A DNA stretch of 64,000 nt from Escherichia phage ALITA. How positions within the stretch are numbered: position 1 is the stretch's first letter; each line of letters opens with the position of its first letter. Positions 1-64,000 of this stretch are shown piece after piece. The stretch lies in sequence record PP359570; one strand, written 5' to 3'. The notes beneath the pieces are model-generated. The model was not told the DNA's origin and did not search any database. It saw only the letters and a list, made by a program, of their open reading frames with translations. Position numbers and translations under genes: made by a program.

Positions 1-1
1 A

Positions 2-1726
2 GCCACCCAGTTGAAAGATACAGATGGAGCAGAGTTAATAGGACATAGAAACGCTACGGTTGGCACTACTCTGGATTCAATTGCAGTCCGCTCAGATCAA
101 TTTTCTACTATTCAGGAATGGGCATCATACCCAGCAAAGCACAAAACTTTAGCAGGCGGAACATATACTCTGGACTCTACTCTCAGTGTTGAATGTGAAT
201 CACTGACCACTGAGGGTGTAGTTACTATAAATGCTTCTGGTTCATTCATCGCTATGTATTTTGGTACAAATCAGCGAGATTTACTAACCACTCTTAGCTC
301 TGATATTTCAAAAGGGATAACCAGTCTTACTGTCGATAATGTTCAGGAAGGAGATACTTTATGCTTTTATAATCCTTCTGATTTTTCATGGTCTGGATAC
401 CGGAATTATTATCGTAGTGGAGAGTTTGTTAAGGTTGTTAGATATTCAAATGGGATTGCACACTTCAATGGAGGGACGAAAGCCGCATACCCATCTGGGA
501 CTCAAGTTTACAAGCTAAAAACAAAAAAAGTTTCTGTAAGCGGGGCTTTTGTATTTAATTTTCCTTCATACGACAAAACTGCTATGGCTATGCAATTCGA
601 GCAGATAGCTGATGGTAACTTTGACAATCTCGTTGTCACATCTCACACCGCCCCTTATGCCGTTCAGTTTAAACGTTGTTTCAATCTTACCGGTAAGGGG
701 ATGCGTCTCACACAGGAATCTCCTTCTGTAAGTTTTGGCTTAGAATATGGTTGCTACATCTGCAATAGCCAGAATATTGATTTTGAAGGTATATTCTGTG
801 CAGAGCGCCATGCAGTCACTGTTACAGGTAATGATGAAATCTGCGGTATTGTTAACAGATTTGTCAGTGTTAACGCCAGCGGTGGCGGTGCAATCATGAC
901 CACAGGGCAAGGCAAGGTTGCAGCAGCAGACTGGCACGGAAACACTGAAAAGTGCAGGTATGGTGGATATATTCAAGGGCTTGCTTGTGGTGGGTCTAAA
1001 AATAGCGCACGTGGTGCTCATATCGACCACGTACCTAACACCCCGGCATGGCCTAACATACTCGCTACGGAACTTAAGTCAATTGAGTTTGATTTAAGCA
1101 ATATCCATGTTACAGGGATAGGTGATCCATCTTCAGTAAACAGAGGTTGTATTGATTTTGGAGGTAACTCCACTGCATTTGGAGCTAATACTGTAGAACC
1201 TGGCACTTTGAATCTTTCTGGGGCTGTTATTGATTCTCCCGCAAACGTGTTGATTGAGATAAGGAACAGGGGTTCATTGGCTGCTCACACCATAAATCTT
1301 AATGGAGTTACCGCTAATGCAGAGAGCGGTAAGTACACGGTCAGGATTGCGCCAATTGGAGAAGGTATTTCCCCTTCAGATGTTTACATGGCAGGATTTA
1401 AGATGCCTGACGGCAGTATCTCACAGATAAATAACCTGTCATCAGTGAACGTACACGGGGTGTCCAAAAAAGGTAGATCTTCTATAACCATACCAAGTGG
1501 GGCCAGTTCTGCGGAGTTAACCATCCCTTTCGATTCCACTGTACTTGGTGCTCCGAAATCAGTTCAGTTTAATCGGTCAGGGCTTGTTCCAGCGGCACAA
1601 GCAAGGATTGTATTCTCTGAACGAACTTCGTCACCAACAGGGTTTCGGGTTATCGCGGCAACAGCTAACGGTAATACGCTCTCAGCAGACCTTACTATAC
1701 CGTTCTCATGGCGTGCAGATTGGTAA
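2..1726 (+). CDS. Tail fibre/tailspike-like structural protein; frame is open to window edge, so probably 5'-truncated (ORF track start at 11 is TTG without SD)
   Basis: Long ORF at head of structural block; G/S/T-rich beta-rich composition typical of fibre proteins; no SD upstream of position 11. Confidence 0.55.
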   Translation, partial: ATQLKDTDGAELIGHRNATVGTTLDSIAVRSDQFSTIQEWASYPAKHKTLAGGTYTLDSTLSVECESLTTEGVVTINASGSFIAMYFGTNQRDLLTTLSSDISKGITSLTVDNVQEGDTLCFYNPSDFSWSGYRNYYRSGEFVKVVRYSNGIAHFNGGTKAAYPSGTQVYKLKTKKVSVSGAFVFNFPSYDKTAMAMQFEQIADGNFDNLVVTSHTAPYAVQFKRCFNLTGKGMRLTQESPSVSFGLEYGCYICNSQNIDFEGIFCAERHAVTVTGNDEICGIVNRFVSVNASGGGAIMTTGQGKVAAADWHGNTEKCRYGGYIQGLACGGSKNSARGAHIDHVPNTPAWPNILATELKSIEFDLSNIHVTGIGDPSSVNRGCIDFGGNSTAFGANTVEPGTLNLSGAVIDSPANVLIEIRNRGSLAAHTINLNGVTANAESGKYTVRIAPIGEGISPSDVYMAGFKMPDGSISQINNLSSVNVHGVSKKGRSSITIPSGASSAELTIPFDSTVLGAPKSVQFNRSGLVPAAQARIVFSERTSSPTGFRVIAATANGNTLSADLTIPFSWRADW

Positions 1727-1827
1727 ATATTTATACTAAAAACTAAGACCCCAAACTATGCCTTTATTTATACATATAAAGTTTATTGTTTGTACTACCC
1801 CCATAGGATAGTGGGTGTTATGTCTAG

Positions 1828-2019
1828 ATGTCTTTCAACATACTAAGTATTATCTATGATAAGGAGACGCAAAGGGCGTATTCCCTACCTGCTGATATTG
1901 CCCCAGGTATTACTGCCATTAGTCTTAGTGCTGCTGTACTTGTGCATTCAGCGGGTTCTGTAGACCTTGGGGAATTAGCTGTATATCGTGATTTAAAAAG
2001 TAATGAGAACGCACCATGA
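1828..2019 (+). CDS. Hypothetical small protein
   Basis: 63-aa ORF, no clear SD. Confidence 0.3.
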   Translation: MSFNILSIIYDKETQRAYSLPADIAPGITAISLSAAVLVHSAGSVDLGELAVYRDLKSNENAP

Positions 2020-2261
2020 GAAAATTTTTAATAGGTATGTTTTGTACATATCCTGATAATAAAGTCAGTTCTACTAAAGTTTGGAATGCTATTGGTATGA
2101 TTGTTATGTCCAGTATGTTTATTTATTTGGGAATTGACAAAGAAATTCCTGAATGGATGGGCTGGGCTTTTGTTTTTATGATCACACCATCCAGACTAAT
2201 GAAGAATTTAATAGATTTACGTTGGGGCAGATCACCTGCCCCTGATAAGGAGGATAACTAA
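2016..2261 (+). CDS. Small hydrophobic (membrane) protein
   Basis: 81-aa ORF with two hydrophobic segments; stop overlaps next start. Confidence 0.4.
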   Translation: MRKFLIGMFCTYPDNKVSSTKVWNAIGMIVMSSMFIYLGIDKEIPEWMGWAFVFMITPSRLMKNLIDLRWGRSPAPDKEDN

Positions 2262-3748
2262 TGGCAGATTATGGTTTAACAGATGCTGGTTTTGTCATTC
2301 CAACGTTTGATGATATTCTAAATAATTATATGACAGCATTGAAAAACACTTTCGGTGCAGATACAGCTACATCTGAAGATACAGTCTTTGGTCAACTGTT
2401 TCGTATTATTGCATATACAGATTACACCCTTTGGGAAGGTATGCAAGGTGTTTACAATACCCAAACCTTAGATGGTGCAGAAGGTATTTACCTTGATGAA
2501 ATCTTCTCTAAAAGAGGTTTTTATCGTAAAGCTGCTTCTGCTGGTAGTGGTTATGCTTATGTTAAATCTAACAATAAGGCAGCTTGGACTTATGAACTAA
2601 GCACAGATGTTTATTTTAATGCCGATAACGATTTGACATATTATGTCAGTGCACCAACAATGTTGAATGCTAAGATTGGAGCATATACCATTTCTAAAGC
2701 AAACGCAACAGCTTCTGGTGAAACTTCTATTACTTTCTACATTCAAAGTGCTATTGATGGTGGTCTTAACAGTAAAACACTAAGTCCTAGCAATACAAAC
2801 TTTATTGTAGATCTCACGAATTTCATTAAAGCTAACGTATCAACAACAGATCGTGCTTTAGTATGGAATGATGCTGGTAATGTTTATATGGGTTATAATC
2901 CAGAAGATAATGTTAACCCAATAGGTCTAGTAACACCCGTGAAATTTTATGCATCTATTGCCATTGGTACAAAATGGAGTGAAATTCCAGTTACGTGTTC
3001 AGACGTTGGTTATAATCCAGTAGGTACAGAAAGTATTACAGGTATTTCTTCAACGTTTACAGGCTTTTTAGATACAGGTAACTTCTATCCGTTCTCTCCA
3101 GGTACAGATGTTGAAACAGATGCAGAATTCCGTTCTCGTTTCAATGATAATATGGATGAAGCTAATGCTGCTACTCGTGCTGCTATTGTTAAAGCTCTAT
3201 TACTGACAGATGGTGTGACAAAGGTTAAGATTTACGATAACCCTACACTACACGATCAGGAACATGCTCCAGCTATGACATTCCAGACTATTGTGTATGG
3301 TGGTACAGCAGAAGAAGTTGCACAGGTTATTTATAATACTAAGCCTATTAACACATTAACTTATGGTACGACAGCAATTACTATCGTAACAGAAGATGGT
3401 GGTCAAGAAGTAATTCGTTTTTCTCCTGGTGATAATGCGGAATACTCACTTAAACTGGTATATCAAACTGGTAATGGTAGTGTGTTAAGTACAACAGAAA
3501 GAGAAAATATTGTTTCTGCTCTTGCAAACTTACAGGCTTATTTTGAATTAGGGTCAACAGTAACTAACGATCAGATAAAAGGTGTAATTTATTCTGCACT
3601 TGCGTTCGGACGCTTGACTTCTCTCCGTGTTTATGTTAAACTTAATACTGAGGATGACAGTAAATATAATGAGGGAGATATCACTCCAGCGTACAATGTT
3701 GTACCATCCTTTGACCTTGATAATATTTCCTACGAGTACGGAGTCTAA
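2261..3748 (+). CDS. Baseplate (J-like) structural protein
   Basis: 495-aa ORF with strong SD (AAGGAGG); position upstream of small baseplate-like protein and fibre genes as in P2/Mu-type baseplate modules. Confidence 0.5.
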   Translation: MADYGLTDAGFVIPTFDDILNNYMTALKNTFGADTATSEDTVFGQLFRIIAYTDYTLWEGMQGVYNTQTLDGAEGIYLDEIFSKRGFYRKAASAGSGYAYVKSNNKAAWTYELSTDVYFNADNDLTYYVSAPTMLNAKIGAYTISKANATASGETSITFYIQSAIDGGLNSKTLSPSNTNFIVDLTNFIKANVSTTDRALVWNDAGNVYMGYNPEDNVNPIGLVTPVKFYASIAIGTKWSEIPVTCSDVGYNPVGTESITGISSTFTGFLDTGNFYPFSPGTDVETDAEFRSRFNDNMDEANAATRAAIVKALLLTDGVTKVKIYDNPTLHDQEHAPAMTFQTIVYGGTAEEVAQVIYNTKPINTLTYGTTAITIVTEDGGQEVIRFSPGDNAEYSLKLVYQTGNGSVLSTTERENIVSALANLQAYFELGSTVTNDQIKGVIYSALAFGRLTSLRVYVKLNTEDDSKYNEGDITPAYNVVPSFDLDNISYEYGV

Positions 3749-3750
3749 AA

Positions 3751-4380
3751 ATGGCAGTGAGTGTTGACCATGTGACAACGTGGGATAGTATCAATGAAGA
3801 TGTTAAAGACCTACTGATTGAAGATTTTAAATCTTCTCCGAACATTGTCAAACTACTCTATATCATTTCTAGCGAAAAACAAAAGATAGATCAGGCAATG
3901 ATCTATCTTGCCAAACACCGCTTAATCTCTACTGCAACTGGTAAGTATTTAGATCTTATTGGTGAAGAGATGGGGATGGAAAGAAATGGTGCTACAGATG
4001 AAGAGTATCGTACAATATTAAAAATCAGGGCTTATCGTGTTGCGTCTTCTGGTACGCGAGATGATATCATTGATATGTTCGCTCGTTTTACAGGAACAGA
4101 AAAAGAAACGATTAATACATACGTTGGATTAAATAAAACATTCGACGTATTCTTTTATAATTTGTGTCTACAATCCGATCAGGCAGTAGCACAGTTACTT
4201 AACGTTTTCCCGATCCTAAGTAGTTATCGCTTAGGTGCGAAAGCGGGTGCAGCCTTTGGTTTCACTTCCTATTATGCCACAACTCCACCTCATGGTATAG
4301 GTGGTTTAGGTTCTCTTTACACAGAGGCTGAAGGAGATGATACAGGGCGAATGACTATGCTGATAGCTCAAATAGAATAA
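3751..4380 (+). CDS. Baseplate/tail-fibre-associated protein
   Basis: 209-aa ORF tightly coupled to upstream gene. Confidence 0.45.
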   Translation: MAVSVDHVTTWDSINEDVKDLLIEDFKSSPNIVKLLYIISSEKQKIDQAMIYLAKHRLISTATGKYLDLIGEEMGMERNGATDEEYRTILKIRAYRVASSGTRDDIIDMFARFTGTEKETINTYVGLNKTFDVFFYNLCLQSDQAVAQLLNVFPILSSYRLGAKAGAAFGFTSYYATTPPHGIGGLGSLYTEAEGDDTGRMTMLIAQIE

Positions 4381-4393
4381 GGAGTTACTCTTA

Positions 4394-5377
4394 ATGGCAA
4401 AGCCACAATACTACCCTGACTGGGCGACACAAACAGTAACCCTCCCAGGAACGGGAAACACAAACAAGATTAGACCAAAAGAAACCATCCGTAATGTTGG
4501 TATGGACTTTGGTCAGATTATGACTTGTGAAGAAATGAACTGGATCTTAAACAATATTGGGTCTTGGATTCGCTATATGCAAGATGAATTCTTCCCAACA
4601 TTGCCTACTACATATCTTCCTATAGTCGGTACTAAAATTACAATGGCAGGTGATGCTACAGGTGAAGTTACATGGAATGGTAATGCTGCTGTAACATTAT
4701 CTATTCAAGTCGTAGATAACAGCCATAATCACTTATCAGCTAACATTACAGACGCAACATCAAACCAAGTTGTAGGGAATGTCCTTGTTAAGCGTGATAA
4801 TGGTGGTGCTATCTATGCAGGCGATATTTATACCTGTGGTACAGGTGCTACAGATCCTGCAACATTATTTTTTAGAAACTACAACGGACAAACAGTAGGT
4901 AATATGTCCTCTGAACCAGGTGCAGGTGGTCAACTCTATATTTATAGAATGAACCCATCAACTGGAGGAACATCTTGTGCAGTCCGTTTATATGATGCAG
5001 GTTATGTTTTAATAGACAACCCTCGTTCTAATTCTGGTCAAGATACTGGTAATGGTAATGCTCTTGTAAGATTAGACTATCTTAACTCCAGACTAAACTC
5101 ATTGCAAAGCACACTGCAAAATAATATTAACAACGTTAATAGTAACTTGCAAGGCCAAATTAATAGCATTAACAATAGAGTTTCTTCTGTTGTGTCTGCT
5201 ATCCGTCTTGGAACACGTATCCAAGCTGGTGTGTCTGAGTCTCGTTTCTATGCTGGTCACGTGATCACAGGTTGGGGTTTTGGTGACAAGAAAGAACTTC
5301 GTGGTGCTTGGTATTGGTCAGCCCCGCTACAATATTATATTAATGGTAGCTGGATAACAGTAACCAACGTTTCGTAA
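4394..5377 (+). CDS. Tail fibre protein with C-terminal coiled-coil/N-rich repeat
   Basis: 327-aa ORF, SD AAGGAG; N/Q/S-rich heptad-like segment LNSRLNSLQSTLQNNINNVNSNLQGQINSINN. Confidence 0.55.
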   Translation: MAKPQYYPDWATQTVTLPGTGNTNKIRPKETIRNVGMDFGQIMTCEEMNWILNNIGSWIRYMQDEFFPTLPTTYLPIVGTKITMAGDATGEVTWNGNAAVTLSIQVVDNSHNHLSANITDATSNQVVGNVLVKRDNGGAIYAGDIYTCGTGATDPATLFFRNYNGQTVGNMSSEPGAGGQLYIYRMNPSTGGTSCAVRLYDAGYVLIDNPRSNSGQDTGNGNALVRLDYLNSRLNSLQSTLQNNINNVNSNLQGQINSINNRVSSVVSAIRLGTRIQAGVSESRFYAGHVITGWGFGDKKELRGAWYWSAPLQYYINGSWITVTNVS

Positions 5378-5386
5378 GGAGAGTCT

Positions 5387-5938
5387 ATGAAAAAAGACAT
5401 TATTTTTACAGGTTTTGAATTGTATGAACCAGAATTAACAGAAGAAAATATTCTTTATCTTTCTGTTGGTGGTGGTTTTTTGCAAGACAAAGATGGTAAC
5501 GACTGGTATCAGCTTCAAAAAACTTTGATGGTAGAATATCCCGACGCTTATTTTATTACCTTAGATGATAATAATATTGTACGTGGTGCTACTAAAGATG
5601 TTACTACCTATTTCCCTGCCGGACAATCTATTTTAGTTACATATAATGTACCAGATAAAATAGAAGATGAAAGTAATATTGGCTCTTGGCAATATGTTGA
5701 AGGTAAGTTTGTTCCTCACAATAATCTTGCTATTGAAGATGCTACTCTTAGGTTAGAAAAGGAGCTAACTTGGGCTACGAATCAAGTATCTGCGATTCAA
5801 GATTTAGAGGAATTACAAGGTTTATCTGAAGAACAAAAAGATTGGTTAGGAAAAGTTAAACTCTATCGTGCAACATTAATTCAAATTAACGTTGAAGATG
5901 CACCTAATATAACTTGGCCTACAAGACCTAAGAAATAG
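5387..5938 (+). CDS. Hypothetical structural/fibre-assembly protein
   Basis: 183-aa ORF with SD AAGGAG, in fibre cluster. Confidence 0.45.
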   Translation: MKKDIIFTGFELYEPELTEENILYLSVGGGFLQDKDGNDWYQLQKTLMVEYPDAYFITLDDNNIVRGATKDVTTYFPAGQSILVTYNVPDKIEDESNIGSWQYVEGKFVPHNNLAIEDATLRLEKELTWATNQVSAIQDLEELQGLSEEQKDWLGKVKLYRATLIQINVEDAPNITWPTRPKK

Positions 5939-5947
5939 GGGCAATGT

Positions 5948-6289
5948 ATGGAGCTAACAGAAGTATGGGATATCGCTAAAGAGGCGATTATCCCTCTTAT
6001 TGGCGTAATCTGGGTGGTCTTCAAACAGAAGATAGATGATATGGCAAGTGATTTGGATAAAATGGAAGACAAATACCGCGAACTAGAAAAGAAGTTGGTG
6101 TTTGTTGAATCCACTTATGCTACCAAAGCAGAACTTGCTCAAATGCTTAACCAGATCAACTCTACATTAATGGCAAATAATACTGCCTTAGAACAGAAGA
6201 TTGAAAAAATAATGGATTTAAAAAATGCTCCTGTTCAATTAATGCTAGAGGAGATTACAAAGCGCACACAAAGTAAGGACAAAAATTAA
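5948..6289 (+). CDS. Small membrane-anchored coiled-coil protein
   Basis: 113 aa; N-terminal hydrophobic helix then charged coiled-coil; stop overlaps next ATG. Confidence 0.45.
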   Translation: MELTEVWDIAKEAIIPLIGVIWVVFKQKIDDMASDLDKMEDKYRELEKKLVFVESTYATKAELAQMLNQINSTLMANNTALEQKIEKIMDLKNAPVQLMLEEITKRTQSKDKN

Positions 6290-8703
6290 TGGCGAATTTT
6301 CCAACATATCCTGCTACGACACTAGAACAAGGTGTTGATCTGGTTATATTCTCGTCTAACCAGATGCATGATGTTATTAATGGGGATGCTACAGCAACTG
6401 TAGAAACCGAAACAGGTTTAATACCTACACTGCGTAAAGCACTTGTTGATAACTTCTTCTTTAAGAGTCCTGTTGCTTGGTCAGCAGGATCAACTGAAAC
6501 TGTATTTAACCAGTTACGTTATTTTGAAAACGGTATCTTGAGTGGGTACTATTATGCCCCATCTGCCACTACTGCGAACCCTGTACCTATGCAGGGCACA
6601 CCTGTAGGGGACAGTAACTGGACTCTGTACGCTCTTAAAACTGAACAGTTAGCTTCAGATGTGTATCCTTGGTATTTTAAAGGTGCTACAGGATATGAAA
6701 CAGAAATCAGTCCTCCTTATATCTTTGATAATGCTATTGTCACCATTAACGGTGTAATTCAGATTCAAGGTGAAGCATTTACTATCAAAGATAGTAAAAT
6801 TATTCTGGCAGAACCATTAGGTTTAGATCCGTCTACTGGTCTACCTAACAAATTGTTTGCTTTTATTGGTAAAACAACAGCCTCTACTTCTTACGTAGAG
6901 AAAAACCTTTTGTCATCTACCACTGGTGCAGCAATGGTTGGTCTTCCATCTGGAGGCAACCTGTTACAAGCTCAATACTTTGTAACGCCTGAGCAGTTTG
7001 GTGCAATTGGTGATGGAGTTACCGATGATACTCAAGCAATTTTAAAAACTATTACTTTCGCTAACACGAATAACATTCAAGTACGTGCAGATAAGAATTA
7101 TAGATTCACAAGCTCAATTGCTATGTCTGGTATTCGTTGGTATGGTGGTACATTCACTGGTAACGGTGGAACAATGATTTCTACTGTGTCCTGTTGGATG
7201 GAAAACGTTCGCTTTGAAAAATGTTATGTTAAGATGTTAGGTGGTGATTGCCGATTCTATCGTAATATCTTCTCCAACGCAACATCTACAGCAGCATTCT
7301 TAATGCAAGCAATGACAAGTGAAGGTACGTTGGACTTCAGTTACAACGAAATGTATGGTTGTAAATATGCGATCCTGCAACAAGGTACTGGAGAAGTAAT
7401 GACCTACGGGCGTTACTCTAACAACTATATTCACGATATCAAAGGTGATGCTATTGAACTTAACGTAGTTCAAAAACACTACACTGAAGGTTTGATTATC
7501 GAGAATAACCACATTGCTAACGTAGATGCTTCTGGACAAGGTGCAAACTGGGGTATTGGTATTGGTGTAGCAGGTAGTGGCCCATATGGTGTTGATGTTC
7601 CTGATTCACAATATGTACGTAATTTCAGTATCGTTGGGAATAGGGTTTACAATTGCCGTCAATGTCTACACGTTGAAATGGGTAAAAACTTCACAATACG
7701 TGATAATGAAGTTTATCCTAACACAGCAGTTTCAACAGGTACAGGTTTAACTACTTGTGGTGTTGCATTATACGGATGCCAAGATTTTGAAGTTGATGGT
7801 TTAACTGGTTATCTGCTCAATGATCCGTCTGTTTCAACACGTATGGTCTTTATTGACTGGGGTGTTAACAGTGGAAGATATGCGGGGCCACCAATTAACT
7901 TTACAATTAAGAATTTGGATATTCCAGAATCTTCAATTGAGATTGCAACCTCTGGATCAGATGCTTGGGAAAACTCTACAATTGTTAGTAATATCAATTG
8001 TAATGTTTTTAAATGGCGTGGGCTACCATCTAGCTCTACTTTTAATAATATTCGTTGCCGTAGTATTGACTTTATTGGTCAACACGGAAGCGGAGAAGGA
8101 AGTGGTGGCGGTTTCTATACTCGCAGCCAATTCACGTATATGAAGTGGGTAGGATGTACAGCACTTAGCGGAGATGAAACAACAGTTTCTTTTGCTAAAA
8201 TCTACACTGATCGTTGCGATCAGGTTGGAAATAACTTTGGTGTTCCAACTGCTGTTGATGGTACAGGTCATCGTGGGCCAGTTTTAACTACTATTTCTGA
8301 ACAATATTTTACAGCTTATGATGAATTCCCAGGTGGGCGTGAATTCCCTACTGGAACAGTTATTCATTGTGCAAGCGGTAAAAAACATGTTGTTACAGTA
8401 GGTGGTGCTTTCTTTAGTGCCAACGAGAAAATAAAAGCAACTGTTACAGGTCAAACCTATCTACAGTCTAATGCTTTAAACTGGGCTAGTAATGGCTACG
8501 CTAAAGCAGCAGGTACTAAGATTGTTATTCCAGGTGCAGGTGCAAATGGCGGCGATCTTGTGACAACTATAGCACGTGCTACATATGTGACAAATAGTTT
8601 GTACACAATAGATATTGCAGATCCAATTGTAACACCTACAGCAGAGAATACACAAATTAAAGCTCTGAATCCTGTTACTTTTGTTACTGTCAACAATGCT
8701 TAA
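6289..8703 (+). CDS. Tailspike with pectate-lyase-like right-handed beta-helix (putative polysaccharide depolymerase)
   Basis: 804 aa; motif FGAIGDGVTDDTQAIL characteristic of pectate lyase superfamily tailspikes; followed by hairpin terminator. Confidence 0.8.
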   Translation: MANFPTYPATTLEQGVDLVIFSSNQMHDVINGDATATVETETGLIPTLRKALVDNFFFKSPVAWSAGSTETVFNQLRYFENGILSGYYYAPSATTANPVPMQGTPVGDSNWTLYALKTEQLASDVYPWYFKGATGYETEISPPYIFDNAIVTINGVIQIQGEAFTIKDSKIILAEPLGLDPSTGLPNKLFAFIGKTTASTSYVEKNLLSSTTGAAMVGLPSGGNLLQAQYFVTPEQFGAIGDGVTDDTQAILKTITFANTNNIQVRADKNYRFTSSIAMSGIRWYGGTFTGNGGTMISTVSCWMENVRFEKCYVKMLGGDCRFYRNIFSNATSTAAFLMQAMTSEGTLDFSYNEMYGCKYAILQQGTGEVMTYGRYSNNYIHDIKGDAIELNVVQKHYTEGLIIENNHIANVDASGQGANWGIGIGVAGSGPYGVDVPDSQYVRNFSIVGNRVYNCRQCLHVEMGKNFTIRDNEVYPNTAVSTGTGLTTCGVALYGCQDFEVDGLTGYLLNDPSVSTRMVFIDWGVNSGRYAGPPINFTIKNLDIPESSIEIATSGSDAWENSTIVSNINCNVFKWRGLPSSSTFNNIRCRSIDFIGQHGSGEGSGGGFYTRSQFTYMKWVGCTALSGDETTVSFAKIYTDRCDQVGNNFGVPTAVDGTGHRGPVLTTISEQYFTAYDEFPGGREFPTGTVIHCASGKKHVVTVGGAFFSANEKIKATVTGQTYLQSNALNWASNGYAKAAGTKIVIPGAGANGGDLVTTIARATYVTNSLYTIDIADPIVTPTAENTQIKALNPVTFVTVNNA

Positions 8704-8744
8704 TTAAAAAGGGGCGAAAGCCCCTTTATAAAAGGAGTAGTAAA

Positions 8745-10706
8745 GTGATTTTAACACGTCCAAATAGTGCCATTGCAGACATGGTAGAGTCTCGCTATAG
8801 AAAGCGTAGAAGTTTTGCAAGTGGTTTTACCTTAAGAGATGCTCGTGAAGCATTGCTCTTTGAAACTGACGGTAACTACTATCAGTGGAAAGGTTCTCTA
8901 CCTAAAGTTGTACCTGCTAACTCTACTCCTACATCTACTGGAGGGATTTCAGATACAGCTTGGAAAAATGTGGGTAATGCAGATGACATTGCTCAAATAG
9001 AATCAGAATTAGATGCTATTGAAGCTGAAATTGAAGATCTTAGAGAATCCATTCCAGAGGCTGGTAAATCAGCTTACCAGATTGCCGTAGACAATGGTTT
9101 CCAAGGTACTGAGACAGAGTGGTTGGCTTCTTTAAAAGGTGATCCAGGTGCTCCATTAAAGCTGCTAGGGACGCTATCTAATACCAACCAATTACCTACA
9201 ACTGGAAACAATGCAGGAGATGCATGGATTGTAGGCGAGAATATGTATGCTTGGGATGGTACGGCTTGGAGAAAAGTAAACTCACAGGGGCCAGAAGGTA
9301 AATCCGCTTATCAAGTTTGGCTTGCAGCAGGAAACCAAGGTACAGAACTAGATTATCTTGCTTCAATTAAAGGTGATAAAGGGGAGCCTGGCCCAGAGGG
9401 GCCACAAGGTGTGCCAGGTAACAATGCTAATGGTTTTGATTACCAAGGTGCAGCTAATTCCGTTTCAGATCTTCCTTCTGCATCTCCTGGAAACACATCT
9501 CAAGCATGGAGTATTGGTACATATCTATACGTGTCAAACGGTGTAGAATGGATCAATATGGGTGCTATAGTGGGGCCAAAAGGAGATAAAGGCGACAAAG
9601 GAGATAAGGGTAACACTGGTGATTCTGCTTATCAAGTCTGGTTAAATGCTGGTAACGTTGGTACTATTGACGAATATATTGCCTCTCTGAAAGGAGAAAA
9701 AGGTGATAAGGGAGACAAGGGTGATCAAGGTGAGCAGGGTATACAAGGCTTGACGGGGCCAACTGGTGCAGGGTTGACCATTATTGATATTCTGACTGAC
9801 ACTTCTGAACTACCAGGAACTGGAGAAGATGGTGATGGTTATCTGATCAATAATGAACTTTGGGTTTGGTTGCAAGGAGCCACACAGTGGACAAATGTTG
9901 GTCGTTTAGCTGGTACTCCAATCACTGCAAAAGGACACGTTGCGTCTGCAAGTGCACTTCCTCCTACATCCAATTACGGTGATGCTTATCTGACGGAAGA
10001 TACAGGTCATCTTTACATTTACACCTATGATGAACAAACTCAAACTGCTGAATATGTAGATATGGGTAGTTTGAAAGGTGATAAGGGTGAGAAAGGTGAC
10101 GCTGGTACTAACGGTACGGATGGTGCAACTTGGATTGTTAAAACAACAGATCCAATCTCTAGTGATGGTAAACAAGGTGATTATGCCTTTAATATCTCCA
10201 CTGGCGAGGTGTTCTTAAAAACATCTGCAACTGTCTGGACTTCTCAAGGTACACTACCTAGCATCACAGATGCACCTAGTGACGGTAAGATCTATGCTCG
10301 TAAAGATGGAGCATGGGAAGAACTCACTAGTTCTGTAGATGGTCAAGATATAGTTCCAACAAAAGTAACAACTAATTTTATAGAGGTTACAGCATACACC
10401 AACAACTCTGTTACAGGGGACTGGACACCTCCAGGAACACATAACATGAATGTGTTGAATCTTACTGGTAACTCTACTATAAAAGCATGGCCTGGTGTCG
10501 AAGATAGCACAAAACCTAAACCATTCTCTGCAATAGTTTATCTTATCCAAGATGCCACTGGGGGTCATACTGTTACTTTAGATCCATCTTACAAAGTAAT
10601 TGGTTCTAGTGATATTAATACAGATCCTAACGGAGTAACAATACTACAACTAACATATTGTGGTGTTGGTGATTACGTGGATGCTATTGTTGCTAAACGC
10701 ACATAA
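8745..10706 (+). CDS. Collagen-like tail fibre protein
   Basis: 653 aa, GTG start after SD AAAAGGAG; multiple G-X-Y collagen repeats (GDKGEPGPEGPQGVPG, GDKGDKGDKGNTG, GEKGDKGDKGDQGEQGIQG). Confidence 0.8.
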   Translation: MILTRPNSAIADMVESRYRKRRSFASGFTLRDAREALLFETDGNYYQWKGSLPKVVPANSTPTSTGGISDTAWKNVGNADDIAQIESELDAIEAEIEDLRESIPEAGKSAYQIAVDNGFQGTETEWLASLKGDPGAPLKLLGTLSNTNQLPTTGNNAGDAWIVGENMYAWDGTAWRKVNSQGPEGKSAYQVWLAAGNQGTELDYLASIKGDKGEPGPEGPQGVPGNNANGFDYQGAANSVSDLPSASPGNTSQAWSIGTYLYVSNGVEWINMGAIVGPKGDKGDKGDKGNTGDSAYQVWLNAGNVGTIDEYIASLKGEKGDKGDKGDQGEQGIQGLTGPTGAGLTIIDILTDTSELPGTGEDGDGYLINNELWVWLQGATQWTNVGRLAGTPITAKGHVASASALPPTSNYGDAYLTEDTGHLYIYTYDEQTQTAEYVDMGSLKGDKGEKGDAGTNGTDGATWIVKTTDPISSDGKQGDYAFNISTGEVFLKTSATVWTSQGTLPSITDAPSDGKIYARKDGAWEELTSSVDGQDIVPTKVTTNFIEVTAYTNNSVTGDWTPPGTHNMNVLNLTGNSTIKAWPGVEDSTKPKPFSAIVYLIQDATGGHTVTLDPSYKVIGSSDINTDPNGVTILQLTYCGVGDYVDAIVAKRT

Positions 10707-10745
10707 TCAAAGCCCCTTCGGGGGCTTATTGTTTAAGGAGATTAA

Positions 10746-12905
10746 ATGTATCCTATTCCTTTATTTATGTCAACAACATCAGCTTCAGTAGTAACAGCTA
10801 CATCTATAACTACTTCCTCTATTGGTATTGCAATAGTTGGTGGTAAAAAACAACTGACATACACAGTTACACCCGAAGATGGTGCGTTATTTGATATAGC
10901 TTTTTCATCTTCAGATGATACCAAAATGGTTATAGATAATAGTGGTATGATGGAGTTTGTTGCCGAAGGTGGTTTTGATGCAATAATGACAGCTAAAAAT
11001 AATTTAGGTGCTGTCTTAACTGATCAATCTGGTGGTTATGCTTCAGAATTAAGTGTGTACACTGAAAGTCTATCGGCTATGGATGTAGGCACTACTCAAC
11101 AGTTGGTTGCTACAATCAGTCCAGAAGGTGCTAAAGACCTTCCAGATATGGTAATTACATACACCACAACAGATCCAGAAGTAGCTACTGTAAGCCCTAC
11201 AGGGTTAATAACTGCTCTTAAAGATGGCGGTTGCCGTATAGGTTGTACTGCAACGTATCAAGGAACAGTTGTGGCCTCTGATAGTTCTTATTTAGGTGTT
11301 AATGCTATTCCTGTTATTTCTAATGTAACAGCCGTGGCAAACAGCTATGGAGACGTTCGTGTTGCTTGGGATGTAGCTGATCCGCTAGACGGTGATACTT
11401 ATACTGTAGAAGTATTAGATTTAAGTAATAATAGTGTTCAGTGGACTACAACAACCACGAATACTTACGCCTACTTTGATATCTCTGACTCTATTCCTCT
11501 TTATGGGTTTGCTCCAACATACCTTAAAATTAGCGTTAAGAGCACCAAAGCAGCAGCCGTTATCTTTAATAACTCAATAGCTACAGATGATTCGTTCATT
11601 AAAGAAGTTATTGTCTTTGCTGGACAAGATAACGTAAATGCACACTTTACAGAACTATCTGGTGCAAATAAAGCAGCAATGGGTAGCACAACAGCCCGTA
11701 ATGCATATGCTACGCAACGTGGTTTAGCAAATGCTGAAGTTCTTCCGTTAAATACAGCTTCTGGATCATCAGCAGCAGATAAATATGCTGACGATAAAGC
11801 TGGAACAGGTACACCAGATAACTACTGGTATGATTTGGATAACACAGCAGATGGGCCATGCTTAACTAACTTTATCACTAAAGTCACACCTTATGCAAGT
11901 AAGGTTAAAGCAATTATTTGGGGACAAGGTGAAAATGATGCTGTATCAGCATCTTCGACTGTTGCAGGTAGGTACAGTAACACTACACGTTACCATGATG
12001 CTACGATAGCTATCTTTGATAAGATGCGTACAATAGTTCCTGCTTCTCAAGCAAAAATTGTTTGGCAGATCCTAGGACGTTCTTATTTATATGGTGTAGA
12101 AGTTAATGGTGTGGATTGGCAGAAGTACAGAAATGTACAAAGAACCATCTCTACAGCACGTGATGATGTTATCATTGGTTCTTGGGTAGATGGTGCTGAA
12201 CGTTACAGTGGTTATGTTTATGAAGAAGGTATTGATGGTCGTATCCATTATGTTTCTTCTGTATACCAAACAGCAGCTACAAAACTTGCTAAATCAGCAG
12301 CAGACGGTACAGACTTAACATCAACGTCACCTGTTTGGGTTGATATGGCTGTTCCAACTGGAGCAACAGCTACTTCCCAACCTAATCAAGATACAATTTT
12401 AGCATGGGATGCTCAAGGCTATAGTAAACACTACTTCCGTAATATTAACGTCTTAACCGCATCTGTATTAACTGAACAAACGCTTAATACGAACAGTTAT
12501 ACGTTTACCTATGCAGATCAAGTAGAACAATATGGTTTTGCAGCAGGAACTACTATATTTGATGTTGCATATTATGACGAAGCAAATGATGTGTTATCTC
12601 CTTTAGTACGTTTTAATGTTAACGTTACAGCAGGAACCGTAGAAGATAAACCTGTCGTGATGGACTATGATTTGACGCAAGAAACTCTTCCATCAGATGT
12701 TAAGGTTAATGGTGGGAACTCTTTTGCTCGTGCTTCTGGAGATATACTTGTAGCCACTAACACCTTGGTTGCTCCGTTGGAGTATGTTGGTAATACCCCT
12801 GTAGGTAGACGTGTAACAGCTAACACAGCTTCACAAATTTTTGTCAACAACGCCTTAACAAGTGCAAGCCCGTGGGTAAAGACCAACTTAACTGTTGCAG
12901 CTTAA
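10746..12905 (+). CDS. Tail fibre/receptor-binding protein with Ig-like (Big_2-type) domains and SGNH/sialate-O-acetylesterase-like domain
   Basis: 719 aa; SD AAGGAG; Ig-like repeats near N-terminus; esterase-like blocks FAGQDNVNAHF and WGQGENDA. Confidence 0.7.
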   Translation: MYPIPLFMSTTSASVVTATSITTSSIGIAIVGGKKQLTYTVTPEDGALFDIAFSSSDDTKMVIDNSGMMEFVAEGGFDAIMTAKNNLGAVLTDQSGGYASELSVYTESLSAMDVGTTQQLVATISPEGAKDLPDMVITYTTTDPEVATVSPTGLITALKDGGCRIGCTATYQGTVVASDSSYLGVNAIPVISNVTAVANSYGDVRVAWDVADPLDGDTYTVEVLDLSNNSVQWTTTTTNTYAYFDISDSIPLYGFAPTYLKISVKSTKAAAVIFNNSIATDDSFIKEVIVFAGQDNVNAHFTELSGANKAAMGSTTARNAYATQRGLANAEVLPLNTASGSSAADKYADDKAGTGTPDNYWYDLDNTADGPCLTNFITKVTPYASKVKAIIWGQGENDAVSASSTVAGRYSNTTRYHDATIAIFDKMRTIVPASQAKIVWQILGRSYLYGVEVNGVDWQKYRNVQRTISTARDDVIIGSWVDGAERYSGYVYEEGIDGRIHYVSSVYQTAATKLAKSAADGTDLTSTSPVWVDMAVPTGATATSQPNQDTILAWDAQGYSKHYFRNINVLTASVLTEQTLNTNSYTFTYADQVEQYGFAAGTTIFDVAYYDEANDVLSPLVRFNVNVTAGTVEDKPVVMDYDLTQETLPSDVKVNGGNSFARASGDILVATNTLVAPLEYVGNTPVGRRVTANTASQIFVNNALTSASPWVKTNLTVAA

Positions 12906-13565
12906 TCTGATAAATCTCCGGCTGGAACTACTGCCAATGTATTCAAATTAACTCCGACTACAACCTCTGGTAGTCATATCTTAACTGCAACATATACTAA
13001 CGCGTACAACATATCTGCCGGACGTAACTGGTCTGCCTCTGTTTTCTTGAAAGCGAACGGGATCACTAAGGCCAAACTAAGATTAAAAGCAGGAACTGAA
13101 GTTAATGAGGGTACTTTTGATTTAGCAGCAGGTACATTCACAGGAAGTGAAGCTAATATTATATCTATGGGCAACGGTTGGTATCGTGCTATTCTGCATA
13201 AAACAGGGATAGCCAAACAGTCCTCCATAAGTTTTGAAATAATTGCCTTGGATGCAACTGGTGCGGAGATTTTCGCTGGAGATGGTACTAGTAACCTTGC
13301 AGTTTGGTTGCCACAGCTTGAAGGTGCTTCTACAGGAGAAACATCAAAAGCTGGATCGCCTTATGTCTGCACATATCCTGGAAATTTAGGAGGAGTATCC
13401 TTCACTATACCAAGGAACGGACATACTGGTGTGGATGTTTACTATTCCAACGGAGACGTTGTTCGTGACGTATTCTCTGGTACGGCATCTACTTGGACAA
13501 TAAACTACTCCAGCTTGTACGATTGGGGATCAGTCTTTATTACAGGTTTGAAATATTACGACTAA
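12906..13565 (+). CDS. In-frame continuation of the preceding fibre gene after a single TAA (putative C-terminal distal domain; readthrough, pseudogene or error)
   Basis: Same reading frame as 10746-12905, no ATG or SD for 140 nt after the stop; ORF track start at 13047 is TTG. Confidence 0.4.
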   Translation, partial: SDKSPAGTTANVFKLTPTTTSGSHILTATYTNAYNISAGRNWSASVFLKANGITKAKLRLKAGTEVNEGTFDLAAGTFTGSEANIISMGNGWYRAILHKTGIAKQSSISFEIIALDATGAEIFAGDGTSNLAVWLPQLEGASTGETSKAGSPYVCTYPGNLGGVSFTIPRNGHTGVDVYYSNGDVVRDVFSGTASTWTINYSSLYDWGSVFITGLKYYD

Positions 13566-13598
13566 TAAAAAAGGAGCCATTAGGCTCCTTTTCTTTTA
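13566..13598. terminator. Bidirectional intrinsic terminator between convergent operons
   Basis: AAAAAAGGAGCC-ATTA-GGCTCCTTTTCTTTT hairpin flanked by A/T tracts. Confidence 0.7.
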
Positions 13599-13600
13599 TC

Positions 13601-14032
13601 TTAGTCAGTGAAAATTACGCTTACATCTTCTTTAGAAAAGAGTTTATGATCTTCACCTTTTGTCTCAAGAGTTTCATACAGATTAAGAAGTTCTGAAACA
13701 TCTTTCTCTACCAGTTTCTTCAATGTTGCAATTTTCTGTTTGCGACTCTTAATACGTTCAGCTACAACCTTACGCTGGTATCCGGCAGTACGATAACCTG
13801 AGAAAGTTACACCAGTAAGGCTTGCAGTCACAGGATCGTAGTGACGTTCAATCTGAAACTTATTAAAAGGTACAGCGTCATCACGAATAATCTTACCGCC
13901 ATTACTTACCTGACGAAGACCAGTAACTTGCTCCAGTCGTGCCATAGAAATCTTTGGAGACAGACCAGAGTCCAGGTTCATACCATTGTTAATCAGTGCT
14001 TTCAGGGTGATTTTGCTGTTCAGTGTACTCAT
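13601..14032 (-). CDS. Hypothetical protein co-transcribed with methyltransferase
   Basis: 143 aa; SD GGAGG 9 nt upstream; start overlaps end of MTase gene. Confidence 0.55.
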   Translation of the reverse strand: MSTLNSKITLKALINNGMNLDSGLSPKISMARLEQVTGLRQVSNGGKIIRDDAVPFNKFQIERHYDPVTASLTGVTFSGYRTAGYQRKVVAERIKSRKQKIATLKKLVEKDVSELLNLYETLETKGEDHKLFSKEDVSVIFTD

Positions 14033-14720
14033 TTAGTCGTTCCTCCGCTTGCTTAAAAATATTTACATCGGCTTCACAGCCTAAGTATTCTCTACCTGTT
14101 AAAAGTGCCGCAACTTGTGTTGTTGCACTTCCAGAGAAGAAGTCTAAGACTACATCTCCTTCGTTGGTGTGTATATTAATAAGGTCACAAAACAAAGTCA
14201 AGTGTTTTTGTGTTGGATGAAAACGATCTGCTCCTTGATAGATAGGATACTCAAACACACCCTTATGGTAGGAAGCATTGAAGGTTGGCTTCGAACCTTT
14301 AACACAAACAATAGCCATCTCTTTAGCGTTACTAAGGTAGTTAACACCACTGTTGATGGGTACAGGGTTTGTTTTAATCCATTCGATAGTACGGAACATA
14401 CGAAAACCAAGCGGTTCAAGGATTTCACGTAGCTCCTGGATCTTCCAGATATCATACCAAACTATGCAAGTACCACCTTTTCTAAGCACCCTGTAGGCTT
14501 CTTTGAATACTTCTTTAAAGTAAGGAATATCTACAACATCCCAATCACCGAAGTTGTAAGATACACGGAATCTATCCGTATCTTTTCCAGTCGGCTCTCC
14601 AGATTGAAAATTTGTGTCACGAGAAATAGCATATGGTGGGTCAGTAAGAATCAAATCTACACTATTGCTTTCGAGGGTTTGCAGGTAGTTTAATGCGGTG
14701 TTGTTTACAAATTCGCTCAT
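13989..14720 (-). CDS. DNA methyltransferase, beta-class amino-MTase (N6-adenine or N4-cytosine)
   Basis: 243 aa; DPPY catalytic motif near N-terminus and SAM-binding FFSGSATT near C-terminus (beta-class order); strong SD AAGGAGAT. Confidence 0.85.
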   Translation of the reverse strand: MSEFVNNTALNYLQTLESNSVDLILTDPPYAISRDTNFQSGEPTGKDTDRFRVSYNFGDWDVVDIPYFKEVFKEAYRVLRKGGTCIVWYDIWKIQELREILEPLGFRMFRTIEWIKTNPVPINSGVNYLSNAKEMAIVCVKGSKPTFNASYHKGVFEYPIYQGADRFHPTQKHLTLFCDLINIHTNEGDVVLDFFSGSATTQVAALLTGREYLGCEADVNIFKQAEERLNEYTEQQNHPESTD

Positions 14721-14736
14721 TATATCTCCTTCAAAG

Positions 14737-14758
14737 AAAAGGAGCCGTTAGGCTCCTT
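14737..14758 (-). terminator. Hairpin terminator, near-identical copy of the 13566 hairpin
   Basis: AAAAGGAGCC-GTTA-GGCTCCTT followed on minus strand by TTTTCTTTG. Confidence 0.6.
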
Positions 14759-14780
14759 ATATTCACACAATATTTAACTA

Positions 14781-15728
14781 TTAGAAACAGTGCAGGAAGT
14801 TTCGACCATACTGCAAACCAATAGGAGCAAATGGGATATCATCATCGAAATCTTGAACAACAGGTTCTGGTTCTTTCGGTGCTGGCTCTTTCTTCTCTAC
14901 TTTTTTAGTTTCTTTCTTAACTTCTTGTACCGGGGTAGACATTCCACGGATAGCAGCAGCTACTTTATCAGACAAAGCAAGAACTTCACGAGCAGCTTCA
15001 ATAATCTCTTCTGCCGTTACAGTTTTACCTGTATGATCACGACAAGCGTTAAGAATTGCGTGTCCAACTGAAGCACCAAGATCATAGTCAGTTACATCAA
15101 CGCCACGATCTTTAGCAATTTCTGCTTTCAGAGTAACAGTTGCAGATTGTACCACACCAGCCAAGTCGAAAGCATCACCTTTCACACCAGCACGTAGAAG
15201 CTCCAGAGCGCCGTTTACAGCGTGTCCTGTTTCAATCCCTACGGTATCACGTTTTTTGTAGTTAGGCTTGCTACCTTCGTTATTAGATGGCTTATTTCCA
15301 CCTTTTGAAGAAGATTGTGCTTGCTGAACACCTTCTGTTGAAAGAATAGTGATTTTACCTTTAGAGGAATTGTAGTATGTTTTGCCATTCCATTCAGAAG
15401 GTTTAACATCCATAGTTAGTTCTACACCTTTTTCGATAGTAACCCACTTATCACCATCTTTAACTTGCAGGTTTTCATGTTCTGGGTGCAGTTTAACTTC
15501 ACCTAGGCTAACCCAAACACCTTTATCATCAGCACCAGCACCTTTCTCTTTAATAAGCAGGGATGCTTTGTGAGTTGATTCAATTTTCTTATCTGGCTGA
15601 CCTGCAACCTTAATATAAGAAACTTTCATTTCATCAAACTTATCTAGTTTGACATATTCAACGATACCTTCAGCCCAGAATGCTTCTTTTTTAGTACGAC
15701 GGTCGATTTCAGAATTAATTACTGGCAT
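14781..15728 (-). CDS. Single-stranded DNA-binding protein-like
   Basis: 315 aa; acidic DFDDDIPF motif (as at bacterial SSB C-terminal tip) 15 residues from the end; G/S/N-rich linker; position beside replisome genes. Confidence 0.55.
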   Translation of the reverse strand: MPVINSEIDRRTKKEAFWAEGIVEYVKLDKFDEMKVSYIKVAGQPDKKIESTHKASLLIKEKGAGADDKGVWVSLGEVKLHPEHENLQVKDGDKWVTIEKGVELTMDVKPSEWNGKTYYNSSKGKITILSTEGVQQAQSSSKGGNKPSNNEGSKPNYKKRDTVGIETGHAVNGALELLRAGVKGDAFDLAGVVQSATVTLKAEIAKDRGVDVTDYDLGASVGHAILNACRDHTGKTVTAEEIIEAAREVLALSDKVAAAIRGMSTPVQEVKKETKKVEKKEPAPKEPEPVVQDFDDDIPFAPIGLQYGRNFLHCF

Positions 15729-15744
15729 AAATTCTCCTCTATAA

Positions 15745-16143
15745 TTACATTACTTTAACACAAAACTCTCGTAAAAGAGTAGCGTCAGTTTCTTCCAACA
15801 GGTATTTACCAAGACCAATACCAAATCCTATTTCACCACTTTCGAAATGGAGGATTTGTATCTTTTCTCCACCAAGGTTAATTACTTTTGCTTTTCCAGG
15901 ATTATCCAAAACATCTCGTATTGTATCCTGTAGTAGCATTAGTTCACGTTTTGTGATAGTGGTTTCAGATATCTCTTTGTTTTCTACTCTCACTGTTAAA
16001 CGGTTGTATCCACCAAAGAGACATAGTATTTGAATAAAAAAGGTATTATCTTGAGGTTCAACATCTTTTTTAGTTAGTTCAAGACGATTAGTTTCTCTAC
16101 TATAGAACGTCTCGACTAAGATTTTAGAACGATTATCTGTCAT
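15745..16143 (-). CDS. Hypothetical protein
   Basis: 132-aa ORF in replication block. Confidence 0.45.
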   Translation of the reverse strand: MTDNRSKILVETFYSRETNRLELTKKDVEPQDNTFFIQILCLFGGYNRLTVRVENKEISETTITKRELMLLQDTIRDVLDNPGKAKVINLGGEKIQILHFESGEIGFGIGLGKYLLEETDATLLREFCVKVM

Positions 16144-16186
16144 TCAAGTCCTCATAATAACACATAATTATAATGTTTGTCAACAC

Positions 16187-16780
16187 TTAAATTTTAAATT
16201 CTTCACTGTTAAATGAATCCAGTGTACGTACTTCTGGTTCTTTGGGAATGAAAACATCTTTTACAAAGCGGAACATAGGGAAACGTTCTGCCATTTTACG
16301 GACGTGTGCTTCTTTACCTGTGTATCGGTGATTAATAGTACAAATATTAGTTTTCAGTGCAAATTCAAAATCTGGATGATATACATAATTTTGACCGTCC
16401 CAGTAACACAGGCAAATAGCTACATCAAAGTTCCATACGATTTCACTGCGTACACCTTCTTCCATGATCATAAAGTTAAACTTAAGATCTTTATAGTATG
16501 CTTCAAATACCCATTTCAAATGTGGTAGTTCGGCATAAGTGTGTTCTGTTTGCTTAGTAAGTTGTTTAACATTACGTGCACCAACACCCAACATCAAAAA
16601 TTTCTCTACTAATACGAGTGTATTGTGGTTAGGCATACGCAAGTAAATGTCAATATCTTGCGCAGGTTTCTCTAATCGCCAGTCACGTACAGCGCCGCCA
16701 GCTACAATTGCAAACGGATCTACCAGTTGGCACATACGTAATACTTCTAAAGCTCGTACTTTTTGATCTTCAATATTCAT
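16187..16780 (-). CDS. Nucleotidyltransferase (pol-beta-like head domain; CCA-adding/poly(A)-polymerase family-like)
   Basis: 197 aa; motif FAIVAGGAVRDWRLEKPAQDIDIY resembling GGAVRD...DxD of tRNA nucleotidyltransferases. Confidence 0.55.
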   Translation of the reverse strand: MNIEDQKVRALEVLRMCQLVDPFAIVAGGAVRDWRLEKPAQDIDIYLRMPNHNTLVLVEKFLMLGVGARNVKQLTKQTEHTYAELPHLKWVFEAYYKDLKFNFMIMEEGVRSEIVWNFDVAICLCYWDGQNYVYHPDFEFALKTNICTINHRYTGKEAHVRKMAERFPMFRFVKDVFIPKEPEVRTLDSFNSEEFKI

Positions 16781-16815
16781 ATTTTCTCCTATCTCTTATG
16801 GTCTTTGCGTTATTC

Positions 16816-16833
16816 TAGATGTTCAAACATCTA
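16816..16833. promoter_or_regulatory. Perfect 8-bp-arm palindrome (candidate operator) upstream of nucleotidyltransferase gene
   Basis: TAGATGTT-CA-AACATCTA. Confidence 0.3.
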
Positions 16834-16919
16834 ATTATGAAATAGTTTAAAAGTGCGGAACAACCTTGGCAATCACAGATTGTTCCACATAAAAACTCCT
16901 TATAAAACAATATGTTAGA

Positions 16920-19499
16920 CTAATGACAAGACGCCCATGAGTTACCAACATCGTAACCAGCAGTGAGAGGTACATTAAGATTGTAATACTCACCAGCTTT
17001 ATTAACAGCGATAGATGCTAATTCTCCAGCACGACTGTAGGCTGTAAACCAACCACCTTTCGGAGATTCATGTACGTTAGCCCAAATCTTGCCAGTACGT
17101 TTCTCTTCCTCTTCTTTCCAGGCATTAACCTTATCCAAACATTCTTTATCAATTTTCTTTTGTTCTTCTGGATCATCAACTTGAGTCCAACCTAAAGATT
17201 CTTTAGAGAACCATTTAAAATGCACCAGATCACGAGTTACTTCAAGCTGTGCTTCATCGTGATATGCAATCATTTGTTGAACGAATGACTTATTTTTCCA
17301 GTCATCAACAAAAAAGTCAACAGCTAATCCTTCTTCTTCGATAAGATCGTCGTAGATAACCATTGCTCTTTTTGCACAAATAACACCACCACTCTGGAAC
17401 AGAGAGTTAAGTATTGCGTGTGCAGATCGTGTAGGTACTTTCCTACCATCAATACCAAGAATGTATTTCTTACCTGTTTTAACCCAAAAATCATGCAGAC
17501 GTTCTTTAAGAAGCGCAAGAGGTTTTGCAGCTTCCCAGAAAGCATCGTATACAAGCTGTCCTGTATACATATCACTACCTATAGTTTTTGCTACTTTTGC
17601 AGCTTGAGCACCATAAGTAATACCATACTTAACAGATTTAGCAGGGCTTCGTTCAAACTTACGACCAATAGTGTCAGAAATACGTCGAGCCATCATTGTA
17701 TGAACATCATTAGGTTTTTCCAATAATAGAGCATTACAATATTCGTGTGGTTCCTGCTCGTACCGCCAACAGTAGTGTGATTCTATTTTTGCCTCAAGAG
17801 AATCAAAGTCATAACCAATTTGGAAGTATTTTGGAACTTCTACACCAAATAAGTTACGCATTTCATATCCGTACAGAGATGTTACACGTGGGATATTTGC
17901 TACTAACCTATGTTTCATACGAGACGTAGCTGCATCACACGTTGCAGCAGGAGTTGGTATACGACCATCAGCCCTTACTGCTGCCAGATAACCTTTATCG
18001 TAATCCTCTTCATCTTCTTCCCAATCAGCACCACCCCCTAGAATAGAGTTCCTACGGTGTTTATACGTAAGATACTGCACAATCTGCGTAGCATAAGGAA
18101 ACTTTTCACCTAGTGCTTCCAAGTTAGGACAAATATCTTTCTCTTGCCCTTTTGTAAAGGAAGGGTTAGTAAGCACTTTAACACCACGACCTTTAGCTTT
18201 AGCAATACGATCTCTTAGTTTCCATTCCAAAGTTTCTGGTGTGCACTCCAGATGATCACATCTGTCCTGGCAGAAGTTAGATGCTAACGTTTGATCAACA
18301 TAGTCACGAATAGCTTTCTCCATCTGTGCTTCATCTTTCTTAATCTTAGTGCCAGATTTAAGAGTGATATCTTTATCTTTATATTCAGATGGACTCCAAC
18401 CTAAACCAACTAACCAATTTTTAATATGTGTAGTGTCGTCTAAAGTAGCAGGTACTGTAGGATCACAAATAGGTTCTTCTGCTGGAATAGGCAGTTTAAA
18501 CTCTTTACCTAATGCAAATAACCACCAACCATCTTCTTTTTGTACAAGTTCACCAGAATGTTTCTCTGCAAACTTTATCATGTTACTTGAAGGTTCACCA
18601 TTCTTTTTAAACTGTAGTTTAGGTGGAATGAATGATTTCAAATAACCTTTAGTAGCAGGTTTAGGAGGTAGCACAGGTTCTGCCTCTAAACGACATGCTT
18701 CCATTCGAGCATCCAGATCACGAATATTATCTTCTGCTTGCTTCATATTGAAAGCAAAGCCACGGTGCTCTTGACGTGTAATAATATCAGCTACACGTTG
18801 TTCTAAGTTAAATGGTTCAGACCACTTATTATAATCACCCCACTCTTCCATCAAATAACGGAACACTGCGGTGTTAGCTTTGTTATCGTAAATACAGTAA
18901 TACAGCATATCTGCTGCAAATGTTTTAAATCTTTCAGTTTCAGGGATGTTTTTTCTAAAATCAATTTTAACATCCCCTCCAGCTTTCTTAGATAACTCTG
19001 CCAGACTATGACCACCGAAGCGATCAGGGTTTAGTGTCTTACTTAAGATCATAGTATCACAAATTTCAATGTTACTATTACCCCAAGTATTGTACTTAAT
19101 ACTGTAGTTGAGTTTAAAAAATAATTTAATTGCCAGTAAGTCAAAGTTAATGATGTTATGTCCAACTACTTTGGTAATTTTATAGTTTGAATTACCTTTA
19201 AATTTACCTGTTCCATTTACAAAATCAGGAAAATCTTTAAGAGGGAAATGGGTATATTCTAAATGCTCATATTCCTCCAGTCGGTATTCATACTTTCCGT
19301 CAGTCTCAATATACGGACGACCATCGAAAAGATATTTATCACCATCATGGAAAGCAATAATCTCTCCAGTATCATGACTTTCGCACACAATACAGTGCAT
19401 TGCAAAACTATCTTTTAAACGATATGGACTTGCCAAGTAATCTACACTTTCGTCATTAAGCAAGTTGTTACTTTCAATGTCGAAAGTAAAAGCTCCCAT
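16920..19499 (-). CDS. DNA polymerase, family A (T7 gp5-like)
   Basis: 859 aa; motif A GYDFDSLEAKI, motif B RSPAKSVKYGITYG, motif C YHDEAQ; C-terminus ...NSWASCH like T7 ...NWAICH; SD AAGGAGG. Confidence 0.95.
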   Translation of the reverse strand: MGAFTFDIESNNLLNDESVDYLASPYRLKDSFAMHCIVCESHDTGEIIAFHDGDKYLFDGRPYIETDGKYEYRLEEYEHLEYTHFPLKDFPDFVNGTGKFKGNSNYKITKVVGHNIINFDLLAIKLFFKLNYSIKYNTWGNSNIEICDTMILSKTLNPDRFGGHSLAELSKKAGGDVKIDFRKNIPETERFKTFAADMLYYCIYDNKANTAVFRYLMEEWGDYNKWSEPFNLEQRVADIITRQEHRGFAFNMKQAEDNIRDLDARMEACRLEAEPVLPPKPATKGYLKSFIPPKLQFKKNGEPSSNMIKFAEKHSGELVQKEDGWWLFALGKEFKLPIPAEEPICDPTVPATLDDTTHIKNWLVGLGWSPSEYKDKDITLKSGTKIKKDEAQMEKAIRDYVDQTLASNFCQDRCDHLECTPETLEWKLRDRIAKAKGRGVKVLTNPSFTKGQEKDICPNLEALGEKFPYATQIVQYLTYKHRRNSILGGGADWEEDEEDYDKGYLAAVRADGRIPTPAATCDAATSRMKHRLVANIPRVTSLYGYEMRNLFGVEVPKYFQIGYDFDSLEAKIESHYCWRYEQEPHEYCNALLLEKPNDVHTMMARRISDTIGRKFERSPAKSVKYGITYGAQAAKVAKTIGSDMYTGQLVYDAFWEAAKPLALLKERLHDFWVKTGKKYILGIDGRKVPTRSAHAILNSLFQSGGVICAKRAMVIYDDLIEEEGLAVDFFVDDWKNKSFVQQMIAYHDEAQLEVTRDLVHFKWFSKESLGWTQVDDPEEQKKIDKECLDKVNAWKEEEEKRTGKIWANVHESPKGGWFTAYSRAGELASIAVNKAGEYYNLNVPLTAGYDVGNSWASCH

Positions 19500-19567
19500 T
19501 CTCCCTCCTTAAAATATTTCTAAAGTCTTAATTTGTTAATACTGTACCACAAATTAATTGTTTTGTA

Positions 19568-19589
19568 AAGGGGCTTTCGCCCCTTCTTG
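19568..19589 (-). terminator. Hairpin between small gene and DNA polymerase gene (attenuator or processing site)
   Basis: AGGGGC-TTTC-GCCCCT stem-loop; weak U-tract. Confidence 0.4.
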
Positions 19590-19986
19590 TTATTTATTGT
19601 CAGCACTTAGTTGTACTTTAATAAGGCAATTAGGGACACCATTGGTATTTCTCAAGCCTACACGTTCAATTTTAACAGTGCCTGTCAAACCATTAAAAGT
19701 GGAAACAATGTTATTAATGTTTTCATCCTTACTAGTGATATCAAGAATAACTTTATCACTGACATTTTTCAACATACGATCTACAAGCTCTCCCACAAAA
19801 CCACTGGTAGTTTGAATGAGAAGGTATAGACAACCATCCTCAAACCACAAATGTTCACCATAAGCATAACCGTATGGTTCTAATTCTGATCCGTCTTGAA
19901 ATTTAAACTTAGCAATAGTTTTCGTATAATCATACGCTAAAGCAGAAGGGCATACCCCATAGAGGATGTTTTCGTTGTCTTTCATA
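19590..19986 (-). CDS. Hypothetical protein
   Basis: Start reassigned to internal ATG with SD GGAGAAA (MKDNENIL...); 132 aa. Confidence 0.45.
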
Positions 19987-19995
19987 TTTTTCTCC

Positions 19996-21768
19996 TTAAT
20001 AAGAACCAGCAGAAATATTTTCTGGGTTACTTGTGTATTGATCGTAATCGTGAAGTGTAGCTGTTTTAATCTCATAGAAGAAACTACCTGCTGCACCAGT
20101 CTCTGAGAACTCACGGTTCTTTAGAATGTAGCAATATGTGCGGTTACGTTCCATAGGATCTTCAGCTTGTTTATCACGCTCCAGCGCAATTGTGATACCA
20201 GCACCTTTAGCAAGGAAGCTACTACCCATTGCATCATCTTCTACAATATGTTCATTACTATTGTTAGAAGACTTTTTAACGTGTGAAATTACAACAATGG
20301 TTATTGCATACTCTTTCATAATGCGTTTCAGCCACGTCGCAAGTTCCTCTTGTTGTGACACGTCCATACCAGAAAGCAAATCAGAATAAGGGTCGATAAC
20401 AAGAATGGTTACTCCGAAATAAATAATCATTTCCAGAACCTTCTCTTTAATCACATCTACGTTAGCTCCACGATCATCACAAACATAGAAACGTGGTGTT
20501 CCATCTTCTCGTTCGTAAAAATCACGAATCTTTTCTTCATTATCTTTTAAAATCTTTTCCTTCTCTTCTTTCGTTTTACGGTGAAGAGGGATATGCAAGA
20601 ATGAAGACAGTAAGTTACGAGAATACTTCTTATACGTTGCCTCCAAAGATAAAATACCAAGAGTATGTTCTGGGTGTGCAAGAATAATGTGTTTCGTAAT
20701 CTCGTTAACCAACAGTGTCTTACCGATACTTGTTTTTGCAAGTATAACAGTAATTTCTTCTTCTACCAAGCCTCCACCTAACATATTCGAAGCAACACGC
20801 ATGAATGGAGGAAGGGTGATCATTTTAGCTTCCAGGCATTCCAAGGCTGCTTCATATAGTACGTTAGAAGCGTAAACACCAGCAGGTGTGTACAGTTTAG
20901 CTTTGAAAAAGCGATCAATAAAATGATCAATTTTTCCTTCTACTAGTGCCTGGTTAGGATCTTTAACATCCGTTAGTTCCATCACGTAAACTTTATTACG
21001 TGGTAAGATTTTAACACATTTCTCAACTGCTGCACGTCCAGCTTCATCATTATCCATACATAGAACAATCTTTTTAAATTGATCTAAGAATTTATAACGA
21101 TGTTGAAGCTGCTTATGCAGAGATGTTTCGCCACAAGTACCAGATACTACAGCAGGAACAGGATATTTACCACCCTTGTTATAATCTTTTAGCATCTGTG
21201 TTGCAGCCAGCATATCGTGTTCACCACCAACGATTAGAATAGTACCGCTGTGGTTACGATATTTAAACTCCCCAAAAAGATCACAATCCTTTCCTGTTTC
21301 ACCGATAGGATGTGAGAAATCTTTTGGATCGATACGTTGTTTATACCCAGCAATATTGTAATCTTTAGTTGTAGGGTATAGTGTTGAAATTACTTCGCCA
21401 GTAGCTTCATCGTACATATAACGTACACCGAAAGGCTTAGAGATATCTTCACGAATACCGCGATAACCTTTTGGATTAGTTCCAGTGCTGGCTTTTAGTT
21501 TATCATGTACTTCTGGATTAAACTCACTACCCAAGATATCCTCCTCTTCAATTTCTTCGCCGTGTGCATTTAACCATTTTTGATCAGGGATAGTAAAGCC
21601 ACAAGAAAAACAATGTGCGCCTCGATGGTCTTCATCGGCATCTAAGCCATATACCATCAAATTGTTTTGTGATCGATCACGCCCTCCTTTCATACAACGA
21701 GGACACCCAGTATGTCCTTCTTGACTTAGATCAATGTTATACCCATATTTATTTACAACATAAGACAC
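19996..21768 (-). CDS. Primase-helicase (T7 gp4-like)
   Basis: 590 aa; N-terminal zinc ribbon CPRC...CFSCGF, then DnaB-like helicase with Walker A LAKTSIGKT. Confidence 0.9.
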   Translation of the reverse strand: MSYVVNKYGYNIDLSQEGHTGCPRCMKGGRDRSQNNLMVYGLDADEDHRGAHCFSCGFTIPDQKWLNAHGEEIEEEDILGSEFNPEVHDKLKASTGTNPKGYRGIREDISKPFGVRYMYDEATGEVISTLYPTTKDYNIAGYKQRIDPKDFSHPIGETGKDCDLFGEFKYRNHSGTILIVGGEHDMLAATQMLKDYNKGGKYPVPAVVSGTCGETSLHKQLQHRYKFLDQFKKIVLCMDNDEAGRAAVEKCVKILPRNKVYVMELTDVKDPNQALVEGKIDHFIDRFFKAKLYTPAGVYASNVLYEAALECLEAKMITLPPFMRVASNMLGGGLVEEEITVILAKTSIGKTLLVNEITKHIILAHPEHTLGILSLEATYKKYSRNLLSSFLHIPLHRKTKEEKEKILKDNEEKIRDFYEREDGTPRFYVCDDRGANVDVIKEKVLEMIIYFGVTILVIDPYSDLLSGMDVSQQEELATWLKRIMKEYAITIVVISHVKKSSNNSNEHIVEDDAMGSSFLAKGAGITIALERDKQAEDPMERNRTYCYILKNREFSETGAAGSFFYEIKTATLHDYDQYTSNPENISAGSY

Positions 21769-21780
21769 AGGATTCTCCTA

Positions 21781-22050
21781 CTAAAATGATTCGTTTGTCT
21801 CCATAATATATTGCATTTCCAAATCTTCCATATGTTTCTTAAATTGGTAAACAATTTCCGATGGGGAAATATCTATATCAAAAAGTTCTTTTGTACCAGA
21901 ATAAAACCTAATACCATCAACAATAAGACCACCATAATAATCCCAATCACTTTCTCGTGAGAAAGGGTTAGGTTCTTCATAATAGTAATCTACTTCAACA
22001 ATAATAGGTTCTTTATTATCTTGTTTATACTCAAAATCAAAAGTGTGCAT
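21781..22050 (-). CDS. Hypothetical protein
   Basis: 89 aa, SD GAGGA. Confidence 0.45.
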   Translation of the reverse strand: MHTFDFEYKQDNKEPIIVEVDYYYEEPNPFSRESDWDYYGGLIVDGIRFYSGTKELFDIDISPSEIVYQFKKHMEDLEMQYIMETNESF

Positions 22051-22985
22051 TATAAATCCTCGATAAGCAGTCTGCGGGTTTCATTTAAATTGTAGTTATC
22101 TCTTACATACTTAGCAAGAGCCAATCCTTTCTCAATACAAACATCAGGGGATTCGATTAAGTATTCTACAATATCTTTCCACTCTTTAACTGAATCAGCA
22201 AAGAAGATTAGATCTTTAAATTCTTCAGTATAATAGTTCTCTCGTGGCGAACAAACGAGTGGCAAACCTTTAGCACCAGCTTCAAGAATTTTTAAATTAC
22301 TTTTGGCATTATTAAAATGATTATTTACTAATGGAGCTATGGAGATTTGATGACCATCGTATGCTTCCATATAACACTCATAAGGACGAATACCTTCATA
22401 AACACAATCTGGTTGAATATTTTCTTTAATTTGCAACCATTGAGCACTACTTAACTCTTCGTGATCTCTACGAAATCCACATAAAGTTAAATCTTTACCA
22501 AAATCAGGAAGAATTGCTAAATCATGTTTATGTGTTTCACTTCCCGCCCAAACCAGTGGACTTTTAGAATAACGATCTTTAGTAAGAACAAACTGTCCTT
22601 CATCAAAAGGTAGTCCGTTAGGCACAATATGTACATTATCATTGTATTGGCTTAATTCAACCTTTAATGCCGGAGTTGTTGTAGTTACAAGATCACTTCT
22701 TTCAAGGAACCATTTTAGGTCATCTCGGATTTGATTTTCAAATAATCCTTCAAGCATATGCCCTTCAGGAATAATTAAAGAATCATCCAGATCCATTACC
22801 AATTTAAACCCAAGTTGTTTAAGAGCCAGGAAACCTGGCTTTCCACGTGTTGGTACTCCATTGAACACAAAAATATTATGCTTAGGATTAATTGTCAGTT
22901 TGCGTTTATATGGCAAAATGATTCTATGAAAATCACATACACTATACTTTTCATTTCCGCGTGTGTCAAGAATAATATTAGGCAT
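22050..22985 (-). CDS. Glycosyltransferase (GT-B fold, group-1-like)
   Basis: 311 aa; C-terminal motif ISIAPLVNNHFNNAKSNLKILEAGAKGLPLVCSP; paralog of next gene. Confidence 0.65.
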   Translation of the reverse strand: MPNIILDTRGNEKYSVCDFHRIILPYKRKLTINPKHNIFVFNGVPTRGKPGFLALKQLGFKLVMDLDDSLIIPEGHMLEGLFENQIRDDLKWFLERSDLVTTTTPALKVELSQYNDNVHIVPNGLPFDEGQFVLTKDRYSKSPLVWAGSETHKHDLAILPDFGKDLTLCGFRRDHEELSSAQWLQIKENIQPDCVYEGIRPYECYMEAYDGHQISIAPLVNNHFNNAKSNLKILEAGAKGLPLVCSPRENYYTEEFKDLIFFADSVKEWKDIVEYLIESPDVCIEKGLALAKYVRDNYNLNETRRLLIEDL

Positions 22986-22996
22986 ATATCTCCTTG

Positions 22997-23971
22997 TTAA
23001 AGACTTTCAATAACTTGACGACGCAGTTCATTGGCATCTGCAAGATTATAATTAAGACGAACGTGTTCTGCAAGCATCATACCACGATCTTCTGTGTATC
23101 TAGGGTTCCTCATTAGCTTGACAACTTCATAATGCCAAGATGCTTTAGAGTCTGCATAGATAACAGCCTTTGCATCTACCGGATTGAAGTACGGCAGCAC
23201 AGGAGAACAGATAATAGGAAGACCCTTTGCACCTGCTTCCAAAATCTTCAAATTGCTTTTACAGTTGTTGAAGTCATTATCTACCAGGGGAGCAATTGCA
23301 ATACTGTGACCGTCATACACAGACATATACTCACCTAAATTTTTAATAGCTGGTTTATACTGTGCATTTGGAATCTTACGTTTTATTTTAACCCACTCCG
23401 CAGTAGTTAGATACTGACTATTATTTCCAACAGGTGCAGAAGGATACACTTCATACCCTGCAATTGTCAATAGTGTATCATCAAATGTATTAGCTACAAG
23501 AGATAAATCAGGTTCGTGGCTTGCTCCTCCAGCCCAGATAATAGGCGTGTCAGAATTACGGTCTTTTGTCAAAGTAAATTGACCTTCGTCGTAAGGTAGT
23601 GCGTTTCTAATAACGACAACATTACGATTTAAATGACGAATTTTGTAAGCTAGGTATTCTGTTGTTACAGTAACAACATCTGCTAACTTGACCATCTCTA
23701 CAATAGTCTTTGAGTGATTAGTAAATACGCCAGCCATATAATGTTCAGGATTAAGTGAATAAAAATCATCTAAATCAACAATAATCTTAACACCTTGTGC
23801 CTTCAGGCGTTTAACCTCGTCTGCTCCACGAGAATACACTCTATTAAAAACTAAAACGTCTTTCTTAGGTTTAAACGTATTTCCAGCAAATGGCATTACA
23901 ATACGATGGTAATCACAACCACTGCCTAACTTATTATCACACTTAAGTACAGGAGTATTAGGATTTACCAT
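22997..23971 (-). CDS. Glycosyltransferase (GT-B fold), paralog
   Basis: Start set at ATG with SD AGGAGG (MVNPNTPVL...); motif IAIAPLVDNDFNNCKSNLKILEAGAKGLPIICSP. Confidence 0.65.
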   Translation of the reverse strand: MVNPNTPVLKCDNKLGSGCDYHRIVMPFAGNTFKPKKDVLVFNRVYSRGADEVKRLKAQGVKIIVDLDDFYSLNPEHYMAGVFTNHSKTIVEMVKLADVVTVTTEYLAYKIRHLNRNVVVIRNALPYDEGQFTLTKDRNSDTPIIWAGGASHEPDLSLVANTFDDTLLTIAGYEVYPSAPVGNNSQYLTTAEWVKIKRKIPNAQYKPAIKNLGEYMSVYDGHSIAIAPLVDNDFNNCKSNLKILEAGAKGLPIICSPVLPYFNPVDAKAVIYADSKASWHYEVVKLMRNPRYTEDRGMMLAEHVRLNYNLADANELRRQVIESL

Positions 23972-24644
23972 ATTTTTGAGCCTCCTCATAAGAGATAAAA
24001 GTTTTACCATTGCGAAGATCCTCCAGTGATTGTTTATATTGTTCCCAGTTTACACCAATCCCCTGTTCTTTCTCTTCTTTTGACAGATTCGCAAAAGGTA
24101 AAGGATTATCTCCAAATACATCATCAGGATGGATAAACGCCATAATTCGAATAGGACATGGCACGCCTTGAATACCTCGGTTCAAACCTGCCAGTGGAAC
24201 GCGATGAATCCACTCTGCATCTTCATATCCATAACCGTGGGTGTATGAGCGGAAATAGCCAGCTTTCTCAATAACTGCACGGGAATACATACCAAACTGG
24301 CACATACCTAGTTCCCAAATAACCACTTCCCCTTCAATACCTTTTACTTTATCTTTAAAGTATTCAGGCATACCAAAGAAATCCCAACCATTTTCCTTCG
24401 CCTGTTTTACAAAATATGTTTCCCAACCTTGAACAACAGGATAGCAATCATCATCAAAAATAAACCAGTAATCATACCCTTCATCATAAAACTTTTTCAT
24501 CAGTTCATTACGAGCATATGCAACACCTTTTCGTTCCCGATCATACTGTACAACAAAAGTAGCATTAGGATCAGTCACAAGATAATCTTTAAGAGGACGC
24601 TTACCTACAGTAATAACACCAACACCAATTTTTGTATTTTCCAA
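23958..24644 (-). CDS. Glycosyltransferase (GT-A fold, DxD)
   Basis: 228 aa; YWFIFDDDCYP DxD-type motif. Confidence 0.6.
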   Translation of the reverse strand: MENTKIGVGVITVGKRPLKDYLVTDPNATFVVQYDRERKGVAYARNELMKKFYDEGYDYWFIFDDDCYPVVQGWETYFVKQAKENGWDFFGMPEYFKDKVKGIEGEVVIWELGMCQFGMYSRAVIEKAGYFRSYTHGYGYEDAEWIHRVPLAGLNRGIQGVPCPIRIMAFIHPDDVFGDNPLPFANLSKEEKEQGIGVNWEQYKQSLEDLRNGKTFISYEEAQKYGKS

Positions 24645-24653
24645 AATAACTCC

Positions 24654-25217
24654 TTAAATAATTTTATTCATGTCTTGACAATGTAAAAGGTGTGAAATAG
24701 CTTTTCTAGGATCATCATTACCTAAACGGTATGTGTGAAATAAATATAACCCACGTAGTAAACCTAGCCTTTTATTGTTAGCGTGCAATGCTTTAGAGAA
24801 AATTATATCAAACTGTATTGATCTTTCCTCAAAAGGGATTTCATTCCACAGACTCTTACGAAAGAGAAGAAAGAATCCTGCTAAGATAGCATCTGTAGGT
24901 ACTTCCTCTATTGAGTTTCCCCATTCTAGATGTGCTCTTTTTGCAATCTCAATGTGGTGTAATATATTCGGATCTTCACTTCTTTCATTATTAAATAATT
25001 GATATGTTGATCCCAATCTATTACAAGATGCACCAAGAACATCAAAATCAGGATTTGAACGGACTATTGATTCCAGCCAAGCAGGTTGTTCTGGAAGAAG
25101 AAACATTGTATCAATGTCTCTTAGGCAAATCCAACTATCTTCTGGTAAGACACTTATTGTGTCATTGATACCTTTTCCAATATCTCCAGAAAGATAGGGA
25201 GTTATGTGAAATATCAT
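24654..25217 (-). CDS. Putative glycosyltransferase-like protein
   Basis: 187 aa; CLRDIDTMF acidic motif; adjacent to three GT genes. Confidence 0.4.
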   Translation of the reverse strand: MIFHITPYLSGDIGKGINDTISVLPEDSWICLRDIDTMFLLPEQPAWLESIVRSNPDFDVLGASCNRLGSTYQLFNNERSEDPNILHHIEIAKRAHLEWGNSIEEVPTDAILAGFFLLFRKSLWNEIPFEERSIQFDIIFSKALHANNKRLGLLRGLYLFHTYRLGNDDPRKAISHLLHCQDMNKII

Positions 25218-25274
25218 ACTCCCTCCGTATTATTACTTTAGCATTTTTAGACTAAAAAGTCCAAATGGTTTTAC

Positions 25275-25469
25275 CTATTGATTACGTTTTGCGAGTTCCA
25301 TTTGGATAGCTAAACTGTGATCTCGTGCTTCCATATACTCTTTATATGTTTCATTAAGATGATCACGACAAACATCACGCAGTTTAATCAGTTTATCTGT
25401 AGGGATACCACTAAGATCATCCCAAGATTTTACAACTTCACCAGTATCATTGATCCCAATGGTTTTCAT
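25275..25469 (-). CDS. Hypothetical small protein
   Basis: 64-aa ORF. Confidence 0.4.
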   Translation of the reverse strand: MKTIGINDTGEVVKSWDDLSGIPTDKLIKLRDVCRDHLNETYKEYMEARDHSLAIQMELAKRNQ

Positions 25470-25677
25470 CTACAACCTCCTTAATTGCTACAGCACAGTT
25501 TTTGCAGATACACTGCCCTTTACCTTTAGAAATCTGGATGTAAGGTTCATTTTCATTTTCGCCCTTACGTGAGTCATATATTACAGTATTGAAGCACACA
25601 ACGCAAATATTTTTTAAGATTGTATACTTATCAACTTTCTTTTTTGTTTTAAAGTTAACTTCAATAACATCAGCCAT
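25447..25677 (-). CDS. Small Cys-rich (zinc-ribbon-like) protein
   Basis: Start at internal ATG (MADVIEV...); CxxC...CxxC. Confidence 0.4.
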   Translation of the reverse strand: MADVIEVNFKTKKKVDKYTILKNICVVCFNTVIYDSRKGENENEPYIQISKGKGQCICKNCAVAIKEVVDENHWDQ

Positions 25678-25955
25678 CAGTGTAACACTCCCAGTATGTT
25701 GCTTTGTGACATAACCATAGAACATTCAACATTATCGTGACTACGTGAAAAACGTTCCCAAACATCTTCATCGACTCGTAAAGCTATACAAGGATAGACG
25801 TTATCATTGATCATTTCAATTGAATAAACATCCATATTGTCTTCGTCTTCGATGAACATCATTGCAAACTGTTCTAAATGTTTCCTAATGTAATGTACAT
25901 CCTCTTCTGTAAGACCAATAACAAGATAACTTGCAACGATAACGCCATCTTTCAT
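25677..25955 (-). CDS. Hypothetical protein
   Basis: 92-aa ORF. Confidence 0.45.
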   Translation of the reverse strand: MKDGVIVASYLVIGLTEEDVHYIRKHLEQFAMMFIEDEDNMDVYSIEMINDNVYPCIALRVDEDVWERFSRSHDNVECSMVMSQSNILGVLH

Positions 25956-25965
25956 CTATATCTCC

Positions 25966-26475
25966 TTAGCGATAAAATTGATGTTCTTTGTAGCGGTACA
26001 CTAGAACCATATCTTTTTCCCAGTGTGCTCTTATTGTAGATTTTTTAAAGTATAATGCTCCTTTTGTAATATCTAATGCAATTCGTAATTCTGGAAAATG
26101 CGTATCGAGATAAAGTAGACGTTCTGCTATAGCCTTAGCTTCCTTCCACTTATCACGTTCCATAACGTTGAATGTCTTTGTGTAAGAGAATTGTCCTTTT
26201 TGAAACAAAACTTCTTTTATAGTATCAGGGAAATATGAATCTCTAGCCCTATTCAATACTACATTACCAACAGCAGACATACCGCGCTTTCCTTGATTAC
26301 GACTTTCTGCATAGATTGCACAAGCTAATAGATTTTCTTTACTATCACGCTTTGTACACTTGTGAACTACTTTAGCAGTTTTTACGTTTGCAGCTTCGGC
26401 TTGCGCCACAACAGGTGTAAATGTAAAAGCAGTTAAGGATAGTAACGCAATTGCGACAAAGGTTTTTATTGACAA
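25966..26475 (-). CDS. Cell wall hydrolase (SleB/Hydrolase_2 family) with N-terminal signal peptide; putative secreted endolysin
   Basis: 169 aa; signal peptide MSIKTFVAIALLSLTAFTFTPVVAQA; motif AIYAESRNQGKRGMSAVGNVVLNRAR. Confidence 0.75.
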   Translation of the reverse strand: MSIKTFVAIALLSLTAFTFTPVVAQAEAANVKTAKVVHKCTKRDSKENLLACAIYAESRNQGKRGMSAVGNVVLNRARDSYFPDTIKEVLFQKGQFSYTKTFNVMERDKWKEAKAIAERLLYLDTHFPELRIALDITKGALYFKKSTIRAHWEKDMVLVYRYKEHQFYR

Positions 26476-26538
26476 ACTTGCCTCCTATTTTGTTAAACGA
26501 ACTTTTATTGTAACACAGAAGAGGCTGTTTTGCAAGTG

Positions 26539-26558
26539 GAGGGGGATAATCCCCCTCT
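26539..26558 (-). promoter_or_regulatory. GC-rich hairpin between genes (attenuator/processing site)
   Basis: GGAGGGGGAT-AA-TCCCCCTC. Confidence 0.35.
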
Positions 26559-26567
26559 TACATTCTG

Positions 26568-27170
26568 TTAGATGTTGTAAACCTTTGTATGAGTTACTAC
26601 ACCATCTTCTACAAAATCAATACGTTCTTGATCCGTAACTAGTGCAGACAATACTTTAAATTTAATTGTTACACGTTCAAAAGCTGGTTGACCATCTTTA
26701 AGATAATTATGTTCGGTTGTCACTGTCTTGTTTACAAAATCAACTTTCGCTTTACCGTTTTCGCGCAAGTGGAATGTTTTTCCTGCTTTATACACAATTT
26801 CAACATTACCTTCGAGAGTAATTCCTTCAAAAAGTTCACCCTCTTCTTCATTTTCTTCGCTTTTGAACAGACGACGAAACTCTTCCATATCAAGATAAAC
26901 AACATCTTCAGAATAACTATCAGTAAGGTATGTCTTACCATCCATTAACCCGAAATATTGCCAGATCGCAGAATAAACATCACTAGTTGATCCAAGGGTT
27001 TCTCTGAGTTTAGTTCCACGGATTACTTCATAAACTTCAAAATTGAAACCAGACTGCAAAGCATTAAACAGTACATCACTAACTTCTAAAGCATAATCTT
27101 CATTGTTGTCAATATCCACAAGAAAATTACCGCTGCGAATAAGTTTTTGACCTTCTAAAGTAATACCCAT
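26568..27170 (-). CDS. Hypothetical protein
   Basis: 200-aa ORF. Confidence 0.5.
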   Translation of the reverse strand: MGITLEGQKLIRSGNFLVDIDNNEDYALEVSDVLFNALQSGFNFEVYEVIRGTKLRETLGSTSDVYSAIWQYFGLMDGKTYLTDSYSEDVVYLDMEEFRRLFKSEENEEEGELFEGITLEGNVEIVYKAGKTFHLRENGKAKVDFVNKTVTTEHNYLKDGQPAFERVTIKFKVLSALVTDQERIDFVEDGVVTHTKVYNI

Positions 27171-27197
27171 TGTTTTCTCCTCTTCTATTTAAAATAT

Positions 27198-27213
27198 GCG
27201 CCCCGAAGGGCGC
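27198..27213 (-). terminator. Intrinsic terminator closing the Ter-like operon
   Basis: GCGCCC-CGAA-GGGCGC; on minus strand followed by ATATTTTAAAT. Confidence 0.6.
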
Positions 27214-27222
27214 TATGATTTA

Positions 27223-27819
27223 TTACTCGAACCAATCGTCGCCAGCGCCAAACGCTTTAACTACATCATAAATGTCAAGTCCAGCTTTACCTACACCATA
27301 TGCTTTCAGTTTCCATTCGCTATCTTCCCGCACCAGGGAGGCAACGTGGCAAATGGTATTACCTGCAAGTTCTGGAGCCAAGAAGTCAAAATCCAGCAGT
27401 TCAACGTTACGTTCATCATCGAAGATTTTAAGGAAACCTTCGGTAGCGTGACCAAGGCGTTTCTTACCCGTTTCGTCATCAATAGTGATTACGAATGCAA
27501 TTTCCTGTGCTTCAGCAGAGATATTATCCAGTGTAACATCAATCTGCTCCATTTGTCCTACACCGTCACGAACATCTTCACCTGCAAAAGTAGAACGTTC
27601 AGGATCAAATTTCTGTGCGTAGCATACCAGGTGGCGAGGAGACAACAGTTCCGGCAGACCAGATGCATTGTGTCGGCAAATCAGAGCACTAACATCCAGA
27701 TCCAGTTTTTCGTTAGATTTCCAAGAGAATTCCAGACGAATGCGTTTCAGTGCTGGTGCAATCTTTTTCAGAGAAACTTTTTCGCTAGAACCTTTTTTCA
27801 GGGAAATTTTCTGAGTCAT
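27223..27819 (-). CDS. TerD-family protein (tellurium-resistance/stress-response TerD domain)
   Basis: 198 aa; alignable by eye over full length to E. coli TerD (MTQKISLKKG..VSLKK, LDLDVSAL, IAFVITIDD, EWKLKAYGVGKAGLD). Confidence 0.85.
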   Translation of the reverse strand: MTQKISLKKGSSEKVSLKKIAPALKRIRLEFSWKSNEKLDLDVSALICRHNASGLPELLSPRHLVCYAQKFDPERSTFAGEDVRDGVGQMEQIDVTLDNISAEAQEIAFVITIDDETGKKRLGHATEGFLKIFDDERNVELLDFDFLAPELAGNTICHVASLVREDSEWKLKAYGVGKAGLDIYDVVKAFGAGDDWFE

Positions 27820-27891
27820 AATTTATTATCTCCTTTGTTGTTAATTTACGTTGTCTATTTTACTAATCTTTTCTACAAAGTCAAGCGTTTT

Positions 27892-28686
27892 TTACGCTTT
27901 TGCTCCAAATTTTTTAACCCACTCGCCAAACTCTTCGGATAGCAGTTTATCGTAAAGTTCTTCGTCAGACAAGGACAAATCTGCAATACCGATAAAATCA
28001 ACGTTATCGTATTCTTTTGCCAAGTCTTTCAGGAATTTAAAGTTTGCATTACCTACACCAACCATAAACCAGTAAACAGGAGTGTTGCGGTGTTTGTTCA
28101 GCAAACTACGTACTGCTGAAGTATCCATGTTCTCCCCGTCAGTTTGGAAGAAAATCATTGCAGGAGTACGATCAACTTGTGCATCAGTATCTACAACCTG
28201 TTCTACAACAGTACGTGTAACTTCTACACGTTCTTTTTTACCAGTTAGTTTAGCAAGGAAACCCTTAGCCGGAACTTCTTCATACTCAACGACTTCGCGT
28301 GTAATATTTTTCATAGGTACACTACCGAAGTATGTATCATAGATCTCTTGCATTACTGGAGCATAAGCTGTACCACCATTGATGCAAACATTAGACATAC
28401 AAGAGCCGACATAATCATCATATACATCAGCCGTTGCAGGAGGCAGTTCAAAAGAAGAACTATTGAAAGCCCACATGTCAATCTGTGCATTATCATCAAA
28501 CTTCATACCAAACGGCAGCAGCTTACCTACAAAATCACTAACAGTGCCATCACGATACAGCTCACACATACTACCCGAAATATCTAAGGCGCTACCGACA
28601 CGAAGAACAACATCGTTAATCTTTTTCTTACGCAGAGATACGGTAAGAGTTTCTTGACGTTTTTTAAGACTGATTTTATTGGACAT
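27892..28686 (-). CDS. von Willebrand factor A (vWA) domain protein, TerY-like
   Basis: 264 aa; MIDAS motif DISGSM; adjacent to TerD. Confidence 0.7.
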   Translation of the reverse strand: MSNKISLKKRQETLTVSLRKKKINDVVLRVGSALDISGSMCELYRDGTVSDFVGKLLPFGMKFDDNAQIDMWAFNSSSFELPPATADVYDDYVGSCMSNVCINGGTAYAPVMQEIYDTYFGSVPMKNITREVVEYEEVPAKGFLAKLTGKKERVEVTRTVVEQVVDTDAQVDRTPAMIFFQTDGENMDTSAVRSLLNKHRNTPVYWFMVGVGNANFKFLKDLAKEYDNVDFIGIADLSLSDEELYDKLLSEEFGEWVKKFGAKA

Positions 28687-28687
28687 A

Positions 28688-28957
28688 TTATTTCTCCTTT
28701 CTGAGTGTAATGTTAGTAACTTCTAAATCCACTTCTACCACTTCTGTATCATATAAAATACAGTTAAGTTGACCTCTTTGTGAACCGTTCAGACACATTG
28801 CTTGGTTTGTATTAACCTTAATAAACACTAAGTTTCTGAACGTATCTAAACCAGCATCTTGATAGGCAACATAATATACGAATGTATCACCTGTGTCAAG
28901 TTCTCCAAAACATTTAGGTTCATCTGATTTGTCGTCTTTGATATTAAATTTAAGCAC
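28688..28957 (-). CDS. Hypothetical protein
   Basis: 89-aa ORF. Confidence 0.45.
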   Translation of the reverse strand: MLKFNIKDDKSDEPKCFGELDTGDTFVYYVAYQDAGLDTFRNLVFIKVNTNQAMCLNGSQRGQLNCILYDTEVVEVDLEVTNITLRKEK

Positions 28958-29513
28958 TGTCTTCTCCTTTACCTGCTCTCAAGCCTAAATAGAAAGCCTC
29001 TCTGGTGATCTTTTGCAACTCGTTTAAAGAGATAGTTACAACTAAATCATCTTCAATTTCTAGCTTTGAGTCTTCTTCTGTCTCAATGCAAGTATTATGC
29101 ACTTTGTGGTAAGGATTGTCAACACGTTTAAATTTATTATTTTCAGTGCTGAAGAAGCAATCTGGATCTTCTTCCCCATCACCCCAACCCTGGTTAGGAT
29201 CTTCTTCAGATCTTTCTGTTGGGATCTCGCCTGTAAAGTGCTCTTCTAATACCAGAGCAATCCCATCTCCAAGATCGGAAGAGAACATCAAATTACAAAC
29301 TTCTTCCCAAGGCATAGACCACTTAAATCTTTTACGATTGCCATGTTTATCTTCTTCGTTAGAGAAAACACTACCATAGCTATCATAATTCCCATACATC
29401 TCTTCGACAACCTTACCACCTTTCAAAAGAAATAGGTAGCAAGGAGAGCCATCGAAAGAGGTAGAAAGAGCAGCATTACCAGACTCTTTGCACAAGAAAC
29501 TAAAACACCCCAT
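28950..29513 (-). CDS. Hypothetical acidic protein
   Basis: 187-aa ORF. Confidence 0.5.
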   Translation of the reverse strand: MGCFSFLCKESGNAALSTSFDGSPCYLFLLKGGKVVEEMYGNYDSYGSVFSNEEDKHGNRKRFKWSMPWEEVCNLMFSSDLGDGIALVLEEHFTGEIPTERSEEDPNQGWGDGEEDPDCFFSTENNKFKRVDNPYHKVHNTCIETEEDSKLEIEDDLVVTISLNELQKITREAFYLGLRAGKGEDSA

Positions 29514-29713
29514 TATACACCAGCCTTAAGATCAATTAAAGCCAAAGTTGTTTCAGAGTGTGTTTGCTCGTCTACAGGTGCAGTCATATGATAATACAAA
29601 AAATCTTCGGCATCATACCAATCTGATTCTTGACCTTGTTTCCAACCATCAATGAAAGCATCTTCCATAATGGTTTGCAATTCTTCACGAGTTAAGTGAA
29701 TATCTTTACTCAT
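29513..29713 (-). CDS. Hypothetical small protein
   Basis: 66-aa ORF. Confidence 0.4.
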   Translation of the reverse strand: MSKDIHLTREELQTIMEDAFIDGWKQGQESDWYDAEDFLYYHMTAPVDEQTHSETTLALIDLKAGV

Positions 29714-29919
29714 TACACATTCTCCTCTTTTACCAATTCCATTGTTGAATTGTCAAAACCATCTTTAGAAGAATAGGTATAGACAGCACGTAGTTCTCGC
29801 AGGACAGTGAATACATTAGGATCATCTAACCAAGCATCCTGGAGGAGAACATAACGATCTTCATTGTCATACTGGACAGCAATCATAGAGCCAGACAGTT
29901 TGTAAATTTTAATATTCAT
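29713..29919 (-). CDS. Hypothetical small protein
   Basis: Start at internal ATG with SD AAGGAG (MNIKIYK...). Confidence 0.4.
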   Translation of the reverse strand: MNIKIYKLSGSMIAVQYDNEDRYVLLQDAWLDDPNVFTVLRELRAVYTYSSKDGFDNSTMELVKEENV

Positions 29920-29932
29920 AATATATTTCTCC

Positions 29933-31036
29933 TTAAAGTAGACCACGTTTAACAGTTTGAATCATACCATCTTCAAGAGATTGCACTTCTTGAATGTAAT
30001 CAATACGAGCAGCACGGGCTTCAGTGTTGATTCGGTTAGTTTCTTCCAACATTTTAACTAAGTTTTCTTGATCACGACGCAATGTTTCAATATCCAATAC
30101 TTGACGATTAGCAAGTTGTGTAGCTTCAATCTGGTTTTGTGCAGCCAGATCACTACCCATTGCAATAGCAGCATTAAATTCATTCAGTACGTTGTTCTGT
30201 GTATCGGCTGCTTTCTTCTGGCGCAGACTTTCAATATACATAGAAAAGTTTGCAGAGTAAGCAGGAATAACATTGTTCACAATATTACGGGCTGATCGCA
30301 TCAAACTTGCAGATACTTTCTGCATACTTTGTACACGTGGCCCCATCTGAACGCACAGTAAGCGTAAGGCTTTCAGGTCTGCAATACGAATTTCAAGCAG
30401 ATCCATAGTGTCACGAGTACGTTGACGCTCTTCTACTTCATTTTCAGGTAGTGTATTAAGGCGAACTTCTTCTTTTTCATAAGTAGCTGTTAGAAGCTCT
30501 ATATCCCTGTTTAAGCTAAGAGCATATTTTGCAATAGCCTCCTCTAAACGTTGCAGATATCGTAAAGAATCTTCTTCTTTTTTCAAGTCTGTTTGGAGTG
30601 TCTTTACCAAACCCTCAATACGATTATTGATGGTGTCAAATTCTCCAAACAAATCTTCTTTCATACCTAATACTTTCTTAACTAACTTACCTAAACCTTT
30701 AGATTGTTTAATAGAATTAGGATCAAGTTGCTTTGCTTGCTTAATAAGTGCAGTTAAACGTTCACTCATTTCATCTCCCTGAGATGAACGCTGGTGTTTA
30801 AGCACTTCAGCATTAAGGTTACGAAGAGTAAGTCCTGCATCAGCACCAACTTGTTCAATCTCTTCACGAGACATTGGAGGCAGCATTTGTACAGGTCGTG
30901 CAACAGCAGGGGCATATACAGGACTTGCATCCATAGCACTTGGAGCAAACAAAGACTTACTTTTTTCTGTTGTTGCCGTGAATACACTCATTTCAGACGG
31001 TTTGCTTTTTACGGCACTGATAAAAGGACTGGACAT
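29933..31036 (-). CDS. TelA-like (toxic anion resistance family) coiled-coil protein
   Basis: 367 aa, extended alpha-helical/coiled-coil architecture and length typical of TelA/KlaB; context with TerD/TerC. Confidence 0.55.
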   Translation of the reverse strand: MSSPFISAVKSKPSEMSVFTATTEKSKSLFAPSAMDASPVYAPAVARPVQMLPPMSREEIEQVGADAGLTLRNLNAEVLKHQRSSQGDEMSERLTALIKQAKQLDPNSIKQSKGLGKLVKKVLGMKEDLFGEFDTINNRIEGLVKTLQTDLKKEEDSLRYLQRLEEAIAKYALSLNRDIELLTATYEKEEVRLNTLPENEVEERQRTRDTMDLLEIRIADLKALRLLCVQMGPRVQSMQKVSASLMRSARNIVNNVIPAYSANFSMYIESLRQKKAADTQNNVLNEFNAAIAMGSDLAAQNQIEATQLANRQVLDIETLRRDQENLVKMLEETNRINTEARAARIDYIQEVQSLEDGMIQTVKRGLL

Positions 31037-31104
31037 TCAATTTCCTCCATATTCTTTAGTAGATGGTGATACCTCTGTACCACCATCATAACACAAATTA
31101 AGTA

Positions 31105-31956
31105 TTAAACAAACATATCTAAATAATTTGTAGTAATAAATGCTCCATCTGCTTCCAGATTAACATAACCAGTAGCATTAGTGGTTAAGAAATCCAGATC
31201 GAAGGACTCTTTAACACCCCGTACCTCAACACGAGAGATATCGAATACAGGTAGTGTAACAGCCTCTTCGTGCAATACCGTACCTTTGTAGGTTGCCTTA
31301 ATGATAAACTTGATATTACCCGTTCCAGCATCATACAAAACACTTTCAAACCCTTTGAGAGTATATTTATCACCAGAAGTGAAGTGCAAAGTTGCTTTGT
31401 TTACAGTACGTTTTTTACGAGGAGTTCCTTTCACACGTTTATGATCACTACGTTTTTTGTATTTAGGAATGAATACAAACGATACACTCTCAAGAAAGGT
31501 ATCAACATCAAGGATTTTAATATCCTCTGTTGCAGCAAATTTTGAAGTCGTTGCATCAAAATGCTTTTCCCTGCGATCATACATAAAGATATCAAACCGA
31601 TCTTCTAAATCAAACAAATTATGTATTTTAATTTCAGAATGCTTGCGCATTGCAGCAACCTTGAACTCTTCAAAACGTGGGTGTTCTACAAGTTCTTCAA
31701 GTTTTACACCAAAGACAGTATATTGCTTCGAAGTCTTTTCTGGTGTTGGCATTACAGAAGCATAATCACCGATTGCGCTCTTAAAGCAAAATTGTTCTTG
31801 ACCTGTATTTTTACCAACGAATTTACAGTATTCGTCATTGTGCATACTTTCCTTAGTAGTACCAACAAACTCAAAACCATCTTTATTCTTCTCAAGGATT
31901 TCTTGATTAAAGATCCAACCTTCCAGGCGATATACTTTACCAACTTCTAGTTTCAT
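31105..31956 (-). CDS. Hypothetical protein
   Basis: 283-aa ORF. Confidence 0.5.
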   Translation of the reverse strand: MKLEVGKVYRLEGWIFNQEILEKNKDGFEFVGTTKESMHNDEYCKFVGKNTGQEQFCFKSAIGDYASVMPTPEKTSKQYTVFGVKLEELVEHPRFEEFKVAAMRKHSEIKIHNLFDLEDRFDIFMYDRREKHFDATTSKFAATEDIKILDVDTFLESVSFVFIPKYKKRSDHKRVKGTPRKKRTVNKATLHFTSGDKYTLKGFESVLYDAGTGNIKFIIKATYKGTVLHEEAVTLPVFDISRVEVRGVKESFDLDFLTTNATGYVNLEADGAFITTNYLDMFV

Positions 31957-31991
31957 CTGTTTCTCCTTCTTATTTAATCTGTATTAAATTA

Positions 31992-32582
31992 TTAACGACG
32001 ACGTGAGCTACTAAAACTACGTTTCGACGAAGAATAACTTTTCGAAGACTTACTATAAGAGCTAATAGGGCTTGAGTAAGACTTACGAGCAGAGTAATCA
32101 CTATTCACTTTTGTTGTTGACGGGCGTGAATACGTTTGTACACTTTGCTGCTTAATTGTGTTTTGTTTAGTGGTTGTATATTTATTTCCTTGTTTATCAT
32201 AAAAACTATGCTTTTGTGTTGTATATGCTTTACTGTTAGTTGTAGGAGCAGCGTTGTTATTAATAATTGTTGTACTGCTACCACCATCTCTATAACCGCC
32301 ACCGCCACTATTACCACTCAACATATGACCAAGAAGCATACCTGTAGCAAACTCACCTACACCAGAAGAACCACTGCCGCCTCCTTGCACAACAACTGTT
32401 GAAGGTTGTGCAGGTGCTGCTTGAACAACTTGAGGTGCAGGTTGATTTACATATTGTTCATCTACCATCTGATTTGGTGTTTGTTGGTAACGTTGATTTT
32501 GTACATTTTCAGAATCATCACAACCTACCAGCAATGCACTACCTAATACAACTGCAACAATAAAAGATTTAATGTTTTTCAT
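31992..32582 (-). CDS. Lipoprotein with glycine-zipper segment and S/Y/K-rich low-complexity tail
   Basis: Signal peptide plus lipobox LLVGC; GGGSGSSGVGEFATGMLLGHML glycine zipper; start set at MKNIKS. Confidence 0.55.
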   Translation of the reverse strand: MKNIKSFIVAVVLGSALLVGCDDSENVQNQRYQQTPNQMVDEQYVNQPAPQVVQAAPAQPSTVVVQGGGSGSSGVGEFATGMLLGHMLSGNSGGGGYRDGGSSTTIINNNAAPTTNSKAYTTQKHSFYDKQGNKYTTTKQNTIKQQSVQTYSRPSTTKVNSDYSARKSYSSPISSYSKSSKSYSSSKRSFSSSRRR

Positions 32583-32775
32583 TTGTAACCCTCTCATTTA
32601 AAGTCTCAACACAATTTTTAAAATCCCTAGAGAAACAATACATCTGTTCTCCGTTCCTGTTGATAGTAATTGTATGGTTATCAATATATGTTGTCAAGAT
32701 AAAAATCAAACAAAACAACCCTAGAGCAAAACAAATATTTTCAAACAGAATCCAAAGAACACGTAAAACCACCAT
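32569..32775 (-). CDS. Small membrane protein
   Basis: 68 aa, one hydrophobic helix. Confidence 0.4.
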   Translation of the reverse strand: MVVLRVLWILFENICFALGLFCLIFILTTYIDNHTITINRNGEQMYCFSRDFKNCVETLNERVTNEKH

Positions 32776-32790
32776 CAGATCACCTCAACA

Positions 32791-32808
32791 AAGCCCCCGA
32801 AGGGGCTT
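32791..32808 (-). promoter_or_regulatory. Intra-operon hairpin (partial terminator) after TerC gene
   Basis: AAGCCCC-CGAA-GGGGCTT. Confidence 0.4.
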
Positions 32809-32814
32809 AATGAA

Positions 32815-33792
32815 TTAAGCAACAGTCTGGTCTTCTTTTTCAGGGAAGATTAAACTTGCAATAACACCCAACCCAAGAGTACCTAACACAATATACATAC
32901 TGATCGTCGGATCAATGTGTGCTGGCAGGAAACTCACTTTTGCGTGCAGAGTTTCTGCAAACGGATGATACATCAGTTTTACACCCACAAACACCAGGAC
33001 TACGATAACTGCTTTCTCCAGATGAACCAAATACTTCAGTGCAACACTAAGAACAAAGAACAGAGCACGTAAACCTAAGATTGCACAAAGCATCGAAGAG
33101 AACACCAGCAGAGGTTCTTGTGTCACTGCAATTACTGCTGGAACAGAGTCTACTGCAAAGATTACGTCTACCATTTCCATTACAAACACACAAACCAGAG
33201 CCGGAGTTGCTACACGAACACCATTTTTGATTGTGAAGAACTTCTCACCATCCATCTGATCAGATACAGGGAACAGCTTACGAACAATACGAGTAGCCCA
33301 GTGTTTAGAGTAATCAATTTCTGCATCATTATCCCCAGCGAATACCATTTTAGCCGCACAGAAAAGGATGACAGCACCGAAGAAGATATTAACATACCAG
33401 CCCAAACTCAACAAGTAAGTACCTACTGCTACAAACACACCTCGGAAGACAATTGCACCTGCAATACCCCAAAGTAGAATCTTGTGCTGCAAGTGTGTGC
33501 TTTTAATACCAAAACTTGCGAAGACTGCCACAAATACTACTAAGTTATCTACAGAAAGAGATTTCTCCAACACATAACCACTCAAGAACAAGCTCGCAAA
33601 ATCAGCACCGTGTTGGAAGTATACAAAACCATAGTAGGCTAATGATACCCCAATCCAGAAAATTGACCAGCCAATTGCAGATTTAAATGAGATCTCTTTG
33701 TTTTCTCTGTGTCCAAAGAAGTCAATACAAATCGACAAGACTAAAATACCCACTAAAACAACCACATCAATAATTGGGAAACCCAGTTGCAT
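32815..33792 (-). CDS. TerC-family integral membrane protein
   Basis: 325 aa, multi-pass; motifs EKSLSVDNLVVFVAVF and IFAVDSVPAVIAVTQEPLLVFSSMLCAILGLRALFF. Confidence 0.85.
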   Translation of the reverse strand: MQLGFPIIDVVVLVGILVLSICIDFFGHRENKEISFKSAIGWSIFWIGVSLAYYGFVYFQHGADFASLFLSGYVLEKSLSVDNLVVFVAVFASFGIKSTHLQHKILLWGIAGAIVFRGVFVAVGTYLLSLGWYVNIFFGAVILFCAAKMVFAGDNDAEIDYSKHWATRIVRKLFPVSDQMDGEKFFTIKNGVRVATPALVCVFVMEMVDVIFAVDSVPAVIAVTQEPLLVFSSMLCAILGLRALFFVLSVALKYLVHLEKAVIVVLVFVGVKLMYHPFAETLHAKVSFLPAHIDPTISMYIVLGTLGLGVIASLIFPEKEDQTVA

Positions 33793-33810
33793 TCTTTTCT
33801 CCTCTTTAAT

Positions 33811-33829
33811 GCGGAGGACAATCCTCCGC
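33811..33829 (-). promoter_or_regulatory. Hairpin upstream of TerC gene
   Basis: GCGGAGGA-CAAT-CCTCCGC. Confidence 0.35.
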
Positions 33830-33869
33830 TCTATGTCTTATACTATAAACTGTTTTTAAAGAAAGTCAA

Positions 33870-34118
33870 CTAGTTCAGTTCTGTAATTTTAAGTTTATCT
33901 TCTTTGTTAATGATAGGGAAAGCTACAGCATCACCTACGTCATCAATAAAGCAAATAGCAATACCACCTTCCACTTTGCTAATCTGACCATTAAAGGCAT
34001 GATACGGGGCAGGAACTTGATCTCCATCTTCAAGGAGAATAGCCTCGTAAACCTTGCCGATAGTACAATCACGAGTGTTTCTAAATTTTTCAAGCACTTC
34101 AACATTTACTTTACGCAT
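33870..34118 (-). CDS. Hypothetical protein
   Basis: 82-aa ORF. Confidence 0.45.
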   Translation of the reverse strand: MRKVNVEVLEKFRNTRDCTIGKVYEAILLEDGDQVPAPYHAFNGQISKVEGGIAICFIDDVGDAVAFPIINKEDKLKITELN

Positions 34119-34132
34119 ATAAAAATCCTCTC

Positions 34133-34339
34133 TTATTTGTTAGATTGAAAGATACCACGAAGTACCGCAAGAATGAACGTCACACAGACTACACTCCAAA
34201 ACGTTACAGGAACATGATGCCAGTCTAAACCGATAATGTCAATCATATAGTTGTATGCTAAAAGCAGTAGCCAACTAGGGATTAACACAATCAAGAACAC
34301 AACAATAAAACAACCTAATACTGCTAAAACACCTGCCAT
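34133..34339 (-). CDS. Small two-helix membrane protein
   Basis: 68 aa, two TM segments. Confidence 0.45.
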   Translation of the reverse strand: MAGVLAVLGCFIVVFLIVLIPSWLLLLAYNYMIDIIGLDWHHVPVTFWSVVCVTFILAVLRGIFQSNK

Positions 34340-34348
34340 ACTTTCTCC

Positions 34349-35065
34349 TTATTTCAGTTTGTAAACAATTACATTTAAACCTTTGTTCACTAGAGTTTCT
34401 TCGATCATAAGTTTTACAATATTCCAAGAACCTCCAGCCAAACCACAACCAAGCATTGGTAAACCTACAATTTTACCGCCTGAAGATACAACATCGTCTC
34501 CCATACTATCTAACGCATTGTAGATAGCTTCATAATTCAGGTCACGCTTACCTTCCTCACGACGACTATAACCATATTGTCCATATAAATTATAAATTGT
34601 CAAATTGTTTTCTGTATATTTGGTAAACGTACCTAATTTTTTATAATCACCACGTTTAGTGGCACAATCTGCTTTAAACGCACCAGGCCACTTGCTTTTA
34701 ATTTTTGGTGCAATACCACTACCCATAGTGCAAAAACAGTTACAGCAGTGTGCTATAGCGTCTATATCGCCTCTCTCGGCTGCTGCTAAAAGATCACCGT
34801 ATACCTCAATGATACCTGCCGGATAACTTGTTACAATTTCATCTTCCCAATACATTTTCTCTACACCACCGATCAGTGCAAAGTTTTGTGTAATGCGATC
34901 ATCAATATAGTTAAGACCTGAAACATACACAGCGTATTCATCCTGTGCTGTAATACCTTGCACACGAATTCTTAAGACACCATCTTTATCTGTTGCTACA
35001 CGCCCAAAATCTTTTTCTGTAATATTGGTGATAGGATCTCCGAAAGTCATTACTTTATTAGACAT
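34349..35065 (-). CDS. Macro-domain-like protein (putative ADP-ribose/nucleotide-derivative processing)
   Basis: Start at ATG with SD AAAGGGG (MSNKVMTFGD...); DAIAHCCNCFCTMGSGIA resembles macro DAIVNAAN..GGGV block; later GLPMLGCGLAGG. Confidence 0.45.
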   Translation of the reverse strand: MSNKVMTFGDPITNITEKDFGRVATDKDGVLRIRVQGITAQDEYAVYVSGLNYIDDRITQNFALIGGVEKMYWEDEIVTSYPAGIIEVYGDLLAAAERGDIDAIAHCCNCFCTMGSGIAPKIKSKWPGAFKADCATKRGDYKKLGTFTKYTENNLTIYNLYGQYGYSRREEGKRDLNYEAIYNALDSMGDDVVSSGGKIVGLPMLGCGLAGGSWNIVKLMIEETLVNKGLNVIVYKLK

Positions 35066-35915
35066 AATAATCCCCTTTAACATTAGGTTTGTTGATAATG
35101 TTGCTTTCAAAAAATTGACGTAGGAAATCAAAGTTCTCTTTGTATTTTTCAATGTTATTGTAACCTTCTGCAAGGCAACCAAAGAACAGTTGTTCTACAT
35201 AATACAAAGGAAGTTGTGAAAGTGCAATTTTAAAATCAACTTCGCTTTGACTCATTAGATACTTAATAGGACGAACCAAACATTTAGCATCAGCTTCTTG
35301 CTTAATCATTTTAATAAAAGCTGCCAGATTATTGATATAGTTGAAGTTAAGTGCAGCTTCGGTGTTGGCTTCTGTACCTTCATACTTTGCAAAGTACAGG
35401 AAAAACGTATCGTTTTCAACACCTTCTTTGTCTAAAATTTCAATAAGTTTTTCTTCGTGTGTTCCTGTAATATTAACATCATCAATGAAAATCAGAGTTT
35501 TATTACCCCAGAAATCACGATTGATAGAGAAAGTGTCACCATCGATCAAAGCCTTACGATCTTCTTTGCTAAGAAATCCATAATCATTGATATAGCTCAC
35601 TTTACGATGAACGATATCCCACTCCACTGGTTTACCACCTTTGATAGAGATTAGGTAGTTGAGGTGATCTACAAAATGTTCAGATAACACTGTAGCTGCA
35701 TTTTTCACATAGTTATATGGAGATGGAATAACAACAAAACTTTCATTTACCAGTCGTTCTTCATACTTAGAAAAGAAACTTTCAGCCAGAATGCGCCCCA
35801 TTCTTTTTGCTGCCTGGTTACTACCAAACTTTAGTTTGGAATAATCTGCAATGTTAAATTTTGCTTCCTTCAGGTTAGTAAAAGTATTAGCAAAATGTTG
35901 AATTTGATTACGCAT
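35058..35915 (-). CDS. Phosphoribosyltransferase (PRTase) family protein
   Basis: 285 aa; PRPP-binding-type motif LIFIDDVNITGTH. Confidence 0.7.
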   Translation of the reverse strand: MRNQIQHFANTFTNLKEAKFNIADYSKLKFGSNQAAKRMGRILAESFFSKYEERLVNESFVVIPSPYNYVKNAATVLSEHFVDHLNYLISIKGGKPVEWDIVHRKVSYINDYGFLSKEDRKALIDGDTFSINRDFWGNKTLIFIDDVNITGTHEEKLIEILDKEGVENDTFFLYFAKYEGTEANTEAALNFNYINNLAAFIKMIKQEADAKCLVRPIKYLMSQSEVDFKIALSQLPLYYVEQLFFGCLAEGYNNIEKYKENFDFLRQFFESNIINKPNVKGDYYV

Positions 35916-36564
35916 TAATAAGTTCCTCTTTTTTAAGTTTAGCCAACAAGTCTTCTGGATTAATAATATGACAGAACTTCATCCCTATGTCAACAGCTTT
36001 TCCATCATAAATCAAACTATCTCCAACGTGTAAAATCTCTTCTGGTGCGAGATCAAACGTCACCATTTCATCAAAAGAGAGTTTAAAAAACCTAGGATCT
36101 GGTTTACACAAGCAAAACTCGTCAGAAAAATGCATAAAGTCAAATGGTAATTTTGTTAAGCCAGAATATACAGCTAAGAAACTACCTGGTACAAAATTAG
36201 TATTGCTCTTAATACTCAAAGAGTAGGTTGAACTTAGCTCTTCCAACTTCTTGCAAAGTTCAGGATTCAATGTTGGAGGATGTTTTATAAACATTGCCAA
36301 ACAATCTCTTTTTAACCCATCCACTTTATCAAGATCAATGTTCAAACGAGTAGAAAGTGTTACCCAAGCATCCTTAGACGTTCCACAAATGCCTTTTTCT
36401 GCTTTTAAATCCAAGAAAGTTTTTACCTCTTTGTATACGGTAGCTGCTTCTGCCTCAGAGCAAGAGGCATACTCGGCAATAACCTTGTTGCGCTCTTCTG
36501 CATACAAAGGGTTAGCAGTAATAAGAGTATTCCATACATCAAAAGAAATATGCTTAACAGTCAT
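35908..36564 (-). CDS. HAD-superfamily hydrolase (phosphatase-like)
   Basis: Start at ATG with SD GGAGG (MTVKHISFDVWNTL); HAD motif I FDVWNTL and motif IV HVGDSLIYD. Confidence 0.6.
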   Translation of the reverse strand: MTVKHISFDVWNTLITANPLYAEERNKVIAEYASCSEAEAATVYKEVKTFLDLKAEKGICGTSKDAWVTLSTRLNIDLDKVDGLKRDCLAMFIKHPPTLNPELCKKLEELSSTYSLSIKSNTNFVPGSFLAVYSGLTKLPFDFMHFSDEFCLCKPDPRFFKLSFDEMVTFDLAPEEILHVGDSLIYDGKAVDIGMKFCHIINPEDLLAKLKKEELINA

Positions 36565-36566
36565 TT

Positions 36567-36722
36567 TTAATCCTCCGTCCAAAAGAATATCATCTGCTTA
36601 ATTTTATTGATTTCTTGATGTAGTAACTTTCCAGCATGTGATTGATCTTTAATATTGACAGCAAGAATTTCAAGTTCCGTTAGTTTTTCTTGGATAGCTT
36701 TATATTCATCATCTGTAAGCAT
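36567..36722 (-). CDS. Small hypothetical protein
   Basis: 51 aa (below ORF-track cutoff); SD AAGGGGAAG; stop 2 nt before HAD gene start. Confidence 0.3.
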   Translation of the reverse strand: MLTDDEYKAIQEKLTELEILAVNIKDQSHAGKLLHQEINKIKQMIFFWTED

Positions 36723-36733
36723 TTTCTTCCCCT

Positions 36734-36925
36734 TTAGAATGGTAATCTTTGTATGTCACTTATCCCCACACCAAGAAGTCTAGCAATATCCTTATCTAAA
36801 AGCAACTCTTTTTGTTCTAAAATGTTAATCAGATCTCCTAATACTTCTTTAATGTCACGATCATTTTTAGCAACGTGACCACCTGCTGTATCAACTTTAT
36901 CTTTAAAAACAAAGTAATGATCCAT
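36734..36925 (-). CDS. Small hypothetical protein
   Basis: Start at ATG with SD GGAGGG (MDHYFVF...). Confidence 0.4.
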   Translation of the reverse strand: MDHYFVFKDKVDTAGGHVAKNDRDIKEVLGDLINILEQKELLLDKDIARLLGVGISDIQRLPF

Positions 36926-36944
36926 AATACCCTCCATATAAATA

Positions 36945-36966
36945 AAGGAGGCTTTCGCCTCCTTTT
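36945..36966 (-). promoter_or_regulatory. Hairpin between AAA ATPase gene and downstream genes
   Basis: AAAGGAGGC-TTTC-GCCTCCTTT. Confidence 0.4.
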
Positions 36967-36971
36967 ATCAC

Positions 36972-38132
36972 TTAGTAAGAACGACCACCAAACACATACT
37001 CTGTGTAGTTTTTACGTTCTTTGTTTTTAATAACAACTTCAATGTTGTTGCCTTTATCATCGGTGAACACAAAGTGATAACCGTCACCACCCATTGTACG
37101 GATGTGTTTTTCATCATACGTCAGCAAGATACGGTCTACACCCCAGTAGTAGTCACCTTCTTCATCTTTGTCTTCTACTGTAACGACCCCTTCCATTTCA
37201 GGAAGATGCTCTTCTCCTAGCTTATGGTCTACAGCTACAACATAACGATTACCGCTAAACAAACCCTGTGCTGTCATACCGTCAATATCGGTATCTGCCG
37301 AAACATCTCCTGTACGATCTACACCGTTAACTTTCAGGAGTTTAACTTCTTTTGCAGCATAGCGGTGTTCAGTAATACTGATACCCATTAATGCAAGTGC
37401 ATCAGAGAATTTGTCATTAGGGTAACGGTTAAGTTCTTCTACTAGTGACTGAACAATATCAAAGTTCAAGTCCACGGAAAGATTATAAAGCGTTTCAAAA
37501 TCTGGTAAAAAGGCTTTGTTCTCCAGATTTTTAGCCAGATAGTCATCCATAGTAGCTTTAGGTAGTTTCTTATAGCTAAAACTGTAGAAAATACGGCTAG
37601 GACGATTACGCAAAAATTCTGATACATAACCATCATTTTTAGTCAATACAAACAGCTTGTCATAGCCACCTACACCATCCAGCAGAGTAAGCAAACCATC
37701 CTGTGCATCTTTTTCAGCATACAGTTTATCAAATTCATCGATCATAATCATCACAGGTTGTGTGATTTTAGACATAAAATTGATAAAGCCTTCGCCATTA
37801 AAAGCACTACCGATAGAAATAGTAGGAATACCCATTTCACGAAGAGCAGAAGACAGCATTTTAGCTTGCAAAGTTTTACCACTACCCTTCGTACCCTCAA
37901 GGAGAACACCTGTGTTTTTACCTTTGCGGCTAAGGAACGTCTTGATAATACGTTCTGATTTATCATCAGTATCACCGTATGTTACTGAAGGGACTTCCAT
38001 ATCGTTTTTAGGATACAGGAAGAACTCACCACTTTGAGTAACACCTACACCAAAAGTTCCTGCTGGAATTTCTTCAATATCTGTACCAGATTTCTGACGC
38101 AGGAAGATTTGATTGCCGAATACTGTAAACAT
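36972..38132 (-). CDS. P-loop AAA-type ATPase (paralog of 53127-54254)
   Basis: 386 aa; Walker A LLEGTKGSGKT, Walker B MIMIDEFDK. Confidence 0.75.
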   Translation of the reverse strand: MFTVFGNQIFLRQKSGTDIEEIPAGTFGVGVTQSGEFFLYPKNDMEVPSVTYGDTDDKSERIIKTFLSRKGKNTGVLLEGTKGSGKTLQAKMLSSALREMGIPTISIGSAFNGEGFINFMSKITQPVMIMIDEFDKLYAEKDAQDGLLTLLDGVGGYDKLFVLTKNDGYVSEFLRNRPSRIFYSFSYKKLPKATMDDYLAKNLENKAFLPDFETLYNLSVDLNFDIVQSLVEELNRYPNDKFSDALALMGISITEHRYAAKEVKLLKVNGVDRTGDVSADTDIDGMTAQGLFSGNRYVVAVDHKLGEEHLPEMEGVVTVEDKDEEGDYYWGVDRILLTYDEKHIRTMGGDGYHFVFTDDKGNNIEVVIKNKERKNYTEYVFGGRSY

Positions 38133-38152
38133 AGTTTTCTCCTCTATTTAAT

Positions 38153-38623
38153 TTAGTCAGATTCCCAAATGTTGTCTTTCTTAACCCACATTCGTTGATT
38201 ATCTGAACCTCTATAACGTTTCGTTGTTGGTTGATTCATATCATACTTACCATCTATCACTATGTCAACCAGTTTTTTAATTTTCTCTGGAATTTCTTCA
38301 AAAAGATATCCTGTATATAAGACAATATCTTTTTTGTTTCCAAAACAATCTCTTACCTTCTCAAGAACATACTCTACAGTGTCAATGTTCTCTTTGTCAA
38401 GAGGTTCACCACCTAAAACTGTTAATCCTTTAATGAAAGGTCGAGATAAATCTTCCAAGATAAGATCTAATGTTTCAGTAGTGAACTCTTGTCCGTAGTT
38501 ATACGACCAGGCTTTCTGGTTAAAGCAGCCACGGCAACCGTGGCTACAACCGCTCACCCACAAAGAGCATCTTACACCATCACCGTTGAGCATGTCAACA
38601 GGTTCATATCCGGCGTAATTCAA
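38153..38623 (-). CDS. nrdG: Anaerobic ribonucleotide reductase activating protein (radical SAM)
   Basis: 156 aa; CSHGCRGCFN CxxxCxxC cluster; immediately downstream of NrdD. Confidence 0.85.
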   Translation of the reverse strand: MNYAGYEPVDMLNGDGVRCSLWVSGCSHGCRGCFNQKAWSYNYGQEFTTETLDLILEDLSRPFIKGLTVLGGEPLDKENIDTVEYVLEKVRDCFGNKKDIVLYTGYLFEEIPEKIKKLVDIVIDGKYDMNQPTTKRYRGSDNQRMWVKKDNIWESD

Positions 38624-40419
38624 AAATGTTTCTCCCTTTCTAGTACCTCTTGCATTTTACCTTTATTATAAGGGCGAGAGTTAGGGGCAGAAAGGTATCC
38701 TGACACTCTTCTGATTACAGATATAGATTCTTCCTCATGATTGCCACAACTTGGACACTCGAAGCCTTTAGCTGTTGCCTTAAATTCACCATGAAAACCA
38801 CATTTGAAACACTGATCTACAGGTTGGTTCACGCCAAAATAAGGAATTTTGTTGTAGGCATAATCTACAAGAGTTTCCAGTGCTTGCAAGTTATTTTTAA
38901 GGTTTGGTGTTTCTACATAACCTATGTTCCCACCGTTACTGATTTGTGCAAAACCTTCCTCATAATCCCACTTTTGGAACGGGGTAGTGTGCATCCACAC
39001 AGGTTGATGGAAAGAGTTTGTCAAGTAGTCACGATCAATAGAACCAGGATAGCGATCATTTAATGCTTTGGCAAATTTATAGCACAAGGATTCTGCTGGT
39101 GTTCCATACAAACTAAAAGCTAAACCAGAACGTTCTTTAAATGTGCCACAGATATCCTTCATATATTGAAGGATGTTTTTACCCATTGCTTTTGGATTGG
39201 TGTTACCTGGGTATAAAATCTCCATAGCTTCTGCTAAACCTACATAACCGATACTAATAGAGGCATAACCACCTTCAAATAGTTTACCAATCTCTTCATT
39301 AGCTTCTAGTCGAGCTAAAGCCCCTTCCATAAACAATGTAGGGTTTTGAGATGCTTTGGTATGTCTAATACGGTTAACACGTAGCATATGTGCCTTATAC
39401 GCCACCTCCATATGTTGTTCCAACAGTTCAGTAAATAAGATGCCCTTTTCACGGGACTCTGCTGCAATGATAGGTAAGTTTAAAGAAACTACGCCTAAGT
39501 TGAAACGACCATCATATTTTTCACCTTGCTCTGTTGCATAGTATGACAAGAAGCTACGGCAACCCATGCTTGTGACGCGACCATCTGAAGATCCTGTAAC
39601 TTCTTTATTTAAAGGTACAGAGATAAAATCAGGATAAATGCGTTCAGCACAACACTCCATTGCCAGTTGCTTCAAATCATAGTTTGGATCGCCAGCTTTC
39701 ATGTTAACACCATCTTCCAAGAAGAAGATAACTTTAGGAAACACAGGAGTTACCCTATCTTTTCCCAATCCTTGTTTGTGCACCATTAGGTAGTTTTTAG
39801 TGATCATTCTACCAAAAGCAGAGGTATCCAAACCTAAACTAATTGTTATAAAAGGTGACTGACCATTTACACTCATTAGAGTGTTCACCTGGTAGATTAA
39901 AGTTTGCATTGCATCATAGACCTGTTTATCTACCATACGCATAGCAATATCATAATCGCCAACATCGGCATATATTTTATTAAAACTTGCTTTAACGTAT
40001 TGACTAAGCCCAGTATCAACATGTGCACAAGTTTGTCCACCATATTGGCTAGAAGCTACTGCTTGAATAATTTGAGTTAGGACAGTAGTCGCTACACCGA
40101 TAGATTTTGGTTTTTCAATATGTGCATTACCAATACGGAAACCGTTCTCAAGCATATCTTGGTAATTTACCAGGCAACAATTAGTTAAAGGTGAGAGTAA
40201 ATAATCTAAATCGTGAATGTGACCATACCCACTTTTATGCCATTCTGCCAGATCTTCCGGTAAAATATGGGTCATTGCCATGTGCTTGCTTAGGATACCT
40301 GCTAGTAAGTCTCGGTGAGTATTAACAATCATTGCAGGTTTGTTTGCATTTTCACGAGTAAATTCTTCGGATGTTTGTTCGAGGAATCCGATTACATCCT
40401 CATATAGTTTTTGGGTCAT
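38620..40419 (-). CDS. nrdD: Anaerobic ribonucleoside-triphosphate reductase
   Basis: C-terminal zinc ribbon CFKCGF...CPSCGN and glycyl-radical motif RRVSGY; start set at ATG with SD GGAGG (MTQKLYEDV). Confidence 0.9.
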   Translation of the reverse strand: MTQKLYEDVIGFLEQTSEEFTRENANKPAMIVNTHRDLLAGILSKHMAMTHILPEDLAEWHKSGYGHIHDLDYLLSPLTNCCLVNYQDMLENGFRIGNAHIEKPKSIGVATTVLTQIIQAVASSQYGGQTCAHVDTGLSQYVKASFNKIYADVGDYDIAMRMVDKQVYDAMQTLIYQVNTLMSVNGQSPFITISLGLDTSAFGRMITKNYLMVHKQGLGKDRVTPVFPKVIFFLEDGVNMKAGDPNYDLKQLAMECCAERIYPDFISVPLNKEVTGSSDGRVTSMGCRSFLSYYATEQGEKYDGRFNLGVVSLNLPIIAAESREKGILFTELLEQHMEVAYKAHMLRVNRIRHTKASQNPTLFMEGALARLEANEEIGKLFEGGYASISIGYVGLAEAMEILYPGNTNPKAMGKNILQYMKDICGTFKERSGLAFSLYGTPAESLCYKFAKALNDRYPGSIDRDYLTNSFHQPVWMHTTPFQKWDYEEGFAQISNGGNIGYVETPNLKNNLQALETLVDYAYNKIPYFGVNQPVDQCFKCGFHGEFKATAKGFECPSCGNHEEESISVIRRVSGYLSAPNSRPYNKGKMQEVLEREKHF

Positions 40420-40436
40420 TAATCCTCCGTGGAAAA

Positions 40437-40460
40437 TAAAAGCCAGCATTAAGCTGGCTT
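40437..40460 (-). terminator. Hairpin terminator upstream of nrdD
   Basis: AAAAGCCAGC-ATTA-AGCTGGCTTT. Confidence 0.5.
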
Positions 40461-40508
40461 TAGGGTGGATCTTTATTTTAAATCTTTTTCGTAAGATTGT
40501 CCTTGATC

Positions 40509-41459
40509 TTAGTCAAGGTTTTTGGTAATACGTGTACAACCATCAGAAGTCAAACCGTCAACTTGAGTTTCCCAAGTGCCATGAATATTTCGGAACAATG
40601 TTGTTACACCTTTTGGTTCATTAATAATGATTGCCATAACAAGTTTAGGATCGATAACAGACATAATCTTTTCCTCAATACCCTCTGTAATAACATTATT
40701 ACGCACAATATTAATTACATCTTCTTGTACAGAAAGGGTACTTACGTTCTTAAGAGTATATACCTGCTGCGTAGTGTAAATGATACGAACATAACTTACA
40801 GAACGAGTAGGCACAGGTTTACGCGGTCGGCGAAAACGTGGTTTTGGTGAAGATTCAGTCTTACTTTCATTTTTTGAATAATACTCCTCAAACAGTTTAG
40901 TAAATGTTTTTACATCAACTACAAACCGATCTTTCCTATATGGAGAATTCTTATGTGCACCATTAATACCACTGTTTTCATCGAAGAAAGTAATGTTTTC
41001 TTCAGTTGAATATGTTAGATAATGGTCTGCATCTTTCCAATGTGGTTGTGGACAATGCGGATTACAAACGGAAAGCAGATAACTAATATCTTCTTCCGTT
41101 GCACTAGTATCCAGGAAACACGTATTATGCACAGTCAGTTCTACTTTTGCAACCATATCCATTTCTTTATCCTCGTTGGCAAGATATTCAGTACGAATAA
41201 TCTCCAGAAAACCTTCAGGTGTTACTTCCATAAATGTGTATTCAGGGTGAAGTTCCATATATTCAAATCCACAACCATCTAATTGCTGTAGGAAGTTAGG
41301 ATAGAAGAACAAATCATTAACACTGTGAATCAGATCATTGATTTCTGCTTCAGTTGTGTAACCAAAACTCTTGTGAATTGCTTCGTTAAGAATATGCAGG
41401 ATACCCATCTCTTCTGCTGCTTTTTTAACTTCCAGTTTATTAGCGTAAAATGCAATCAT
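40509..41459 (-). CDS. Hypothetical protein
   Basis: 316-aa ORF. Confidence 0.5.
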   Translation of the reverse strand: MIAFYANKLEVKKAAEEMGILHILNEAIHKSFGYTTEAEINDLIHSVNDLFFYPNFLQQLDGCGFEYMELHPEYTFMEVTPEGFLEIIRTEYLANEDKEMDMVAKVELTVHNTCFLDTSATEEDISYLLSVCNPHCPQPHWKDADHYLTYSTEENITFFDENSGINGAHKNSPYRKDRFVVDVKTFTKLFEEYYSKNESKTESSPKPRFRRPRKPVPTRSVSYVRIIYTTQQVYTLKNVSTLSVQEDVINIVRNNVITEGIEEKIMSVIDPKLVMAIIINEPKGVTTLFRNIHGTWETQVDGLTSDGCTRITKNLD

Positions 41460-41476
41460 TATGTTCTCCTTCTAAA

Positions 41477-41911
41477 TTAGTTTAAAATTTCTTTTGCAAT
41501 GGTAGAAGCAAGTTTTCCATCATATTGATTCGGATACTCTGCTTTAAGGTGTTTCATCATATCTGGCATTTTCTTGCCTGTCAAGGCAAATTCTTCAGCA
41601 ATAGCTCGAAGATCATCTTCAGATAGCATTTCTGGCAAATATTTTTCCAGAGTGGTGATATCACGCATAGCTCGCTCACACTTGCTAATGGAGGCATTAA
41701 CTTTCTTAAGCGAGTCTAGTTCCTCTTTAGCGTGTGCAATACCAATCTTAACAATGTTAATCATAATATCGTCTTCTGATTTGTTTAGATTTGCCTTTTG
41801 AGTACGAGCAAGGTCAAACTCACCAATAATATTAGTTAACAAAGCAAAAGCACCTTTATCGGTTGTACGTGCTAAGATACGATCTGCTTTCATTTGTGTC
41901 ACAATAGACAT
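41477..41911 (-). CDS. GatB/YqeY-domain protein
   Basis: 144 aa; alignable to B. subtilis YqeY (LEKYLPEMLSEDDLRAIA; YDGKLASTIAKEIL). Confidence 0.7.
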   Translation of the reverse strand: MSIVTQMKADRILARTTDKGAFALLTNIIGEFDLARTQKANLNKSEDDIMINIVKIGIAHAKEELDSLKKVNASISKCERAMRDITTLEKYLPEMLSEDDLRAIAEEFALTGKKMPDMMKHLKAEYPNQYDGKLASTIAKEILN

Positions 41912-41923
41912 TCTATTCTCCTC

Positions 41924-42496
41924 TTATTTGCTAATGCTTTGAATCTTATTTACAACACGGTTTATTGCCAGTGAAGCCCTAGGCTCCGCAATACCTGTTG
42001 CATAGATATAAGGATGACCTCTTGGAGACTCCCTCATACCGAATGAACCTAATTCTAAACCATATTTATCCTCTACGTCAACCCCAATATTAGTGGGTAC
42101 TAAATATGTTTTAACTCCATAATAAGTAGAGAAGAAACAGCGCATAGCGTTAGCATACTCTTCAATTGTAGCATCAGGGTAGAACTCAATCAACTCCAAT
42201 TTCAAGAAAATATTGAAATGAGTGTCATCTAAATTTTCTTCTGTACGGTAACATGGTGTTAGTGCCATATAAGGATTACCTGCTGCAAATTCAAAACCAT
42301 CCTTCTCCATTTGCAGGAAAGATTGTTCTGCACTGGCTACATAGTATTTACCGTTAGGATGCCCTAATGGGCGATCCTCTTTATTTTCTGGTAGTGTGTA
42401 CGCCAGTATATCAGCATCCACGAGATATGGAACTTCCAACATTTGTGCAAACCGACCATAGTAATCAATAGCTTGAGCTATTACTTCAACATTCAT
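41924..42496 (-). CDS. Class II aminoacyl-tRNA-synthetase-like catalytic-core fragment (function unknown)
   Basis: 190 aa; motif-2-like CYRTEENLDDTHFNIFLKLELIEF and motif-3-like GLELGSFGMRESPRG. Confidence 0.45.
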   Translation of the reverse strand: MNVEVIAQAIDYYGRFAQMLEVPYLVDADILAYTLPENKEDRPLGHPNGKYYVASAEQSFLQMEKDGFEFAAGNPYMALTPCYRTEENLDDTHFNIFLKLELIEFYPDATIEEYANAMRCFFSTYYGVKTYLVPTNIGVDVEDKYGLELGSFGMRESPRGHPYIYATGIAEPRASLAINRVVNKIQSISK

Positions 42497-42744
42497 GAGC
42501 GACCTCCATTGCGGAATGCACGTTTAGTAATGTTCGACATAGTGATCAAATCTTGAAGCGTCATATCAGGAAAATGCTGTTCAAGAACACCTTCAACAGC
42601 GCCTACAATATCTGATAACTCAATAAGTTGCATCAGCTTGCAATCTTGATCAATAGCATCCTGAAGTTCATAAAGCTCTTCTTGAATTTTAGCAATAGAA
42701 CCATATTCCTCTTTGCTAATCTCCTTCAAATGATACCCTGCCAC
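42493..42744 (-). CDS. MazG-like nucleotide pyrophosphohydrolase (small)
   Basis: 83 aa; EExxE-type acidic helices (EEYGSIAKIQEELYELQDAI). Confidence 0.45.
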   Translation of the reverse strand: MAGYHLKEISKEEYGSIAKIQEELYELQDAIDQDCKLMQLIELSDIVGAVEGVLEQHFPDMTLQDLITMSNITKRAFRNGGRS

Positions 42745-42754
42745 TTTAACCCCC

Positions 42755-45529
42755 TTAGTTTACCAGTTTATTTATATCTGGTAAAAGATTTATTTCACCT
42801 AAGAAATCACCTTCACCTTCCTCTAGCCAACTCTCATATGCTTGTGCATGATTATAGTTACCATCAAAAGAATCTGCAACAAATTTTTCTACAGTTTTTC
42901 GAGATGTGCCAGCACCAAATACACCAAGTTTAATACCATTGATCGGTAAAGTGGTGCTTGTGGGTACTTTCTCTGTTGCAACACGGTTGATATCTATAAT
43001 CTCCTGTACGGTTGTGTTCCATTGTAAGCATTTAACACAACGGGTATGCGCTACATACAGTAGGTTTCGCTCTGCCTCTTCCAGTCCTACCCATTCACCA
43101 GTCTTTTTATCATAGTTGGAAGGAAAATCATTAGCAACAATAACCTGATCCCACTCCAAACCTTTAGACTTGTGTGCTGTAGTCAGTGTGACTTTTGCTG
43201 TAGGAGAATTTCTATGCGTTCTAAGTGTATGTGCTATAGTGTTTGCCTTACCAGAAACTACGATGTTTAACAAGCGTTTAGCATCTGGATCAGCCTCTGC
43301 ACACTCAACAAATTCATCCCAGTCTGCGTAAGGTAATACAGTTTCATGTTTTACTTTCTCAATATCTCCTCTCCGAAGAGCATTAACACTATCTACCATA
43401 GAGATAAAATCCCTGGTATCTACGTTAATAATAATTTCTTCCCCATCTGCAATACGATCCATTGCCTCCATAAGCAAGGTTAAATTCTTGCGAAAGATGA
43501 TAGTGTAAGGTTTTGTATAGTCTACAACATCTGATTTGTAGCTACCTACTACAGTATCAAAGCCTTTACCAACCAAAGGATGACGCAAAGGTTCTTTATC
43601 GCTTAAAATCATATTGGCAATGTTTGCCACTTTGGGGCCAAAACGGAAGCAAGCAGTTAATGGAAGTTCTGCCCCATACTTAGCTGTTTCAATCATCATA
43701 TTAGAGCTACCTCTAAATTGATAAATGCAGTTGTGGCTAAGAATTTCATTGCCAAAGAAGTTAGCAGTATCCTCTACTTCAATATCATAATAGATACCCT
43801 CACTATCTACAATGTCCACAATCTCTTCTGCCGTTACAGTATCACCATCTTTTACCAACACAGACATGCCTTTAAACAAACCCGCTGCCGGAATTAAGTT
43901 ATATTTGGCACTGTTCACAGAGGACATGCATTCTTTTAAAGATGCAAACGGAACTATTTCAAGGATCTTTTGTGCAAAACTCAATGCTTCACGATAAGAA
44001 TTGAAATATTTACGTACACGGTAACGACCTTCCAATTTAGCAGCACTTACGCTTACACCTGCTTTAATCAGTGAAGAATAGATCGGCATTTCACTTTCTG
44101 TCCACTCAAAACTAACTTGTGTTCCTTTACAACCTTGTGCTCGCAAAGTCACTGTTAGCATTTTTCTTTCATCTACTGCACAATTGATGCTGTGCCAGTG
44201 TGGATAAGCAAAATGATAATCTTTATCCTCTAAAAGTTTAAAACCATTTTGTCCGAATTGTTCAAAGATGTTATTGATCCTTTCTTGATTAATGCCGCGT
44301 GAACTTGCTTCAAATACACAAGTAGGAATGCCATATTGTAAACTGTAAGCCATTTCTTTTTCCATAGCAGCTTCACGGTTTTCAACAATATCCAACACCC
44401 ATAATTTCTGTGCTTTTTCAGAACGTGTACGTTGCCCCAGTTTAGAAAAACCTTCTTTATCATCGAATTTGTTAGTGATCCCTACTCGGAAACCTAAATC
44501 TTTCCTCCACATTAGGTATACCACCATCTGATCATCTTTCAGAACATAGGATGAAGCCCAAATACGATGGTTATGTGTCATATCTAAAGTTTTACCTGTG
44601 GCAGTAATAATATTCCTACCTTTTGTACGTGTAGATAAAGTCTTATTTGTTACTTTTCTAAATGTAACTTTACCATTAGAATAAGACTCTACCTTATCAC
44701 CGATTTGCAGGTCTTTCATTGTAACCTGACCATTCTCGGTATTAAGTACCGTGTTTTCCGACACACATTGGAATTCATCGCCCACTACCACAATTTGTTT
44801 TGCAGATTTAGCATTTCGCAGAATAGACAAGAATGCAGGGTTAACATCCTGGAATTCATCACCAAAAATAATATCATAACCAAGATCAGCACCAGACAAT
44901 TCAAACAATTTTACATAGGTGTCATGCGTCATTAAAGTATCTGTGTTAGGATCGATGCGCTCTCGCCACAATTGTTTTGCATACTTAACTACTTCTGTAA
45001 TTAGTTTGTGTTCGTTAATACCTTTTCTTTTAATATCTGCAAGATGTACACTAGGAAAATGTTTACGGCTGATAAAAGGATCATCCGAAAATTCAAACTT
45101 ACCTACGGTTTGCTTGATCATTAAACCGATCATAGCACGAGTTAAAAGTGTTTTACCTCGTTTATCAATAAGATTATTAATCTTAAATTTCTTTGCTATC
45201 TCACTACCTGTACCTGCAACGTTAACATACTGTCCTTCTGGTCGTGACAGTTTTGCACGTAAACGATGATCCAGGAATTGATAGCAAATAGAATGCAATG
45301 TACGGCATTCTACATTTAGTGGCATCTTACGTCGTGCTTCTTCTGCCATGCTTTTATTGAAAGCTAAGTAAAGAATGCGATCTTCTGTACTGTTAGCCAG
45401 CAAATAAAGTGTTGACGTTTTGCCTGATCCAGATTTAGCTTGGATAGTTAAAAAGCGATGGTCTGGAAAAGCCTCCTTAATAGCTGTTTGCTCTTCTGTT
45501 GGAGTGAAGCTCAACTCTTTCTTAGCCAT
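42755..45529 (-). CDS. UvrD/Rep-family SF1 helicase interrupted by an intein
   Basis: Walker A AKSGSGKTS; motif II IFGDEFQDVN; motif III split as VVVGDEFQ | intein | CIYQFRGS; start set at ATG with SD (MAKKELS). Confidence 0.85.
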   Translation of the reverse strand: MAKKELSFTPTEEQTAIKEAFPDHRFLTIQAKSGSGKTSTLYLLANSTEDRILYLAFNKSMAEEARRKMPLNVECRTLHSICYQFLDHRLRAKLSRPEGQYVNVAGTGSEIAKKFKINNLIDKRGKTLLTRAMIGLMIKQTVGKFEFSDDPFISRKHFPSVHLADIKRKGINEHKLITEVVKYAKQLWRERIDPNTDTLMTHDTYVKLFELSGADLGYDIIFGDEFQDVNPAFLSILRNAKSAKQIVVVGDEFQCVSENTVLNTENGQVTMKDLQIGDKVESYSNGKVTFRKVTNKTLSTRTKGRNIITATGKTLDMTHNHRIWASSYVLKDDQMVVYLMWRKDLGFRVGITNKFDDKEGFSKLGQRTRSEKAQKLWVLDIVENREAAMEKEMAYSLQYGIPTCVFEASSRGINQERINNIFEQFGQNGFKLLEDKDYHFAYPHWHSINCAVDERKMLTVTLRAQGCKGTQVSFEWTESEMPIYSSLIKAGVSVSAAKLEGRYRVRKYFNSYREALSFAQKILEIVPFASLKECMSSVNSAKYNLIPAAGLFKGMSVLVKDGDTVTAEEIVDIVDSEGIYYDIEVEDTANFFGNEILSHNCIYQFRGSSNMMIETAKYGAELPLTACFRFGPKVANIANMILSDKEPLRHPLVGKGFDTVVGSYKSDVVDYTKPYTIIFRKNLTLLMEAMDRIADGEEIIINVDTRDFISMVDSVNALRRGDIEKVKHETVLPYADWDEFVECAEADPDAKRLLNIVVSGKANTIAHTLRTHRNSPTAKVTLTTAHKSKGLEWDQVIVANDFPSNYDKKTGEWVGLEEAERNLLYVAHTRCVKCLQWNTTVQEIIDINRVATEKVPTSTTLPINGIKLGVFGAGTSRKTVEKFVADSFDGNYNHAQAYESWLEEGEGDFLGEINLLPDINKLVN
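43730..44767 (-). mobile_element. Intein (~346 aa) inserted in helicase motif III, with a central putative homing-endonuclease region
   Basis: N-terminal Cys (CVSENTVL), block B TxxH (LDMTHNH), C-terminal ...FFGNEILSHN followed by extein Cys. Confidence 0.7.
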
Positions 45530-45530
45530 T

Positions 45531-46007
45531 TCAACCTCTCTTAATTTGTTTAACAAGCATAGGAACAAAGTCTCGTTTTAAAATTTGTTCAATAATATGA
45601 TCAGGTAGCTGTTGGAAATTATAATTAAAAGCTACTGTCTCACCTTTAGGCGTTTCTACCCGCACATATAACATGTTACGAAGTTTATCAACTTGTGCTG
45701 TATATTCTAAACCATGTAATTGATGTAATGCAAACATCAAATCATCAGTTTCAGTTTGGAATCTATCCCTTCCCTGCATCAAGGACAAGGAAAAAGGTAG
45801 ATTTTCCCTAAGAGCCACCTTCTTAGGAACTAGTGAAGGAAAATACTCACCAATAACTTCCTGTGTAAGCTGGATACACTCTTTTTCAAGTTGGTTTTGT
45901 TCCTTAAGTTCACAAACACTTTTTTGTAAAGTGTTAACCTCTTTTTGCAAAGCTGCTAGTTGAGCACTTAACTTTCTTTTTTGATTACGACCAAAACGTT
46001 TAGACAT
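45531..46007 (-). CDS. Hypothetical coiled-coil protein
   Basis: 158-aa ORF. Confidence 0.5.
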   Translation of the reverse strand: MSKRFGRNQKRKLSAQLAALQKEVNTLQKSVCELKEQNQLEKECIQLTQEVIGEYFPSLVPKKVALRENLPFSLSLMQGRDRFQTETDDLMFALHQLHGLEYTAQVDKLRNMLYVRVETPKGETVAFNYNFQQLPDHIIEQILKRDFVPMLVKQIKRG

Positions 46008-46015
46008 ATTTCCCC

Positions 46016-46531
46016 CTAGTAAAACCCTTTAACAATCTGTATTAACTCGGCACAACGGTTGACCAACTTTTCCTCATACAATACACGTTGTGGCATATGT
46101 TGTATAATATACTCCATTTGCTCATGCCATGTCCACTTTTCTTTTTTGTCTGGGATAACATCACTAGCACGAGAATTATCTTTTAATGTTTGTATAATCC
46201 AATTGCTTGGAAAGTGCTCTCCACCTTTCTTAAATGGTTTATAGTGGCCTAGAGTGAATTGAGAATCCCCTGTTAGAGCACCCAATTTATTTAGATGGAT
46301 AATCAAACTACGAAACACGTAGTATTCATAGATGTTATCCACCGTATAGCAAGCATAATATTTCAAGATGCCCTTATCTCGCGGATACTTACCAACATCC
46401 AGATTACACCAGTTGACATTTTCTGGATCATAGTTGTGTTCCTTAAGCCATATTTCTCTTTCATCAAAGTCTGGGTATATTACCGCCCTGCTTACAGAGT
46501 CAACAAGTGGAGATTGAGCATCAAAAAACAT
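46016..46531 (-). CDS. Hypothetical protein
   Basis: 171-aa ORF. Confidence 0.5.
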   Translation of the reverse strand: MFFDAQSPLVDSVSRAVIYPDFDEREIWLKEHNYDPENVNWCNLDVGKYPRDKGILKYYACYTVDNIYEYYVFRSLIIHLNKLGALTGDSQFTLGHYKPFKKGGEHFPSNWIIQTLKDNSRASDVIPDKKEKWTWHEQMEYIIQHMPQRVLYEEKLVNRCAELIQIVKGFY

Positions 46532-46552
46532 TATATTTTCCTTATTGGTTTA

Positions 46553-46915
46553 TTAAACGTTTTCTAAATCTTTTAAGGCATTACCCAACGTTAGAACAAT
46601 AACATCGTTTGCTGCCTCTTCCCCATTGATATTGGTGAAATTTGGTGTGACAAAAGTAACCATATAAAACTCGTCCACCTGGAAGACAGCAATAACACCA
46701 TCCATCTTAACATCTTGACGAAAGGAAAAACCAATCATCTTCTCTTGCAAAGGCATATCCCCTTCCTTCATTACTGCCAGGGAGTTTTCAGGAATGTTAT
46801 ATTTATCTGCTCCGATGTAGATGTACGTAATGTTATCTTTATCGTGATGATACAGGGTTGCTTTTTCCATATCTAAACCTGACAGATCAAATACGTTAAT
46901 TTCTTGTGTAGTCTT
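46553..46915 (-). CDS. Hypothetical protein
   Basis: Start moved to internal ATG to avoid overlap. Confidence 0.4.
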   Translation of the reverse strand, partial: KTTQEINVFDLSGLDMEKATLYHHDKDNITYIYIGADKYNIPENSLAVMKEGDMPLQEKMIGFSFRQDVKMDGVIAVFQVDEFYMVTFVTPNFTNINGEEAANDVIVLTLGNALKDLENV

Positions 46916-47282
46916 CATAAATATCCTCCCAAATCCAATAATCATCTGTGTAAGTAGGATGCCTTTTATCCCACTCTGTTCTAGCCCAAGCAACCGCTGC
47001 TACCAACACATCACCATGACAAGGTTGAGGTGAGCAGAAGCAAACTAAATCTTTCCCTTCTAATTCTAACAAATCTTCAAGAGTGATTTTACCACAACGA
47101 ATTTGCTCCCACAACCACTCTTTATATCTTTGTATAGTTGATCCTCGTGGTTCATCATCCTTTAACTTAAAAGGATTTGCAAACTTTGAGGCTTTTAACC
47201 CCATATGAGGCATAGCTCTGCCAATGTACACTGCACCTTCAGGTATTACTTTACCTAAATGGTAGAAATTTAATACTTTCAT
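46896..47282 (-). CDS. DUF4326-like protein
   Basis: Start at ATG (MKVLNF...) one nt after upstream stop; motifs VYIGR, ANPF, LVCFCSPQPCHGDVL. Confidence 0.5.
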   Translation of the reverse strand: MKVLNFYHLGKVIPEGAVYIGRAMPHMGLKASKFANPFKLKDDEPRGSTIQRYKEWLWEQIRCGKITLEDLLELEGKDLVCFCSPQPCHGDVLVAAVAWARTEWDKRHPTYTDDYWIWEDIYEDYTRN

Positions 47283-47283
47283 A

Positions 47284-47634
47284 TTAACCCAAACACATCT
47301 GTGCAATCAAGCCCTGTATAAATTTATTAGCTTCTTTACTGTCGTAATCAGTTTCTTCTGGATATCCATCTTCATCGTACACAACTGTACCTTCAATATA
47401 CCCTGCCTCAATTAAGGCACGGATCATATCAAATTGCCAGCATGAGTTACCAAATGGACGTTTACCATTAAAACACTCTTCTTCTCTCCATAACGTAGAG
47501 AGTAGTTGTCGGAAATATTCCCGTACAGTGACAGTACCAAGATCTGAATCCTCAAACATAACATCCAGGGCATCAGGATTGCTTTTCTCTACATAAGGAA
47601 TATATTTAACACCATTAATAGTTACATCAAGCAT
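47284..47634 (-). CDS. Hypothetical protein
   Basis: 116-aa ORF. Confidence 0.5.
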   Translation of the reverse strand: MLDVTINGVKYIPYVEKSNPDALDVMFEDSDLGTVTVREYFRQLLSTLWREEECFNGKRPFGNSCWQFDMIRALIEAGYIEGTVVYDEDGYPEETDYDSKEANKFIQGLIAQMCLG

Positions 47635-47997
47635 TTATTTCTCCTTATCATCATATTCTAGGAACATATCTGCACGATATGCTTTACGCTCTTCAAACTT
47701 AGCAGGATCTACAACAATAAGCAATACAAGGTTAACATCTAAATACTTCTTAACAAATAGAAATAAATCTTTTCCACAGTTAAAACCTACACCAGTATAG
47801 GCATCCCCATATTGATCTACTGATTTAATCTTCTTACTAACCGTACATTCTATGCTATTCTTTTCTTCTTGGTATAAGGCTTTCCCACCCCAATATGTAA
47901 AGAATTTAGTACCGTCAGCACCAAGTTTAAAACCTTCTGTTGCATGCCCAGCAAATGAAAGTAAACATAACCAAGTGATCATCAGGTACTTTAGCAT
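47635..47997 (-). CDS. Secreted/periplasmic hypothetical protein
   Basis: Start at MLKYLMITW with SD GGTGG; signal-peptide-like N-terminus ending AGHA. Confidence 0.45.
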   Translation of the reverse strand: MLKYLMITWLCLLSFAGHATEGFKLGADGTKFFTYWGGKALYQEEKNSIECTVSKKIKSVDQYGDAYTGVGFNCGKDLFLFVKKYLDVNLVLLIVVDPAKFEERKAYRADMFLEYDDKEK

Positions 47998-47998
47998 T

Positions 47999-48481
47999 TT
48001 AACCACCCAATTGCAAATGTTTAGAAAGAACAATATCCCACTGATCACCACAACCGTTATCTATGCGGAACATAATGTACGTATCATCTTCTTCTACAAC
48101 ATATAACACCTCATAGGAATTACAACAGCCTTCCCAATTTTTAACAGCCTCTGGTGTGTCATGTGTAAAAATTTCATTACCATCATACGACCAAAACAAA
48201 GGGGTGAGGTTTTCGAACGTCAGTGAAGTAGGGTTCACTTCATCTTTAACTGCTTCCTCATACTCCTTATGCGTTTGTACTGCTTTAGTTAGTGTACTCA
48301 TGTCTATCTCCTTTTCTCCTTCTTGACTATGGAGGATAGCGAACTCTCTAAACTCCACTTCACGCCATGTTTTTAGGTAGTGCTTTATAATTTTATCAAC
48401 ATCTGCCTGTTCAACATTACTTTTCAAGCAATAGTAATCATGGTCTTCGCCCATTCTACCCCATATGCTATACCTTGTCAT
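47999..48481 (-). CDS. Hypothetical protein
   Basis: 160-aa ORF. Confidence 0.5.
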   Translation of the reverse strand: MTRYSIWGRMGEDHDYYCLKSNVEQADVDKIIKHYLKTWREVEFREFAILHSQEGEKEIDMSTLTKAVQTHKEYEEAVKDEVNPTSLTFENLTPLFWSYDGNEIFTHDTPEAVKNWEGCCNSYEVLYVVEEDDTYIMFRIDNGCGDQWDIVLSKHLQLGG

Positions 48482-48749
48482 CTGATTGATCCTTTACATT
48501 GCTCTTGGTATACACAGGAATAACATCGTGTTGATCTTTATTACTTTCATCTGTTAAAGCCCAAAACAACTTACCTGCTGGATGTTTAAAGATATAGGCA
48601 ATAGGTTCCTCTTCCTGTGCTTCTTTGCTACGGATACCATCCCTCCAGGCAAGCCAAGTGTAGATCATCACTTCTTGACGTTCTTCTTCGTTAGGCCACA
48701 TATGTGGTGGGAAGGTTTTATCAAACCATTGCTTAAATTCTTCGGTCAT
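48468..48749 (-). CDS. Hypothetical protein
   Basis: 93-aa ORF. Confidence 0.45.
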   Translation of the reverse strand: MTEEFKQWFDKTFPPHMWPNEEERQEVMIYTWLAWRDGIRSKEAQEEEPIAYIFKHPAGKLFWALTDESNKDQHDVIPVYTKSNVKDQSDDKV

Positions 48750-48759
48750 AATCTACTCC

Positions 48760-48924
48760 TTAGCGTACAAAGTTAACTTCTGCTTCTTTCAGCTTTGACA
48801 CTTCTACATAACCACCATGATCATCTTTAATCCATTCTTTTCCTTTACGGATGATAACAGGGTATGTAGAGTGAGTAAGTTTAGGTACAGATCTTTTTGT
48901 TTTAGTGATAGAAATGTTTTGCAT
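48760..48924 (-). CDS. Small hypothetical protein
   Basis: 54 aa, below ORF-track cutoff; SD GGAGAC. Confidence 0.3.
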   Translation of the reverse strand: MQNISITKTKRSVPKLTHSTYPVIIRKGKEWIKDDHGGYVEVSKLKEAEVNFVR

Positions 48925-48984
48925 AGTAGTCTCCTTAGTAAATTTTACATAGAGTCTAGATTATTTAGTAGATAGAGTCAATAA

Positions 48985-49251
48985 CTAATTACTGTTAGAT
49001 CTGTATTCTGTCTTCCATTCGCAATGGTAAACTTCAACAGGTTCTAACTTCCAGTGTTCAGGAACTAATTCAGGGCAATATCTACAAAAGAGAAATAGAT
49101 AGATAATTAAGACAGGTATTAAATAGTAAAATGGTATACGATCATAACCATACTTACGAGATAACATGTAGACATATAGATAGGGTATAACAATTAATCC
49201 TATAACTATAAGTAAGAAGAGAAGTATAAACCTTAGTGTAGTAACATCCAT
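48985..49251 (-). CDS. Small membrane protein
   Basis: 88 aa, two hydrophobic helices. Confidence 0.45.
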   Translation of the reverse strand: MDVTTLRFILLFLLIVIGLIVIPYLYVYMLSRKYGYDRIPFYYLIPVLIIYLFLFCRYCPELVPEHWKLEPVEVYHCEWKTEYRSNSN

Positions 49252-49415
49252 AGTATTCTCCTATACAGTAATATACTCTGTTCCTGCCCCTCCATGAGTG
49301 ACAGGAACAATATCTATAGAGAATACTAACTCGCTTCGCTCGTCACCTTTCAGGTTTAGGGTAGCATGTTTTTCTGAAAAAGTCAATACTCTCCACAAAA
49401 CTTTACAAAATACTT

Positions 49416-49688
49416 TTACATAGGTACAACAGAGTCTGTTTTGAAGTCGTACATATGATTTACACCTGTGATTTTTGACATAGAGATTGCACGTTTAGCA
49501 CCTGCAATTACCTGGTCTGTCTTCTTAATCTCTTCACGGAAATTACGTACAGTTAGAGAGAAGAAACGATGATCCATCCATTGACGATTCACACGATCAC
49601 GCTTGAAGTGACGGAAATCTTCAATCTGTTTATTGCGCAATCGGCGCAGTACATGCAATAATTTATAGTAAGGGTGTTTATTTTTCAT
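49416..49688 (-). CDS. Hypothetical basic protein
   Basis: 90-aa ORF. Confidence 0.45.
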   Translation of the reverse strand: MKNKHPYYKLLHVLRRLRNKQIEDFRHFKRDRVNRQWMDHRFFSLTVRNFREEIKKTDQVIAGAKRAISMSKITGVNHMYDFKTDSVVPM

Positions 49689-49691
49689 AAT

Positions 49692-50120
49692 TTATTCTCC
49701 AAATCGAAAATCGTCAATATCATCAAACCATACACAATGGCGAGTCCTTTCTTTTTCTGTTGCAGACATTGTTTCAACAGCTTTAGGACTAAGCACAACA
49801 GGAATGTAACGAACAGGTCGTTCATAATAGTAGCCATACTTTTCTGTATTAGCTGCCTCAAAGACTTTACGGCGTTCTTCAAGATCTTCTATGGTGAATC
49901 CTACCATATAACCATCATGTTTGCTACCCCATCCTTCCTCACTTTCAACAATCGGGATATAAAAGCCGTTACGCGTCCCTGACGCTGGTTCTTCTTGAGC
50001 CTGAAGGCAAGCCTCCCATCCTGCTTTAAAGACGTTATAGAGCGATTTACGCACGTTATGAGTGCCGCTTTCGCTTGCTGGATAGAGTTCATTAAATTTA
50101 TCTTGGATTTGTTGCGTCAT
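49692..50120 (-). CDS. Hypothetical protein
   Basis: 142-aa ORF. Confidence 0.5.
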   Translation of the reverse strand: MTQQIQDKFNELYPASESGTHNVRKSLYNVFKAGWEACLQAQEEPASGTRNGFYIPIVESEEGWGSKHDGYMVGFTIEDLEERRKVFEAANTEKYGYYYERPVRYIPVVLSPKAVETMSATEKERTRHCVWFDDIDDFRFGE

Positions 50121-50263
50121 ACTCGCCCCTTAGTGATTATTTGACCAGCTAAACAAATAGCTTGCAGTACAGTAAAGAAGTAGCCTAATTTTACACTACC
50201 TAATACCCAGAATGCAATGTTTGCAAACAAACAGAAAGCAATATTAAGTCTAAAGAATAACAT
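50117..50263 (-). CDS. Small hydrophobic protein
   Basis: 48 aa; SD AAGGGG; ATGA overlap with downstream gene. Confidence 0.3.
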   Translation of the reverse strand: MLFFRLNIAFCLFANIAFWVLGSVKLGYFFTVLQAICLAGQIITKGRV

Positions 50264-50530
50264 TTAATCCCCTTCGTATTTAGGTAAAGGCATATATGCC
50301 ACAATAGGAGGGTAATCAAAGTGAAAATGATGGTTCACCACAATAATCTTACCAGACATACTTTTATGCACTTCACAATACCCTTTTCCACCATCTTCCA
50401 TTACCACCACATACTCACCTAGTGGGATATCGTATGGATCTTCTACTTTTACCCATTCTGTCATTTTGTAAACTCCTCGTAGTAAGGTAAAGCCTTGATC
50501 AGTTGTTCTGAAGTGCCATTTTGCACCCAC
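50264..50530 (-). CDS. Hypothetical protein
   Basis: 88-aa ORF. Confidence 0.45.
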   Translation of the reverse strand: MGAKWHFRTTDQGFTLLRGVYKMTEWVKVEDPYDIPLGEYVVVMEDGGKGYCEVHKSMSGKIIVVNHHFHFDYPPIVAYMPLPKYEGD

Positions 50531-50596
50531 GTAACACCATTGTCAACAGAAACATACCCTTTTTTGTCAATAAATTTACGCAGACAGCCAGTGAAC

Positions 50597-50776
50597 TTAT
50601 TTTTGTAGATCATTTCTTCTTTCCTTTTTGATTACAGCCCCATCACTCCCTTGCCAAACTTCCGATCTGAATTCCATCTCAAACCACTCACCACCGCAAA
50701 AACGGCTATGTTCAACACGTCTATCTTCCTTCATTGCTTCTTTAGCTTCGATAGAAGTTAGTTCGATGTTTTGCAT
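50597..50776 (-). CDS. Small hypothetical protein, first gene of minus-strand block
   Basis: Start at ATG with SD AGGAGA (MQNIELTS...). Confidence 0.4.
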   Translation of the reverse strand: MQNIELTSIEAKEAMKEDRRVEHSRFCGGEWFEMEFRSEVWQGSDGAVIKKERRNDLQK

Positions 50777-50807
50777 TTGTTTTTCTCCTTTCATTTGGTA
50801 TGCGCTA

Positions 50808-50835
50808 ATCTTAACAAAATAAAAATGTATGTCAA
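50808..50835 (-). promoter_or_regulatory. Sigma70-like promoter for minus-strand block
   Basis: TTGACA-16 nt-TAAGAT on minus strand. Confidence 0.45.
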
Positions 50836-50894
50836 TACTTGATTTGAAATTAGTTTCTGGTACTCTGTGTGTATCGTAACAAAAGAGGTTAGAT

Positions 50895-51185
50895 ATGAAC
50901 ATCACACTAGCAACTAAGAATATTACAGAAACTTTTGATGGTTTTGGCATTATTATTGCTGTTCATGGGCATAACGAAAAATGGTTAGCCTCTTTTGAAG
51001 AGGACAAAGAACGCAATGTACGTTTGAATGCACCAATCAAAGTTTTACACCAGGTAGGTGAGAATAAGAAACAATGGAGATCATACAAAGAGTGGAACAT
51101 TACGAACGAGTTAATACACAAACTTGACAAAGTGATAAACATGTTCGACAATGCACCAAGCAGTGCAAAACGTGTTTTACTATAA
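50895..51185 (+). CDS. Hypothetical early protein
   Basis: 96 aa, SD AAGAGG. Confidence 0.5.
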   Translation: MNITLATKNITETFDGFGIIIAVHGHNEKWLASFEEDKERNVRLNAPIKVLHQVGENKKQWRSYKEWNITNELIHKLDKVINMFDNAPSSAKRVLL

Positions 51186-51196
51186 AGGAGAGTGAT

Positions 51197-51550
51197 ATGA
51201 AAATTGTACACGATGAAATTCAATTTGAAGACAGTGATCTTCTTGATCTGGATGTGACACTAAGTAAACTGATCTACAACGCACTTTCTGCATATCGTGC
51301 AAAAGTGATAGCCACAAACAATGTTAAAATTCCTAGTGGGTTACTTCGTCGGATGTACCCACACGCTAAAGGTGACTATCTACCTTATATGGAAGAACGA
51401 GCAGCAGAACACTGGTTAGAAATTCTTGAAAAAATGGAGTCCTCTTTTAAAGATTCAACTCCACCGGAAGAAGTTAATGAAAAACAACGGCAAGAGCGTT
51501 TAGAAGGTCGTATTTTGTTTGCTAAGTATTTCCATAATTTGTGGAGCTAA
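51197..51550 (+). CDS. Hypothetical protein
   Basis: 117 aa, SD AAGGAG. Confidence 0.5.
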   Translation: MKIVHDEIQFEDSDLLDLDVTLSKLIYNALSAYRAKVIATNNVKIPSGLLRRMYPHAKGDYLPYMEERAAEHWLEILEKMESSFKDSTPPEEVNEKQRQERLEGRILFAKYFHNLWS

Positions 51551-51626
51551 ACATATCTGGTAAAATCACTTATATGTTCTTAGTATACTTGTGTAAAGAA
51601 GTTATCGGTCTAATTAAGGGGAAGAT

Positions 51627-51878
51627 ATGATTCAGTTTCAAAAAGGTCAAAAGATGACAGTTCACAATGCAGAGGAAATGGAATTTGCACTTAAACTTCT
51701 CGAAAATGCTGGGTTTGTGTGGATCAACGGTGGAGAGAAGCCTACAGCTTGGCTTCCACATGAGAAAATAGCCAACCACACCTTTCCTGATAGTATCAAT
51801 TGGCATTCTGATGGTAAGATTTGCCGTGGAAGTTACCCAACAGGTGTTGAGTGGACTATTAAATTAGGAGGGCTTTAA
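51627..51878 (+). CDS. Hypothetical protein
   Basis: 83 aa, SD AAGGGG. Confidence 0.5.
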   Translation: MIQFQKGQKMTVHNAEEMEFALKLLENAGFVWINGGEKPTAWLPHEKIANHTFPDSINWHSDGKICRGSYPTGVEWTIKLGGL

Positions 51879-51879
51879 T

Positions 51880-52218
51880 ATGTTTAGTAAAGAAATGAGA
51901 GAAGTAATTGCCACTTTGGTAGTTGATCATGGTGTTGAAGTTGAGCGTCACGTTTGGAACGATGAACCTCCTTTCTTCGATTTGGCATCACGAGCTAAAA
52001 GTCATATGCACCTGCTGGAAGACGGTAATGAGTTTGTTCTCCGTATGCGTTATGATCGAGAGTTTCGAATTCCGCTTGACACTGAACCAGATGGTGTAGT
52101 AATGTGGTTGGCAGAACATTTCGCATACGATGCACTACATGGAAGAAGTTTTGGTAATGAGCGTTGGGATGCCATTTGTCGTAAGCATAATATTGAACCA
52201 GAGTACGGGAGTATGTAA
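51880..52218 (+). CDS. Hypothetical protein
   Basis: 112 aa, SD AGGAGG. Confidence 0.5.
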   Translation: MFSKEMREVIATLVVDHGVEVERHVWNDEPPFFDLASRAKSHMHLLEDGNEFVLRMRYDREFRIPLDTEPDGVVMWLAEHFAYDALHGRSFGNERWDAICRKHNIEPEYGSM

Positions 52219-52469
52219 TGTTAAGTATCAAACCTAAAATGATAACGGAAGATGAAGCAGACTTTATTTTCAAATGTGGACGTGTATGGAGAGAATTCAC
52301 AAAAGGAAATGAAGTGGTTGTTGTTGTCGAACACAAGATATCTATCCAGGATCTGTTTGGACAATATGTTGATGTTATTAAATTAGGTATTGACAAGGGT
52401 TTAGTTGAGGTGTTAACATTAGATCAAGTTGAAGCAGAGCACCTCGATAAAGTAGTGGTTGAATTTTAA
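52218..52469 (+). CDS. Hypothetical protein
   Basis: 83 aa, TAATG overlap. Confidence 0.5.
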   Translation: MLSIKPKMITEDEADFIFKCGRVWREFTKGNEVVVVVEHKISIQDLFGQYVDVIKLGIDKGLVEVLTLDQVEAEHLDKVVVEF

Positions 52470-52489
52470 AATACAGACGGGAGAAAGGT

Positions 52490-52663
52490 ATGAGTTTCTT
52501 TGTTACAGTATTTATGGCTATCTGGATTGTAGTCTCACTCGTTCTTTTCCTGGTGGGTTGTCTGGAAGAGATTAAGAAAGCGGTTATTTGCGGTTTCTTT
52601 GGCTTTATTATCTCTCCTGCCTGGATGTGGTTCTTCATTATGATTGGTTTCCTTAAAAGGTAA
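52490..52663 (+). CDS. Small membrane protein
   Basis: 57 aa (below ORF-track cutoff), SD GGGAGAAAGG, two hydrophobic helices. Confidence 0.35.
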   Translation: MSFFVTVFMAIWIVVSLVLFLVGCLEEIKKAVICGFFGFIISPAWMWFFIMIGFLKR

Positions 52664-52677
52664 GTGAGGAATAAAGA

Positions 52678-53115
52678 ATGAGTAAAACAAACGCAATTGC
52701 AGATAAAGCAACGGATGTACTTCTGAACATGGTTAACGTCACTATTCAAACAATGAGTGATGTTGTAGAGTTTGGAAAACAACAAATTCCAGAAGTAATC
52801 CATCAATTATTAGTGTGGAAAGCAGTATCCGCAGGTTTATGGCAACTTTTTAGTATTTGCTTTATGTTTATTACTTTTATTGCTGTGCGGAACCTCGTAA
52901 AAGCAATTAAAGATAAAGAATGCCTGTGGTCACGAGATCGCTATGGTGAAGTATCTGCTTTACCTATTGTTGGTCTTGTTGTCTGTGCTTTCTTTTTCTT
53001 TTTAGGATTTGTTATTTTCTTTTCGAATTTTGATTGGCTAAAAATCATTATTGCACCAAAAGTGTATCTGATTGAATTTGCTGCTGATTTAATTCGTTCA
53101 TCTCAACAAAAATAA
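52678..53115 (+). CDS. Membrane protein
   Basis: 145 aa, SD GAGGA, hydrophobic helices. Confidence 0.5.
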   Translation: MSKTNAIADKATDVLLNMVNVTIQTMSDVVEFGKQQIPEVIHQLLVWKAVSAGLWQLFSICFMFITFIAVRNLVKAIKDKECLWSRDRYGEVSALPIVGLVVCAFFFFLGFVIFFSNFDWLKIIIAPKVYLIEFAADLIRSSQQK

Positions 53116-53126
53116 AAGGGGTTAAA

Positions 53127-54254
53127 ATGAAATACACGATTTATGGTGATATTGTAAGTGTAAATAAAGATATGGGCGTGGAATCTAACTATCTTCCACC
53201 TGGATTCTATACTGTTAGTCGTGATCCCCTTGGCAATTATTTTTTAAGCCGTGGTAATCTAACAGGTGTACCGGATGTTTTGTATGGTGAAACAGAAAAA
53301 CGAGCAAATCACGTTATCCGTACATTCCATCGCCGGAGTGCACAAGGTAAAAACACAGGCTTGCTTCTGACAGGAACTAAGGGCAGTGGTAAAACTATGT
53401 TAGCCAAACTCATTAGTCGTGACCTTGTAGAAGAAGGTATTCCAACTATTATGGTTACTCAAGCCTACAGCGATGCTAATTTCATTGAACTTATTAGCAA
53501 GATCACCGACAAAGCAGTGATTATTTTTGACGAGTTTGATAAAGTATATGAGAAGAAACAAGATCAAGAAGCACTTCTCACTTTGTTAGATGGTACTGGG
53601 AGTGGTAATAAACTGTTTATTCTAACTAAAAACAGTGGTTTTATCTCTGAATTCTTTTTAAATCGTCCTAGTCGTGTGTTTTATAATTTTAATTATGATA
53701 AAATCTCACTAGAAACTATGATTGACTATTTAGATAAAAACTTGGATAACAAAGCACACTTTGATAATTTCCAAAGGCTTTGGGATGTAAGTTTAGAGTT
53801 GTCCTTTGATGTGATCCAAGGTATAGTAGAAGAACTTAATTTCTACCCTGATTTATCCTTTAAAGAATGCATCTCTATGATGGGCGTTTCTTTGGGTGGT
53901 GGTAATAAATGGGATATCAGCAGCGTTGTTATTAATGGAAAACTTCAGAAAGTTAGCTGGGTATCTAGTTGGCATAACTTCACACCTGCAATCTTCTTAG
54001 GTGGCTCGTGCACACTAGACGTGTACTTGTCATCTCCAAGTGATGCAGACTCTAAAGAAGCCCTTGCTAATAGCTCTTACGTGGTTTTTGATGATGAAGG
54101 CGATGCTCGAATTCCATTGAATGCGACAAAAATGAAAGCAGATCTTATTACAGGCGGTAAAATCGTTGTGTTTAGTGATGATCCAGAAGATTCTTTCCGT
54201 ATTGTTCTGGAACCAACTATCACCAATGGTGCAACTTTGGCAAGCGTGTTTTAA
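53127..54254 (+). CDS. P-loop AAA-type ATPase (paralog of 36972-38132)
   Basis: 375 aa; Walker A LLTGTKGSGKT, Walker B IIFDEFDK; co-linear similarity to the minus-strand paralog. Confidence 0.75.
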   Translation: MKYTIYGDIVSVNKDMGVESNYLPPGFYTVSRDPLGNYFLSRGNLTGVPDVLYGETEKRANHVIRTFHRRSAQGKNTGLLLTGTKGSGKTMLAKLISRDLVEEGIPTIMVTQAYSDANFIELISKITDKAVIIFDEFDKVYEKKQDQEALLTLLDGTGSGNKLFILTKNSGFISEFFLNRPSRVFYNFNYDKISLETMIDYLDKNLDNKAHFDNFQRLWDVSLELSFDVIQGIVEELNFYPDLSFKECISMMGVSLGGGNKWDISSVVINGKLQKVSWVSSWHNFTPAIFLGGSCTLDVYLSSPSDADSKEALANSSYVVFDDEGDARIPLNATKMKADLITGGKIVVFSDDPEDSFRIVLEPTITNGATLASVF

Positions 54255-54268
54255 GTAAGCCAGCAAAT

Positions 54269-54295
54269 AAAAACCCGCTTCGGCGGGTTTTCTTG
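54269..54295 (+). terminator. Intrinsic terminator
   Basis: AAAAACCCGC-TTCG-GCGGGTTTTCTTG. Confidence 0.75.
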
Positions 54296-54328
54296 TATTG
54301 ATACCAGATTTAATAAGAGGAGTAATAG

Positions 54329-55735
54329 ATGCCAGCACCAAAATCATGGGAACAATATAAAGAAGAATTAACACCCCTTGCTAAAAATCACAACATTCAG
54401 ATTCTGGGTTATATTGGTGAATGGAAAGGGAGCAAGACTAAACTTAAGCTATCTTGCTCTGATCATGGGGAGTGGGAAAGTACCATAATCAATAGCTTTA
54501 AAACTAAAGGCGGTAAATGTTGCCCCGATTGCAATGGTCGTAGAAAAGTAACAGAAGAAAAGGAATGTATTTCCCTTGTTGATGTTGCTAAAGAAAGAGG
54601 GTTTACTTTTATAGGTCTTGCCGAAGAGTGGCGAGGTGTGCTAACAAAAATCCGCATAGTTTGCCCTAAACATGGAGAGTGGAACACCACGACCATTAGT
54701 GGTTTTAGGAAGGGACGTGGTTGTCCGGCATGTGCAAGTAATAAGCCGTTAACATGGGAAACAGAATTACCGATCTTGGAAGAGATAGCACAGAAGAAGG
54801 GGTATCAGGTGTTAGGGTACGTGGGAGAATGGAAAGGGATTGATACAAAACTTGATTTGTTGTGTCACTGTGGTAACAGATGGGATACTACAAGTATTAA
54901 CAGTTTTAAACATGATCATGGTTGTCCTTTATGTGGGTATGAGAATACAAGGAAGGCACAAACAATACCCGACGATCAACATATTGCAGATTTCTTTTCT
55001 ACAGGGAAATTTAAGGAAGGCACTATCTTTACCAATACAGGGAAACGTAGTTGTAGTAAAAACAAGGACATTATCTGGATGATCGAATGTCCTGTTTGCT
55101 CTCATGATGAGTATGTGCAAGCAGGTGTATGTGATGGTAAGTTTTATATGACACGTAGCGATCTTAAGGCTGGACACTTGCCCTGCCGCTGTGCAACTAA
55201 CTCTCATTATACAGAAAATCAGATTACCTACAGGGTAAAAAAGGAAGTAGAAGGGAGAGGGTATGTCTGGGTAGGTTGGATCGGTAAACCGTCTATAAGA
55301 CTGGGTAATTTTAAATATCTTTGTCTTGTTCATGGGGAACAAATTGGTAGTGCTTATCGCTTACTATATCAGGATAATGGTTGTCCACAATGTGCAGGTC
55401 ATAGTCAGCAGCAATTGTATGTTAATGTTGTTAAAGATAATGGTATTATAGTTGCTCTTAAGTTTGGTATATCTAAAGATAGTGCTAGGAGATTAAACAT
55501 TCAAAATAGGCGTAATATGTTTTTTATGGAGCGTATTTGTTTATATGATTTTAGTACAGTGAAGCAGTGTAAGGCTGCTGAAAGAGCTATAAAGAAAAAA
55601 TTAAAAACTGGTATCTTAACAGCAAGAGAGTTGAAAGATGGTTATACAGAAACAGTAAGTGTTTCTGATTTGGAAAATCTTCAAAAAATTATTACACAAT
55701 ATGGTGGCAAATTAGTATACAGTAAGGAGGTGTAA
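54329..55735 (+). CDS. Zinc-ribbon repeat protein with C-terminal T5orf172/GIY-YIG-like domain
   Basis: 468 aa; four or more repeats of C..HGEW...F...GCP.C; C-terminal LYVNVVKDNGIIVALKFGIS...RRL block. Confidence 0.55.
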   Translation: MPAPKSWEQYKEELTPLAKNHNIQILGYIGEWKGSKTKLKLSCSDHGEWESTIINSFKTKGGKCCPDCNGRRKVTEEKECISLVDVAKERGFTFIGLAEEWRGVLTKIRIVCPKHGEWNTTTISGFRKGRGCPACASNKPLTWETELPILEEIAQKKGYQVLGYVGEWKGIDTKLDLLCHCGNRWDTTSINSFKHDHGCPLCGYENTRKAQTIPDDQHIADFFSTGKFKEGTIFTNTGKRSCSKNKDIIWMIECPVCSHDEYVQAGVCDGKFYMTRSDLKAGHLPCRCATNSHYTENQITYRVKKEVEGRGYVWVGWIGKPSIRLGNFKYLCLVHGEQIGSAYRLLYQDNGCPQCAGHSQQQLYVNVVKDNGIIVALKFGISKDSARRLNIQNRRNMFFMERICLYDFSTVKQCKAAERAIKKKLKTGILTARELKDGYTETVSVSDLENLQKIITQYGGKLVYSKEV

Positions 55736-56287
55736 ATGCGGATTACTGATAAGTATGTGTTCTTCTTCTCGGCAAAAGATGAATTTAGCAACTGGTATCT
55801 ATCATCTTTTATTGAACCTTTAGCTCCCAAGTATAATAATTCTATTACAAGTTCTGTTGAATTTACTTGTGTGGAACAATATATGATGTGGAGAAAAGCA
55901 TGTTTGTTTTATGATTACAGTATTGCATCTTCTATTTTAACCGGAGATCTAAGATATACAGGAGAAAAAGAACAAGCATATTATAAACGACTAGGCAGAT
56001 TAGTTAAAGATTATGATGAAGATACCTGGGCTTCTTTACGGGAGAAGATTGTCAAGCGTGGTTTGTATCTTAAATACACACAAAATGAAGATCTCAAAAA
56101 TAAACTTATCGCTTACGCAGATAAGGAGTTCGTAGAGGCAAGCCCCTATGATTCTATTTATGGTATCAAAATGGGGATGTGGGATCGGGACGTGGAAAAT
56201 AAGGATTGTTGGAAAGGGCAAAATCTTTTAGGAAAATGGCATACAGACCTTGCTGTTTATCTAAAATCACAATCTGATATTTCCTGA
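55736..56287 (+). CDS. NADAR (YbiA/DUF1768)-family protein
   Basis: 183 aa; strong SD AAGGAGG; blocks FFFSAKDEFSNW, VEQYMMWRKACLF, LGRLV, FVEASPYDSIYGIKMG alignable to E. coli YbiA. Confidence 0.75.
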   Translation: MRITDKYVFFFSAKDEFSNWYLSSFIEPLAPKYNNSITSSVEFTCVEQYMMWRKACLFYDYSIASSILTGDLRYTGEKEQAYYKRLGRLVKDYDEDTWASLREKIVKRGLYLKYTQNEDLKNKLIAYADKEFVEASPYDSIYGIKMGMWDRDVENKDCWKGQNLLGKWHTDLAVYLKSQSDIS

Positions 56288-56506
56288 TATTTTGAAAATT
56301 TTTATTTTTATAAAAAGGGGTGTGGGTTTCATGTACGGAAATCCACCCTCTGAATAATATATCCAGAGTAAGTAGTATTCTGTACTCTGTTAATAAAGTA
56401 TTTAATTTGTTTGTTGGATTATGGTGGCTGATCTTTAAAAGGCATACTATCTCTTAACTACTACTTATAACAAAACAGTAAAATCCTTTTTATAAAAGTA
56501 CAAAAT

Positions 56507-56703
56507 TATTTAAAGTTTTTACAGATTTTCGGGTACAAATTTTGAAAATGAAAAGTTCAAGTTTGGTCAAAATTATTTAAAGTTTTTGTACGTATTTCTG
56601 TCCAGATTTTGAAAATGAAAACTTCAATTTTTTAAAAATTCCCCAGTTTATTTAAAGTTTTTTTGCCTTTTTCCGTAGAAAAATCAAAAATGAAAAGTTC
56701 AAT
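56507..56703. repeat. Three tandem direct repeats (~55-60 bp) in noncoding region
   Basis: Each unit starts TTATTTAAAGTTTTT and ends GAAAATGAAAAGTTCAA with a variable centre. Confidence 0.8.
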
Positions 56704-56724
56704 TTCGTGTTTTTATAGGTGTGT

Positions 56725-56841
56725 TAATGAGAATCATTTTCGTTTGTAAATGAGAATCATTATCATTTAACTATGTAAGTGATAATCATTCTCAGTAAGA
56801 GAATGAGAATCATTAGCAAATGAGAATTTTTCTCATTTACA
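56725..56841. promoter_or_regulatory. Cluster of five palindromic sites with Fur-box-like core (candidate repressor sites or origin iterons)
   Basis: AATGAGAATCATT variants; AATGAGAATCATTATCATT and GTGATAATCATTCTCAG; last copy is perfect inverted repeat AAATGAGAA-TTT-TTCTCATTT. Confidence 0.6.
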
Positions 56842-57098
56842 GAATAACGCGCAGGGGCGGTGTTTGTCTCGCGCTCCCGTGTCCCCTCGCCATACAATAA
56901 GAATAGCATAACCAATAACAAAAGCAAGCGATTATTTTTATCTTTACATTTCTTTACAAATTTATTTTAGACGAGCTACCGGCGATCAACCTTCCAACCA
57001 GTGCCCCCTGGTATGTTAGCCCCGCCTTTACGCCGTGGGGTGGCGTTTCCTCTTCTGTATGTAAAACAGTATAAGCCCGATCCCTGGGCTTGTCAAGA

Positions 57099-57365
57099 TT
57101 ATTTTTTGTTTTCTTGCCAGGATAGGACACCTAACCAAAAATACATGTCGCCCCGCGCCCCTGGTGGGATCTTGCTTTCCCCGCCGCCACTGCAAGCCCA
57201 TAAATAACCATCAGCGAACGGATCAAAGTGATCTATCTCTTCCACCTTATGATCGCCCAGGTTGAGAACGGTTTCAACCTTTAAGCCCGTTGCGCTTGCT
57301 ACCTGGTGCACCGTGCCGCCTTGCCAGCCCAGTGAGTGCATGAGATGTAAAGAAGTATTTGTCAT
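57099..57365 (-). CDS. Hypothetical protein, divergent from early array, GC-rich codon usage
   Basis: 88-aa ORF; hairpin AGCCCAGGGATCGGGCT downstream. Confidence 0.4.
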   Translation of the reverse strand: MTNTSLHLMHSLGWQGGTVHQVASATGLKVETVLNLGDHKVEEIDHFDPFADGYLWACSGGGESKIPPGARGDMYFWLGVLSWQENKK

Positions 57366-57736
57366 GGTATCGCCCTTTCTTTGTTGTGCGCCCTGGTTGG
57401 CGCGGTAGAAAGATGATAGCCGTTTCCTTCATATATAGCAAGCAAAAAAGAAATGAAAAAAAGATTAAAAAATGGTTGACGTTCCTCACCTGGTAGCGTA
57501 GTATTCATCTTGTCGAGGGGGGCAAGACACAACGACAATAAACAATAGGCGGGTGCAATGCAAGACGGGCAAAGGTGAGGATCTCCACAATCCACCGTCA
57601 CAATAACATTACTTATAAAAGGTTGATAACGATGATCAAGAAAGAAAATAGCTTGACGGTTGGAACGATTAACGCTATCATTCTTGCCGTTCCATTTTGG
57701 ATTGTAGTTGCGGTTATTATTTTCTAAAAAAATATT

Positions 57737-57764
57737 CTTGACAACGTTTTTTAATCTGATAAGA
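57737..57764 (+). promoter_or_regulatory. Sigma70-like promoter
   Basis: TTGACA-16-TAAGAT, followed by leader hairpin 57775-57794. Confidence 0.6.
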
Positions 57765-57817
57765 TGTATCACATAGGGCGGCAATAGTGCCGCTCATAAC
57801 AGAAGAGAGAAATAATC

Positions 57818-58090
57818 ATGGCATCATATAGCGCATCAATGATTGTAAAGGGTATCACTGGTAAACCTATGCGCGGTGGCGGATCTTTCGCTAACATCAA
57901 TATTGATGGACGTTTATCCCTGGACGCAGCGATCACAGTGGCACGGGAAACATTTAAAAAAGAATGTAATTTCAATAAACAAGATTATCTCGGTTTTGCT
58001 ATTGAAAAAACCGCGCGCTTTGTGGATTATAAAAGCCCGAAAATGATCGACACTACACTAAAAGCGCAAGATGTAGCGTTTTTGCTTTAA
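57818..58090 (+). CDS. Hypothetical early protein
   Basis: 90 aa; promoter-hairpin-SD unit upstream. Confidence 0.55.
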   Translation: MASYSASMIVKGITGKPMRGGGSFANINIDGRLSLDAAITVARETFKKECNFNKQDYLGFAIEKTARFVDYKSPKMIDTTLKAQDVAFLL

Positions 58091-58093
58091 GAC

Positions 58094-58122
58094 TTGACAC
58101 TGAAAAATAATTTGATAATATA
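58094..58122 (+). promoter_or_regulatory. Sigma70-like promoter
   Basis: TTGACA-17-TAATAT, leader hairpin GGCGGGGAAATGGTTTCCCGCC at 58133-58154. Confidence 0.6.
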
Positions 58123-58176
58123 TACCACATAAGGCGGGGAAATGGTTTCCCGCCAAATCAAAGAAAGGGTAATGCA

Positions 58177-58539
58177 ATGAGCAAGCAAATCAATACTATC
58201 ATGTTTAATCTGGTATCTTTCCGCGATGACGTGAAAAACCTTTCGCGTGATGCAGTGGATGCACGGATCGAAAGCTATCGCACACAGATCGCAACGTTAC
58301 CGCTGAAACGTGATCAACATGCCGCTAATATGATGCTTGATGCTATGATTAAAAAGATGATTCAATGTGATCTTACCCTGGCTTATGAATATGCTGGCGA
58401 TCTCTTTGTAACATATAGCAAGCCCGTTCCAGGTATGAGCACCACGGAAGAATTGCATGCCTTAAATCTGCGACAAGATGCATGGGATAACATGCGCCGT
58501 GTTATGGTATGGGTAGAAAGCGGTAAAATTTACGAATAA
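58177..58539 (+). CDS. Hypothetical early protein
   Basis: 120-aa ORF. Confidence 0.55.
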   Translation: MSKQINTIMFNLVSFRDDVKNLSRDAVDARIESYRTQIATLPLKRDQHAANMMLDAMIKKMIQCDLTLAYEYAGDLFVTYSKPVPGMSTTEELHALNLRQDAWDNMRRVMVWVESGKIYE

Positions 58540-58545
58540 AAACGG

Positions 58546-58573
58546 TTGACATTGCACTAAAACCTGATAAGCT
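58546..58573 (+). promoter_or_regulatory. Sigma70-like promoter
   Basis: TTGACA-16-TAAGCT, hairpin AGCGGGAATAGTTCCCGCT 58581-58599. Confidence 0.55.
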
Positions 58574-58617
58574 ATCTTAAAGCGGGAATAGTTCCCGCTT
58601 ACATAGGATAAAACTTT

Positions 58618-58764
58618 ATGAAACAATATGTAATGAGTATTCACACCAAAAACGGCGCTACTGTTACGACTCCGGCACGGTTTGCACTTGTAAACCGTTG
58701 CAAGAGACTAAAACGAGAGCTAAAAAACAACCGTGCAACGGGCTTTAAACGCTGGGGAGGATAA
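58618..58764 (+). CDS. Small basic protein
   Basis: 48 aa, below ORF-track cutoff. Confidence 0.35.
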   Translation: MKQYVMSIHTKNGATVTTPARFALVNRCKRLKRELKNNRATGFKRWGG

Positions 58765-58766
58765 TC

Positions 58767-59027
58767 TTGTTTTTTCTAAAAGTTTTTGATAATGTGATCG
58801 CTTTTGAACATGCTACAACGTTCGACCTGGCGAGATACGCTATCAGGTTTAAAGATAATGTTTATCCCCGTGCTGGCGGCGGTTACACTATTTTTAATCA
58901 TCGCAACGCGCAACTAACTGATATAACTAATCCAGATCCTGGAGTGTATCGGATAGGCTGGCTACCGTCAAAAGATGCGGCAAGCATGTTTAAGGTATGT
59001 AAACTACTAACAGAAGAGGCGAACTAA
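58767..59027 (+). CDS. Hypothetical protein (TTG start)
   Basis: 86 aa; SD GGGGAGG 9 nt before TTG; coupled to upstream small ORF. Confidence 0.4.
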   Translation: MFFLKVFDNVIAFEHATTFDLARYAIRFKDNVYPRAGGGYTIFNHRNAQLTDITNPDPGVYRIGWLPSKDAASMFKVCKLLTEEAN

Positions 59028-59028
59028 C

Positions 59029-59583
59029 ATGGGGCGTGAATATGTGATCCAGTCCTGGGTAAAGCATGATGCTAATGATCCGCGCATAATACCAGATGAC
59101 ATGATCGATCACATGGTAGGGTATAGCGGGGAGCAGATAGGAAATCGAGCGGCAAAGAGCAACGGCAACACCAGGACGCGATCCGTTCGCCCTGGATGGC
59201 TGGCAAATGGTAACGCTGACATTGCAAGCGCCGCAGATCCAAGCGATGACGCTAAAAATAATCCCTTATACAGTATTGATCCGGCTTTTAAGGTGTTGGA
59301 AGAGTATCCCGCTAAATTAGCCGCACTAGATAAAGCATACGAAGAAAAACGGGTGGCATGGACTGTATACAACACCGCTAAAATGGTGCTAGATGCAAAA
59401 TTGATTAAAGCCCAGGAGAAGATCAATAAACTTGTTACCATAGCGCAAGAGGAAGACCAGGACGACCAGGAGGAAGAGGAAGAAATCATGCCTAACCTGG
59501 AAGAGGAAGAGATCCAGCCATACACGCCGACAGAAGAGGAAAAAATACAAGCCTTAAAAAATTATAAAAATTGTATTGTGTAA
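59029..59583 (+). CDS. Hypothetical protein with acidic D/E-rich C-terminal tail
   Basis: 184 aa; EEDQDDQEEEEEIMPNLEEEE. Confidence 0.5.
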   Translation: MGREYVIQSWVKHDANDPRIIPDDMIDHMVGYSGEQIGNRAAKSNGNTRTRSVRPGWLANGNADIASAADPSDDAKNNPLYSIDPAFKVLEEYPAKLAALDKAYEEKRVAWTVYNTAKMVLDAKLIKAQEKINKLVTIAQEEDQDDQEEEEEIMPNLEEEEIQPYTPTEEEKIQALKNYKNCIV

Positions 59584-59586
59584 GGC

Positions 59587-59615
59587 TTGACATATGCAAA
59601 CAAGCCCCGTAATAT
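59587..59615 (+). promoter_or_regulatory. Sigma70-like promoter
   Basis: TTGACA-17-TAATAT. Confidence 0.5.
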
Positions 59616-59663
59616 GTACCACATAGAGCGGGGCAACCCCCTCAAAGGTGAAATAAAAATCAC

Positions 59664-59691
59664 TTGACAACTGAAATCAGTAAGCTATAAT
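59664..59691 (+). promoter_or_regulatory. Sigma70 consensus-like promoter
   Basis: TTGACA-16-TATAAT. Confidence 0.65.
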
Positions 59692-59728
59692 GCTTATATA
59701 AATTAAAGCGTTACTAAGGAATAAAATC

Positions 59729-60094
59729 ATGGCTAAAAATATCAATGTTTCTGCTTATGCTACCCTGGCTAACACTGCTAAAATTGAACTATCCAGCATT
59801 GAAGCGGTACATATTAGCGCCCGTCGCTGGTTTCAAAAGTCTTATGGTAATACTTATTTCTCTTTGATGGTTGACGTTGAGATCGGCGGTAAACTGATTG
59901 AAGTCGTTAACGTTCCGTTTCAATATGGTTATGGTGATCATTTTGATACCGTTGCCCTAGAAGAGTTTAGCAAGGTTATCAACCTGGAAGGTAAAGACTT
60001 TTCAAATTATGCTTACCTTTCCCGTTTTTGCCGTGATAATGGGATCGCTGTATACAGTCATGCAAGCGATGTTAAACGTAAAAAAGATTTATAA
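59729..60094 (+). CDS. Hypothetical early protein
   Basis: 121 aa, SD AAGGA. Confidence 0.55.
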   Translation: MAKNINVSAYATLANTAKIELSSIEAVHISARRWFQKSYGNTYFSLMVDVEIGGKLIEVVNVPFQYGYGDHFDTVALEEFSKVINLEGKDFSNYAYLSRFCRDNGIAVYSHASDVKRKKDL

Positions 60095-60100
60095 AAAGTA

Positions 60101-60128
60101 TTGACAGCACGAATAAAAAGCGTAAAAT
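60101..60128 (+). promoter_or_regulatory. Sigma70-like promoter
   Basis: TTGACA-16-TAAAAT, hairpin GGGGGAACGGTTTCCCC 60144-60160. Confidence 0.6.
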
Positions 60129-60183
60129 GTTTTATATCAGGACGGGGGAACGGTTTCCCCTCCTAACAAAGAGAGAAATAAAA

Positions 60184-60366
60184 ATGGCTAAATGCACTAT
60201 CTGTAAGAAAGAAATAGTATTAGTTCCAAGCGCCCGTGAACGTGCCGCTAAGTTTGGTGGCAAACCGTCAGACTATACAAAAATGTTCACTACCCATGCA
60301 GCTTGCCAGGTAGCGAAACGTTCACAAGAAAGCGTAGAATTAATGCGTAAACTTTCCAAAAAATAA
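60184..60366 (+). CDS. Small Cys-containing protein
   Basis: Start at ATG after SD (MAKCTICKK...), 60 aa. Confidence 0.5.
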   Translation: MAKCTICKKEIVLVPSARERAAKFGGKPSDYTKMFTTHAACQVAKRSQESVELMRKLSKK

Positions 60367-60368
60367 TA

Positions 60369-60396
60369 TTGACAAAGTATTTTATTACTATATAAT
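60369..60396 (+). promoter_or_regulatory. Sigma70 consensus-like promoter
   Basis: TTGACA-16-TATAAT, hairpin GCGGGAATAGTTCCCGC 60411-60427. Confidence 0.65.
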
Positions 60397-60451
60397 GGTT
60401 TACATCGAGAGCGGGAATAGTTCCCGCCTCACTGAAAAAGAGATTAACATC

Positions 60452-60691
60452 ATGGCTAAATCTAAAATGTACAACGGTCACAAAAACAAAACTCATTGGA
60501 ATGTAAGCCTTTGGATCAACAACGATGAAGGTTTTTATAATCTTGCGCGTGAATTTATCGCAGCTAACACCAATAAGAATGACGCAGCGCGGGATATGAT
60601 GTTATTTCTTGAAAGTATGGATCAAGATAAAACGCCAGACGGTTACAAGTTCAGTAAAACTGCAATCCGTGCCGCTATGGTTGGAATGTAA
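60452..60691 (+). CDS. Hypothetical early protein
   Basis: 79-aa ORF. Confidence 0.55.
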   Translation: MAKSKMYNGHKNKTHWNVSLWINNDEGFYNLAREFIAANTNKNDAARDMMLFLESMDQDKTPDGYKFSKTAIRAAMVGM

Positions 60692-60786
60692 AGGAGACAT
60701 AAAAATGAAACATCGTTCGACCTATCTGACAAAACGTTTTAGCTTAGATCATAAATTAGGCTATTACGGAAGAAATAGAAAATAAT

Positions 60787-60814
60787 TTGACAACGTTTAA
60801 AATTAGTGTAAGAT
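60787..60814 (+). promoter_or_regulatory. Sigma70-like promoter
   Basis: TTGACA-16-TAAGAT, hairpin GGGCGGGAAATGGTTTCCCGCC 60826-60846. Confidence 0.6.
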
Positions 60815-60868
60815 GTATCACATAGGGCGGGAAATGGTTTCCCGCCAAATCAAAGAAAGGTTATCATT

Positions 60869-61096
60869 ATGGCTATCGTTATTGTTCGCGTATCCGGTAC
60901 GGTTGGGATCTCCCAGGTAGTAGCAGTTATCACCGAGAAGAAAGGAGATGATCTTCACTCCTCCTTGAATAGCTGGGCGGTCGCTAACTTTGGGCAATGG
61001 TCGAGCGTTGAGTACATCGAATCCTACCAGGTGCCAACGATTAGCCTAACCGATCTAAATGTTGATCGCTTGTTGTGCCTGGATCAATTAAACTAA
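60869..61096 (+). CDS. Hypothetical early protein
   Basis: 75-aa ORF. Confidence 0.5.
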   Translation: MAIVIVRVSGTVGISQVVAVITEKKGDDLHSSLNSWAVANFGQWSSVEYIESYQVPTISLTDLNVDRLLCLDQLN

Positions 61097-61104
61097 AAAT
61101 AATA

Positions 61105-61132
61105 TTGACAAGATAACTAAAATCAGTAAAAT
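61105..61132 (+). promoter_or_regulatory. Sigma70-like promoter
   Basis: TTGACA-16-TAAAAT, hairpin GGGCGGCAATAGTGCCGCTC 61143-61162. Confidence 0.6.
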
Positions 61133-61183
61133 GTAATGCATAGGGCGGCAATAGTGCCGCTCCTAGTGAGAGAGATTATCAAG

Positions 61184-61399
61184 ATGGCTAATATCCGCAC
61201 ACTGTTAAAAAATGCAAGTCAAGTTTTATTTTCAGATGACGAGTATTTCAACAAAGACATTACAGGCGTGAAAAATTTAAAAGACGTGAAGGATGTTATC
61301 GGTATCCGTGGATCTTTACGTAAAGGTGACATATACGGTAACAAGGTGCAATATAAACTGTCAAAAGATTATGATTTTACTTTGACATTTATTTCATAA
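61184..61399 (+). CDS. Hypothetical early protein
   Basis: Start at ATG after SD (MANIRT...), 71 aa. Confidence 0.5.
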   Translation: MANIRTLLKNASQVLFSDDEYFNKDITGVKNLKDVKDVIGIRGSLRKGDIYGNKVQYKLSKDYDFTLTFIS

Positions 61400-61405
61400 A
61401 ACCGC

Positions 61406-61433
61406 TTGCAATACTGCAAAAATAAAGTAAACT
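61406..61433 (+). promoter_or_regulatory. Sigma70-like promoter
   Basis: TTGCAA-16-TAAACT, hairpin GGCGGTGGAATAGCCCACCGCC 61446-61467. Confidence 0.45.
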
Positions 61434-61489
61434 GTATTCATCAAGGCGGTGGAATAGCCCACCGCCTAACAAAGAGAAGAGGAAACATC

Positions 61490-61660
61490 ATGATCACTTT
61501 CGCTACCCGTGAAGCCGCTCGCAACGTTGCACGTAAAGTTAACGCCGCCAACCTGGGCGCTACGCTTAAAGCCCCGGTAAAAGATGAATCAGGTAAATGG
61601 ATCTTCCCTGGTCTGCGTCACGCTGATAAGCTGGGAACGTTAACGCTAAAAAATAAATAA
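61490..61660 (+). CDS. Small basic protein
   Basis: 56 aa. Confidence 0.45.
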   Translation: MITFATREAARNVARKVNAANLGATLKAPVKDESGKWIFPGLRHADKLGTLTLKNK

Positions 61661-61667
61661 AATCCGC

Positions 61668-61696
61668 TTGACAGTAGCATCATTTATAAGTAAAGT
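61668..61696 (+). promoter_or_regulatory. Sigma70-like promoter
   Basis: TTGACA-17-TAAAGT, hairpin GGCGGGAAATGGTTTCCCGCC 61706-61726. Confidence 0.5.
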
Positions 61697-61746
61697 AACA
61701 ACAACGGCGGGAAATGGTTTCCCGCCATCAATAAAGAGATAAGATC

Positions 61747-62106
61747 ATGAAATCAGTAAAAGCAATTAAAACTTACATTGTGTCGGCTATTTCTTTTGAT
61801 GGTACTACAACCGAAAAAGAAAAGATCACCGAACTGATGCGCCGTTTTAACTCTGAATACTGGTATCCCGATAATCAAAAACGTTACAATTATAACGTGA
61901 TCAAGGCAATAGCCTCATGGTTACAAGGTTTACCGTCAGAAATCAATATTGCTTTTGATTATAACGAGATCGATCACTTGTTAATTGAATGGAAGTACAT
62001 AAAAGAAACAAGCAAAGAAACAACCGTTACCCGTGAGCGGGAAAATTATTGGTTATATATTGCAAGCATGATCGTAATCCTGGCAAAACAGCATAACGCG
62101 GCGTAA
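61747..62106 (+). CDS. Hypothetical early protein
   Basis: 119-aa ORF. Confidence 0.55.
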   Translation: MKSVKAIKTYIVSAISFDGTTTEKEKITELMRRFNSEYWYPDNQKRYNYNVIKAIASWLQGLPSEINIAFDYNEIDHLLIEWKYIKETSKETTVTRERENYWLYIASMIVILAKQHNAA

Positions 62107-62120
62107 TTAAGAGGAAAAAA

Positions 62121-62258
62121 CATGAACGCATCACAGCAGATCGAAAAATTCAACCGCAGCAAGGCGCGTAAAGATTGGAACGAAGAGATCACCAAAAAAG
62201 GCGACAAGCGGAACAAAACAAAAAGAGATCGCAGCACAAAAAGATACTGGAACGAATA
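62121..62258 (+). CDS. Small highly basic protein
   Basis: 45 aa, K/R-rich, SD AAGAGGA; followed by terminator. Confidence 0.35.
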
Positions 62259-62260
62259 AC

Positions 62261-62289
62261 AAAAAGGGCGCAATAAGCGCCCTTTTAGC
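62261..62289 (+). terminator. Intrinsic terminator
   Basis: AAAAAGGGCGC-AATA-AGCGCCCTTTTAGC. Confidence 0.8.
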
Positions 62290-62376
62290 TTATATAGAGG
62301 CTTGTTACCCATAGGCAATGGTAACGCCAGGGCAAGCCTATAAATCAACGTTAGACGGCTTTACAGGAGCTTTAAA

Positions 62377-62559
62377 ATGAGATTAGAAGAAATAAGCAAG
62401 GCACTAGCCCAGGGGCAAAGGTTAAACGCCCGTTATCGTGATCAATATGGCTTCATAACTAGCGGCGTGATCCTGGGGATTGAAGGCAATAAGATTTTTA
62501 TTGACACGTTGAAAAACGTTGTATATAGTGACAATATAATCTCAATAAAACATATATGA
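62377..62559 (+). CDS. Hypothetical small protein
   Basis: 60 aa, SD CAGGAGC. Confidence 0.4.
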   Translation: MRLEEISKALAQGQRLNARYRDQYGFITSGVILGIEGNKIFIDTLKNVVYSDNIISIKHI

Positions 62560-62567
62560 GGCAAGAA

Positions 62568-62969
62568 ATGAAAAAATTATTGATCGCTGGTTTAATCTCT
62601 TTTGGCATGGTTGGAACATCTAGCGCGGCGATATCCTCCACAGTAGCAGAATTAAGCGCCGTTGATGCAATGGAAAACGTCATGCTTATTAATAATGCGA
62701 TCCCCGATGAAATCATGGAGGATTCACACATGATCGCTTATGGTGCTGTTACACAACTAACGGCAAAAATAGATAAATCTATTGTTAATGGCTTAAATGA
62801 AGATGTACCATGTGAAATTATTACCAGTGTGCTCACTACTCAAAATTTTACGCCGTGGTTAAAAAGTATTCAAAAAGTACACAGTACAGCCGCAGATCGT
62901 AGCAATGAAAAACTAGTGTCAGCACTTGCAACGTATACCCTAGCAAAATGCACTGAAATAAAAGATTGA
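62568..62969 (+). CDS. Secreted/periplasmic small protein
   Basis: Start at MKKLL after SD GAGG; signal peptide LIAGLISFGMVGTSSAAIS. Confidence 0.5.
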   Translation: MKKLLIAGLISFGMVGTSSAAISSTVAELSAVDAMENVMLINNAIPDEIMEDSHMIAYGAVTQLTAKIDKSIVNGLNEDVPCEIITSVLTTQNFTPWLKSIQKVHSTAADRSNEKLVSALATYTLAKCTEIKD

Positions 62970-62994
62970 CAGCATAGAAAGCACGTTATAAGAT
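62966..62994 (+). promoter_or_regulatory. Sigma70-like promoter
   Basis: TTGACA-17-TAAGAT. Confidence 0.5.
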
Positions 62995-63016
62995 ACACAC
63001 AACAAAGGAGAACTAC

Positions 63017-63319
63017 ATGAACGGCATAGCTAAAACGTTTTTTCTTTTTTCTGGTGTAAATGATCCATCAATAAAAGTCGATAGTGTAAAAGAAAACAAT
63101 ACTATCACCGCTAAATTGTTTCAAGATGAAACAAATAACGTGCTAATCATTAATCTTAAAGAAATAACTAAAGGTTATTATACTATTGCTTACCATGCGA
63201 TCTATCATGCTGGTACTAGCGAGGAAGTGCAAACAAGCAACAACGAAAGCGCGGCGCTACCTGGTGATCTGGTGCTGGGTGTTATTAGTTTAATTGTCAA
63301 TGATTTTTTTAAGGAGTAA
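63017..63319 (+). CDS. Hypothetical protein
   Basis: 100 aa, SD AAAGGAG. Confidence 0.5.
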   Translation: MNGIAKTFFLFSGVNDPSIKVDSVKENNTITAKLFQDETNNVLIINLKEITKGYYTIAYHAIYHAGTSEEVQTSNNESAALPGDLVLGVISLIVNDFFKE

Positions 63320-63577
63320 AACCATGCCCTATTTACATTTATTTTTCGGGATCTTATTGTCAGGATCTTTTTTCTTCTGTATGCTTGTTTCTATTGTAAA
63401 CCACGTTTTAAGACATTAAGGAAACAGCATGAAAATTATTCCCGTACAATATAGCGTAATAAATCCAGCATATGAGGAAGGAAGGAAAACAAGCATGGCT
63501 TTATGTTGTATTGTTACTATAGCCATGTTGTTATATATTGTGTTTTAATAGGTTTTATAGTTGTACGCTTTAAAGGC

Positions 63578-63605
63578 TTGACAATTTTTTGTTATGCTTT
63601 AAAAT
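63578..63605 (+). promoter_or_regulatory. Sigma70-like promoter
   Basis: TTGACA-16-TAAAAT. Confidence 0.5.
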
Positions 63606-63648
63606 ATATCTTGAAAACGGCAAAGGCCGCAAACAAAAGGGTAAAATT

Positions 63649-63972
63649 ATGAAATCTGTGATCGGTGTTTATTTGGATAACTCTGATTTTTTCTATCATC
63701 GCGCGCGTTTACTTGATGCTATTGAAATGATAGAATCAGGCTTTAAAGAGTATCGCCTTGCACATGATGACCTGGAAGCATTACAGGGCAATAGTGTTTT
63801 TACATTGCAAGCGAAAGCACTATGCAAAAGCCGGATCGAGATTGCAAGTAAAAAGATAGAGCGCGGCATGTCCTGGTTACGCACCGCAGAAATCAACATG
63901 GGGCAATGGTACGGCAAAAACTTAGAAAATAAACATGCTTTTGTAAATGTAGAAAATATTGAAGATTATTGA
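63649..63972 (+). CDS. Hypothetical protein
   Basis: Start at internal ATG (MKSVIGVY...) downstream of promoter. Confidence 0.45.
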   Translation: MKSVIGVYLDNSDFFYHRARLLDAIEMIESGFKEYRLAHDDLEALQGNSVFTLQAKALCKSRIEIASKKIERGMSWLRTAEINMGQWYGKNLENKHAFVNVENIEDY

Positions 63973-64000
63973 TTGACAGCACACCTGATAAGGAGTATAT

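Follow-up and report, generated by a model that had tools for sequence, protein, structure and literature searches.

A two-gene phage cassette pairing a predicted MazG/HisE-type pyrophosphohydrolase with a minimal SerRS-like class II synthetase core in Escherichia phage ALITA

Gene arrangement and the 190-aa synthetase-like protein

The window analyzed here is a 64,000-nt stretch of DNA from Escherichia phage ALITA (sequence record PP359570). The locus under study comprises three genes on the same strand (Table 1). The first two, p83 and the gene of the 190-aa protein, form a cassette in which the TGA stop codon of p83 overlaps the ATG of the downstream open reading frame as ATGA (42493-42496). 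In the window, the cassette sits between the genes of a UvrD-type helicase and NrdD/NrdG. Promoter and terminator scans of the 38-47 kb region performed no better than with shuffled sequences, with no terminator found inside the gene run, and no tRNA genes were found in the window. The open reading frames of the 190- and 144-aa proteins, on which a sequence-only reading of this DNA had been based, exist as described.

Table 1. Features of the cassette region in the window
Feature	Position	Strand	Remarks
p83, predicted MazG/HisE-type all-alpha NTP pyrophosphohydrolase, 83 aa	42493..42744	-	ORF; PHROG 6408, function unknown
Minimal class II aaRS-type catalytic core, 190 aa	41924..42496	-	ORF; closest to SerRS
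YqeY-domain protein, 144 aa	41477..41911	-	Pfam PF09424, PHROG 1460

The 190-aa protein is strongly conserved, with 57 homologues recovered by k-mer search, and belongs to a family of 1,429 clusters at 50% identity (E<1e-10) whose members are approximately 175-200 aa long. Profile and structure comparison agree in assigning it the class II aaRS-like fold that had been proposed from the sequence: an antiparallel beta-sheet catalytic fold flanked by helices was found, and the protein is a genuine class II aaRS fold with SerRSs as its nearest relatives both by sequence and by structure. A profile was required to find aaRSs, as a PDB search with the single 190-aa sequence returned only FGF1, a chance match. 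Alignment by hhalign to the E. coli SerRS sequence covered only residues 14-149, and its last columns have probably slipped by one strand.

Motif 1, which is the dimer-interface motif in class II enzymes, is present as V-P23-Y-L-V, with P23 at least 90% conserved, and aligns with motif 1 of SerRS. The S55-A-E57-Q-S-F stretch aligns with the TAE segment of SerRS, and a further SerRS-like stretch in the family is TPCYRxE. Motif 2 (CYRTEENLDDTHFNIFLKLE) had been recognized correctly from the sequence alone; it reads Y-R84-x-E86...H93...F97...E101 and aligns with SerRS motif 2, with R84, F97 and E101 invariant in the family and H93 nearly so (at least 90% conserved). By contrast, the segment formerly taken for motif 3 (GLELGSFGMRESPRG) corresponds to strand 148-156, and the strand/helix element with the invariant arginine lies at 162-189. 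There, Y-A-T167-G-I-A-E-P-R173-A-S spans strand 162-171 and the start of helix 173-189 in the AF2 secondary structure, resembles SerRS GSGLAVGR and contains the invariant R173; the family pattern at this strand/helix junction is G/A-T167-G-L/I-A-E-P-R173. The modelled element T167-G-I-A-E-P-R173 resembles motif 3. This tentative assignment and the proposed equivalences of E148, S151 and T167 come from the pattern, the AF2 secondary structure and the roles of the SerRS residues, while the C-terminal sub-profile (residues 126-182) matched no aaRS in the PDB. Class II enzymes bind ATP and Mg through the motif 2 Arg and Phe, an E-x-x-S pair and the motif 3 Arg. Their counterparts in the phage family, with E148-x-x-S151 as the pair and R173 as the proposed motif 3 Arg, are all invariant across 40 diverse members.

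As had been suspected, the protein is too short for a full synthetase. It begins about 20 residues ahead of motif 1 and has no tRNA-binding appendage, that is, neither an N-terminal arm nor an anticodon-binding domain. Compared with the SerRS catalytic domain, which is of class IIa, the motif 2 loop is shorter by about 6 residues and acidic (ENLDD), and the protein lacks the insertions that SerRS has between motifs 2 and 3. The family as a whole is acidic, with a median pI of 4.85 and a net charge of about -10. GenBank and PHROGs already name it 'seryl/histidyl tRNA synthetase', and PHROG 4806, 'histidyl tRNA synthetase', matches the 190-aa protein with an E of 3e-71. Pfam and NCBIfam scans, however, gave no family above threshold, tRNA-synt_2b and Seryl_tRNA_N included. 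A canonical SerRS was ruled out, as the protein has no coiled-coil arm, full-length domain or curated-model match; HisRS/HisZ, the PHROG 4806 label, was rejected as well, with neither a HisRS-specific model match nor a C-terminal anticodon-binding domain. The tRNA-independent class II paralogues, namely the Bll0957 carrier-protein ligase (PDB 3mey), HisZ, AsnA and EpmA/GenX, are cellular proteins of 275-380 aa, whereas members of the phage family are shorter, occur almost entirely in viruses and have motifs nearer to those of SerRS.

These features bear on whether the protein could be a true but reduced SerRS that keeps tRNA-Ser charged in infection, perhaps by dimerizing with the host SerRS or by using p83. 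The closeness to SerRSs in sequence and structure argues for it, as do the conserved dimer-interface motif and the SerRS-like VPYLV, SAE (for TAE), TPCYRxE and GTGLAEPR. SerRS requires its N-terminal coiled-coil arm for recognizing the long variable arm of tRNA-Ser, and this arm is missing here; together with the shortened acidic motif 2 loop, the strongly acidic character of the whole protein and the failure of Pfam aaRS families to reach threshold, this makes a reduced SerRS unlikely in our view. The host range of the cassette is wide, and its occurrence in phages of hosts as different as Bacillus, Caulobacter and Acinetobacter argues against a heterodimer with host SerRS.

Coupling of the synthetase-like gene to p83

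The p83 protein, which went unmentioned in the sequence-only reading, is a predicted MazG/HisE-type pyrophosphohydrolase. It carries the MazG/HisE metal-binding motifs, EExxE...ExxD on consecutive helices, and among 38 diverse family members the residues E22, E23 and E26 (EExxE) and E42 and D45 (ExxD) are invariant, likewise Y4, H5, K19 and R82. Searching the PDB with the p83 profile gave HisE 2a7w and MazG-like 1vmg as best real matches, with the catalytic motifs aligned. The AF2 model (pLDDT 90) retrieved exclusively HisE/MazG structures among its top 7 Foldseek PDB hits (best prob 0.95, E 0.68). Pfam PRA-PH was matched by 32/38 family members with a best E of 2.2e-4, none reported above cut-off. 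Some GenBank entries of the family are named 'MazG-type nucleotide pyrophosphohydrolase-like fold' or 'phosphoribosyl-ATP pyrophosphatase'.

Results of the neighborhood comparisons showed that the upstream p83 gene is the near-obligate conserved partner of the synthetase-like gene. In a first pass p83 adjoined the synthetase-like gene in 61/64 viral loci. The two genes share a strand in 60/62 viral loci outside the phi92-like phages (fused in 3), with p83 directly upstream, within 60 nt, in 35 of these 62, and p83 is present in 13/15 loci on MAG contigs. Searches in the reverse direction, from p83 homologues, found an adjacent synthetase-like open reading frame every time. The phage database records of the two families are similar in number (272 for the synthetase-like protein, 262 for p83), also by host genus: 111/112 for Escherichia, 13/13 for Caulobacter, 10/10 for Pectobacterium and 8/8 for Cronobacter. 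Clustering of open reading frames over 65 loci revealed no conserved gene beyond these two; the largest other real family occurred in just 8 loci, and the larger clusters were antisense shadow open reading frames. In natural fusions the synthetase-like core is N-terminal and p83 C-terminal. Such fusions make up 9/14 of the longer proteins among the top 150 representatives of the synthetase-like family and were found in six further loci. Since the two proteins form one polypeptide in other phages and on MAG contigs, it is very probable that they work as a single complex. We found no paper on this pairing in the literature, and among the Bll0957-type ligases, HisZ, AsnA and EpmA/GenX we know of none that is paired with, or fused to, a MazG/HisE-type hydrolase. 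Coupling to a MazG-type protein is a further difference of the phage family from the SerRS catalytic domain.

Another reading makes the synthetase-like protein a non-catalytic, ligand-sensing or regulatory subunit, which would bind an amino acid or a signal resembling an aminoacyl-nucleotide and so control or target p83, as HisZ does for HisG. The ATP/Mg-binding residues of class II enzymes are degenerate in HisZ, whereas those of the phage proteins are invariant across the 40 diverse members, and we regard a purely regulatory role as very improbable.

Scanning of 185,579 species genomes gave only 15 matches to the synthetase-like family, all on MAG contigs with no clear cellular context, and the family, found in big phages of Proteobacteria, Firmicutes and Cyanobacteria hosts, is in practice essentially viral. 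A link to the nearby TerC, macro, PRTase and HAD genes was considered and dropped, because these genes are not kept beside the cassette elsewhere.

The YqeY gene and other tRNA-related neighbors

The identification of the 144-aa neighbor as a YqeY domain was borne out: Pfam YqeY (PF09424) matched residues 38-143 with an E of 5.3e-7 and a score of 30.3 bits (cut-off 27). Although the protein thus shares the YqeY/GatB C-terminal domain, it contains no GatB catalytic domain and, beyond YqeY, gave no significant Pfam or NCBIfam match, so the labels 'tRNA amidotransferase' and 'aspartyl/glutamyl-tRNA synthetase' overstate it. The sequence-only reading had joined this protein and the synthetase-like core into a candidate split enzyme, in which YqeY would bind tRNA and the core would do the chemistry of charging, recharging or repair, for example after the action of anticodon nucleases. 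In the phi92-like phages the two genes are indeed adjacent and co-oriented, with a 12-nt gap and no terminator between them. YqeY-type domains are described as raising tRNA binding in Deinococcus GlnRS and in GatB (PMC1865053, PMC2811023), and a YqeY-like gene occurs, alone, inside the tRNA gene array of Vibrio phage Thalassa.

The wider comparison speaks against such an enzyme. YqeY adjoins the synthetase-like gene only in the three phi92-like loci and was absent within 4-6 kb of it in all 76 other loci (0/76), an iterated profile search included. The phyletic distributions of the two genes also differ: YqeY was found in 151 phage records, mostly of Vibrio and T5-like phages lacking the synthetase-like gene, and in Klebsiella phage KP2025 the corresponding helicase-proximal position holds a YqeY of 78% identity, with the synthetase-like gene absent from the surrounding 3 kb. 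Among the longer proteins examined no fusion of the synthetase-like protein with YqeY was seen, while fusions with p83 are common, and the 12-nt gap holds a separate ribosome-binding site for YqeY (GAGGAG). On these grounds the split enzyme appears quite unlikely, and YqeY is probably a lineage-specific neighbor and an independent tRNA-related accessory factor, not part of the conserved module.

The proposed tie to a nucleotidyltransferase (ORF 16187-16780) turned out to be weak, as this open reading frame lies 25 kb away and gave only sub-threshold matches to CCA-adding/PolyA_pol head domains. It was also discarded as a cassette-linked enzyme, being unrelated to the RlaP-type nucleotidyltransferase near the Certrevirus cassette.

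Some evidence nevertheless keeps a direct tRNA role of the cassette alive. Genes for tRNA lie within 4 kb of it in 13/60 loci, and the cassette is sometimes inside a tRNA array; in Certrevirus phages a CCA-adding enzyme and a peptidyl-tRNA hydrolase are encoded nearby. The arrays near the cassette include tRNA-Ser in some phages, which would suit a SerRS keeping this tRNA charged.

Relation to Atd1 and possible roles of the cassette

Atd1 of Pectobacterium phage PcCB7V was described, in a single report, as a ppGpp hydrolase that weakens abortive infection by TIR-based systems, relieves TIR-STING and retron-TIR toxicity and is inactive on rNTPs (10.1101/2022.06.09.495361). According to the same preprint it came from the open reading frames flanking the PcCB7V nucleotidyltransferase, given as QQG33502.1 in the supplement. 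The only MazG/HisE-type annotation within 9 kb of QQG33502.1 is QQG33500.1, and a Pfam scan of the 11 hypothetical open reading frames nearest the PcCB7V cassette gave no MazG-type match. QQG33500.1 is a member of the p83 family, located two genes downstream of QQG33502.1 and followed by a 'seryl-tRNA synthetase'; its near-identical phiTE orthologue is approximately 49% identical to p83. We deduce that Atd1 is probably QQG33500.1, the accession not being stated in the preprint, and that p83 is a probable orthologue of Atd1. Both are short, single MazG-type domains of one family with two acidic motifs. They differ in that p83 has a synthetase-like partner, whereas the preprint treats Atd1 as a stand-alone enzyme, and a term search did not find 'synthetase' in its text. 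As cited in PMC8953757, a cyanophage MazG was reported not to hydrolyze magic-spot nucleotides (Rihtman 2019), which calls for caution with substrate claims for MazG-type proteins.

The constancy of the p83 partner across hundreds of large phages suggests an uncharacterized two-enzyme unit, which probably serves host takeover or counter-defense. We propose that p83 is translationally coupled to a minimal SerRS-like adenylate-forming enzyme, and that this phage-specific cassette (41924-42744, minus strand) has a role in alarmone or nucleotide signaling; we hold this proposal as a whole to be evenly poised between right and wrong. Because equivalents of the serine- and ATP-contacting residues of SerRS are kept, the synthetase-like protein may still bind ATP together with a small polar amino acid, serine for example, and form an aminoacyl-adenylate. 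By itself it would not recognize tRNA, given the missing arm and anticodon domain, the short acidic motif 2 loop and the charge of about -10, so a small molecule or a nucleotide is the likelier acceptor, with tRNA serving only if the protein is assisted. If p83 is an Atd1 orthologue, the cassette would act on alarmone or nucleotide signaling in infection, as a means of host takeover or counter-defense. The ligase would have one of two tasks, to take away the trigger or to work with p83 in producing or using up a nucleotide derivative. The phi92-like YqeY would be an accessory gene, tRNA-related and translated on its own, that was added to the transcription unit of the cassette.

For the unlikely case of a reduced SerRS, Atd1 counts in favor: Atd1 acts on ppGpp and uncharged tRNA is the trigger of RelA (10.1101/2022.06.09.495361), and a charging enzyme with a (p)ppGpp-degrading p83 would hold down the stringent response twice, at its trigger and at its signal. 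Alternatively, the pair may work independently of tRNA, as one enzyme that builds, alters or breaks down a conjugate of amino acid and nucleotide or a derivative of an alarmone; it might, for instance, adenylylate or aminoacylate (p)ppGpp, or act on amino-acid-ADPR-type immune signals. This we put forward tentatively, as a possibility short of probable.

A pathway of nucleotide-pool or DNA modification would use p83 differently, for making (d)NMP from (d)NTP, with the ligase adding an amino acid to give a modified nucleotide. T4 gp56 and MazZ convert (d)NTP to (d)NMP. The position of the window cassette beside NrdD/NrdG and the UvrD-type helicase fits such a pathway, and so does Citromicrobium phage RXM, whose 'SerRS' g121 and MazG g118/g119 have numbers near those of a dNMP kinase (Gp115) and ThyX (Gp116). 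To our knowledge, amino-acid-modified DNA has not been reported from phi92- or rV5-like phages, and the 65-locus clustering gave no conserved DNA-modification or nucleotide-metabolism neighbor. MazG-like triphosphatases have been suggested to degrade unmodified NTPs (jumbo-phage survey, PMC7824862), which would favor this pathway, but rNTPs are not substrates of Atd1 as reported. Taken together, we find the DNA-modification pathway improbable.

Class II synthetase cores have repeatedly been put to chemistry outside translation, examples being AsnA, EpmA, HisZ and carrier-protein ligases, and the phage family would rank among the smallest natural cores of this class. Its coupling and fusion to p83 correct the database names 'seryl/histidyl tRNA synthetase' and 'tRNA amidotransferase'. 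Genome papers accept the SerRS label; RXM g121, for example, is described as charging tRNA-Ser (PMC8953757). The near-obligate coupling of the two genes also implies that the work on Atd1 probably lacked the partner that it has in nature. Should (p)ppGpp or related signals be the target of the pair, amino-acid activation chemistry would be tied to the control of the stringent response and abortive infection by phages. Should it work independently of tRNA, the cassette would represent a widespread and unrecognized counter-defense chemistry that phages have derived from a synthetase core.

The class II synthetase-like core

The 190-aa protein gave no significant Pfam or NCBIfam match and falls in PHROG 4806, 'histidyl tRNA synthetase' (E 3e-71). 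A profile of 40 of its homologues (A1) retrieved from the PDB only class II synthetases, so that the class II aaRS-like core proposed in the sequence-only reading holds. The best match was Aquifex SerRS 2dq3 (E 8.4e-5), followed by AspRS and PylRS, and an hhalign comparison with E. coli SerRS left the register unchanged (88% probability, E 3e-6). In the SerRS alignment motif 1 is matched by VPYLV, the SerRS TAE segment by SAEQSF and motif 2 by TPCYRxE...F.K.E, the last as that reading had placed it. The segment it had taken for motif 3, GLELGSFGMRESPRG, is probably the strand that precedes motif 3, and an invariant Arg lies at the strand-helix junction (Y-A-T167-G-I-A-E-P-R173). A C-terminal sub-profile of the family found no aaRS by sequence search of the PDB. 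By fold and motifs the protein is a member of the class II synthetase superfamily.

By analogy with SerRS structures, E148-x-x-S151 would match the Mg/ATP-binding Glu-x-x-Ser of SerRS, and T167 would match the Thr that lies six residues before the motif 3 Arg and contacts the serine hydroxyl. The core is predicted to activate an amino acid with ATP; going by the SerRS-like S-A-E, E86 and T167 positions, the best guess for that amino acid is serine or a small polar residue like it. Unaided recognition of tRNA by this protein appears unlikely: an arm and an anticodon-binding domain are both lacking, the motif 2 loop is acidic (ENLDD) and roughly six residues shorter than in SerRS, acidity is marked across the family (median pI 4.85, net charge -10), and the 40-homologue profile contains no conserved basic residues outside the assigned class II motifs and the ATP site.

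Membership of the SerRS or HisRS families was ruled out, since the tRNA-binding domains are missing and no curated model was passed. The protein is similar to the tRNA-independent paralogues (carrier-protein ligases, AsnA, EpmA, HisZ), but it is smaller than they are, is viral and is coupled to a MazG-type protein. The labels 'seryl/histidyl tRNA synthetase', 'tRNA amidotransferase' and 'aspartyl/glutamyl-tRNA synthetase' overstate the actual gene content, and the SerRS label has been taken literally in at least one genome paper (PMC8953757).

Gene layout and the MazG-type partner

The window belongs to a phi92-like Escherichia phage (Justusliebigvirus, Stephanstirmvirinae), and a 5.2-kb stretch around the gene matches phage VEcB at 98.8% identity and BASEL phage PaulScherrer/Bas60 at 98.4%. 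Four records named 'Campylobacter phage' (MG065639, MG065645, MG065656 and MG065689; host C. jejuni) were also about 98% identical to the window over this query, probably through host mislabelling or contamination. The genes form a tight co-oriented run from a UvrD-type helicase through NrdD. The stop codon of the 83-aa ORF (p83) overlaps the start of the 190-aa gene as ATGA, with GGAGG upstream, and the 12-nt gap to the 144-aa gene contains GAGGAG. Promoter and terminator scans of the run scored no higher than shuffles, with no terminator inside it.

Features in the window
Feature	Position	Strand	Type
UvrD-type helicase with intein	42755-45568	-	ORF
p83, 83 aa	42493-42744	-	ORF
aaRS-like protein, 190 aa	41924-42496	-	ORF
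YqeY-domain protein, 144 aa	41477-41911	-	ORF
316-aa protein	40509-41459	-	ORF
NrdD	38620-40449	-	ORF
TerC membrane protein, macro-domain protein, ComF-like PRTase_3 and HAD hydrolase (consecutive)	32815-36582	-	
197-aa protein	16187-16780	-	

Relatives of the 190-aa protein (28-98% identity) were collected in 64 viral loci on contigs of 9-578 kb, and the ORFs of these loci were searched with four local proteins. p83 was found in 61 of the 64. By HMM coordinates it is on the same strand as the aaRS-like gene in 60 of the 62 non-phi92 loci: directly upstream (≤60 nt) in 35, further upstream in 18, downstream in four and fused in three; the other two have no p83 within 4 kb. Of the 14 longer proteins retrieved among the top 150 family representatives, nine are fusions in which the aaRS-like core forms the N-terminal and p83 the C-terminal part. 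The aaRS-like family is large, with 1,429 clusters at E<1e-10 in a full-database search; p83 relatives form 2,061 clusters. In a curated phage collection the two genes are distributed almost identically, over 272 and 262 records respectively, and their counts agree for Escherichia, Caulobacter, Pectobacterium, Cronobacter, Brevundimonas, Klebsiella and Erwinia. In the reverse direction, starting from p83 relatives on a 1.04-Mb contig, contigs of 117-291 kb, Bacillus phage BpSp and Pectobacterium phage PcCB7V, the next ORF was aaRS-like in every case inspected. ORF clustering of 65 loci revealed no third conserved gene around the pair. Among 185,579 species genomes just 15 aaRS-like loci were found, all on MAG contigs, and the family is therefore essentially viral; p83 is present in 13 of these loci and fused in three.

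p83 is highly conserved, with Y4, H5, K19, E22, E23, E26, E42, D45, F77 and R82 invariant, and carries the EExxE and ExxD pairs by which all-alpha NTP pyrophosphohydrolases (MazG, HisE, dimeric dUTPase) are recognised. Sub-threshold Pfam matches were to PRA-PH in 32 of 38 members and to MazG in four, and the best real matches of a PDB profile search, HisE and a MazG-like protein, line up with p83 at the acidic motifs. AF2 modelled a three-helix unit (pLDDT 90), for which the top seven Foldseek hits were all HisE or MazG (best probability 0.95, E 0.68). Some GenBank submitters independently named relatives 'MazG-type' or 'phosphoribosyl-ATP pyrophosphatase'. The comparative data show a core of the class II, adenylate-forming type, whose ATP-site residues are all invariant, genetically welded to a MazG/HisE-type hydrolase with invariant metal-binding residues.

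In three loci, two from Acinetobacter T4-like phages (L020, L031) and L038, the open frame runs about 120-127 residues past the p83 domain before the aaRS-like gene; this stretch may represent an additional domain joined to the MazG-type module in that lineage. On the 1.04-Mb JGI contig (L084) the cassette is followed directly downstream by an R2K_3 ATP-grasp gene (5835-6611) read from the opposite strand, a single instance; this family is predicted to join aminoacyl groups to proteins (jumbo-phage survey, PMC7824862).

The YqeY neighbour and other genes of the window

As had been read from the sequence, the neighbouring 144-aa protein is a true YqeY domain (PF09424, 30.3 bits against a cut-off of 27), without the GatB catalytic part. 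The proposal that it forms a split enzyme with the aaRS-like protein finds no support in gene order: even by iterated search YqeY occurs among the viral loci only in the phi92-like phages L001-L003, and the 15 MAG loci all lack it, vs. the near-constant presence of p83. Together with the 316-aa protein it accompanies the aaRS-like gene in near-identical phages only, apart from a weak match to the 316-aa protein in one further viral locus. YqeY is present in 151 records of the curated collection, dominated by Vibrio and T5-like phages, and Klebsiella phage KP2025 carries a 78%-identical YqeY in the same helicase-proximal slot with neither an aaRS-like nor a p83 gene within 3 kb. The YqeY gene behaves independently, and a SerRS-like core with a MazG-type partner is very probably the correct description of the locus, rather than a YqeY split enzyme. 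In the T5-like Vibrio phage Thalassa (L089) a YqeY-like gene (2896-3339) lies amid a 14-gene stretch of that phage's tRNA array, a context that favours a tRNA-related role of phage YqeY proteins separate from the aaRS-like family.

Other genes of the window were also noted. The helicase intein gave Pfam Intein_splicing and Hint matches at residues ~267-613 of the UvrD/Rep-type helicase and is already annotated in phage PaulScherrer; the insertion is apparently absent from some relatives, including a 594-aa intein-free version in L002. The 316-aa protein falls in PHROG 15930 'ribonucleotide reductase' (E 6e-178), a label that looks unsupported because the protein has no Pfam or NCBIfam match whatsoever. 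The TerC (PF03741, E 1e-38), macro-domain, PRTase_3 (PF15610, E 1e-41) and HAD genes stand in a row that resembles, within a phage genome, the Ter-associated module for which synthesis of a nucleoside-like metabolite has been predicted.

Relation to Atd1 and possible role

In a screen of ORFs flanking phage nucleotidyltransferase genes, purified Atd1 of Pectobacterium phage PcCB7V dephosphorylated ppGpp (apparent Km ~50 uM) and did not attack rNTPs or c-di-GMP; Atd1 also brought down (p)ppGpp in cells and relieved the toxicity of TIR-STING and retron-TIR (preprint, 10.1101/2022.06.09.495361). The preprint gives no accession for Atd1; its supplement lists the nucleotidyltransferase as QQG33502.1, and a term search found no 'synthetase' in it. 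Two genes downstream of QQG33502.1 lies QQG33500.1 ('phosphoribosyl-ATP pyrophosphatase'), a p83 family member and the sole MazG/HisE-annotated ORF within 9 kb; the 11 scanned hypothetical ORFs nearest the cassette had no MazG-type Pfam match. We infer from this that Atd1 is the p83 orthologue QQG33500.1. In PcCB7V (L067) it is followed by a ~1-kb insertion (10883-11886), then by a 'seryl-tRNA synthetase'. The inserted stretch, which carries two ORFs without Pfam matches, one of them in opposite orientation, has the look of a mobile element that arrived recently; in the near-identical phage phiTE the two genes are directly adjacent.

A residual connection to tRNA, as the sequence-only reading had proposed, or to translation may exist. 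In 13 of 60 loci there are tRNA genes within 4 kb of the cassette, which several times is inside the array; a CCA-adding enzyme and peptidyl-tRNA hydrolase are found near it in Certrevirus phages, and phi92-like phages have YqeY added downstream. The nucleotidyltransferase adduced in its favour, the 197-aa protein, gave sub-threshold PolyA_pol/CCA-adding head-domain matches only (Pfam E 0.0017, NCBIfam E 0.01) and is far below the length of a CCA-adding enzyme. It is also unrelated to the RlaP-type nucleotidyltransferase near the Certrevirus cassette.

p83 probably acts on (p)ppGpp, and for this reason the pair would most likely serve host takeover or counter-defence via alarmone or nucleotide signalling, a role that we advance tentatively and with some doubt; the whole explanation, module and role together, we consider evenly balanced. 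Existing annotations already record that the gene is aaRS-like, and the p83 partner is probably a published protein; the literature searched contains no description of the near-obligate pair, its fusion or the minimal core as a family. Though the split-enzyme mechanism is unsupported, the locus is of more interest than a synthetase fragment with a wrong annotation would be.

Follow-up and report, generated by a model that had tools for sequence, protein, structure and literature searches.

The 64,000-nucleotide stretch of Escherichia phage ALITA analysed here (PP359570; hereafter the window) carries on its minus strand a long open frame for a UvrD-like helicase (Table 1). Within it, the coding sequence of a 924-residue precursor (104.6 kDa) starts at the annotated ATG at 45529, and the annotations of phages PaulScherrer and phi92 give identical limits. 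Two Pfam families exceed their cut-offs on the helicase (UvrD-helicase PF00580, 45.3 bits; UvrD_C PF13361, 42.0 bits), and the DNA helicase profile PHROG 1967 matches the precursor at E = 1e-161. The reading frame is interrupted by exactly 346 in-frame codons, residues 255–600 of the precursor, which split motif III. A first-pass annotation, made from the sequence alone, had estimated the insert at about 346 residues and proposed that it is an intein, and the landmarks that it named are all in place: motif II, IFGDEFQDVN, lies at 44840–44869 and the two halves of motif III, VVVGDEFQ and CIYQFRGS, at 44768–44791 and 43706–43729, respectively. As it had further argued, removal of the insert restores GDEFQ-CIYQFRGS (the hyphen marks the insertion point here and below), which is motif III in its canonical SF1 form. 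The set of motifs I to III (GSGKTST, DEFQD and the rejoined GDEFQ-CIYQFRGS) is then complete, as in UvrD/Rep/PcrA-like SF1 helicases. The protein expected after splicing is computed at 578 residues and 65.3 kDa, and intein-less orthologues of 578 residues exist.

Table 1. Features of the intein-bearing helicase locus of phage ALITA (positions in the window).
Feature	Coordinates	Strand	Basis or content
UvrD-like helicase, long ORF	42755..45568	-	Open frame
Precursor CDS, UvrD/Rep-like SF1 helicase	42755..45529	-	ORF, Pfam, PHROG 1967
N-extein (aa 1-254)	44768..45529	-	Walker A GSGKTST, motif II, first half of motif III
Upstream extein tract travelling with the intein	44768..44794	-	6 fixed differences from empty alleles, with I/V and F/Y changes
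Intein, 346 aa, 39.3 kDa, Cys1 to His345-Asn346	43730..44767	-	Junction residues, profiles, missing from empty alleles
N-terminal splicing half (intein aa 1-75)	44543..44767	-	Family profile positions 4-75 align to solved inteins
Central module (intein aa 76-285), presumed homing endonuclease and DNA-binding part	43913..44542	-	About 210 residues between the splicing halves
GIY-YIG-like subdomain (intein aa 78-190)	44198..44536	-	VVYLM, GFRVGIT, R113, E117, E138-x2-YSL-x-YGIPT
C-terminal splicing half (intein aa 286-346), blocks F and G (DIEVEDTANFFGNEILSHN)	43730..43912	-	TIGR01443; profile positions 284-341 align to solved inteins
C-extein	42755..43729	-	+1 Cys codon at 43727-43729, second half of motif III, UvrD_C
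Downstream extein tract travelling with the intein	43679..43729	-	15 fixed differences from empty alleles, including +1 Cys versus Ser

The residues on which protein splicing depends are all present. The insert opens with CVSENTVL (44744–44767), the first codon of which is that of block A Cys1 (44765–44767), carries the block B motif Thr64-His-Asn-His67 at 44567–44578 and closes with FFGNEILSHN (43730–43759), as had been noted earlier; the last two codons, at 43730–43735, specify His345-Asn346, and Cys follows at +1. Conservation at the junctions, proposed as a check, is strong: among 85 complete embedded relatives Cys1, the terminal Asn and a Ser, Cys or Thr at +1 are found in all, and the penultimate His in 76. 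Cys1 and His67 are invariant across the family alignments. The +1 residue is Ser in 68 of the 85 and Cys in the present phage lineage, so that both junction nucleophiles are Cys there. The N- and C-terminal parts together form a Hint fold, and profile searches agree: Pfam Hint (29.9 versus a cut-off of 29.7) and TIGR01443 intein_Cterm (20.0 versus 15.6) pass, whereas Pfam Intein_splicing (33.7 versus 35.8) and TIGR01445 (18.2 versus 24.5) score below their cut-offs. Intein_splicing was nevertheless matched at E = 1 or better by all 20 family members scanned (best E 8e-12). The intein sequence alone found only PDB matches with E > 0.2; a profile of 20 family members was required, and it aligned through both splicing halves with the solved inteins gp41-1, VMA, DnaB, DnaX and RecA, at E values down to 9e-14, a similarity far above chance level. 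Because the catalytic residues are intact and many isolated intein-bearing phages are viable, we infer that the precursor splices.

The distribution of the insert bears equally on its nature. The intein is present at 95% nucleotide identity or more in 36 phage records (some 35 filled Justusliebigvirus), and exactly 1038 nt, or 346 codons, are missing from about 20 records whose helicase shows 95% identity or more; roughly one third of phages that are otherwise almost identical do without the intein. Precise absence was seen in Eryne, Paula, alia, KKE7M, 92CQ and EmilieFrey, and also in Phapecoctavirus. A comparison with intein-free homologues, suggested in the first-pass annotation, accordingly came out in favour of an intein: close relatives lacking precisely the 1038 nt read GDEYQ-SIYQFRG, and the sister genus reads GDEFQ-SIYQFRG. 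When six filled and six empty alleles were compared, all 21 fixed differences were confined to the 27 upstream and 51 downstream nucleotides that border the site, together 78 of 1737 extein nucleotides (P ~5e-29 under uniform placement). The two kinds of allele differ in the target sequence. Polymorphisms common to filled and empty alleles were also observed, and these phages recombine freely.

Transfer between diverged hosts is visible in Phapecoctavirus DIJ07P2. Its intein is 98.1% identical in nucleotides to that of the window and its N-extein only 73%; the downstream tract is 100% identical, and the first ~240–300 nt of the C-extein are about 100% of the window type before giving way to the type of its own genus. 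Patchy occurrence among close relatives, transfer between diverged hosts and co-conversion of the adjoining extein are features of homing inteins. Segregating codons number 45 synonymous to 14 non-synonymous in the intein, similar to the 26 to 8 of the C-extein. Together with the lack of a second helicase copy under the match in plaque-forming intein-bearing phages, this points to retained function. A compositional signature of recent import was sought and rejected, intein and exteins being alike in GC content (0.371 versus 0.373 and 0.386). Because of the profile matches, the exact absence of 1038 nt, the clustered fixed differences and the co-converted C-extein of DIJ07P2, the insert is, as judged from sequence comparison, a class 1 homing intein that is mobile now or was so recently.

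The first-pass annotation had also remarked that the insert is large enough to hold a homing endonuclease domain. The size is indeed reasonable, but the middle of some 210 residues is neither LAGLIDADG nor HNH: Pfam gave no hit to either domain in the window intein or 19 relatives. More generally, the central module matched no Pfam or NCBIfam family in any of 20 family members and no PDB sequence. A structure model built from a 20-sequence alignment reached a mean pLDDT of 90.9 (a 3-sequence alignment gave only 41.9), with weaker blocks at intein residues 101–110 and 191–200. Foldseek comparison of the whole model with PDB and BFVD returned Hint matches only, and LAGLIDADG inteins of solved structure aligned to it only through the Hint part (TMq about 0.27; PI-SceI 0.25–0.29). 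In some actinophage inteins the endonuclease gene uses the opposite strand or a different frame (10.1101/2025.01.02.630785); such an arrangement was considered and rejected, as there is no open frame of at least 100 residues besides that of the intein. The module is under purifying selection, with 27 synonymous and 8 non-synonymous segregating codons, and its polar residues are conserved (R94 and E117 invariant; Y84, R113 and E138 invariant or nearly so).

The first part of the module weakly resembles the GIY-YIG fold. Its elements run strand-strand-helix-strand-helix-helix, and Y84, R113 and E138 fall in elements appropriate for a GIY-YIG nuclease; the position of the 'YIG' Tyr is taken by the invariant Arg94, and there is no clear equivalent of the Asn. 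At the sequence level, PF01541 was not hit at E = 1 or better among 20 family members, and hhalign found nothing against I-TevI-like sequences (the GIY-YIG gene of locus L004 and two relatives) and a marginal similarity to 120 UvrC N-domains (P = 0.021 over 69 columns). Compared with GIY-YIG nucleases such as the UvrC N-terminal domain, SLX1/HIGLE and I-TevI, the ALITA module differs in having no PF01541 match or I-TevI-like similarity, in carrying Arg for the 'YIG' Tyr and in a 17-residue loop before the conserved Arg. The resemblance is weak, and we conclude tentatively that a divergent GIY-YIG-like domain, rather than LAGLIDADG or HNH, probably makes up the nuclease part. According to Dassa et al. 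2009 (PMC2677866), inteins are not known to contain GIY-YIG domains, and our literature searches found no description of a GIY-YIG domain inside inteins, or of this phage intein itself.

Exhaustive HMMER searching retrieved at least 1469 cluster representatives related to this intein, whereas a word-indexed protein search gave only two. In a large protein library, the same motif III site, GDxxQ-(S/C)IYxFRG, harbours 80 of the 85 family copies that are complete and embedded. Other relatives are free-standing: on three unrelated contigs they directly adjoin intein-less UvrD helicase genes, in which the +1 residue of motif III is Ala (n = 3, all Ala), so that an intein could not splice there. These free-standing relatives keep Hint remnants and have lost Cys1 and the terminal Asn. 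The HO endonuclease is a free-standing derivative of PI-SceI and likewise retains Hint remnants without Cys1 and the terminal Asn. The ~210-residue middle may represent a type of homing endonuclease so far undescribed for inteins, in which a divergent GIY-YIG-like nuclease is followed by a second alpha/beta domain, and which defines a large family (the at least 1469 representatives above) specialised on SF1 helicase motif III and repeatedly turned into free-standing homing genes beside helicase genes with +1 Ala; we regard this broader reading as plausible, if somewhat short of probable.

From the residues present, the following sequence of events can be proposed. Translation would yield the 104.6-kDa precursor with its ATPase motif III interrupted. 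An N-S acyl shift at Cys1, aided by Thr64 and His67 of block B, would create a thioester open to attack by the +1 Cys; cyclisation of Asn346, assisted by His345, would free the 39-kDa intein, and an S-N shift would leave an ordinary peptide bond in the 65-kDa helicase. During co-infection with a phage carrying an empty helicase gene, the central module, as free intein or within the precursor, may cut the empty motif III DNA. Repair of the break from the filled allele would copy in the intein together with a flanking stretch of extein, of which the footprints are seen in the tracts described above.

The assignment that we favour, and hold to be very probably correct, is that the 346-residue insert is a class 1 intein with its own endonuclease module, located at motif III (GDxxQ-xIYxFRG) in the UvrD/Rep-like helicase that a phi92-like coliphage (Justusliebigvirus) encodes. 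It might instead be that the intein splices but that its central module lacks endonuclease activity, whether from the outset or through later loss, the element being spread by ordinary homologous recombination in co-infection or at cuts made by another phage nuclease. Such a course would agree with the absence of any known nuclease family matching the module by sequence, with the marginal GIY-YIG resemblance and with the free recombination and common polymorphisms noted above. However, the exchanged tracts begin exactly at the site, those of 27 and 51 nt being very short and that of ~240–300 nt lying on one side only, as break repair there would produce and random crossovers would not; moreover, the module remains under purifying selection with Y84, R94, R113, E117 and E138 conserved, and the free-standing copies adjoin helicase genes in the manner of homing endonuclease genes that stand alone. 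We consider a dead endonuclease unlikely. Just as improbable, in our estimation, is that the intein is retained as a switch, conditional splicing (e.g. through a redox-sensing disulfide between Cys1 and Cys+1) timing the release of the helicase. An intein inside an ATPase motif implies that the precursor must be inactive, the two junction nucleophiles are both Cys in this phage lineage where +1 is Ser in 68 of 85 relatives, and such switches have been discussed for other helicase inteins (PMC6195587, PMC4760082). Against a switch, about a third of near-identical phages manage without the intein, and in its distribution and flanking tracts it behaves as a selfish element. Finally, that the segment stays in the mature helicase as a fixed accessory domain, or is a non-splicing bacterial intein-like (BIL) domain, which the wording of the phi92 record might allow, can practically be dismissed: the segment is precisely missing from close relatives and the sister genus, the PHROG helicase profile passes over it, it has a Hint fold and the full class 1 set of splicing residues including the +1 nucleophile, unlike BIL domains (Hint domains that lack a +1 nucleophile, occur in variable and non-conserved proteins and usually leave their flanks unligated), and the catalytic motif could not form around 346 inserted residues.

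The element is not new, since the same one is already annotated as 'intein-containing UvrD' in PaulScherrer (MZ501100), JohannJBalmer (MZ501084) and vB_EcoM_ZYD (PQ110661), where both the gene and the insertion site agree, with intein nucleotide identities to the window of 99.7%, 96.4% and 99.9%, respectively. The PaulScherrer record makes the intein one codon longer by including the +1 Cys; the borders 43730–44767 follow the usual convention. Inteins were identified in the comparative annotation of the BASEL paper (PMC8594841), and a 2024 paper still asserts that coliphages have no reported inteins (PMC11162368). In most other Justusliebigvirus records the gene is named only 'DNA helicase' or 'hypothetical protein', and the original phi92 record describes the protein as a helicase with 'discontinuous domains'. 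Novikova et al. 2016 surveyed 16 bacterial UvrD helicase inteins (PMC4760082), which likewise reside in functionally critical motifs of COG0210 UvrD P-loop helicases; the ALITA host protein differs in being a phage helicase. The mini-inteins gp41-1, Npu DnaB and Mtu RecA have no central module, in contrast to the ~210 residues between the splicing halves here. PI-SceI, the yeast VMA1 intein, similarly consists of a Hint and a nuclease part, but its nuclease is LAGLIDADG and the ALITA module is not.

An intein in the motif of a replication or repair ATPase is an element of an ordinary kind, and the practical value of its recognition lies in annotation, as most records of the genus, including that of the type phage phi92, still speak of a plain or 'discontinuous' helicase. 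Two further results could merit specialist attention. One is the endonuclease module, which lies outside both classes usual in inteins and whose free-standing relatives point to a path connecting inteins with homing genes that stand alone. The other is the natural system provided by BASEL phages with and without the intein, together with the Phapecoctavirus transfer, in which intein homing and co-conversion could be measured cleanly in a tractable coliphage.

The window derives from a phi92-like coliphage (genus Justusliebigvirus), and its helicase region is 99.5% identical to that of phage Antha and 98.7% to that of phi92. The long open reading frame that carries the insert matches PHROG 1967 ('DNA helicase', E = 1e-161). 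Its mechanical start is a TTG lying 39 nt 5' of ATG 45529, so that the frame runs into the end of the preceding gene (45531-46007); ATG 45529, which the sister phages and all other annotated relatives use, gives a protein of 924 aa. The phi92 record assigns a predicted HNH endonuclease-like fold to gp200, whose orthologue in the window may be a further nuclease gene close to the helicase.

Features of the helicase region and of related loci
Feature	Location	Strand	Remarks
Insert (intein)	window 43730-44767	-	exactly 346 codons, in-frame
Long ORF, UvrD/Rep-like SF1 helicase	window 42755-45568	-	Pfam UvrD-helicase and UvrD_C both above cut-off
phi92 gp200 orthologue	window 46016-46531	-	two genes upstream of helicase
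Free-standing relative	locus L004, 5001-5798		adjoins helicase 5864-7300; related to whole intein
Free-standing relative	locus L018, 1943-2929		adjoins helicase 425-1894; related to whole intein
Free-standing relative	locus L021, 3340-4392		adjoins helicase 1877-3328; related to whole intein
KP13-16 helicase, 1202 aa	locus L017 (OP617741.1), CDS 1206-4802		motif III occupied by a member of the intein family, 66% nt identity

All the sequence strings on which the first-pass annotation had based its intein were found in place. The insert opens with Cys, carries T-H-N-H at residues 64-67 and ends in His-Asn followed by Cys; as had been claimed, its removal restores helicase motif III by joining VVVGDEFQ to CIYQFRGS. 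Taken singly, the sequence passes Pfam Hint (29.9 against a curated cut-off of 29.7) and TIGR01443 (20.0 against 15.6), and falls slightly under the curated cut-offs of both Pfam Intein_splicing and TIGR01445. When 1.84 billion cluster representatives were searched exhaustively with a profile, 1469 relatives were found, 181 of them with E < 1e-30. Of the 85 complete, embedded copies within the best 150 relatives, every one has Cys1, a terminal Asn and Ser, Cys or Thr as first C-extein residue (+1), and 80 occupy the same site, GDxxQ^[S/C]IYxFRG (a caret marks the insertion point). Furthermore, a 20-member family profile matches solved inteins (gp41-1 at 9e-14, also VMA, DnaB, DnaX and RecA) over residues 4-75 and 284-341, with no match to them in between. 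These lines of evidence favour the intein reading, and the insert is very probably a real class 1 homing intein.

Judging from these residues, the most likely splicing route is that of class 1, in which a thioester formed at Cys1 would be transferred to the +1 Cys, followed by cyclisation of Asn346 and an S-N shift. The intein lies inside an ATPase motif, so no activity is expected of the precursor before splicing. Other members of the family occupy further helicase sites, DE^CQDLN (motif II), DEAQDLNK^ and AHN^SKQIPM, and the intein profile matches three to four separate stretches in each of the very large proteins P0003, P0004, P0007, P0008 and P0009 (1800-2500 aa); together these observations indicate that related inteins occur several to a protein and at several sites.

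Comparison with intein-free homologues bears out the insertion. Precisely the 1038-nt insert is missing from relatives whose helicase genes are near-identical (97-99% nt), and these empty alleles encode a 578-aa helicase reading GDEYQ^SIYQFRG. Of the Justusliebigvirus records, about 35 carry the intein (filled) and about 20 are empty. When six filled alleles were compared with six empty ones over 1737 nt of extein, all 21 fixed differences, including the Ser to Cys change at +1, fell within 27 nt directly upstream and 51 nt directly downstream of the site, a clustering of probability ~5e-29 under a uniform spread. The intein therefore came with a short piece of foreign helicase gene, a pattern characteristic of the repair of a break at this site. 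Synonymous to non-synonymous substitutions among filled alleles are 45:14 in the intein, 27:8 in its central part and 26:8 in the C-extein; being mostly synonymous, they indicate purifying selection on the whole element.

Some records call for comment. The original phage alia (MN850632) is empty, whereas the record OZ035770.1 ('Justusliebigvirus alia') is filled. At codon 877 of its intein-bearing helicase, close to the C-terminus, the latter has a premature stop preceded by two changed residues, which may reflect an assembly error. The 'Campylobacter phage' label of four records (MG065639, MG065645, MG065656 and MG065689) sits oddly with their 98.9% identity to the present coliphage helicase gene including the intein; probably the host label is wrong or the stocks were contaminated.

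A second footprint, independent of the Justusliebigvirus tracts, is found in Phapecoctavirus DIJ07P2 (OZ035771.1), whose intein is 98.1% identical in nucleotides to that of the window. Its N-extein is of its own genus type (97.6% to empty Phapecoctavirus, 73% to the window), and over its first 240-300 nt the C-extein is ~100% of the Justusliebigvirus type before the sequence reverts, which makes this a one-sided co-conversion tract from inter-genus transfer. Klebsiella phages KP2025 (89.9%) and KP13-16 (66%) carry more distant copies at the same position. Upstream of its copy, the KP13-16 helicase contains a further insert in which a LAGLIDADG-like motif (LLRGLMDTDGS) can be read, so that this gene probably holds two inteins of different types.

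The footprints in Justusliebigvirus and in DIJ07P2 point to homing, with the central module (residues 76-285) presumably serving as the nuclease. Y84, R94, R113, E117, W123 and E138 are invariant in this module, which has no Pfam or NCBIfam match in 20 members. A LAGLIDADG or HNH type was rejected: neither family matches, and solved LAGLIDADG inteins overlap the predicted model via Hint only. Within the viral structure set the whole architecture recurs in only two other proteins, one a helicase and the other an adenine methyltransferase. In the predicted model, strands and helices of the module's first half follow the order known from GIY-YIG nucleases; hhalign recovered the expected register against real UvrC N-domains at a marginal P = 0.021 and no similarity to I-TevI-like sequences. 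On balance we lean towards a GIY-YIG-like first half. Neither PMC2677866 nor a 2025 survey (10.1101/2025.01.02.630785) counts GIY-YIG domains among the endonuclease types that inteins are reported to contain. That the module represents an undescribed endonuclease family is a tentative proposal, somewhat short of an even chance.

Several relatives, 265-366 aa long, retain Hint remnants together with the central module but start with Met and lack both Cys1 and the terminal Asn. The encoding contig was looked up for three, and each directly adjoins an intein-less UvrD-type helicase gene, upstream (P0002) or downstream (P0065 and P0057). Motif III of these helicases reads GDSYQ^AIYGFR, GDCNQ^AIYSFR and GDNFQ^AIYLFR (L004, L018 and L021, respectively), and with Ala at +1 splicing would be impossible there. 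As a lead from three cases, this arrangement supports a nuclease targeting helicase genes and suggests exchange between forms carried in inteins and free-standing ones.

In PaulScherrer and JohannJBalmer (BASEL phages) and in vB_EcoM_ZYD, this element already bears the annotation 'intein-containing UvrD / Rep family helicase precursor' and is marked by an intein mat_peptide, so the finding is correct but already known. The BASEL paper mentions intein annotation (PMC8594841), and bacterial UvrD inteins have been listed (PMC4760082). Most records miss the intein, including phi92 ('discontinuous domains'), and a 2024 paper states that coliphage inteins have not been reported (PMC11162368). The window intein is of an ordinary kind, and what may be new is its endonuclease type, the footprint of transfer between genera and the free-standing derivatives.

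What the first reader, a model, noticed from the sequence alone, without database searches (positions are those of the whole stretch)
46896..47282. DUF4326-like protein of unknown role in the middle-gene block
Motifs VYIGR, ANPF and LVCFCSPQPCHGDVL fit the DUF4326 pattern. Its function is not established. It lies in the same genome as NADAR and macro-like genes, so a role in nucleotide or ADP-ribose metabolism is a guess.
Basis: inference. Interest (0 to 1): 0.35.

Follow-up and report, generated by a model that had tools for sequence, protein, structure and literature searches.

The report
Phage DUF4326 gene, ADP-ribose/NAD-linked enzyme
This is a real 128-residue phage gene from the widespread but never-tested DUF4326 family (the family of phage T4 nrdA.1).

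Summary
Window 46896-47282 (minus strand) is an ATG-to-stop ORF of 128 aa. It matches Pfam DUF4326 at 77 bits against a cut-off of 25, and all three quoted motifs are at invariant positions. The window comes from a phi92-like E. coli phage (Justusliebigvirus); identical genes are already in GenBank.

No experiment on this family was found. The Aravind group's comparative-genomics papers predict a Cys-dependent rhodanese/phosphatase-like enzyme that acts on ribose-linked phosphates of ADP-ribose derivatives. I reproduced the contextual basis independently:
- Among 50 long family members, 8 are fused to NADAR, 7 to SLOG and 1-2 to Macro.
- In diverse viral contigs, SLOG and NADAR genes are fused or directly adjacent to DUF4326.
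- In rV5-like relatives the gene lies beside or between NadR-like and PnuC-like NAD+ salvage genes.

In this window, however, the NADAR and macro genes are 9-12 kb away.

A confident AlphaFold model shows strand, Cys-rich loop and helix, with the invariant residues at strand ends. It has no significant match to any solved structure, and the proposed link to RapZ-C could not be verified.

The common GenBank label "NrdA-like ribonucleotide reductase" is a mis-annotation derived from T4 nrdA.1. Verdict: an ordinary member of a known uncharacterised family; modest interest.

The parts
46896..47282 (-). DUF4326 coding sequence, 128 aa plus stop (orthologue of JohannJBalmer bas62_0084)
   Evidence: ORF; Pfam PF14216 at 77.3 bits; 98.7% DNA identity to MZ501084; 100% protein identity to phage 92CQ
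46962..47282 (-). Folded core domain, residues 1-107: strands 3-5, 18-19 and 79-81; helices 46-62, 68-72 and 89-107
   Evidence: AlphaFold2 with a 77-sequence alignment: mean pLDDT 89.5, with blocks 1-110 scoring 89-98
47016..47042 (-). Putative active-site loop C81-F-C83-S-P-Q-P-C88-H89, between strand 79-81 and helix 89-107
   Evidence: Codons read directly; C81, C83, C88 and H89 invariant; C81, C88 and H89 still invariant in 50 multidomain members; loop length C.C-x(n)-CH is n=4 in 263, n=5 in 4 and n=8 in 34
46899..46961 (-). Clade-specific acidic/aromatic C-terminal tail (residues 108-128, ...DDYWIWEDIYEDYTRN), predicted disordered
   Evidence: pLDDT 48-54; a 'GYWNW' motif is shared only with close relatives
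46553..46918 (-). Downstream 121-aa ORF of unknown function; its start overlaps the DUF4326 3' end by 23 nt (translational coupling likely)
   Evidence: no Pfam hit; homologue in the same position in L010
47284..47634 (-). Upstream 116-aa ORF of unknown function; its stop codon lies 1 nt before the DUF4326 ATG
   Evidence: no Pfam hit
55736..56287 (+). Context gene elsewhere in the window: stand-alone NADAR (YbiA-like) protein
   Evidence: Pfam PF08719 E = 3.4e-36; PADLOC PDC-M42C
34349..35083 (-). Context gene elsewhere in the window: DarG-like macrodomain protein, first of an overlapping macro / PRTase_3 / HAD gene set (to 36582)
   Evidence: Pfam Macro, PRTase_3 and Hydrolase hits; PADLOC DarG E = 1.5e-13; annotation of MZ501084

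Best explanation
The gene encodes a small stand-alone enzyme of the DUF4326 family. Shown here: it is a conserved, selected gene. It has a compact alpha/beta fold in which every invariant polar residue sits at the C-terminal end of a strand or at the start of the last helix: N5, Y19, G21, R22, then N36-P37-F38, then C81/C83, then C88-H89. That is the usual place for an active site in Rossmann-like folds. Also shown: the family is recurrently fused or adjacent to NADAR and SLOG domains, which are N-glycosidase or nucleotide-binding domains acting on ADP-ribose and ribonucleotides; to Macro domains; and, in related phages, to NadR/PnuC NAD+ salvage genes. Inferred: C81, at the end of strand 3, is a nucleophile. 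With the loop and C88-H89 it performs phosphate hydrolysis or transfer on a ribose-linked phosphate of an NAD+-derived molecule, such as ADP-ribose, a phosphorylated derivative of it, or the ribose phosphate left after N-glycosidic cleavage. It would act together with NADAR, SLOG or Macro enzymes. In the phage this would help destroy or recycle ADP-ribose-type products of host NAD+-based immunity and protect the NAD+/nucleotide pool. This is essentially the published in-silico prediction; no step of the chemistry has been demonstrated.
For: Family membership and conservation. Family size: 21,091 cluster representatives at E<=1e-3; tblastn hits in 1,838 of 50,697 phage records. Purifying selection. 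Fold and placement of invariant residues: together. Fusions: a NADAR-DUF4326 protein whose DUF4326 part is 70% identical to this protein (P0140). Among 50 long members: NADAR 8, YAcAr/SLOG 7, DprA-like SLOG 4, Macro 1, ThsA_Macro 1; domain order confirmed. In 80 viral contigs, 8 carry SLOG and 6 carry NADAR within 10 kb. Outside this phage's own lineage, most of those are fused or within about 100 bp: L033, L041, L042, L043, L050, L060, L074, L077. In 13 rV5-like loci DUF4326 is within 3.8 kb of NadR-like and PnuC-like genes, in three different gene orders; that gene pair is the experimentally shown NARP3 NAD+ reconstitution system (PMC13464706). A bacterial copy lies 3-7 kb from NMNAT-like, NAPRTase and PncA-like genes. 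Published prediction: PMC9503650 and PMC7824862. Pfam DUF488 and DUF488-N3a models hit the same stretch as DUF4326.
Against: There is no biochemical or genetic data for any member. In this window the gene is flanked only by unannotatable small ORFs; NADAR and macro are 8.5 and 11.8 kb away. Foldseek finds no significant solved-structure match: the best hit has E = 1.8, and a dual-specificity phosphatase ranks second at E = 3.1, TM 0.24. The loop has no Arg, so it is not a CX5R loop, and it comes in two lengths, 4 and 8 residues; this is unusual for a phosphate-binding loop. Profile comparison with RapZ-C and YeaO is not significant. NadR-PnuC loci in T5-like, ICP1 and Erwinia jumbo phages lack DUF4326 within 6 kb, so it is not a required NARP3 part. 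The NadR/PnuC linkage is confined to one broad phage lineage and may be inherited synteny.
Confidence: 0.4

Rival explanations
1. Nucleic-acid repair or de-modification enzyme: DUF4326 acts on DNA or RNA (for example ADP-ribosylated or phosphorylated termini or adducts) rather than on free metabolites. It would work with NADAR and DarG-like macro enzymes, which remove ADP-ribose from DNA bases, as a counter-measure to DarT-type defence.
For: A 4,195-aa polyvalent phage protein carries NADAR, an AlkB-like 2OG-Fe(II) oxygenase, DUF4326 and an SF1 helicase in a row. Other fusions are to DnaA_C HTH, ASCH and DprA-like domains; phrog_30585 'DNA repair protein' matches weakly. The window gene lies 1.3 kb upstream of an intein-containing UvrD/Rep helicase. 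The window's macro protein matches DarG. NADARs reverse guanine ADP-ribosylation, and phage NADARs neutralise DarTG1 (abstracts of PMC11543638 and PMC11257639). Iyer et al. noted fusions to replication and R-M components.
Against: The 107-residue core has no recognisable nucleic-acid-binding module. The contexts in T-even phages (td-nrdA) and rV5-like phages (NadR-PnuC) are metabolic. There is no PADLOC match.
Confidence: 0.25
2. Metal-binding or thiol-redox protein: C81, C83, C88 and H89 bind Zn or an Fe-S cluster, or form a disulfide relay. The domain would then be a structural, regulatory or redox module in nucleotide metabolism, not a phosphate-transfer enzyme.
For: Three invariant Cys plus one His lie within nine residues. 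The loop length varies and lacks Arg. In T-even phages the gene sits directly upstream of nrdA, whose product depends on thiol reductants (established knowledge). The window also encodes an anaerobic NTP reductase and its activator.
Against: Further invariant polar residues outside the Cys cluster (N5, Y19, R22, N36, R46, D78) point to a substrate pocket. C83 is replaced in some members (P0201). The dominant NADAR and SLOG fusions are not explained. AlphaFold cannot show metals, so this rival is untested rather than excluded.
Confidence: 0.15
3. The protein is a ribonucleotide reductase subunit or an NrdA-like protein, as several GenBank records and phrog_24867 label it.
For: Orthologues are annotated 'NrdA-like ribonucleotide reductase' or 'putative ribonucleoside-diphosphate reductase 1 alpha subunit'; phrog_24867 matches at E = 1.7e-28.
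Against: The protein has 128 aa, and only DUF4326 is found by Pfam even at E<=1 and E<=10. The label most likely comes from the T4 gene name nrdA.1, a positional name for the small ORF next to nrdA. The ORF in that position in a T-even phage is itself a DUF4326 protein (78.7 bits).
Confidence: 0.01

Closest known systems
Pfam DUF4326 (PF14216) proteins of phages, giant viruses and haloarchaeal viruses, including the T-even phage ORF at the nrdA.1 position
   Same: Full-length domain match, the same invariant residues, and the same predicted fold. BFVD gives 30 hits at E<1e-3, nearly all of the named ones labelled DUF4326.
   Different: This copy is stand-alone, carries a clade-specific acidic/aromatic C-terminal tail, and is not next to NADAR, SLOG or NadR genes, unlike many relatives.
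DUF488 / DUF488-N3a (PF04343, PF22751; E. coli YeaO is a DUF488 member)
   Same: The shared C-terminal signature is a hydrophobic strand, Cys, a short loop, Cys-His and an amphipathic helix. Pfam DUF488 models score above their cut-offs on a stretch that is also a DUF4326 domain (P0254), and 3 of 77 close homologues hit DUF488-N3a. A haloviral DUF488 protein is a weak structural match at E = 0.27.
   Different: The window protein itself does not hit DUF488. hhalign against YeaO is not significant, and YeaO lacks the cysteines. DUF488 is also uncharacterised and has no solved structure.
RapZ C-terminal domain (PF22740) and the wider rhodanese / Cys-phosphatase superfamily, where Burroughs & Aravind 2023 (NAR Genom Bioinform lqad029) place DUF4326. 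The citation was seen; the paper's content is from my memory because the paper is not held.
   Same: Motif-level resemblance, read directly from the sequences: VFDVR / FLPNPHW / AIGCTGGKHRS in RapZ against VYIGR / FANPF / LVCFCSPQPCHGD here. The strand, Cys, loop, helix arrangement is typical of Cys-phosphatases and rhodaneses.
   Different: There is no significant profile-profile match (probability <1%) and no significant structural match. There is no CX5R arginine. The loop length varies. Only three short strands are predicted.
NARP3 (phage NadR-like + PnuC-like NAD+ reconstitution pathway, PMC13464706)
   Same: In rV5-like relatives DUF4326 is embedded in or next to this gene pair.
   Different: DUF4326 is not one of the two defined NARP3 components. 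It is absent from NARP3 loci of three other phage lineages. The window contains no NadR or PnuC homologue.

Membership tests
Pfam DUF4326 (PF14216) | Score above the curated gathering threshold over most of the model | tested here: met
   77.3 bits against a cut-off of 25; model positions 5-81 of 82
Pfam DUF4326 (PF14216) | Family-wide conserved residues present (N5, Y19-x-G21-R22, N36-P37-F38, C81-x-C83, C88-H89) | tested here: met
   All are present in the window protein; they are invariant or at least 90% conserved in 46-, 77- and 50-sequence alignments
Rhodanese / Cys-phosphatase superfamily (RapZ-C-DUF488-DUF4326 clade) | Catalytic Cys at the C-terminal end of a core beta-strand, followed by a loop and the N-terminus of a helix | tested here: met
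   Strand 79-81 ends at C81, the loop is 82-88, and the helix starts at H89, in a model with pLDDT 94-98 in this region.
Rhodanese / Cys-phosphatase superfamily (RapZ-C-DUF488-DUF4326 clade) | Fixed-length anion-binding loop with Arg (CX5R in phosphatases; 6-7-residue loop in rhodaneses) | tested here: not met
   The loop is C81-FCSPQP-C88-H89 with no Arg; the spacing between C83 and C88 is 4, 5 or 8 residues across the family
Rhodanese / Cys-phosphatase superfamily (RapZ-C-DUF488-DUF4326 clade) | Significant structural similarity to a solved member (rhodanese, DUSP/PTP, RapZ-C) | tested here: not met
   Foldseek against PDB gives no hit at E<=0.001; MKP5 ranks second at E = 3.1, TM 0.24; RapZ is not listed
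Rhodanese / Cys-phosphatase superfamily (RapZ-C-DUF488-DUF4326 clade) | Profile-level sequence link to DUF488 and RapZ-C | tested here: inconclusive
   The DUF488 link is supported by overlapping Pfam hits. The RapZ-C link is not: hhalign probability is below 1%, leaving only motif resemblance.
Ribonucleotide reductase alpha subunit (NrdA) | RNR large-subunit domains (ATP-cone, all-alpha domain, barrel); about 750 aa | tested here: not met
   128 aa; Pfam reports only DUF4326, even at E<=10 across 77 homologues
NARP3 NAD+ reconstitution system | Two-gene NadR-like plus PnuC-like cassette | tested here: not met
   No NadR or PnuC homologue in the window. DUF4326 is neither component, and it is absent from three independent NARP3 loci.
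Known anti-phage defence proteins (PADLOC-DB) | Match to any PADLOC model | tested here: not met
   No family at E<=0.01

The most novel reading that the evidence does not exclude
DUF4326 may be an undescribed class of Cys-dependent enzyme. It would complete the removal or recycling of ADP-ribose-type products: processing what NADAR, SLOG or Macro enzymes release or leave behind, either on free metabolites or on nucleic-acid ends. That would make it a widespread, unrecognised phage counter-defence or NAD+-economy factor. It is present in at least 3.6% of deposited phage genomes, including T4 as nrdA.1, and in giant viruses.
Probability: 0.3. Interest if true: 0.6.

Novelty: already known. Interest (0 to 1): 0.3.

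Why it matters
DUF4326 is one of the larger unassigned viral protein families. Here it had about 21,000 cluster representatives at 50% identity and hits in 1,838 of 50,697 phage records. Members occur in model phages of E. coli K-12, both T-even and phi92-like/rV5-like phages of the BASEL collection. Its consistent coupling to NADAR, SLOG, Macro and NAD+ salvage genes places it in the NAD+/ADP-ribose conflict between phages and bacterial immunity. That field has recently yielded the NARP1-3 pathways and the anti-DarT enzymes. A stand-alone 128-aa copy in a phage that plates on K-12 is a convenient handle for the first biochemical and genetic test. The finding itself adds no new kind of element. 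Its practical outputs are a corrected annotation (the gene is not an NrdA-like reductase) and a sharper list of candidate substrates and partners.

Tried and rejected
- **Single-sequence AlphaFold.** The model was unusable (pLDDT 42.8), so I replaced it with an alignment-based model.
- **PDB sequence searches.** Searches with the protein, the family profile and YeaO returned only chance-level hits.
- **Foldseek against PDB.** Nothing significant.
- **hhalign.** The DUF4326 profile, including a broader 307-domain profile, gave probabilities below 1% against YeaO, RapZ-C and a 50-sequence RapZ-C alignment.
- **Literature.** A search for PF14216 found nothing, and nrdA.1 gave only two genome-description papers. 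The key classification paper, Burroughs & Aravind 2023, is not held.
- **Promoter and terminator scan.** No better than shuffled sequence, so no timing class can be assigned.
- **Neighbour-gene clustering around 80 viral DUF4326 loci.** The top cluster was an antisense shadow ORF of DUF4326 itself. All other recurrent neighbours were confined to the rV5-like lineage.
- **DUF4326 as a general NARP3 accessory.** Rejected, because T5-like, ICP1 and Erwinia jumbo-phage NadR-PnuC loci lack it.
- **Resemblance of P-C-H-G to the P-C-H-R active site of O6-alkylguanine transferases.** Considered and rejected: the MGMT family was not among the Pfam families listed for the 77 homologues at E<=10, and the secondary-structure context differs.
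- **The ORF abutting the window's NADAR gene.** It is a CapR/T5orf172-type homing-endonuclease-like protein, not an ADP-ribosyltransferase.
- **dN/dS.** It could not be expressed as a ratio for most pairs because dS is saturated.

Full report
**1. What is at the coordinates**

Window 46896-47282 is a minus-strand ORF. It runs from ATG (47282-47280) to TAA (46898-46896) and encodes 128 aa, MKVLNFYHLGK...EDYTRN. A longer TTG-initiated version (start at 47306) is listed mechanically. Homologues begin at MKVLN and N5 is invariant, so the ATG is the real start.

The gene is tightly packed. The upstream 116-aa ORF stops one base before the ATG, and the downstream 121-aa ORF starts 23 nt before the stop codon.

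- VYIGR = residues 18-22.
- ANPF = residues 35-38.
- LVCFCSPQPCHGDVL = residues 79-93.

**2. Where the window comes from**

The region is 98.7% identical to Escherichia phage JohannJBalmer (Justusliebigvirus, Stephanstirmvirinae; a phi92-like myovirus). The gene there is bas62_0084, annotated 'hypothetical protein'. A 100% identical protein is encoded by phage 92CQ.

It lies in a long array of minus-strand genes. Downstream of it are two more small ORFs, then an intein-containing UvrD/Rep helicase, an anaerobic NTP reductase with its activator, and a macro / PRTase_3 / HAD gene set.

**3. Family assignment**

- Pfam DUF4326 (PF14216): E = 1.4e-21, 77.3 bits against a cut-off of 25.
- phrog_464 (unknown function): E = 2.6e-42.
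- PADLOC: no match.
- Sequence search of the PDB: no relative with a solved structure.

The family is large. A profile search of 1.84 billion cluster representatives gave 21,091 proteins at E<=1e-3 and 7,120 at E<=1e-10. tblastn found it in 1,838 of 50,697 deposited phage genomes, which is 3.6% and a lower bound. BFVD structural matches cover phages, pitho-, marseille- and pandoraviruses, and haloarchaeal viruses.

Against orthologues of 60-83% amino-acid identity, dN is 0.12-0.35 while synonymous sites are saturated. This means strong purifying selection.

**4. Anatomy of the protein**

Single-sequence AlphaFold failed (pLDDT 42.8). With a 77-sequence alignment the model is confident: mean pLDDT 89.5, with 89-98 for residues 1-110. 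Its elements are:
- Strands at 3-5, 18-19 and 79-81.
- Helices at 46-62, 68-72 and 89-107.
- A disordered acidic/aromatic tail at 108-128.

The invariant residues are N5, Y19, G21, N36, L74, C81, C83, C88 and H89. The near-invariant ones include R22, P37, F38, R46 and D78. They fall at the C-terminal ends of the three strands, in the NPF loop, and at the start of the last helix. That is where Rossmann-like enzymes build their active sites.

In 50 multidomain members, C81, C88, H89 and P37 remain invariant, and C83 is nearly so. The C-x-C...C-H loop has 4 residues between C83 and C88 in 263 cases, 5 in 4 and 8 in 34.

**5. What is published**

Only eight papers in the library mention DUF4326, and none is experimental.
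- Iyer et al. [quoted passage not shown]
- Iyer et al. [quoted passage not shown] - The dedicated classification paper (Burroughs & Aravind 2023, NAR Genom Bioinform lqad029) exists but is not held. From memory, its abstract defines a 'RapZ-C-DUF488-DUF4326 clade'.

**6. Independent test of the contextual link**

(a) Fusions.
- Among the nearest homologues is a NADAR-DUF4326 protein whose DUF4326 part is 70% identical to the window protein (P0140).
- Of 50 longer family members, 8 carry NADAR, 7 YAcAr/SLOG, 4 a DprA-like SLOG hit, and one each Macro, ThsA_Macro, ASCH, DUF3800 and DnaA_C. Several are tandem DUF4326 repeats.

(b) Adjacency. In 80 IMG/VR loci, home-made profiles found SLOG in 8 loci and NADAR in 6 within 10 kb. 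Outside this phage's own lineage, most are fused or within about 100 bp of DUF4326 (L033, L041, L042, L043, L050, L060, L074, L077). That is far from a uniform spread over +/-10 kb.

(c) A polyvalent protein. One 4,195-aa phage protein carries NADAR, an AlkB-like dioxygenase, DUF4326 and an SF1 helicase in series.

(d) NAD+ salvage genes.
- In 13 rV5-like loci, including Salmonella phage PVP-SE1, DUF4326 lies within 3.8 kb of a NadR-like NMN adenylyltransferase/ribosylnicotinamide kinase and a PnuC-like transporter, in three different gene orders.
- That pair is the recently demonstrated NARP3 NAD+ reconstitution system (PMC13464706).
- Locus L010 shares this window's flanking ORFs and still has NadR and PnuC 1.3-3.8 kb upstream. 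The window itself has neither gene.

(e) A bacterial copy sits 3-7 kb from NMNAT-like, NAPRTase and PncA-like genes.

Evidence against over-reading these links:
- NadR-PnuC loci of a T5-like phage, ICP1 and an Erwinia jumbo phage have no DUF4326 within 6 kb.
- Two other DUF4326 contexts show no ADP-ribose genes.
- In this window NADAR (55736-56287) and the DarG-like macro gene (34349-35083) are 8.5 and 11.8 kb away.

**7. The 'NrdA-like' label**

Many GenBank records and phrog_24867 call the orthologues 'NrdA-like ribonucleotide reductase'. Pfam reports nothing but DUF4326.

In T-even phages a DUF4326 protein (78.7 bits) is encoded between td and nrdA. That is the position of T4 nrdA.1, and one record labels the gene nrdA.1. 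The label is most likely a positional gene name that has turned into a functional mis-annotation.

**8. Superfamily membership**

- The strand, Cys, loop, helix arrangement fits Cys-phosphatases and rhodaneses.
- Pfam DUF488 and DUF488-N3a models score above their cut-offs on a stretch that is also a DUF4326 domain, and they hit three close homologues.
- RapZ-C shows a motif-level resemblance: VFDVR / FLPNPHW / AIGCTGGKHRS against VYIGR / FANPF / LVCFCSPQPCHGD.

Against membership:
- Foldseek against the PDB gives nothing significant; a DUSP ranks second at E = 3.1 and TM 0.24.
- hhalign against YeaO and a 50-sequence RapZ-C profile gives probabilities below 1%.
- The loop lacks the CX5R arginine and varies in length.

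I therefore treat 'works like a Cys-phosphatase/rhodanese' as a reasonable lead, and 'is a member of that superfamily' as unconfirmed here.

**9. Most likely mechanism and rivals**

| Model | What it proposes | Confidence |
|---|---|---|
| Best-supported | A Cys81-dependent phosphate hydrolase or transferase acting on ribose-linked phosphates of NAD+-derived molecules, together with NADAR, SLOG or Macro enzymes; it would serve phage counter-defence or the NAD+ economy | about 0.4 |
| Rival 1 | The same chemistry, or a related de-modification, on nucleic-acid ends or adducts; supported by the AlkB/helicase polyvalent protein, the DNA-linked fusions, and the DNA-directed roles of NADAR and DarG | about 0.25 |
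| Rival 2 | A Zn/Fe-S or thiol-redox module, suggested by the Cys3-His cluster, the variable loop and the nrdA neighbourhood in T-even phages | about 0.15 |
| Rival 3 | An RNR subunit | about 0.01 |

What is shown: gene reality, family, conservation, fold topology and genomic associations. What is inferred: the nucleophile, the substrate and the biological role.

**10. Verdict**

The gene is an ordinary, already-deposited member of a known uncharacterised family. Its value is as a tractable entry point in a K-12-infecting phage for the first experimental test of DUF4326, and as a correction of a propagated mis-annotation.

Noticed in passing
L088:3893-4219 (Escherichia phage WilhelmHis, MZ501113): The small ORF between thymidylate synthase and nrdA in a T-even phage (the T4 nrdA.1 position) is a bona fide DUF4326 protein (78.7 bits). 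This probably explains why orthologues of the window gene are mislabelled 'NrdA-like ribonucleotide reductase' in GenBank and PHROGs.
   Followed up: yes
L089:3366-6886 (Salmonella phage PVP-SE1) and IMG/VR loci L010, L017, L019-L023, L025, L027-L030: In rV5-like phages DUF4326 lies beside or between a NadR-like enzyme and a PnuC-like transporter, the gene pair recently shown to be the NARP3 NAD+ reconstitution system. Three different gene orders occur. The window itself lacks both genes, and NARP3 loci in T5-like, ICP1 and Erwinia jumbo phages lack DUF4326.
   Followed up: yes
window 34349-36582 (-): Three overlapping genes encode a DarG-like macrodomain protein (PADLOC DarG, E = 1.5e-13), a ComF-like PRTase_3 phosphoribosyltransferase and a HAD-type hydrolase. 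This may be an ADP-ribose or nucleotide-processing module of its own.
   Followed up: partly
window 54329-56287 (+): The stand-alone NADAR gene (55736-56287) is abutted upstream by a 468-aa CapR/T5orf172-type protein that looks like a homing endonuclease. This region is about 211 nt longer than in phage JohannJBalmer, which suggests a mobile insertion or indel.
   Followed up: partly
window 46899-46961 (-), residues 108-128 of the DUF4326 protein: The acidic/aromatic C-terminal tail (DDYWIWEDIYEDYTRN) is predicted disordered. A GYWNW-like motif is conserved only among close relatives, so it may be a protein-protein interaction peptide. Its coding sequence overlaps the start of the next gene.
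   Followed up: no
L077:218-12802 (IMG/VR contig 3300035670_000022): A giant 4,195-aa phage ORF carries NADAR, an AlkB-like 2OG-Fe(II) oxygenase, DUF4326 and an SF1 helicase consecutively in its C-terminal third. It looks like a polyvalent protein; the N-terminal 2,900 residues are unannotated.
   Followed up: partly
window 42755-45529 (-): A UvrD/Rep-family helicase is interrupted by an intein, as annotated in JohannJBalmer. It lies 1.3 kb downstream of the DUF4326 gene on the same strand.
   Followed up: no
window 32815-33792 (-), 36972-38132 (-) and 53127-54254 (+): The window also encodes a TerC-family membrane protein and two AAA+/STAND-like ATPases. One of the ATPases is annotated 'FtsH-like protease' in JohannJBalmer, but only its AAA domain was detected here.
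   Followed up: no
L002:8001-15673 (bacterial assembly GCA_902731075.1, 1.23-Mb contig): A chromosomal DUF4326 gene next to an ankyrin-repeat protein lies 3-7 kb from NMNAT-like, NAPRTase and isochorismatase (PncA-like) genes, separated from them by an IS605/Cas12f-like transposase.
   Followed up: no
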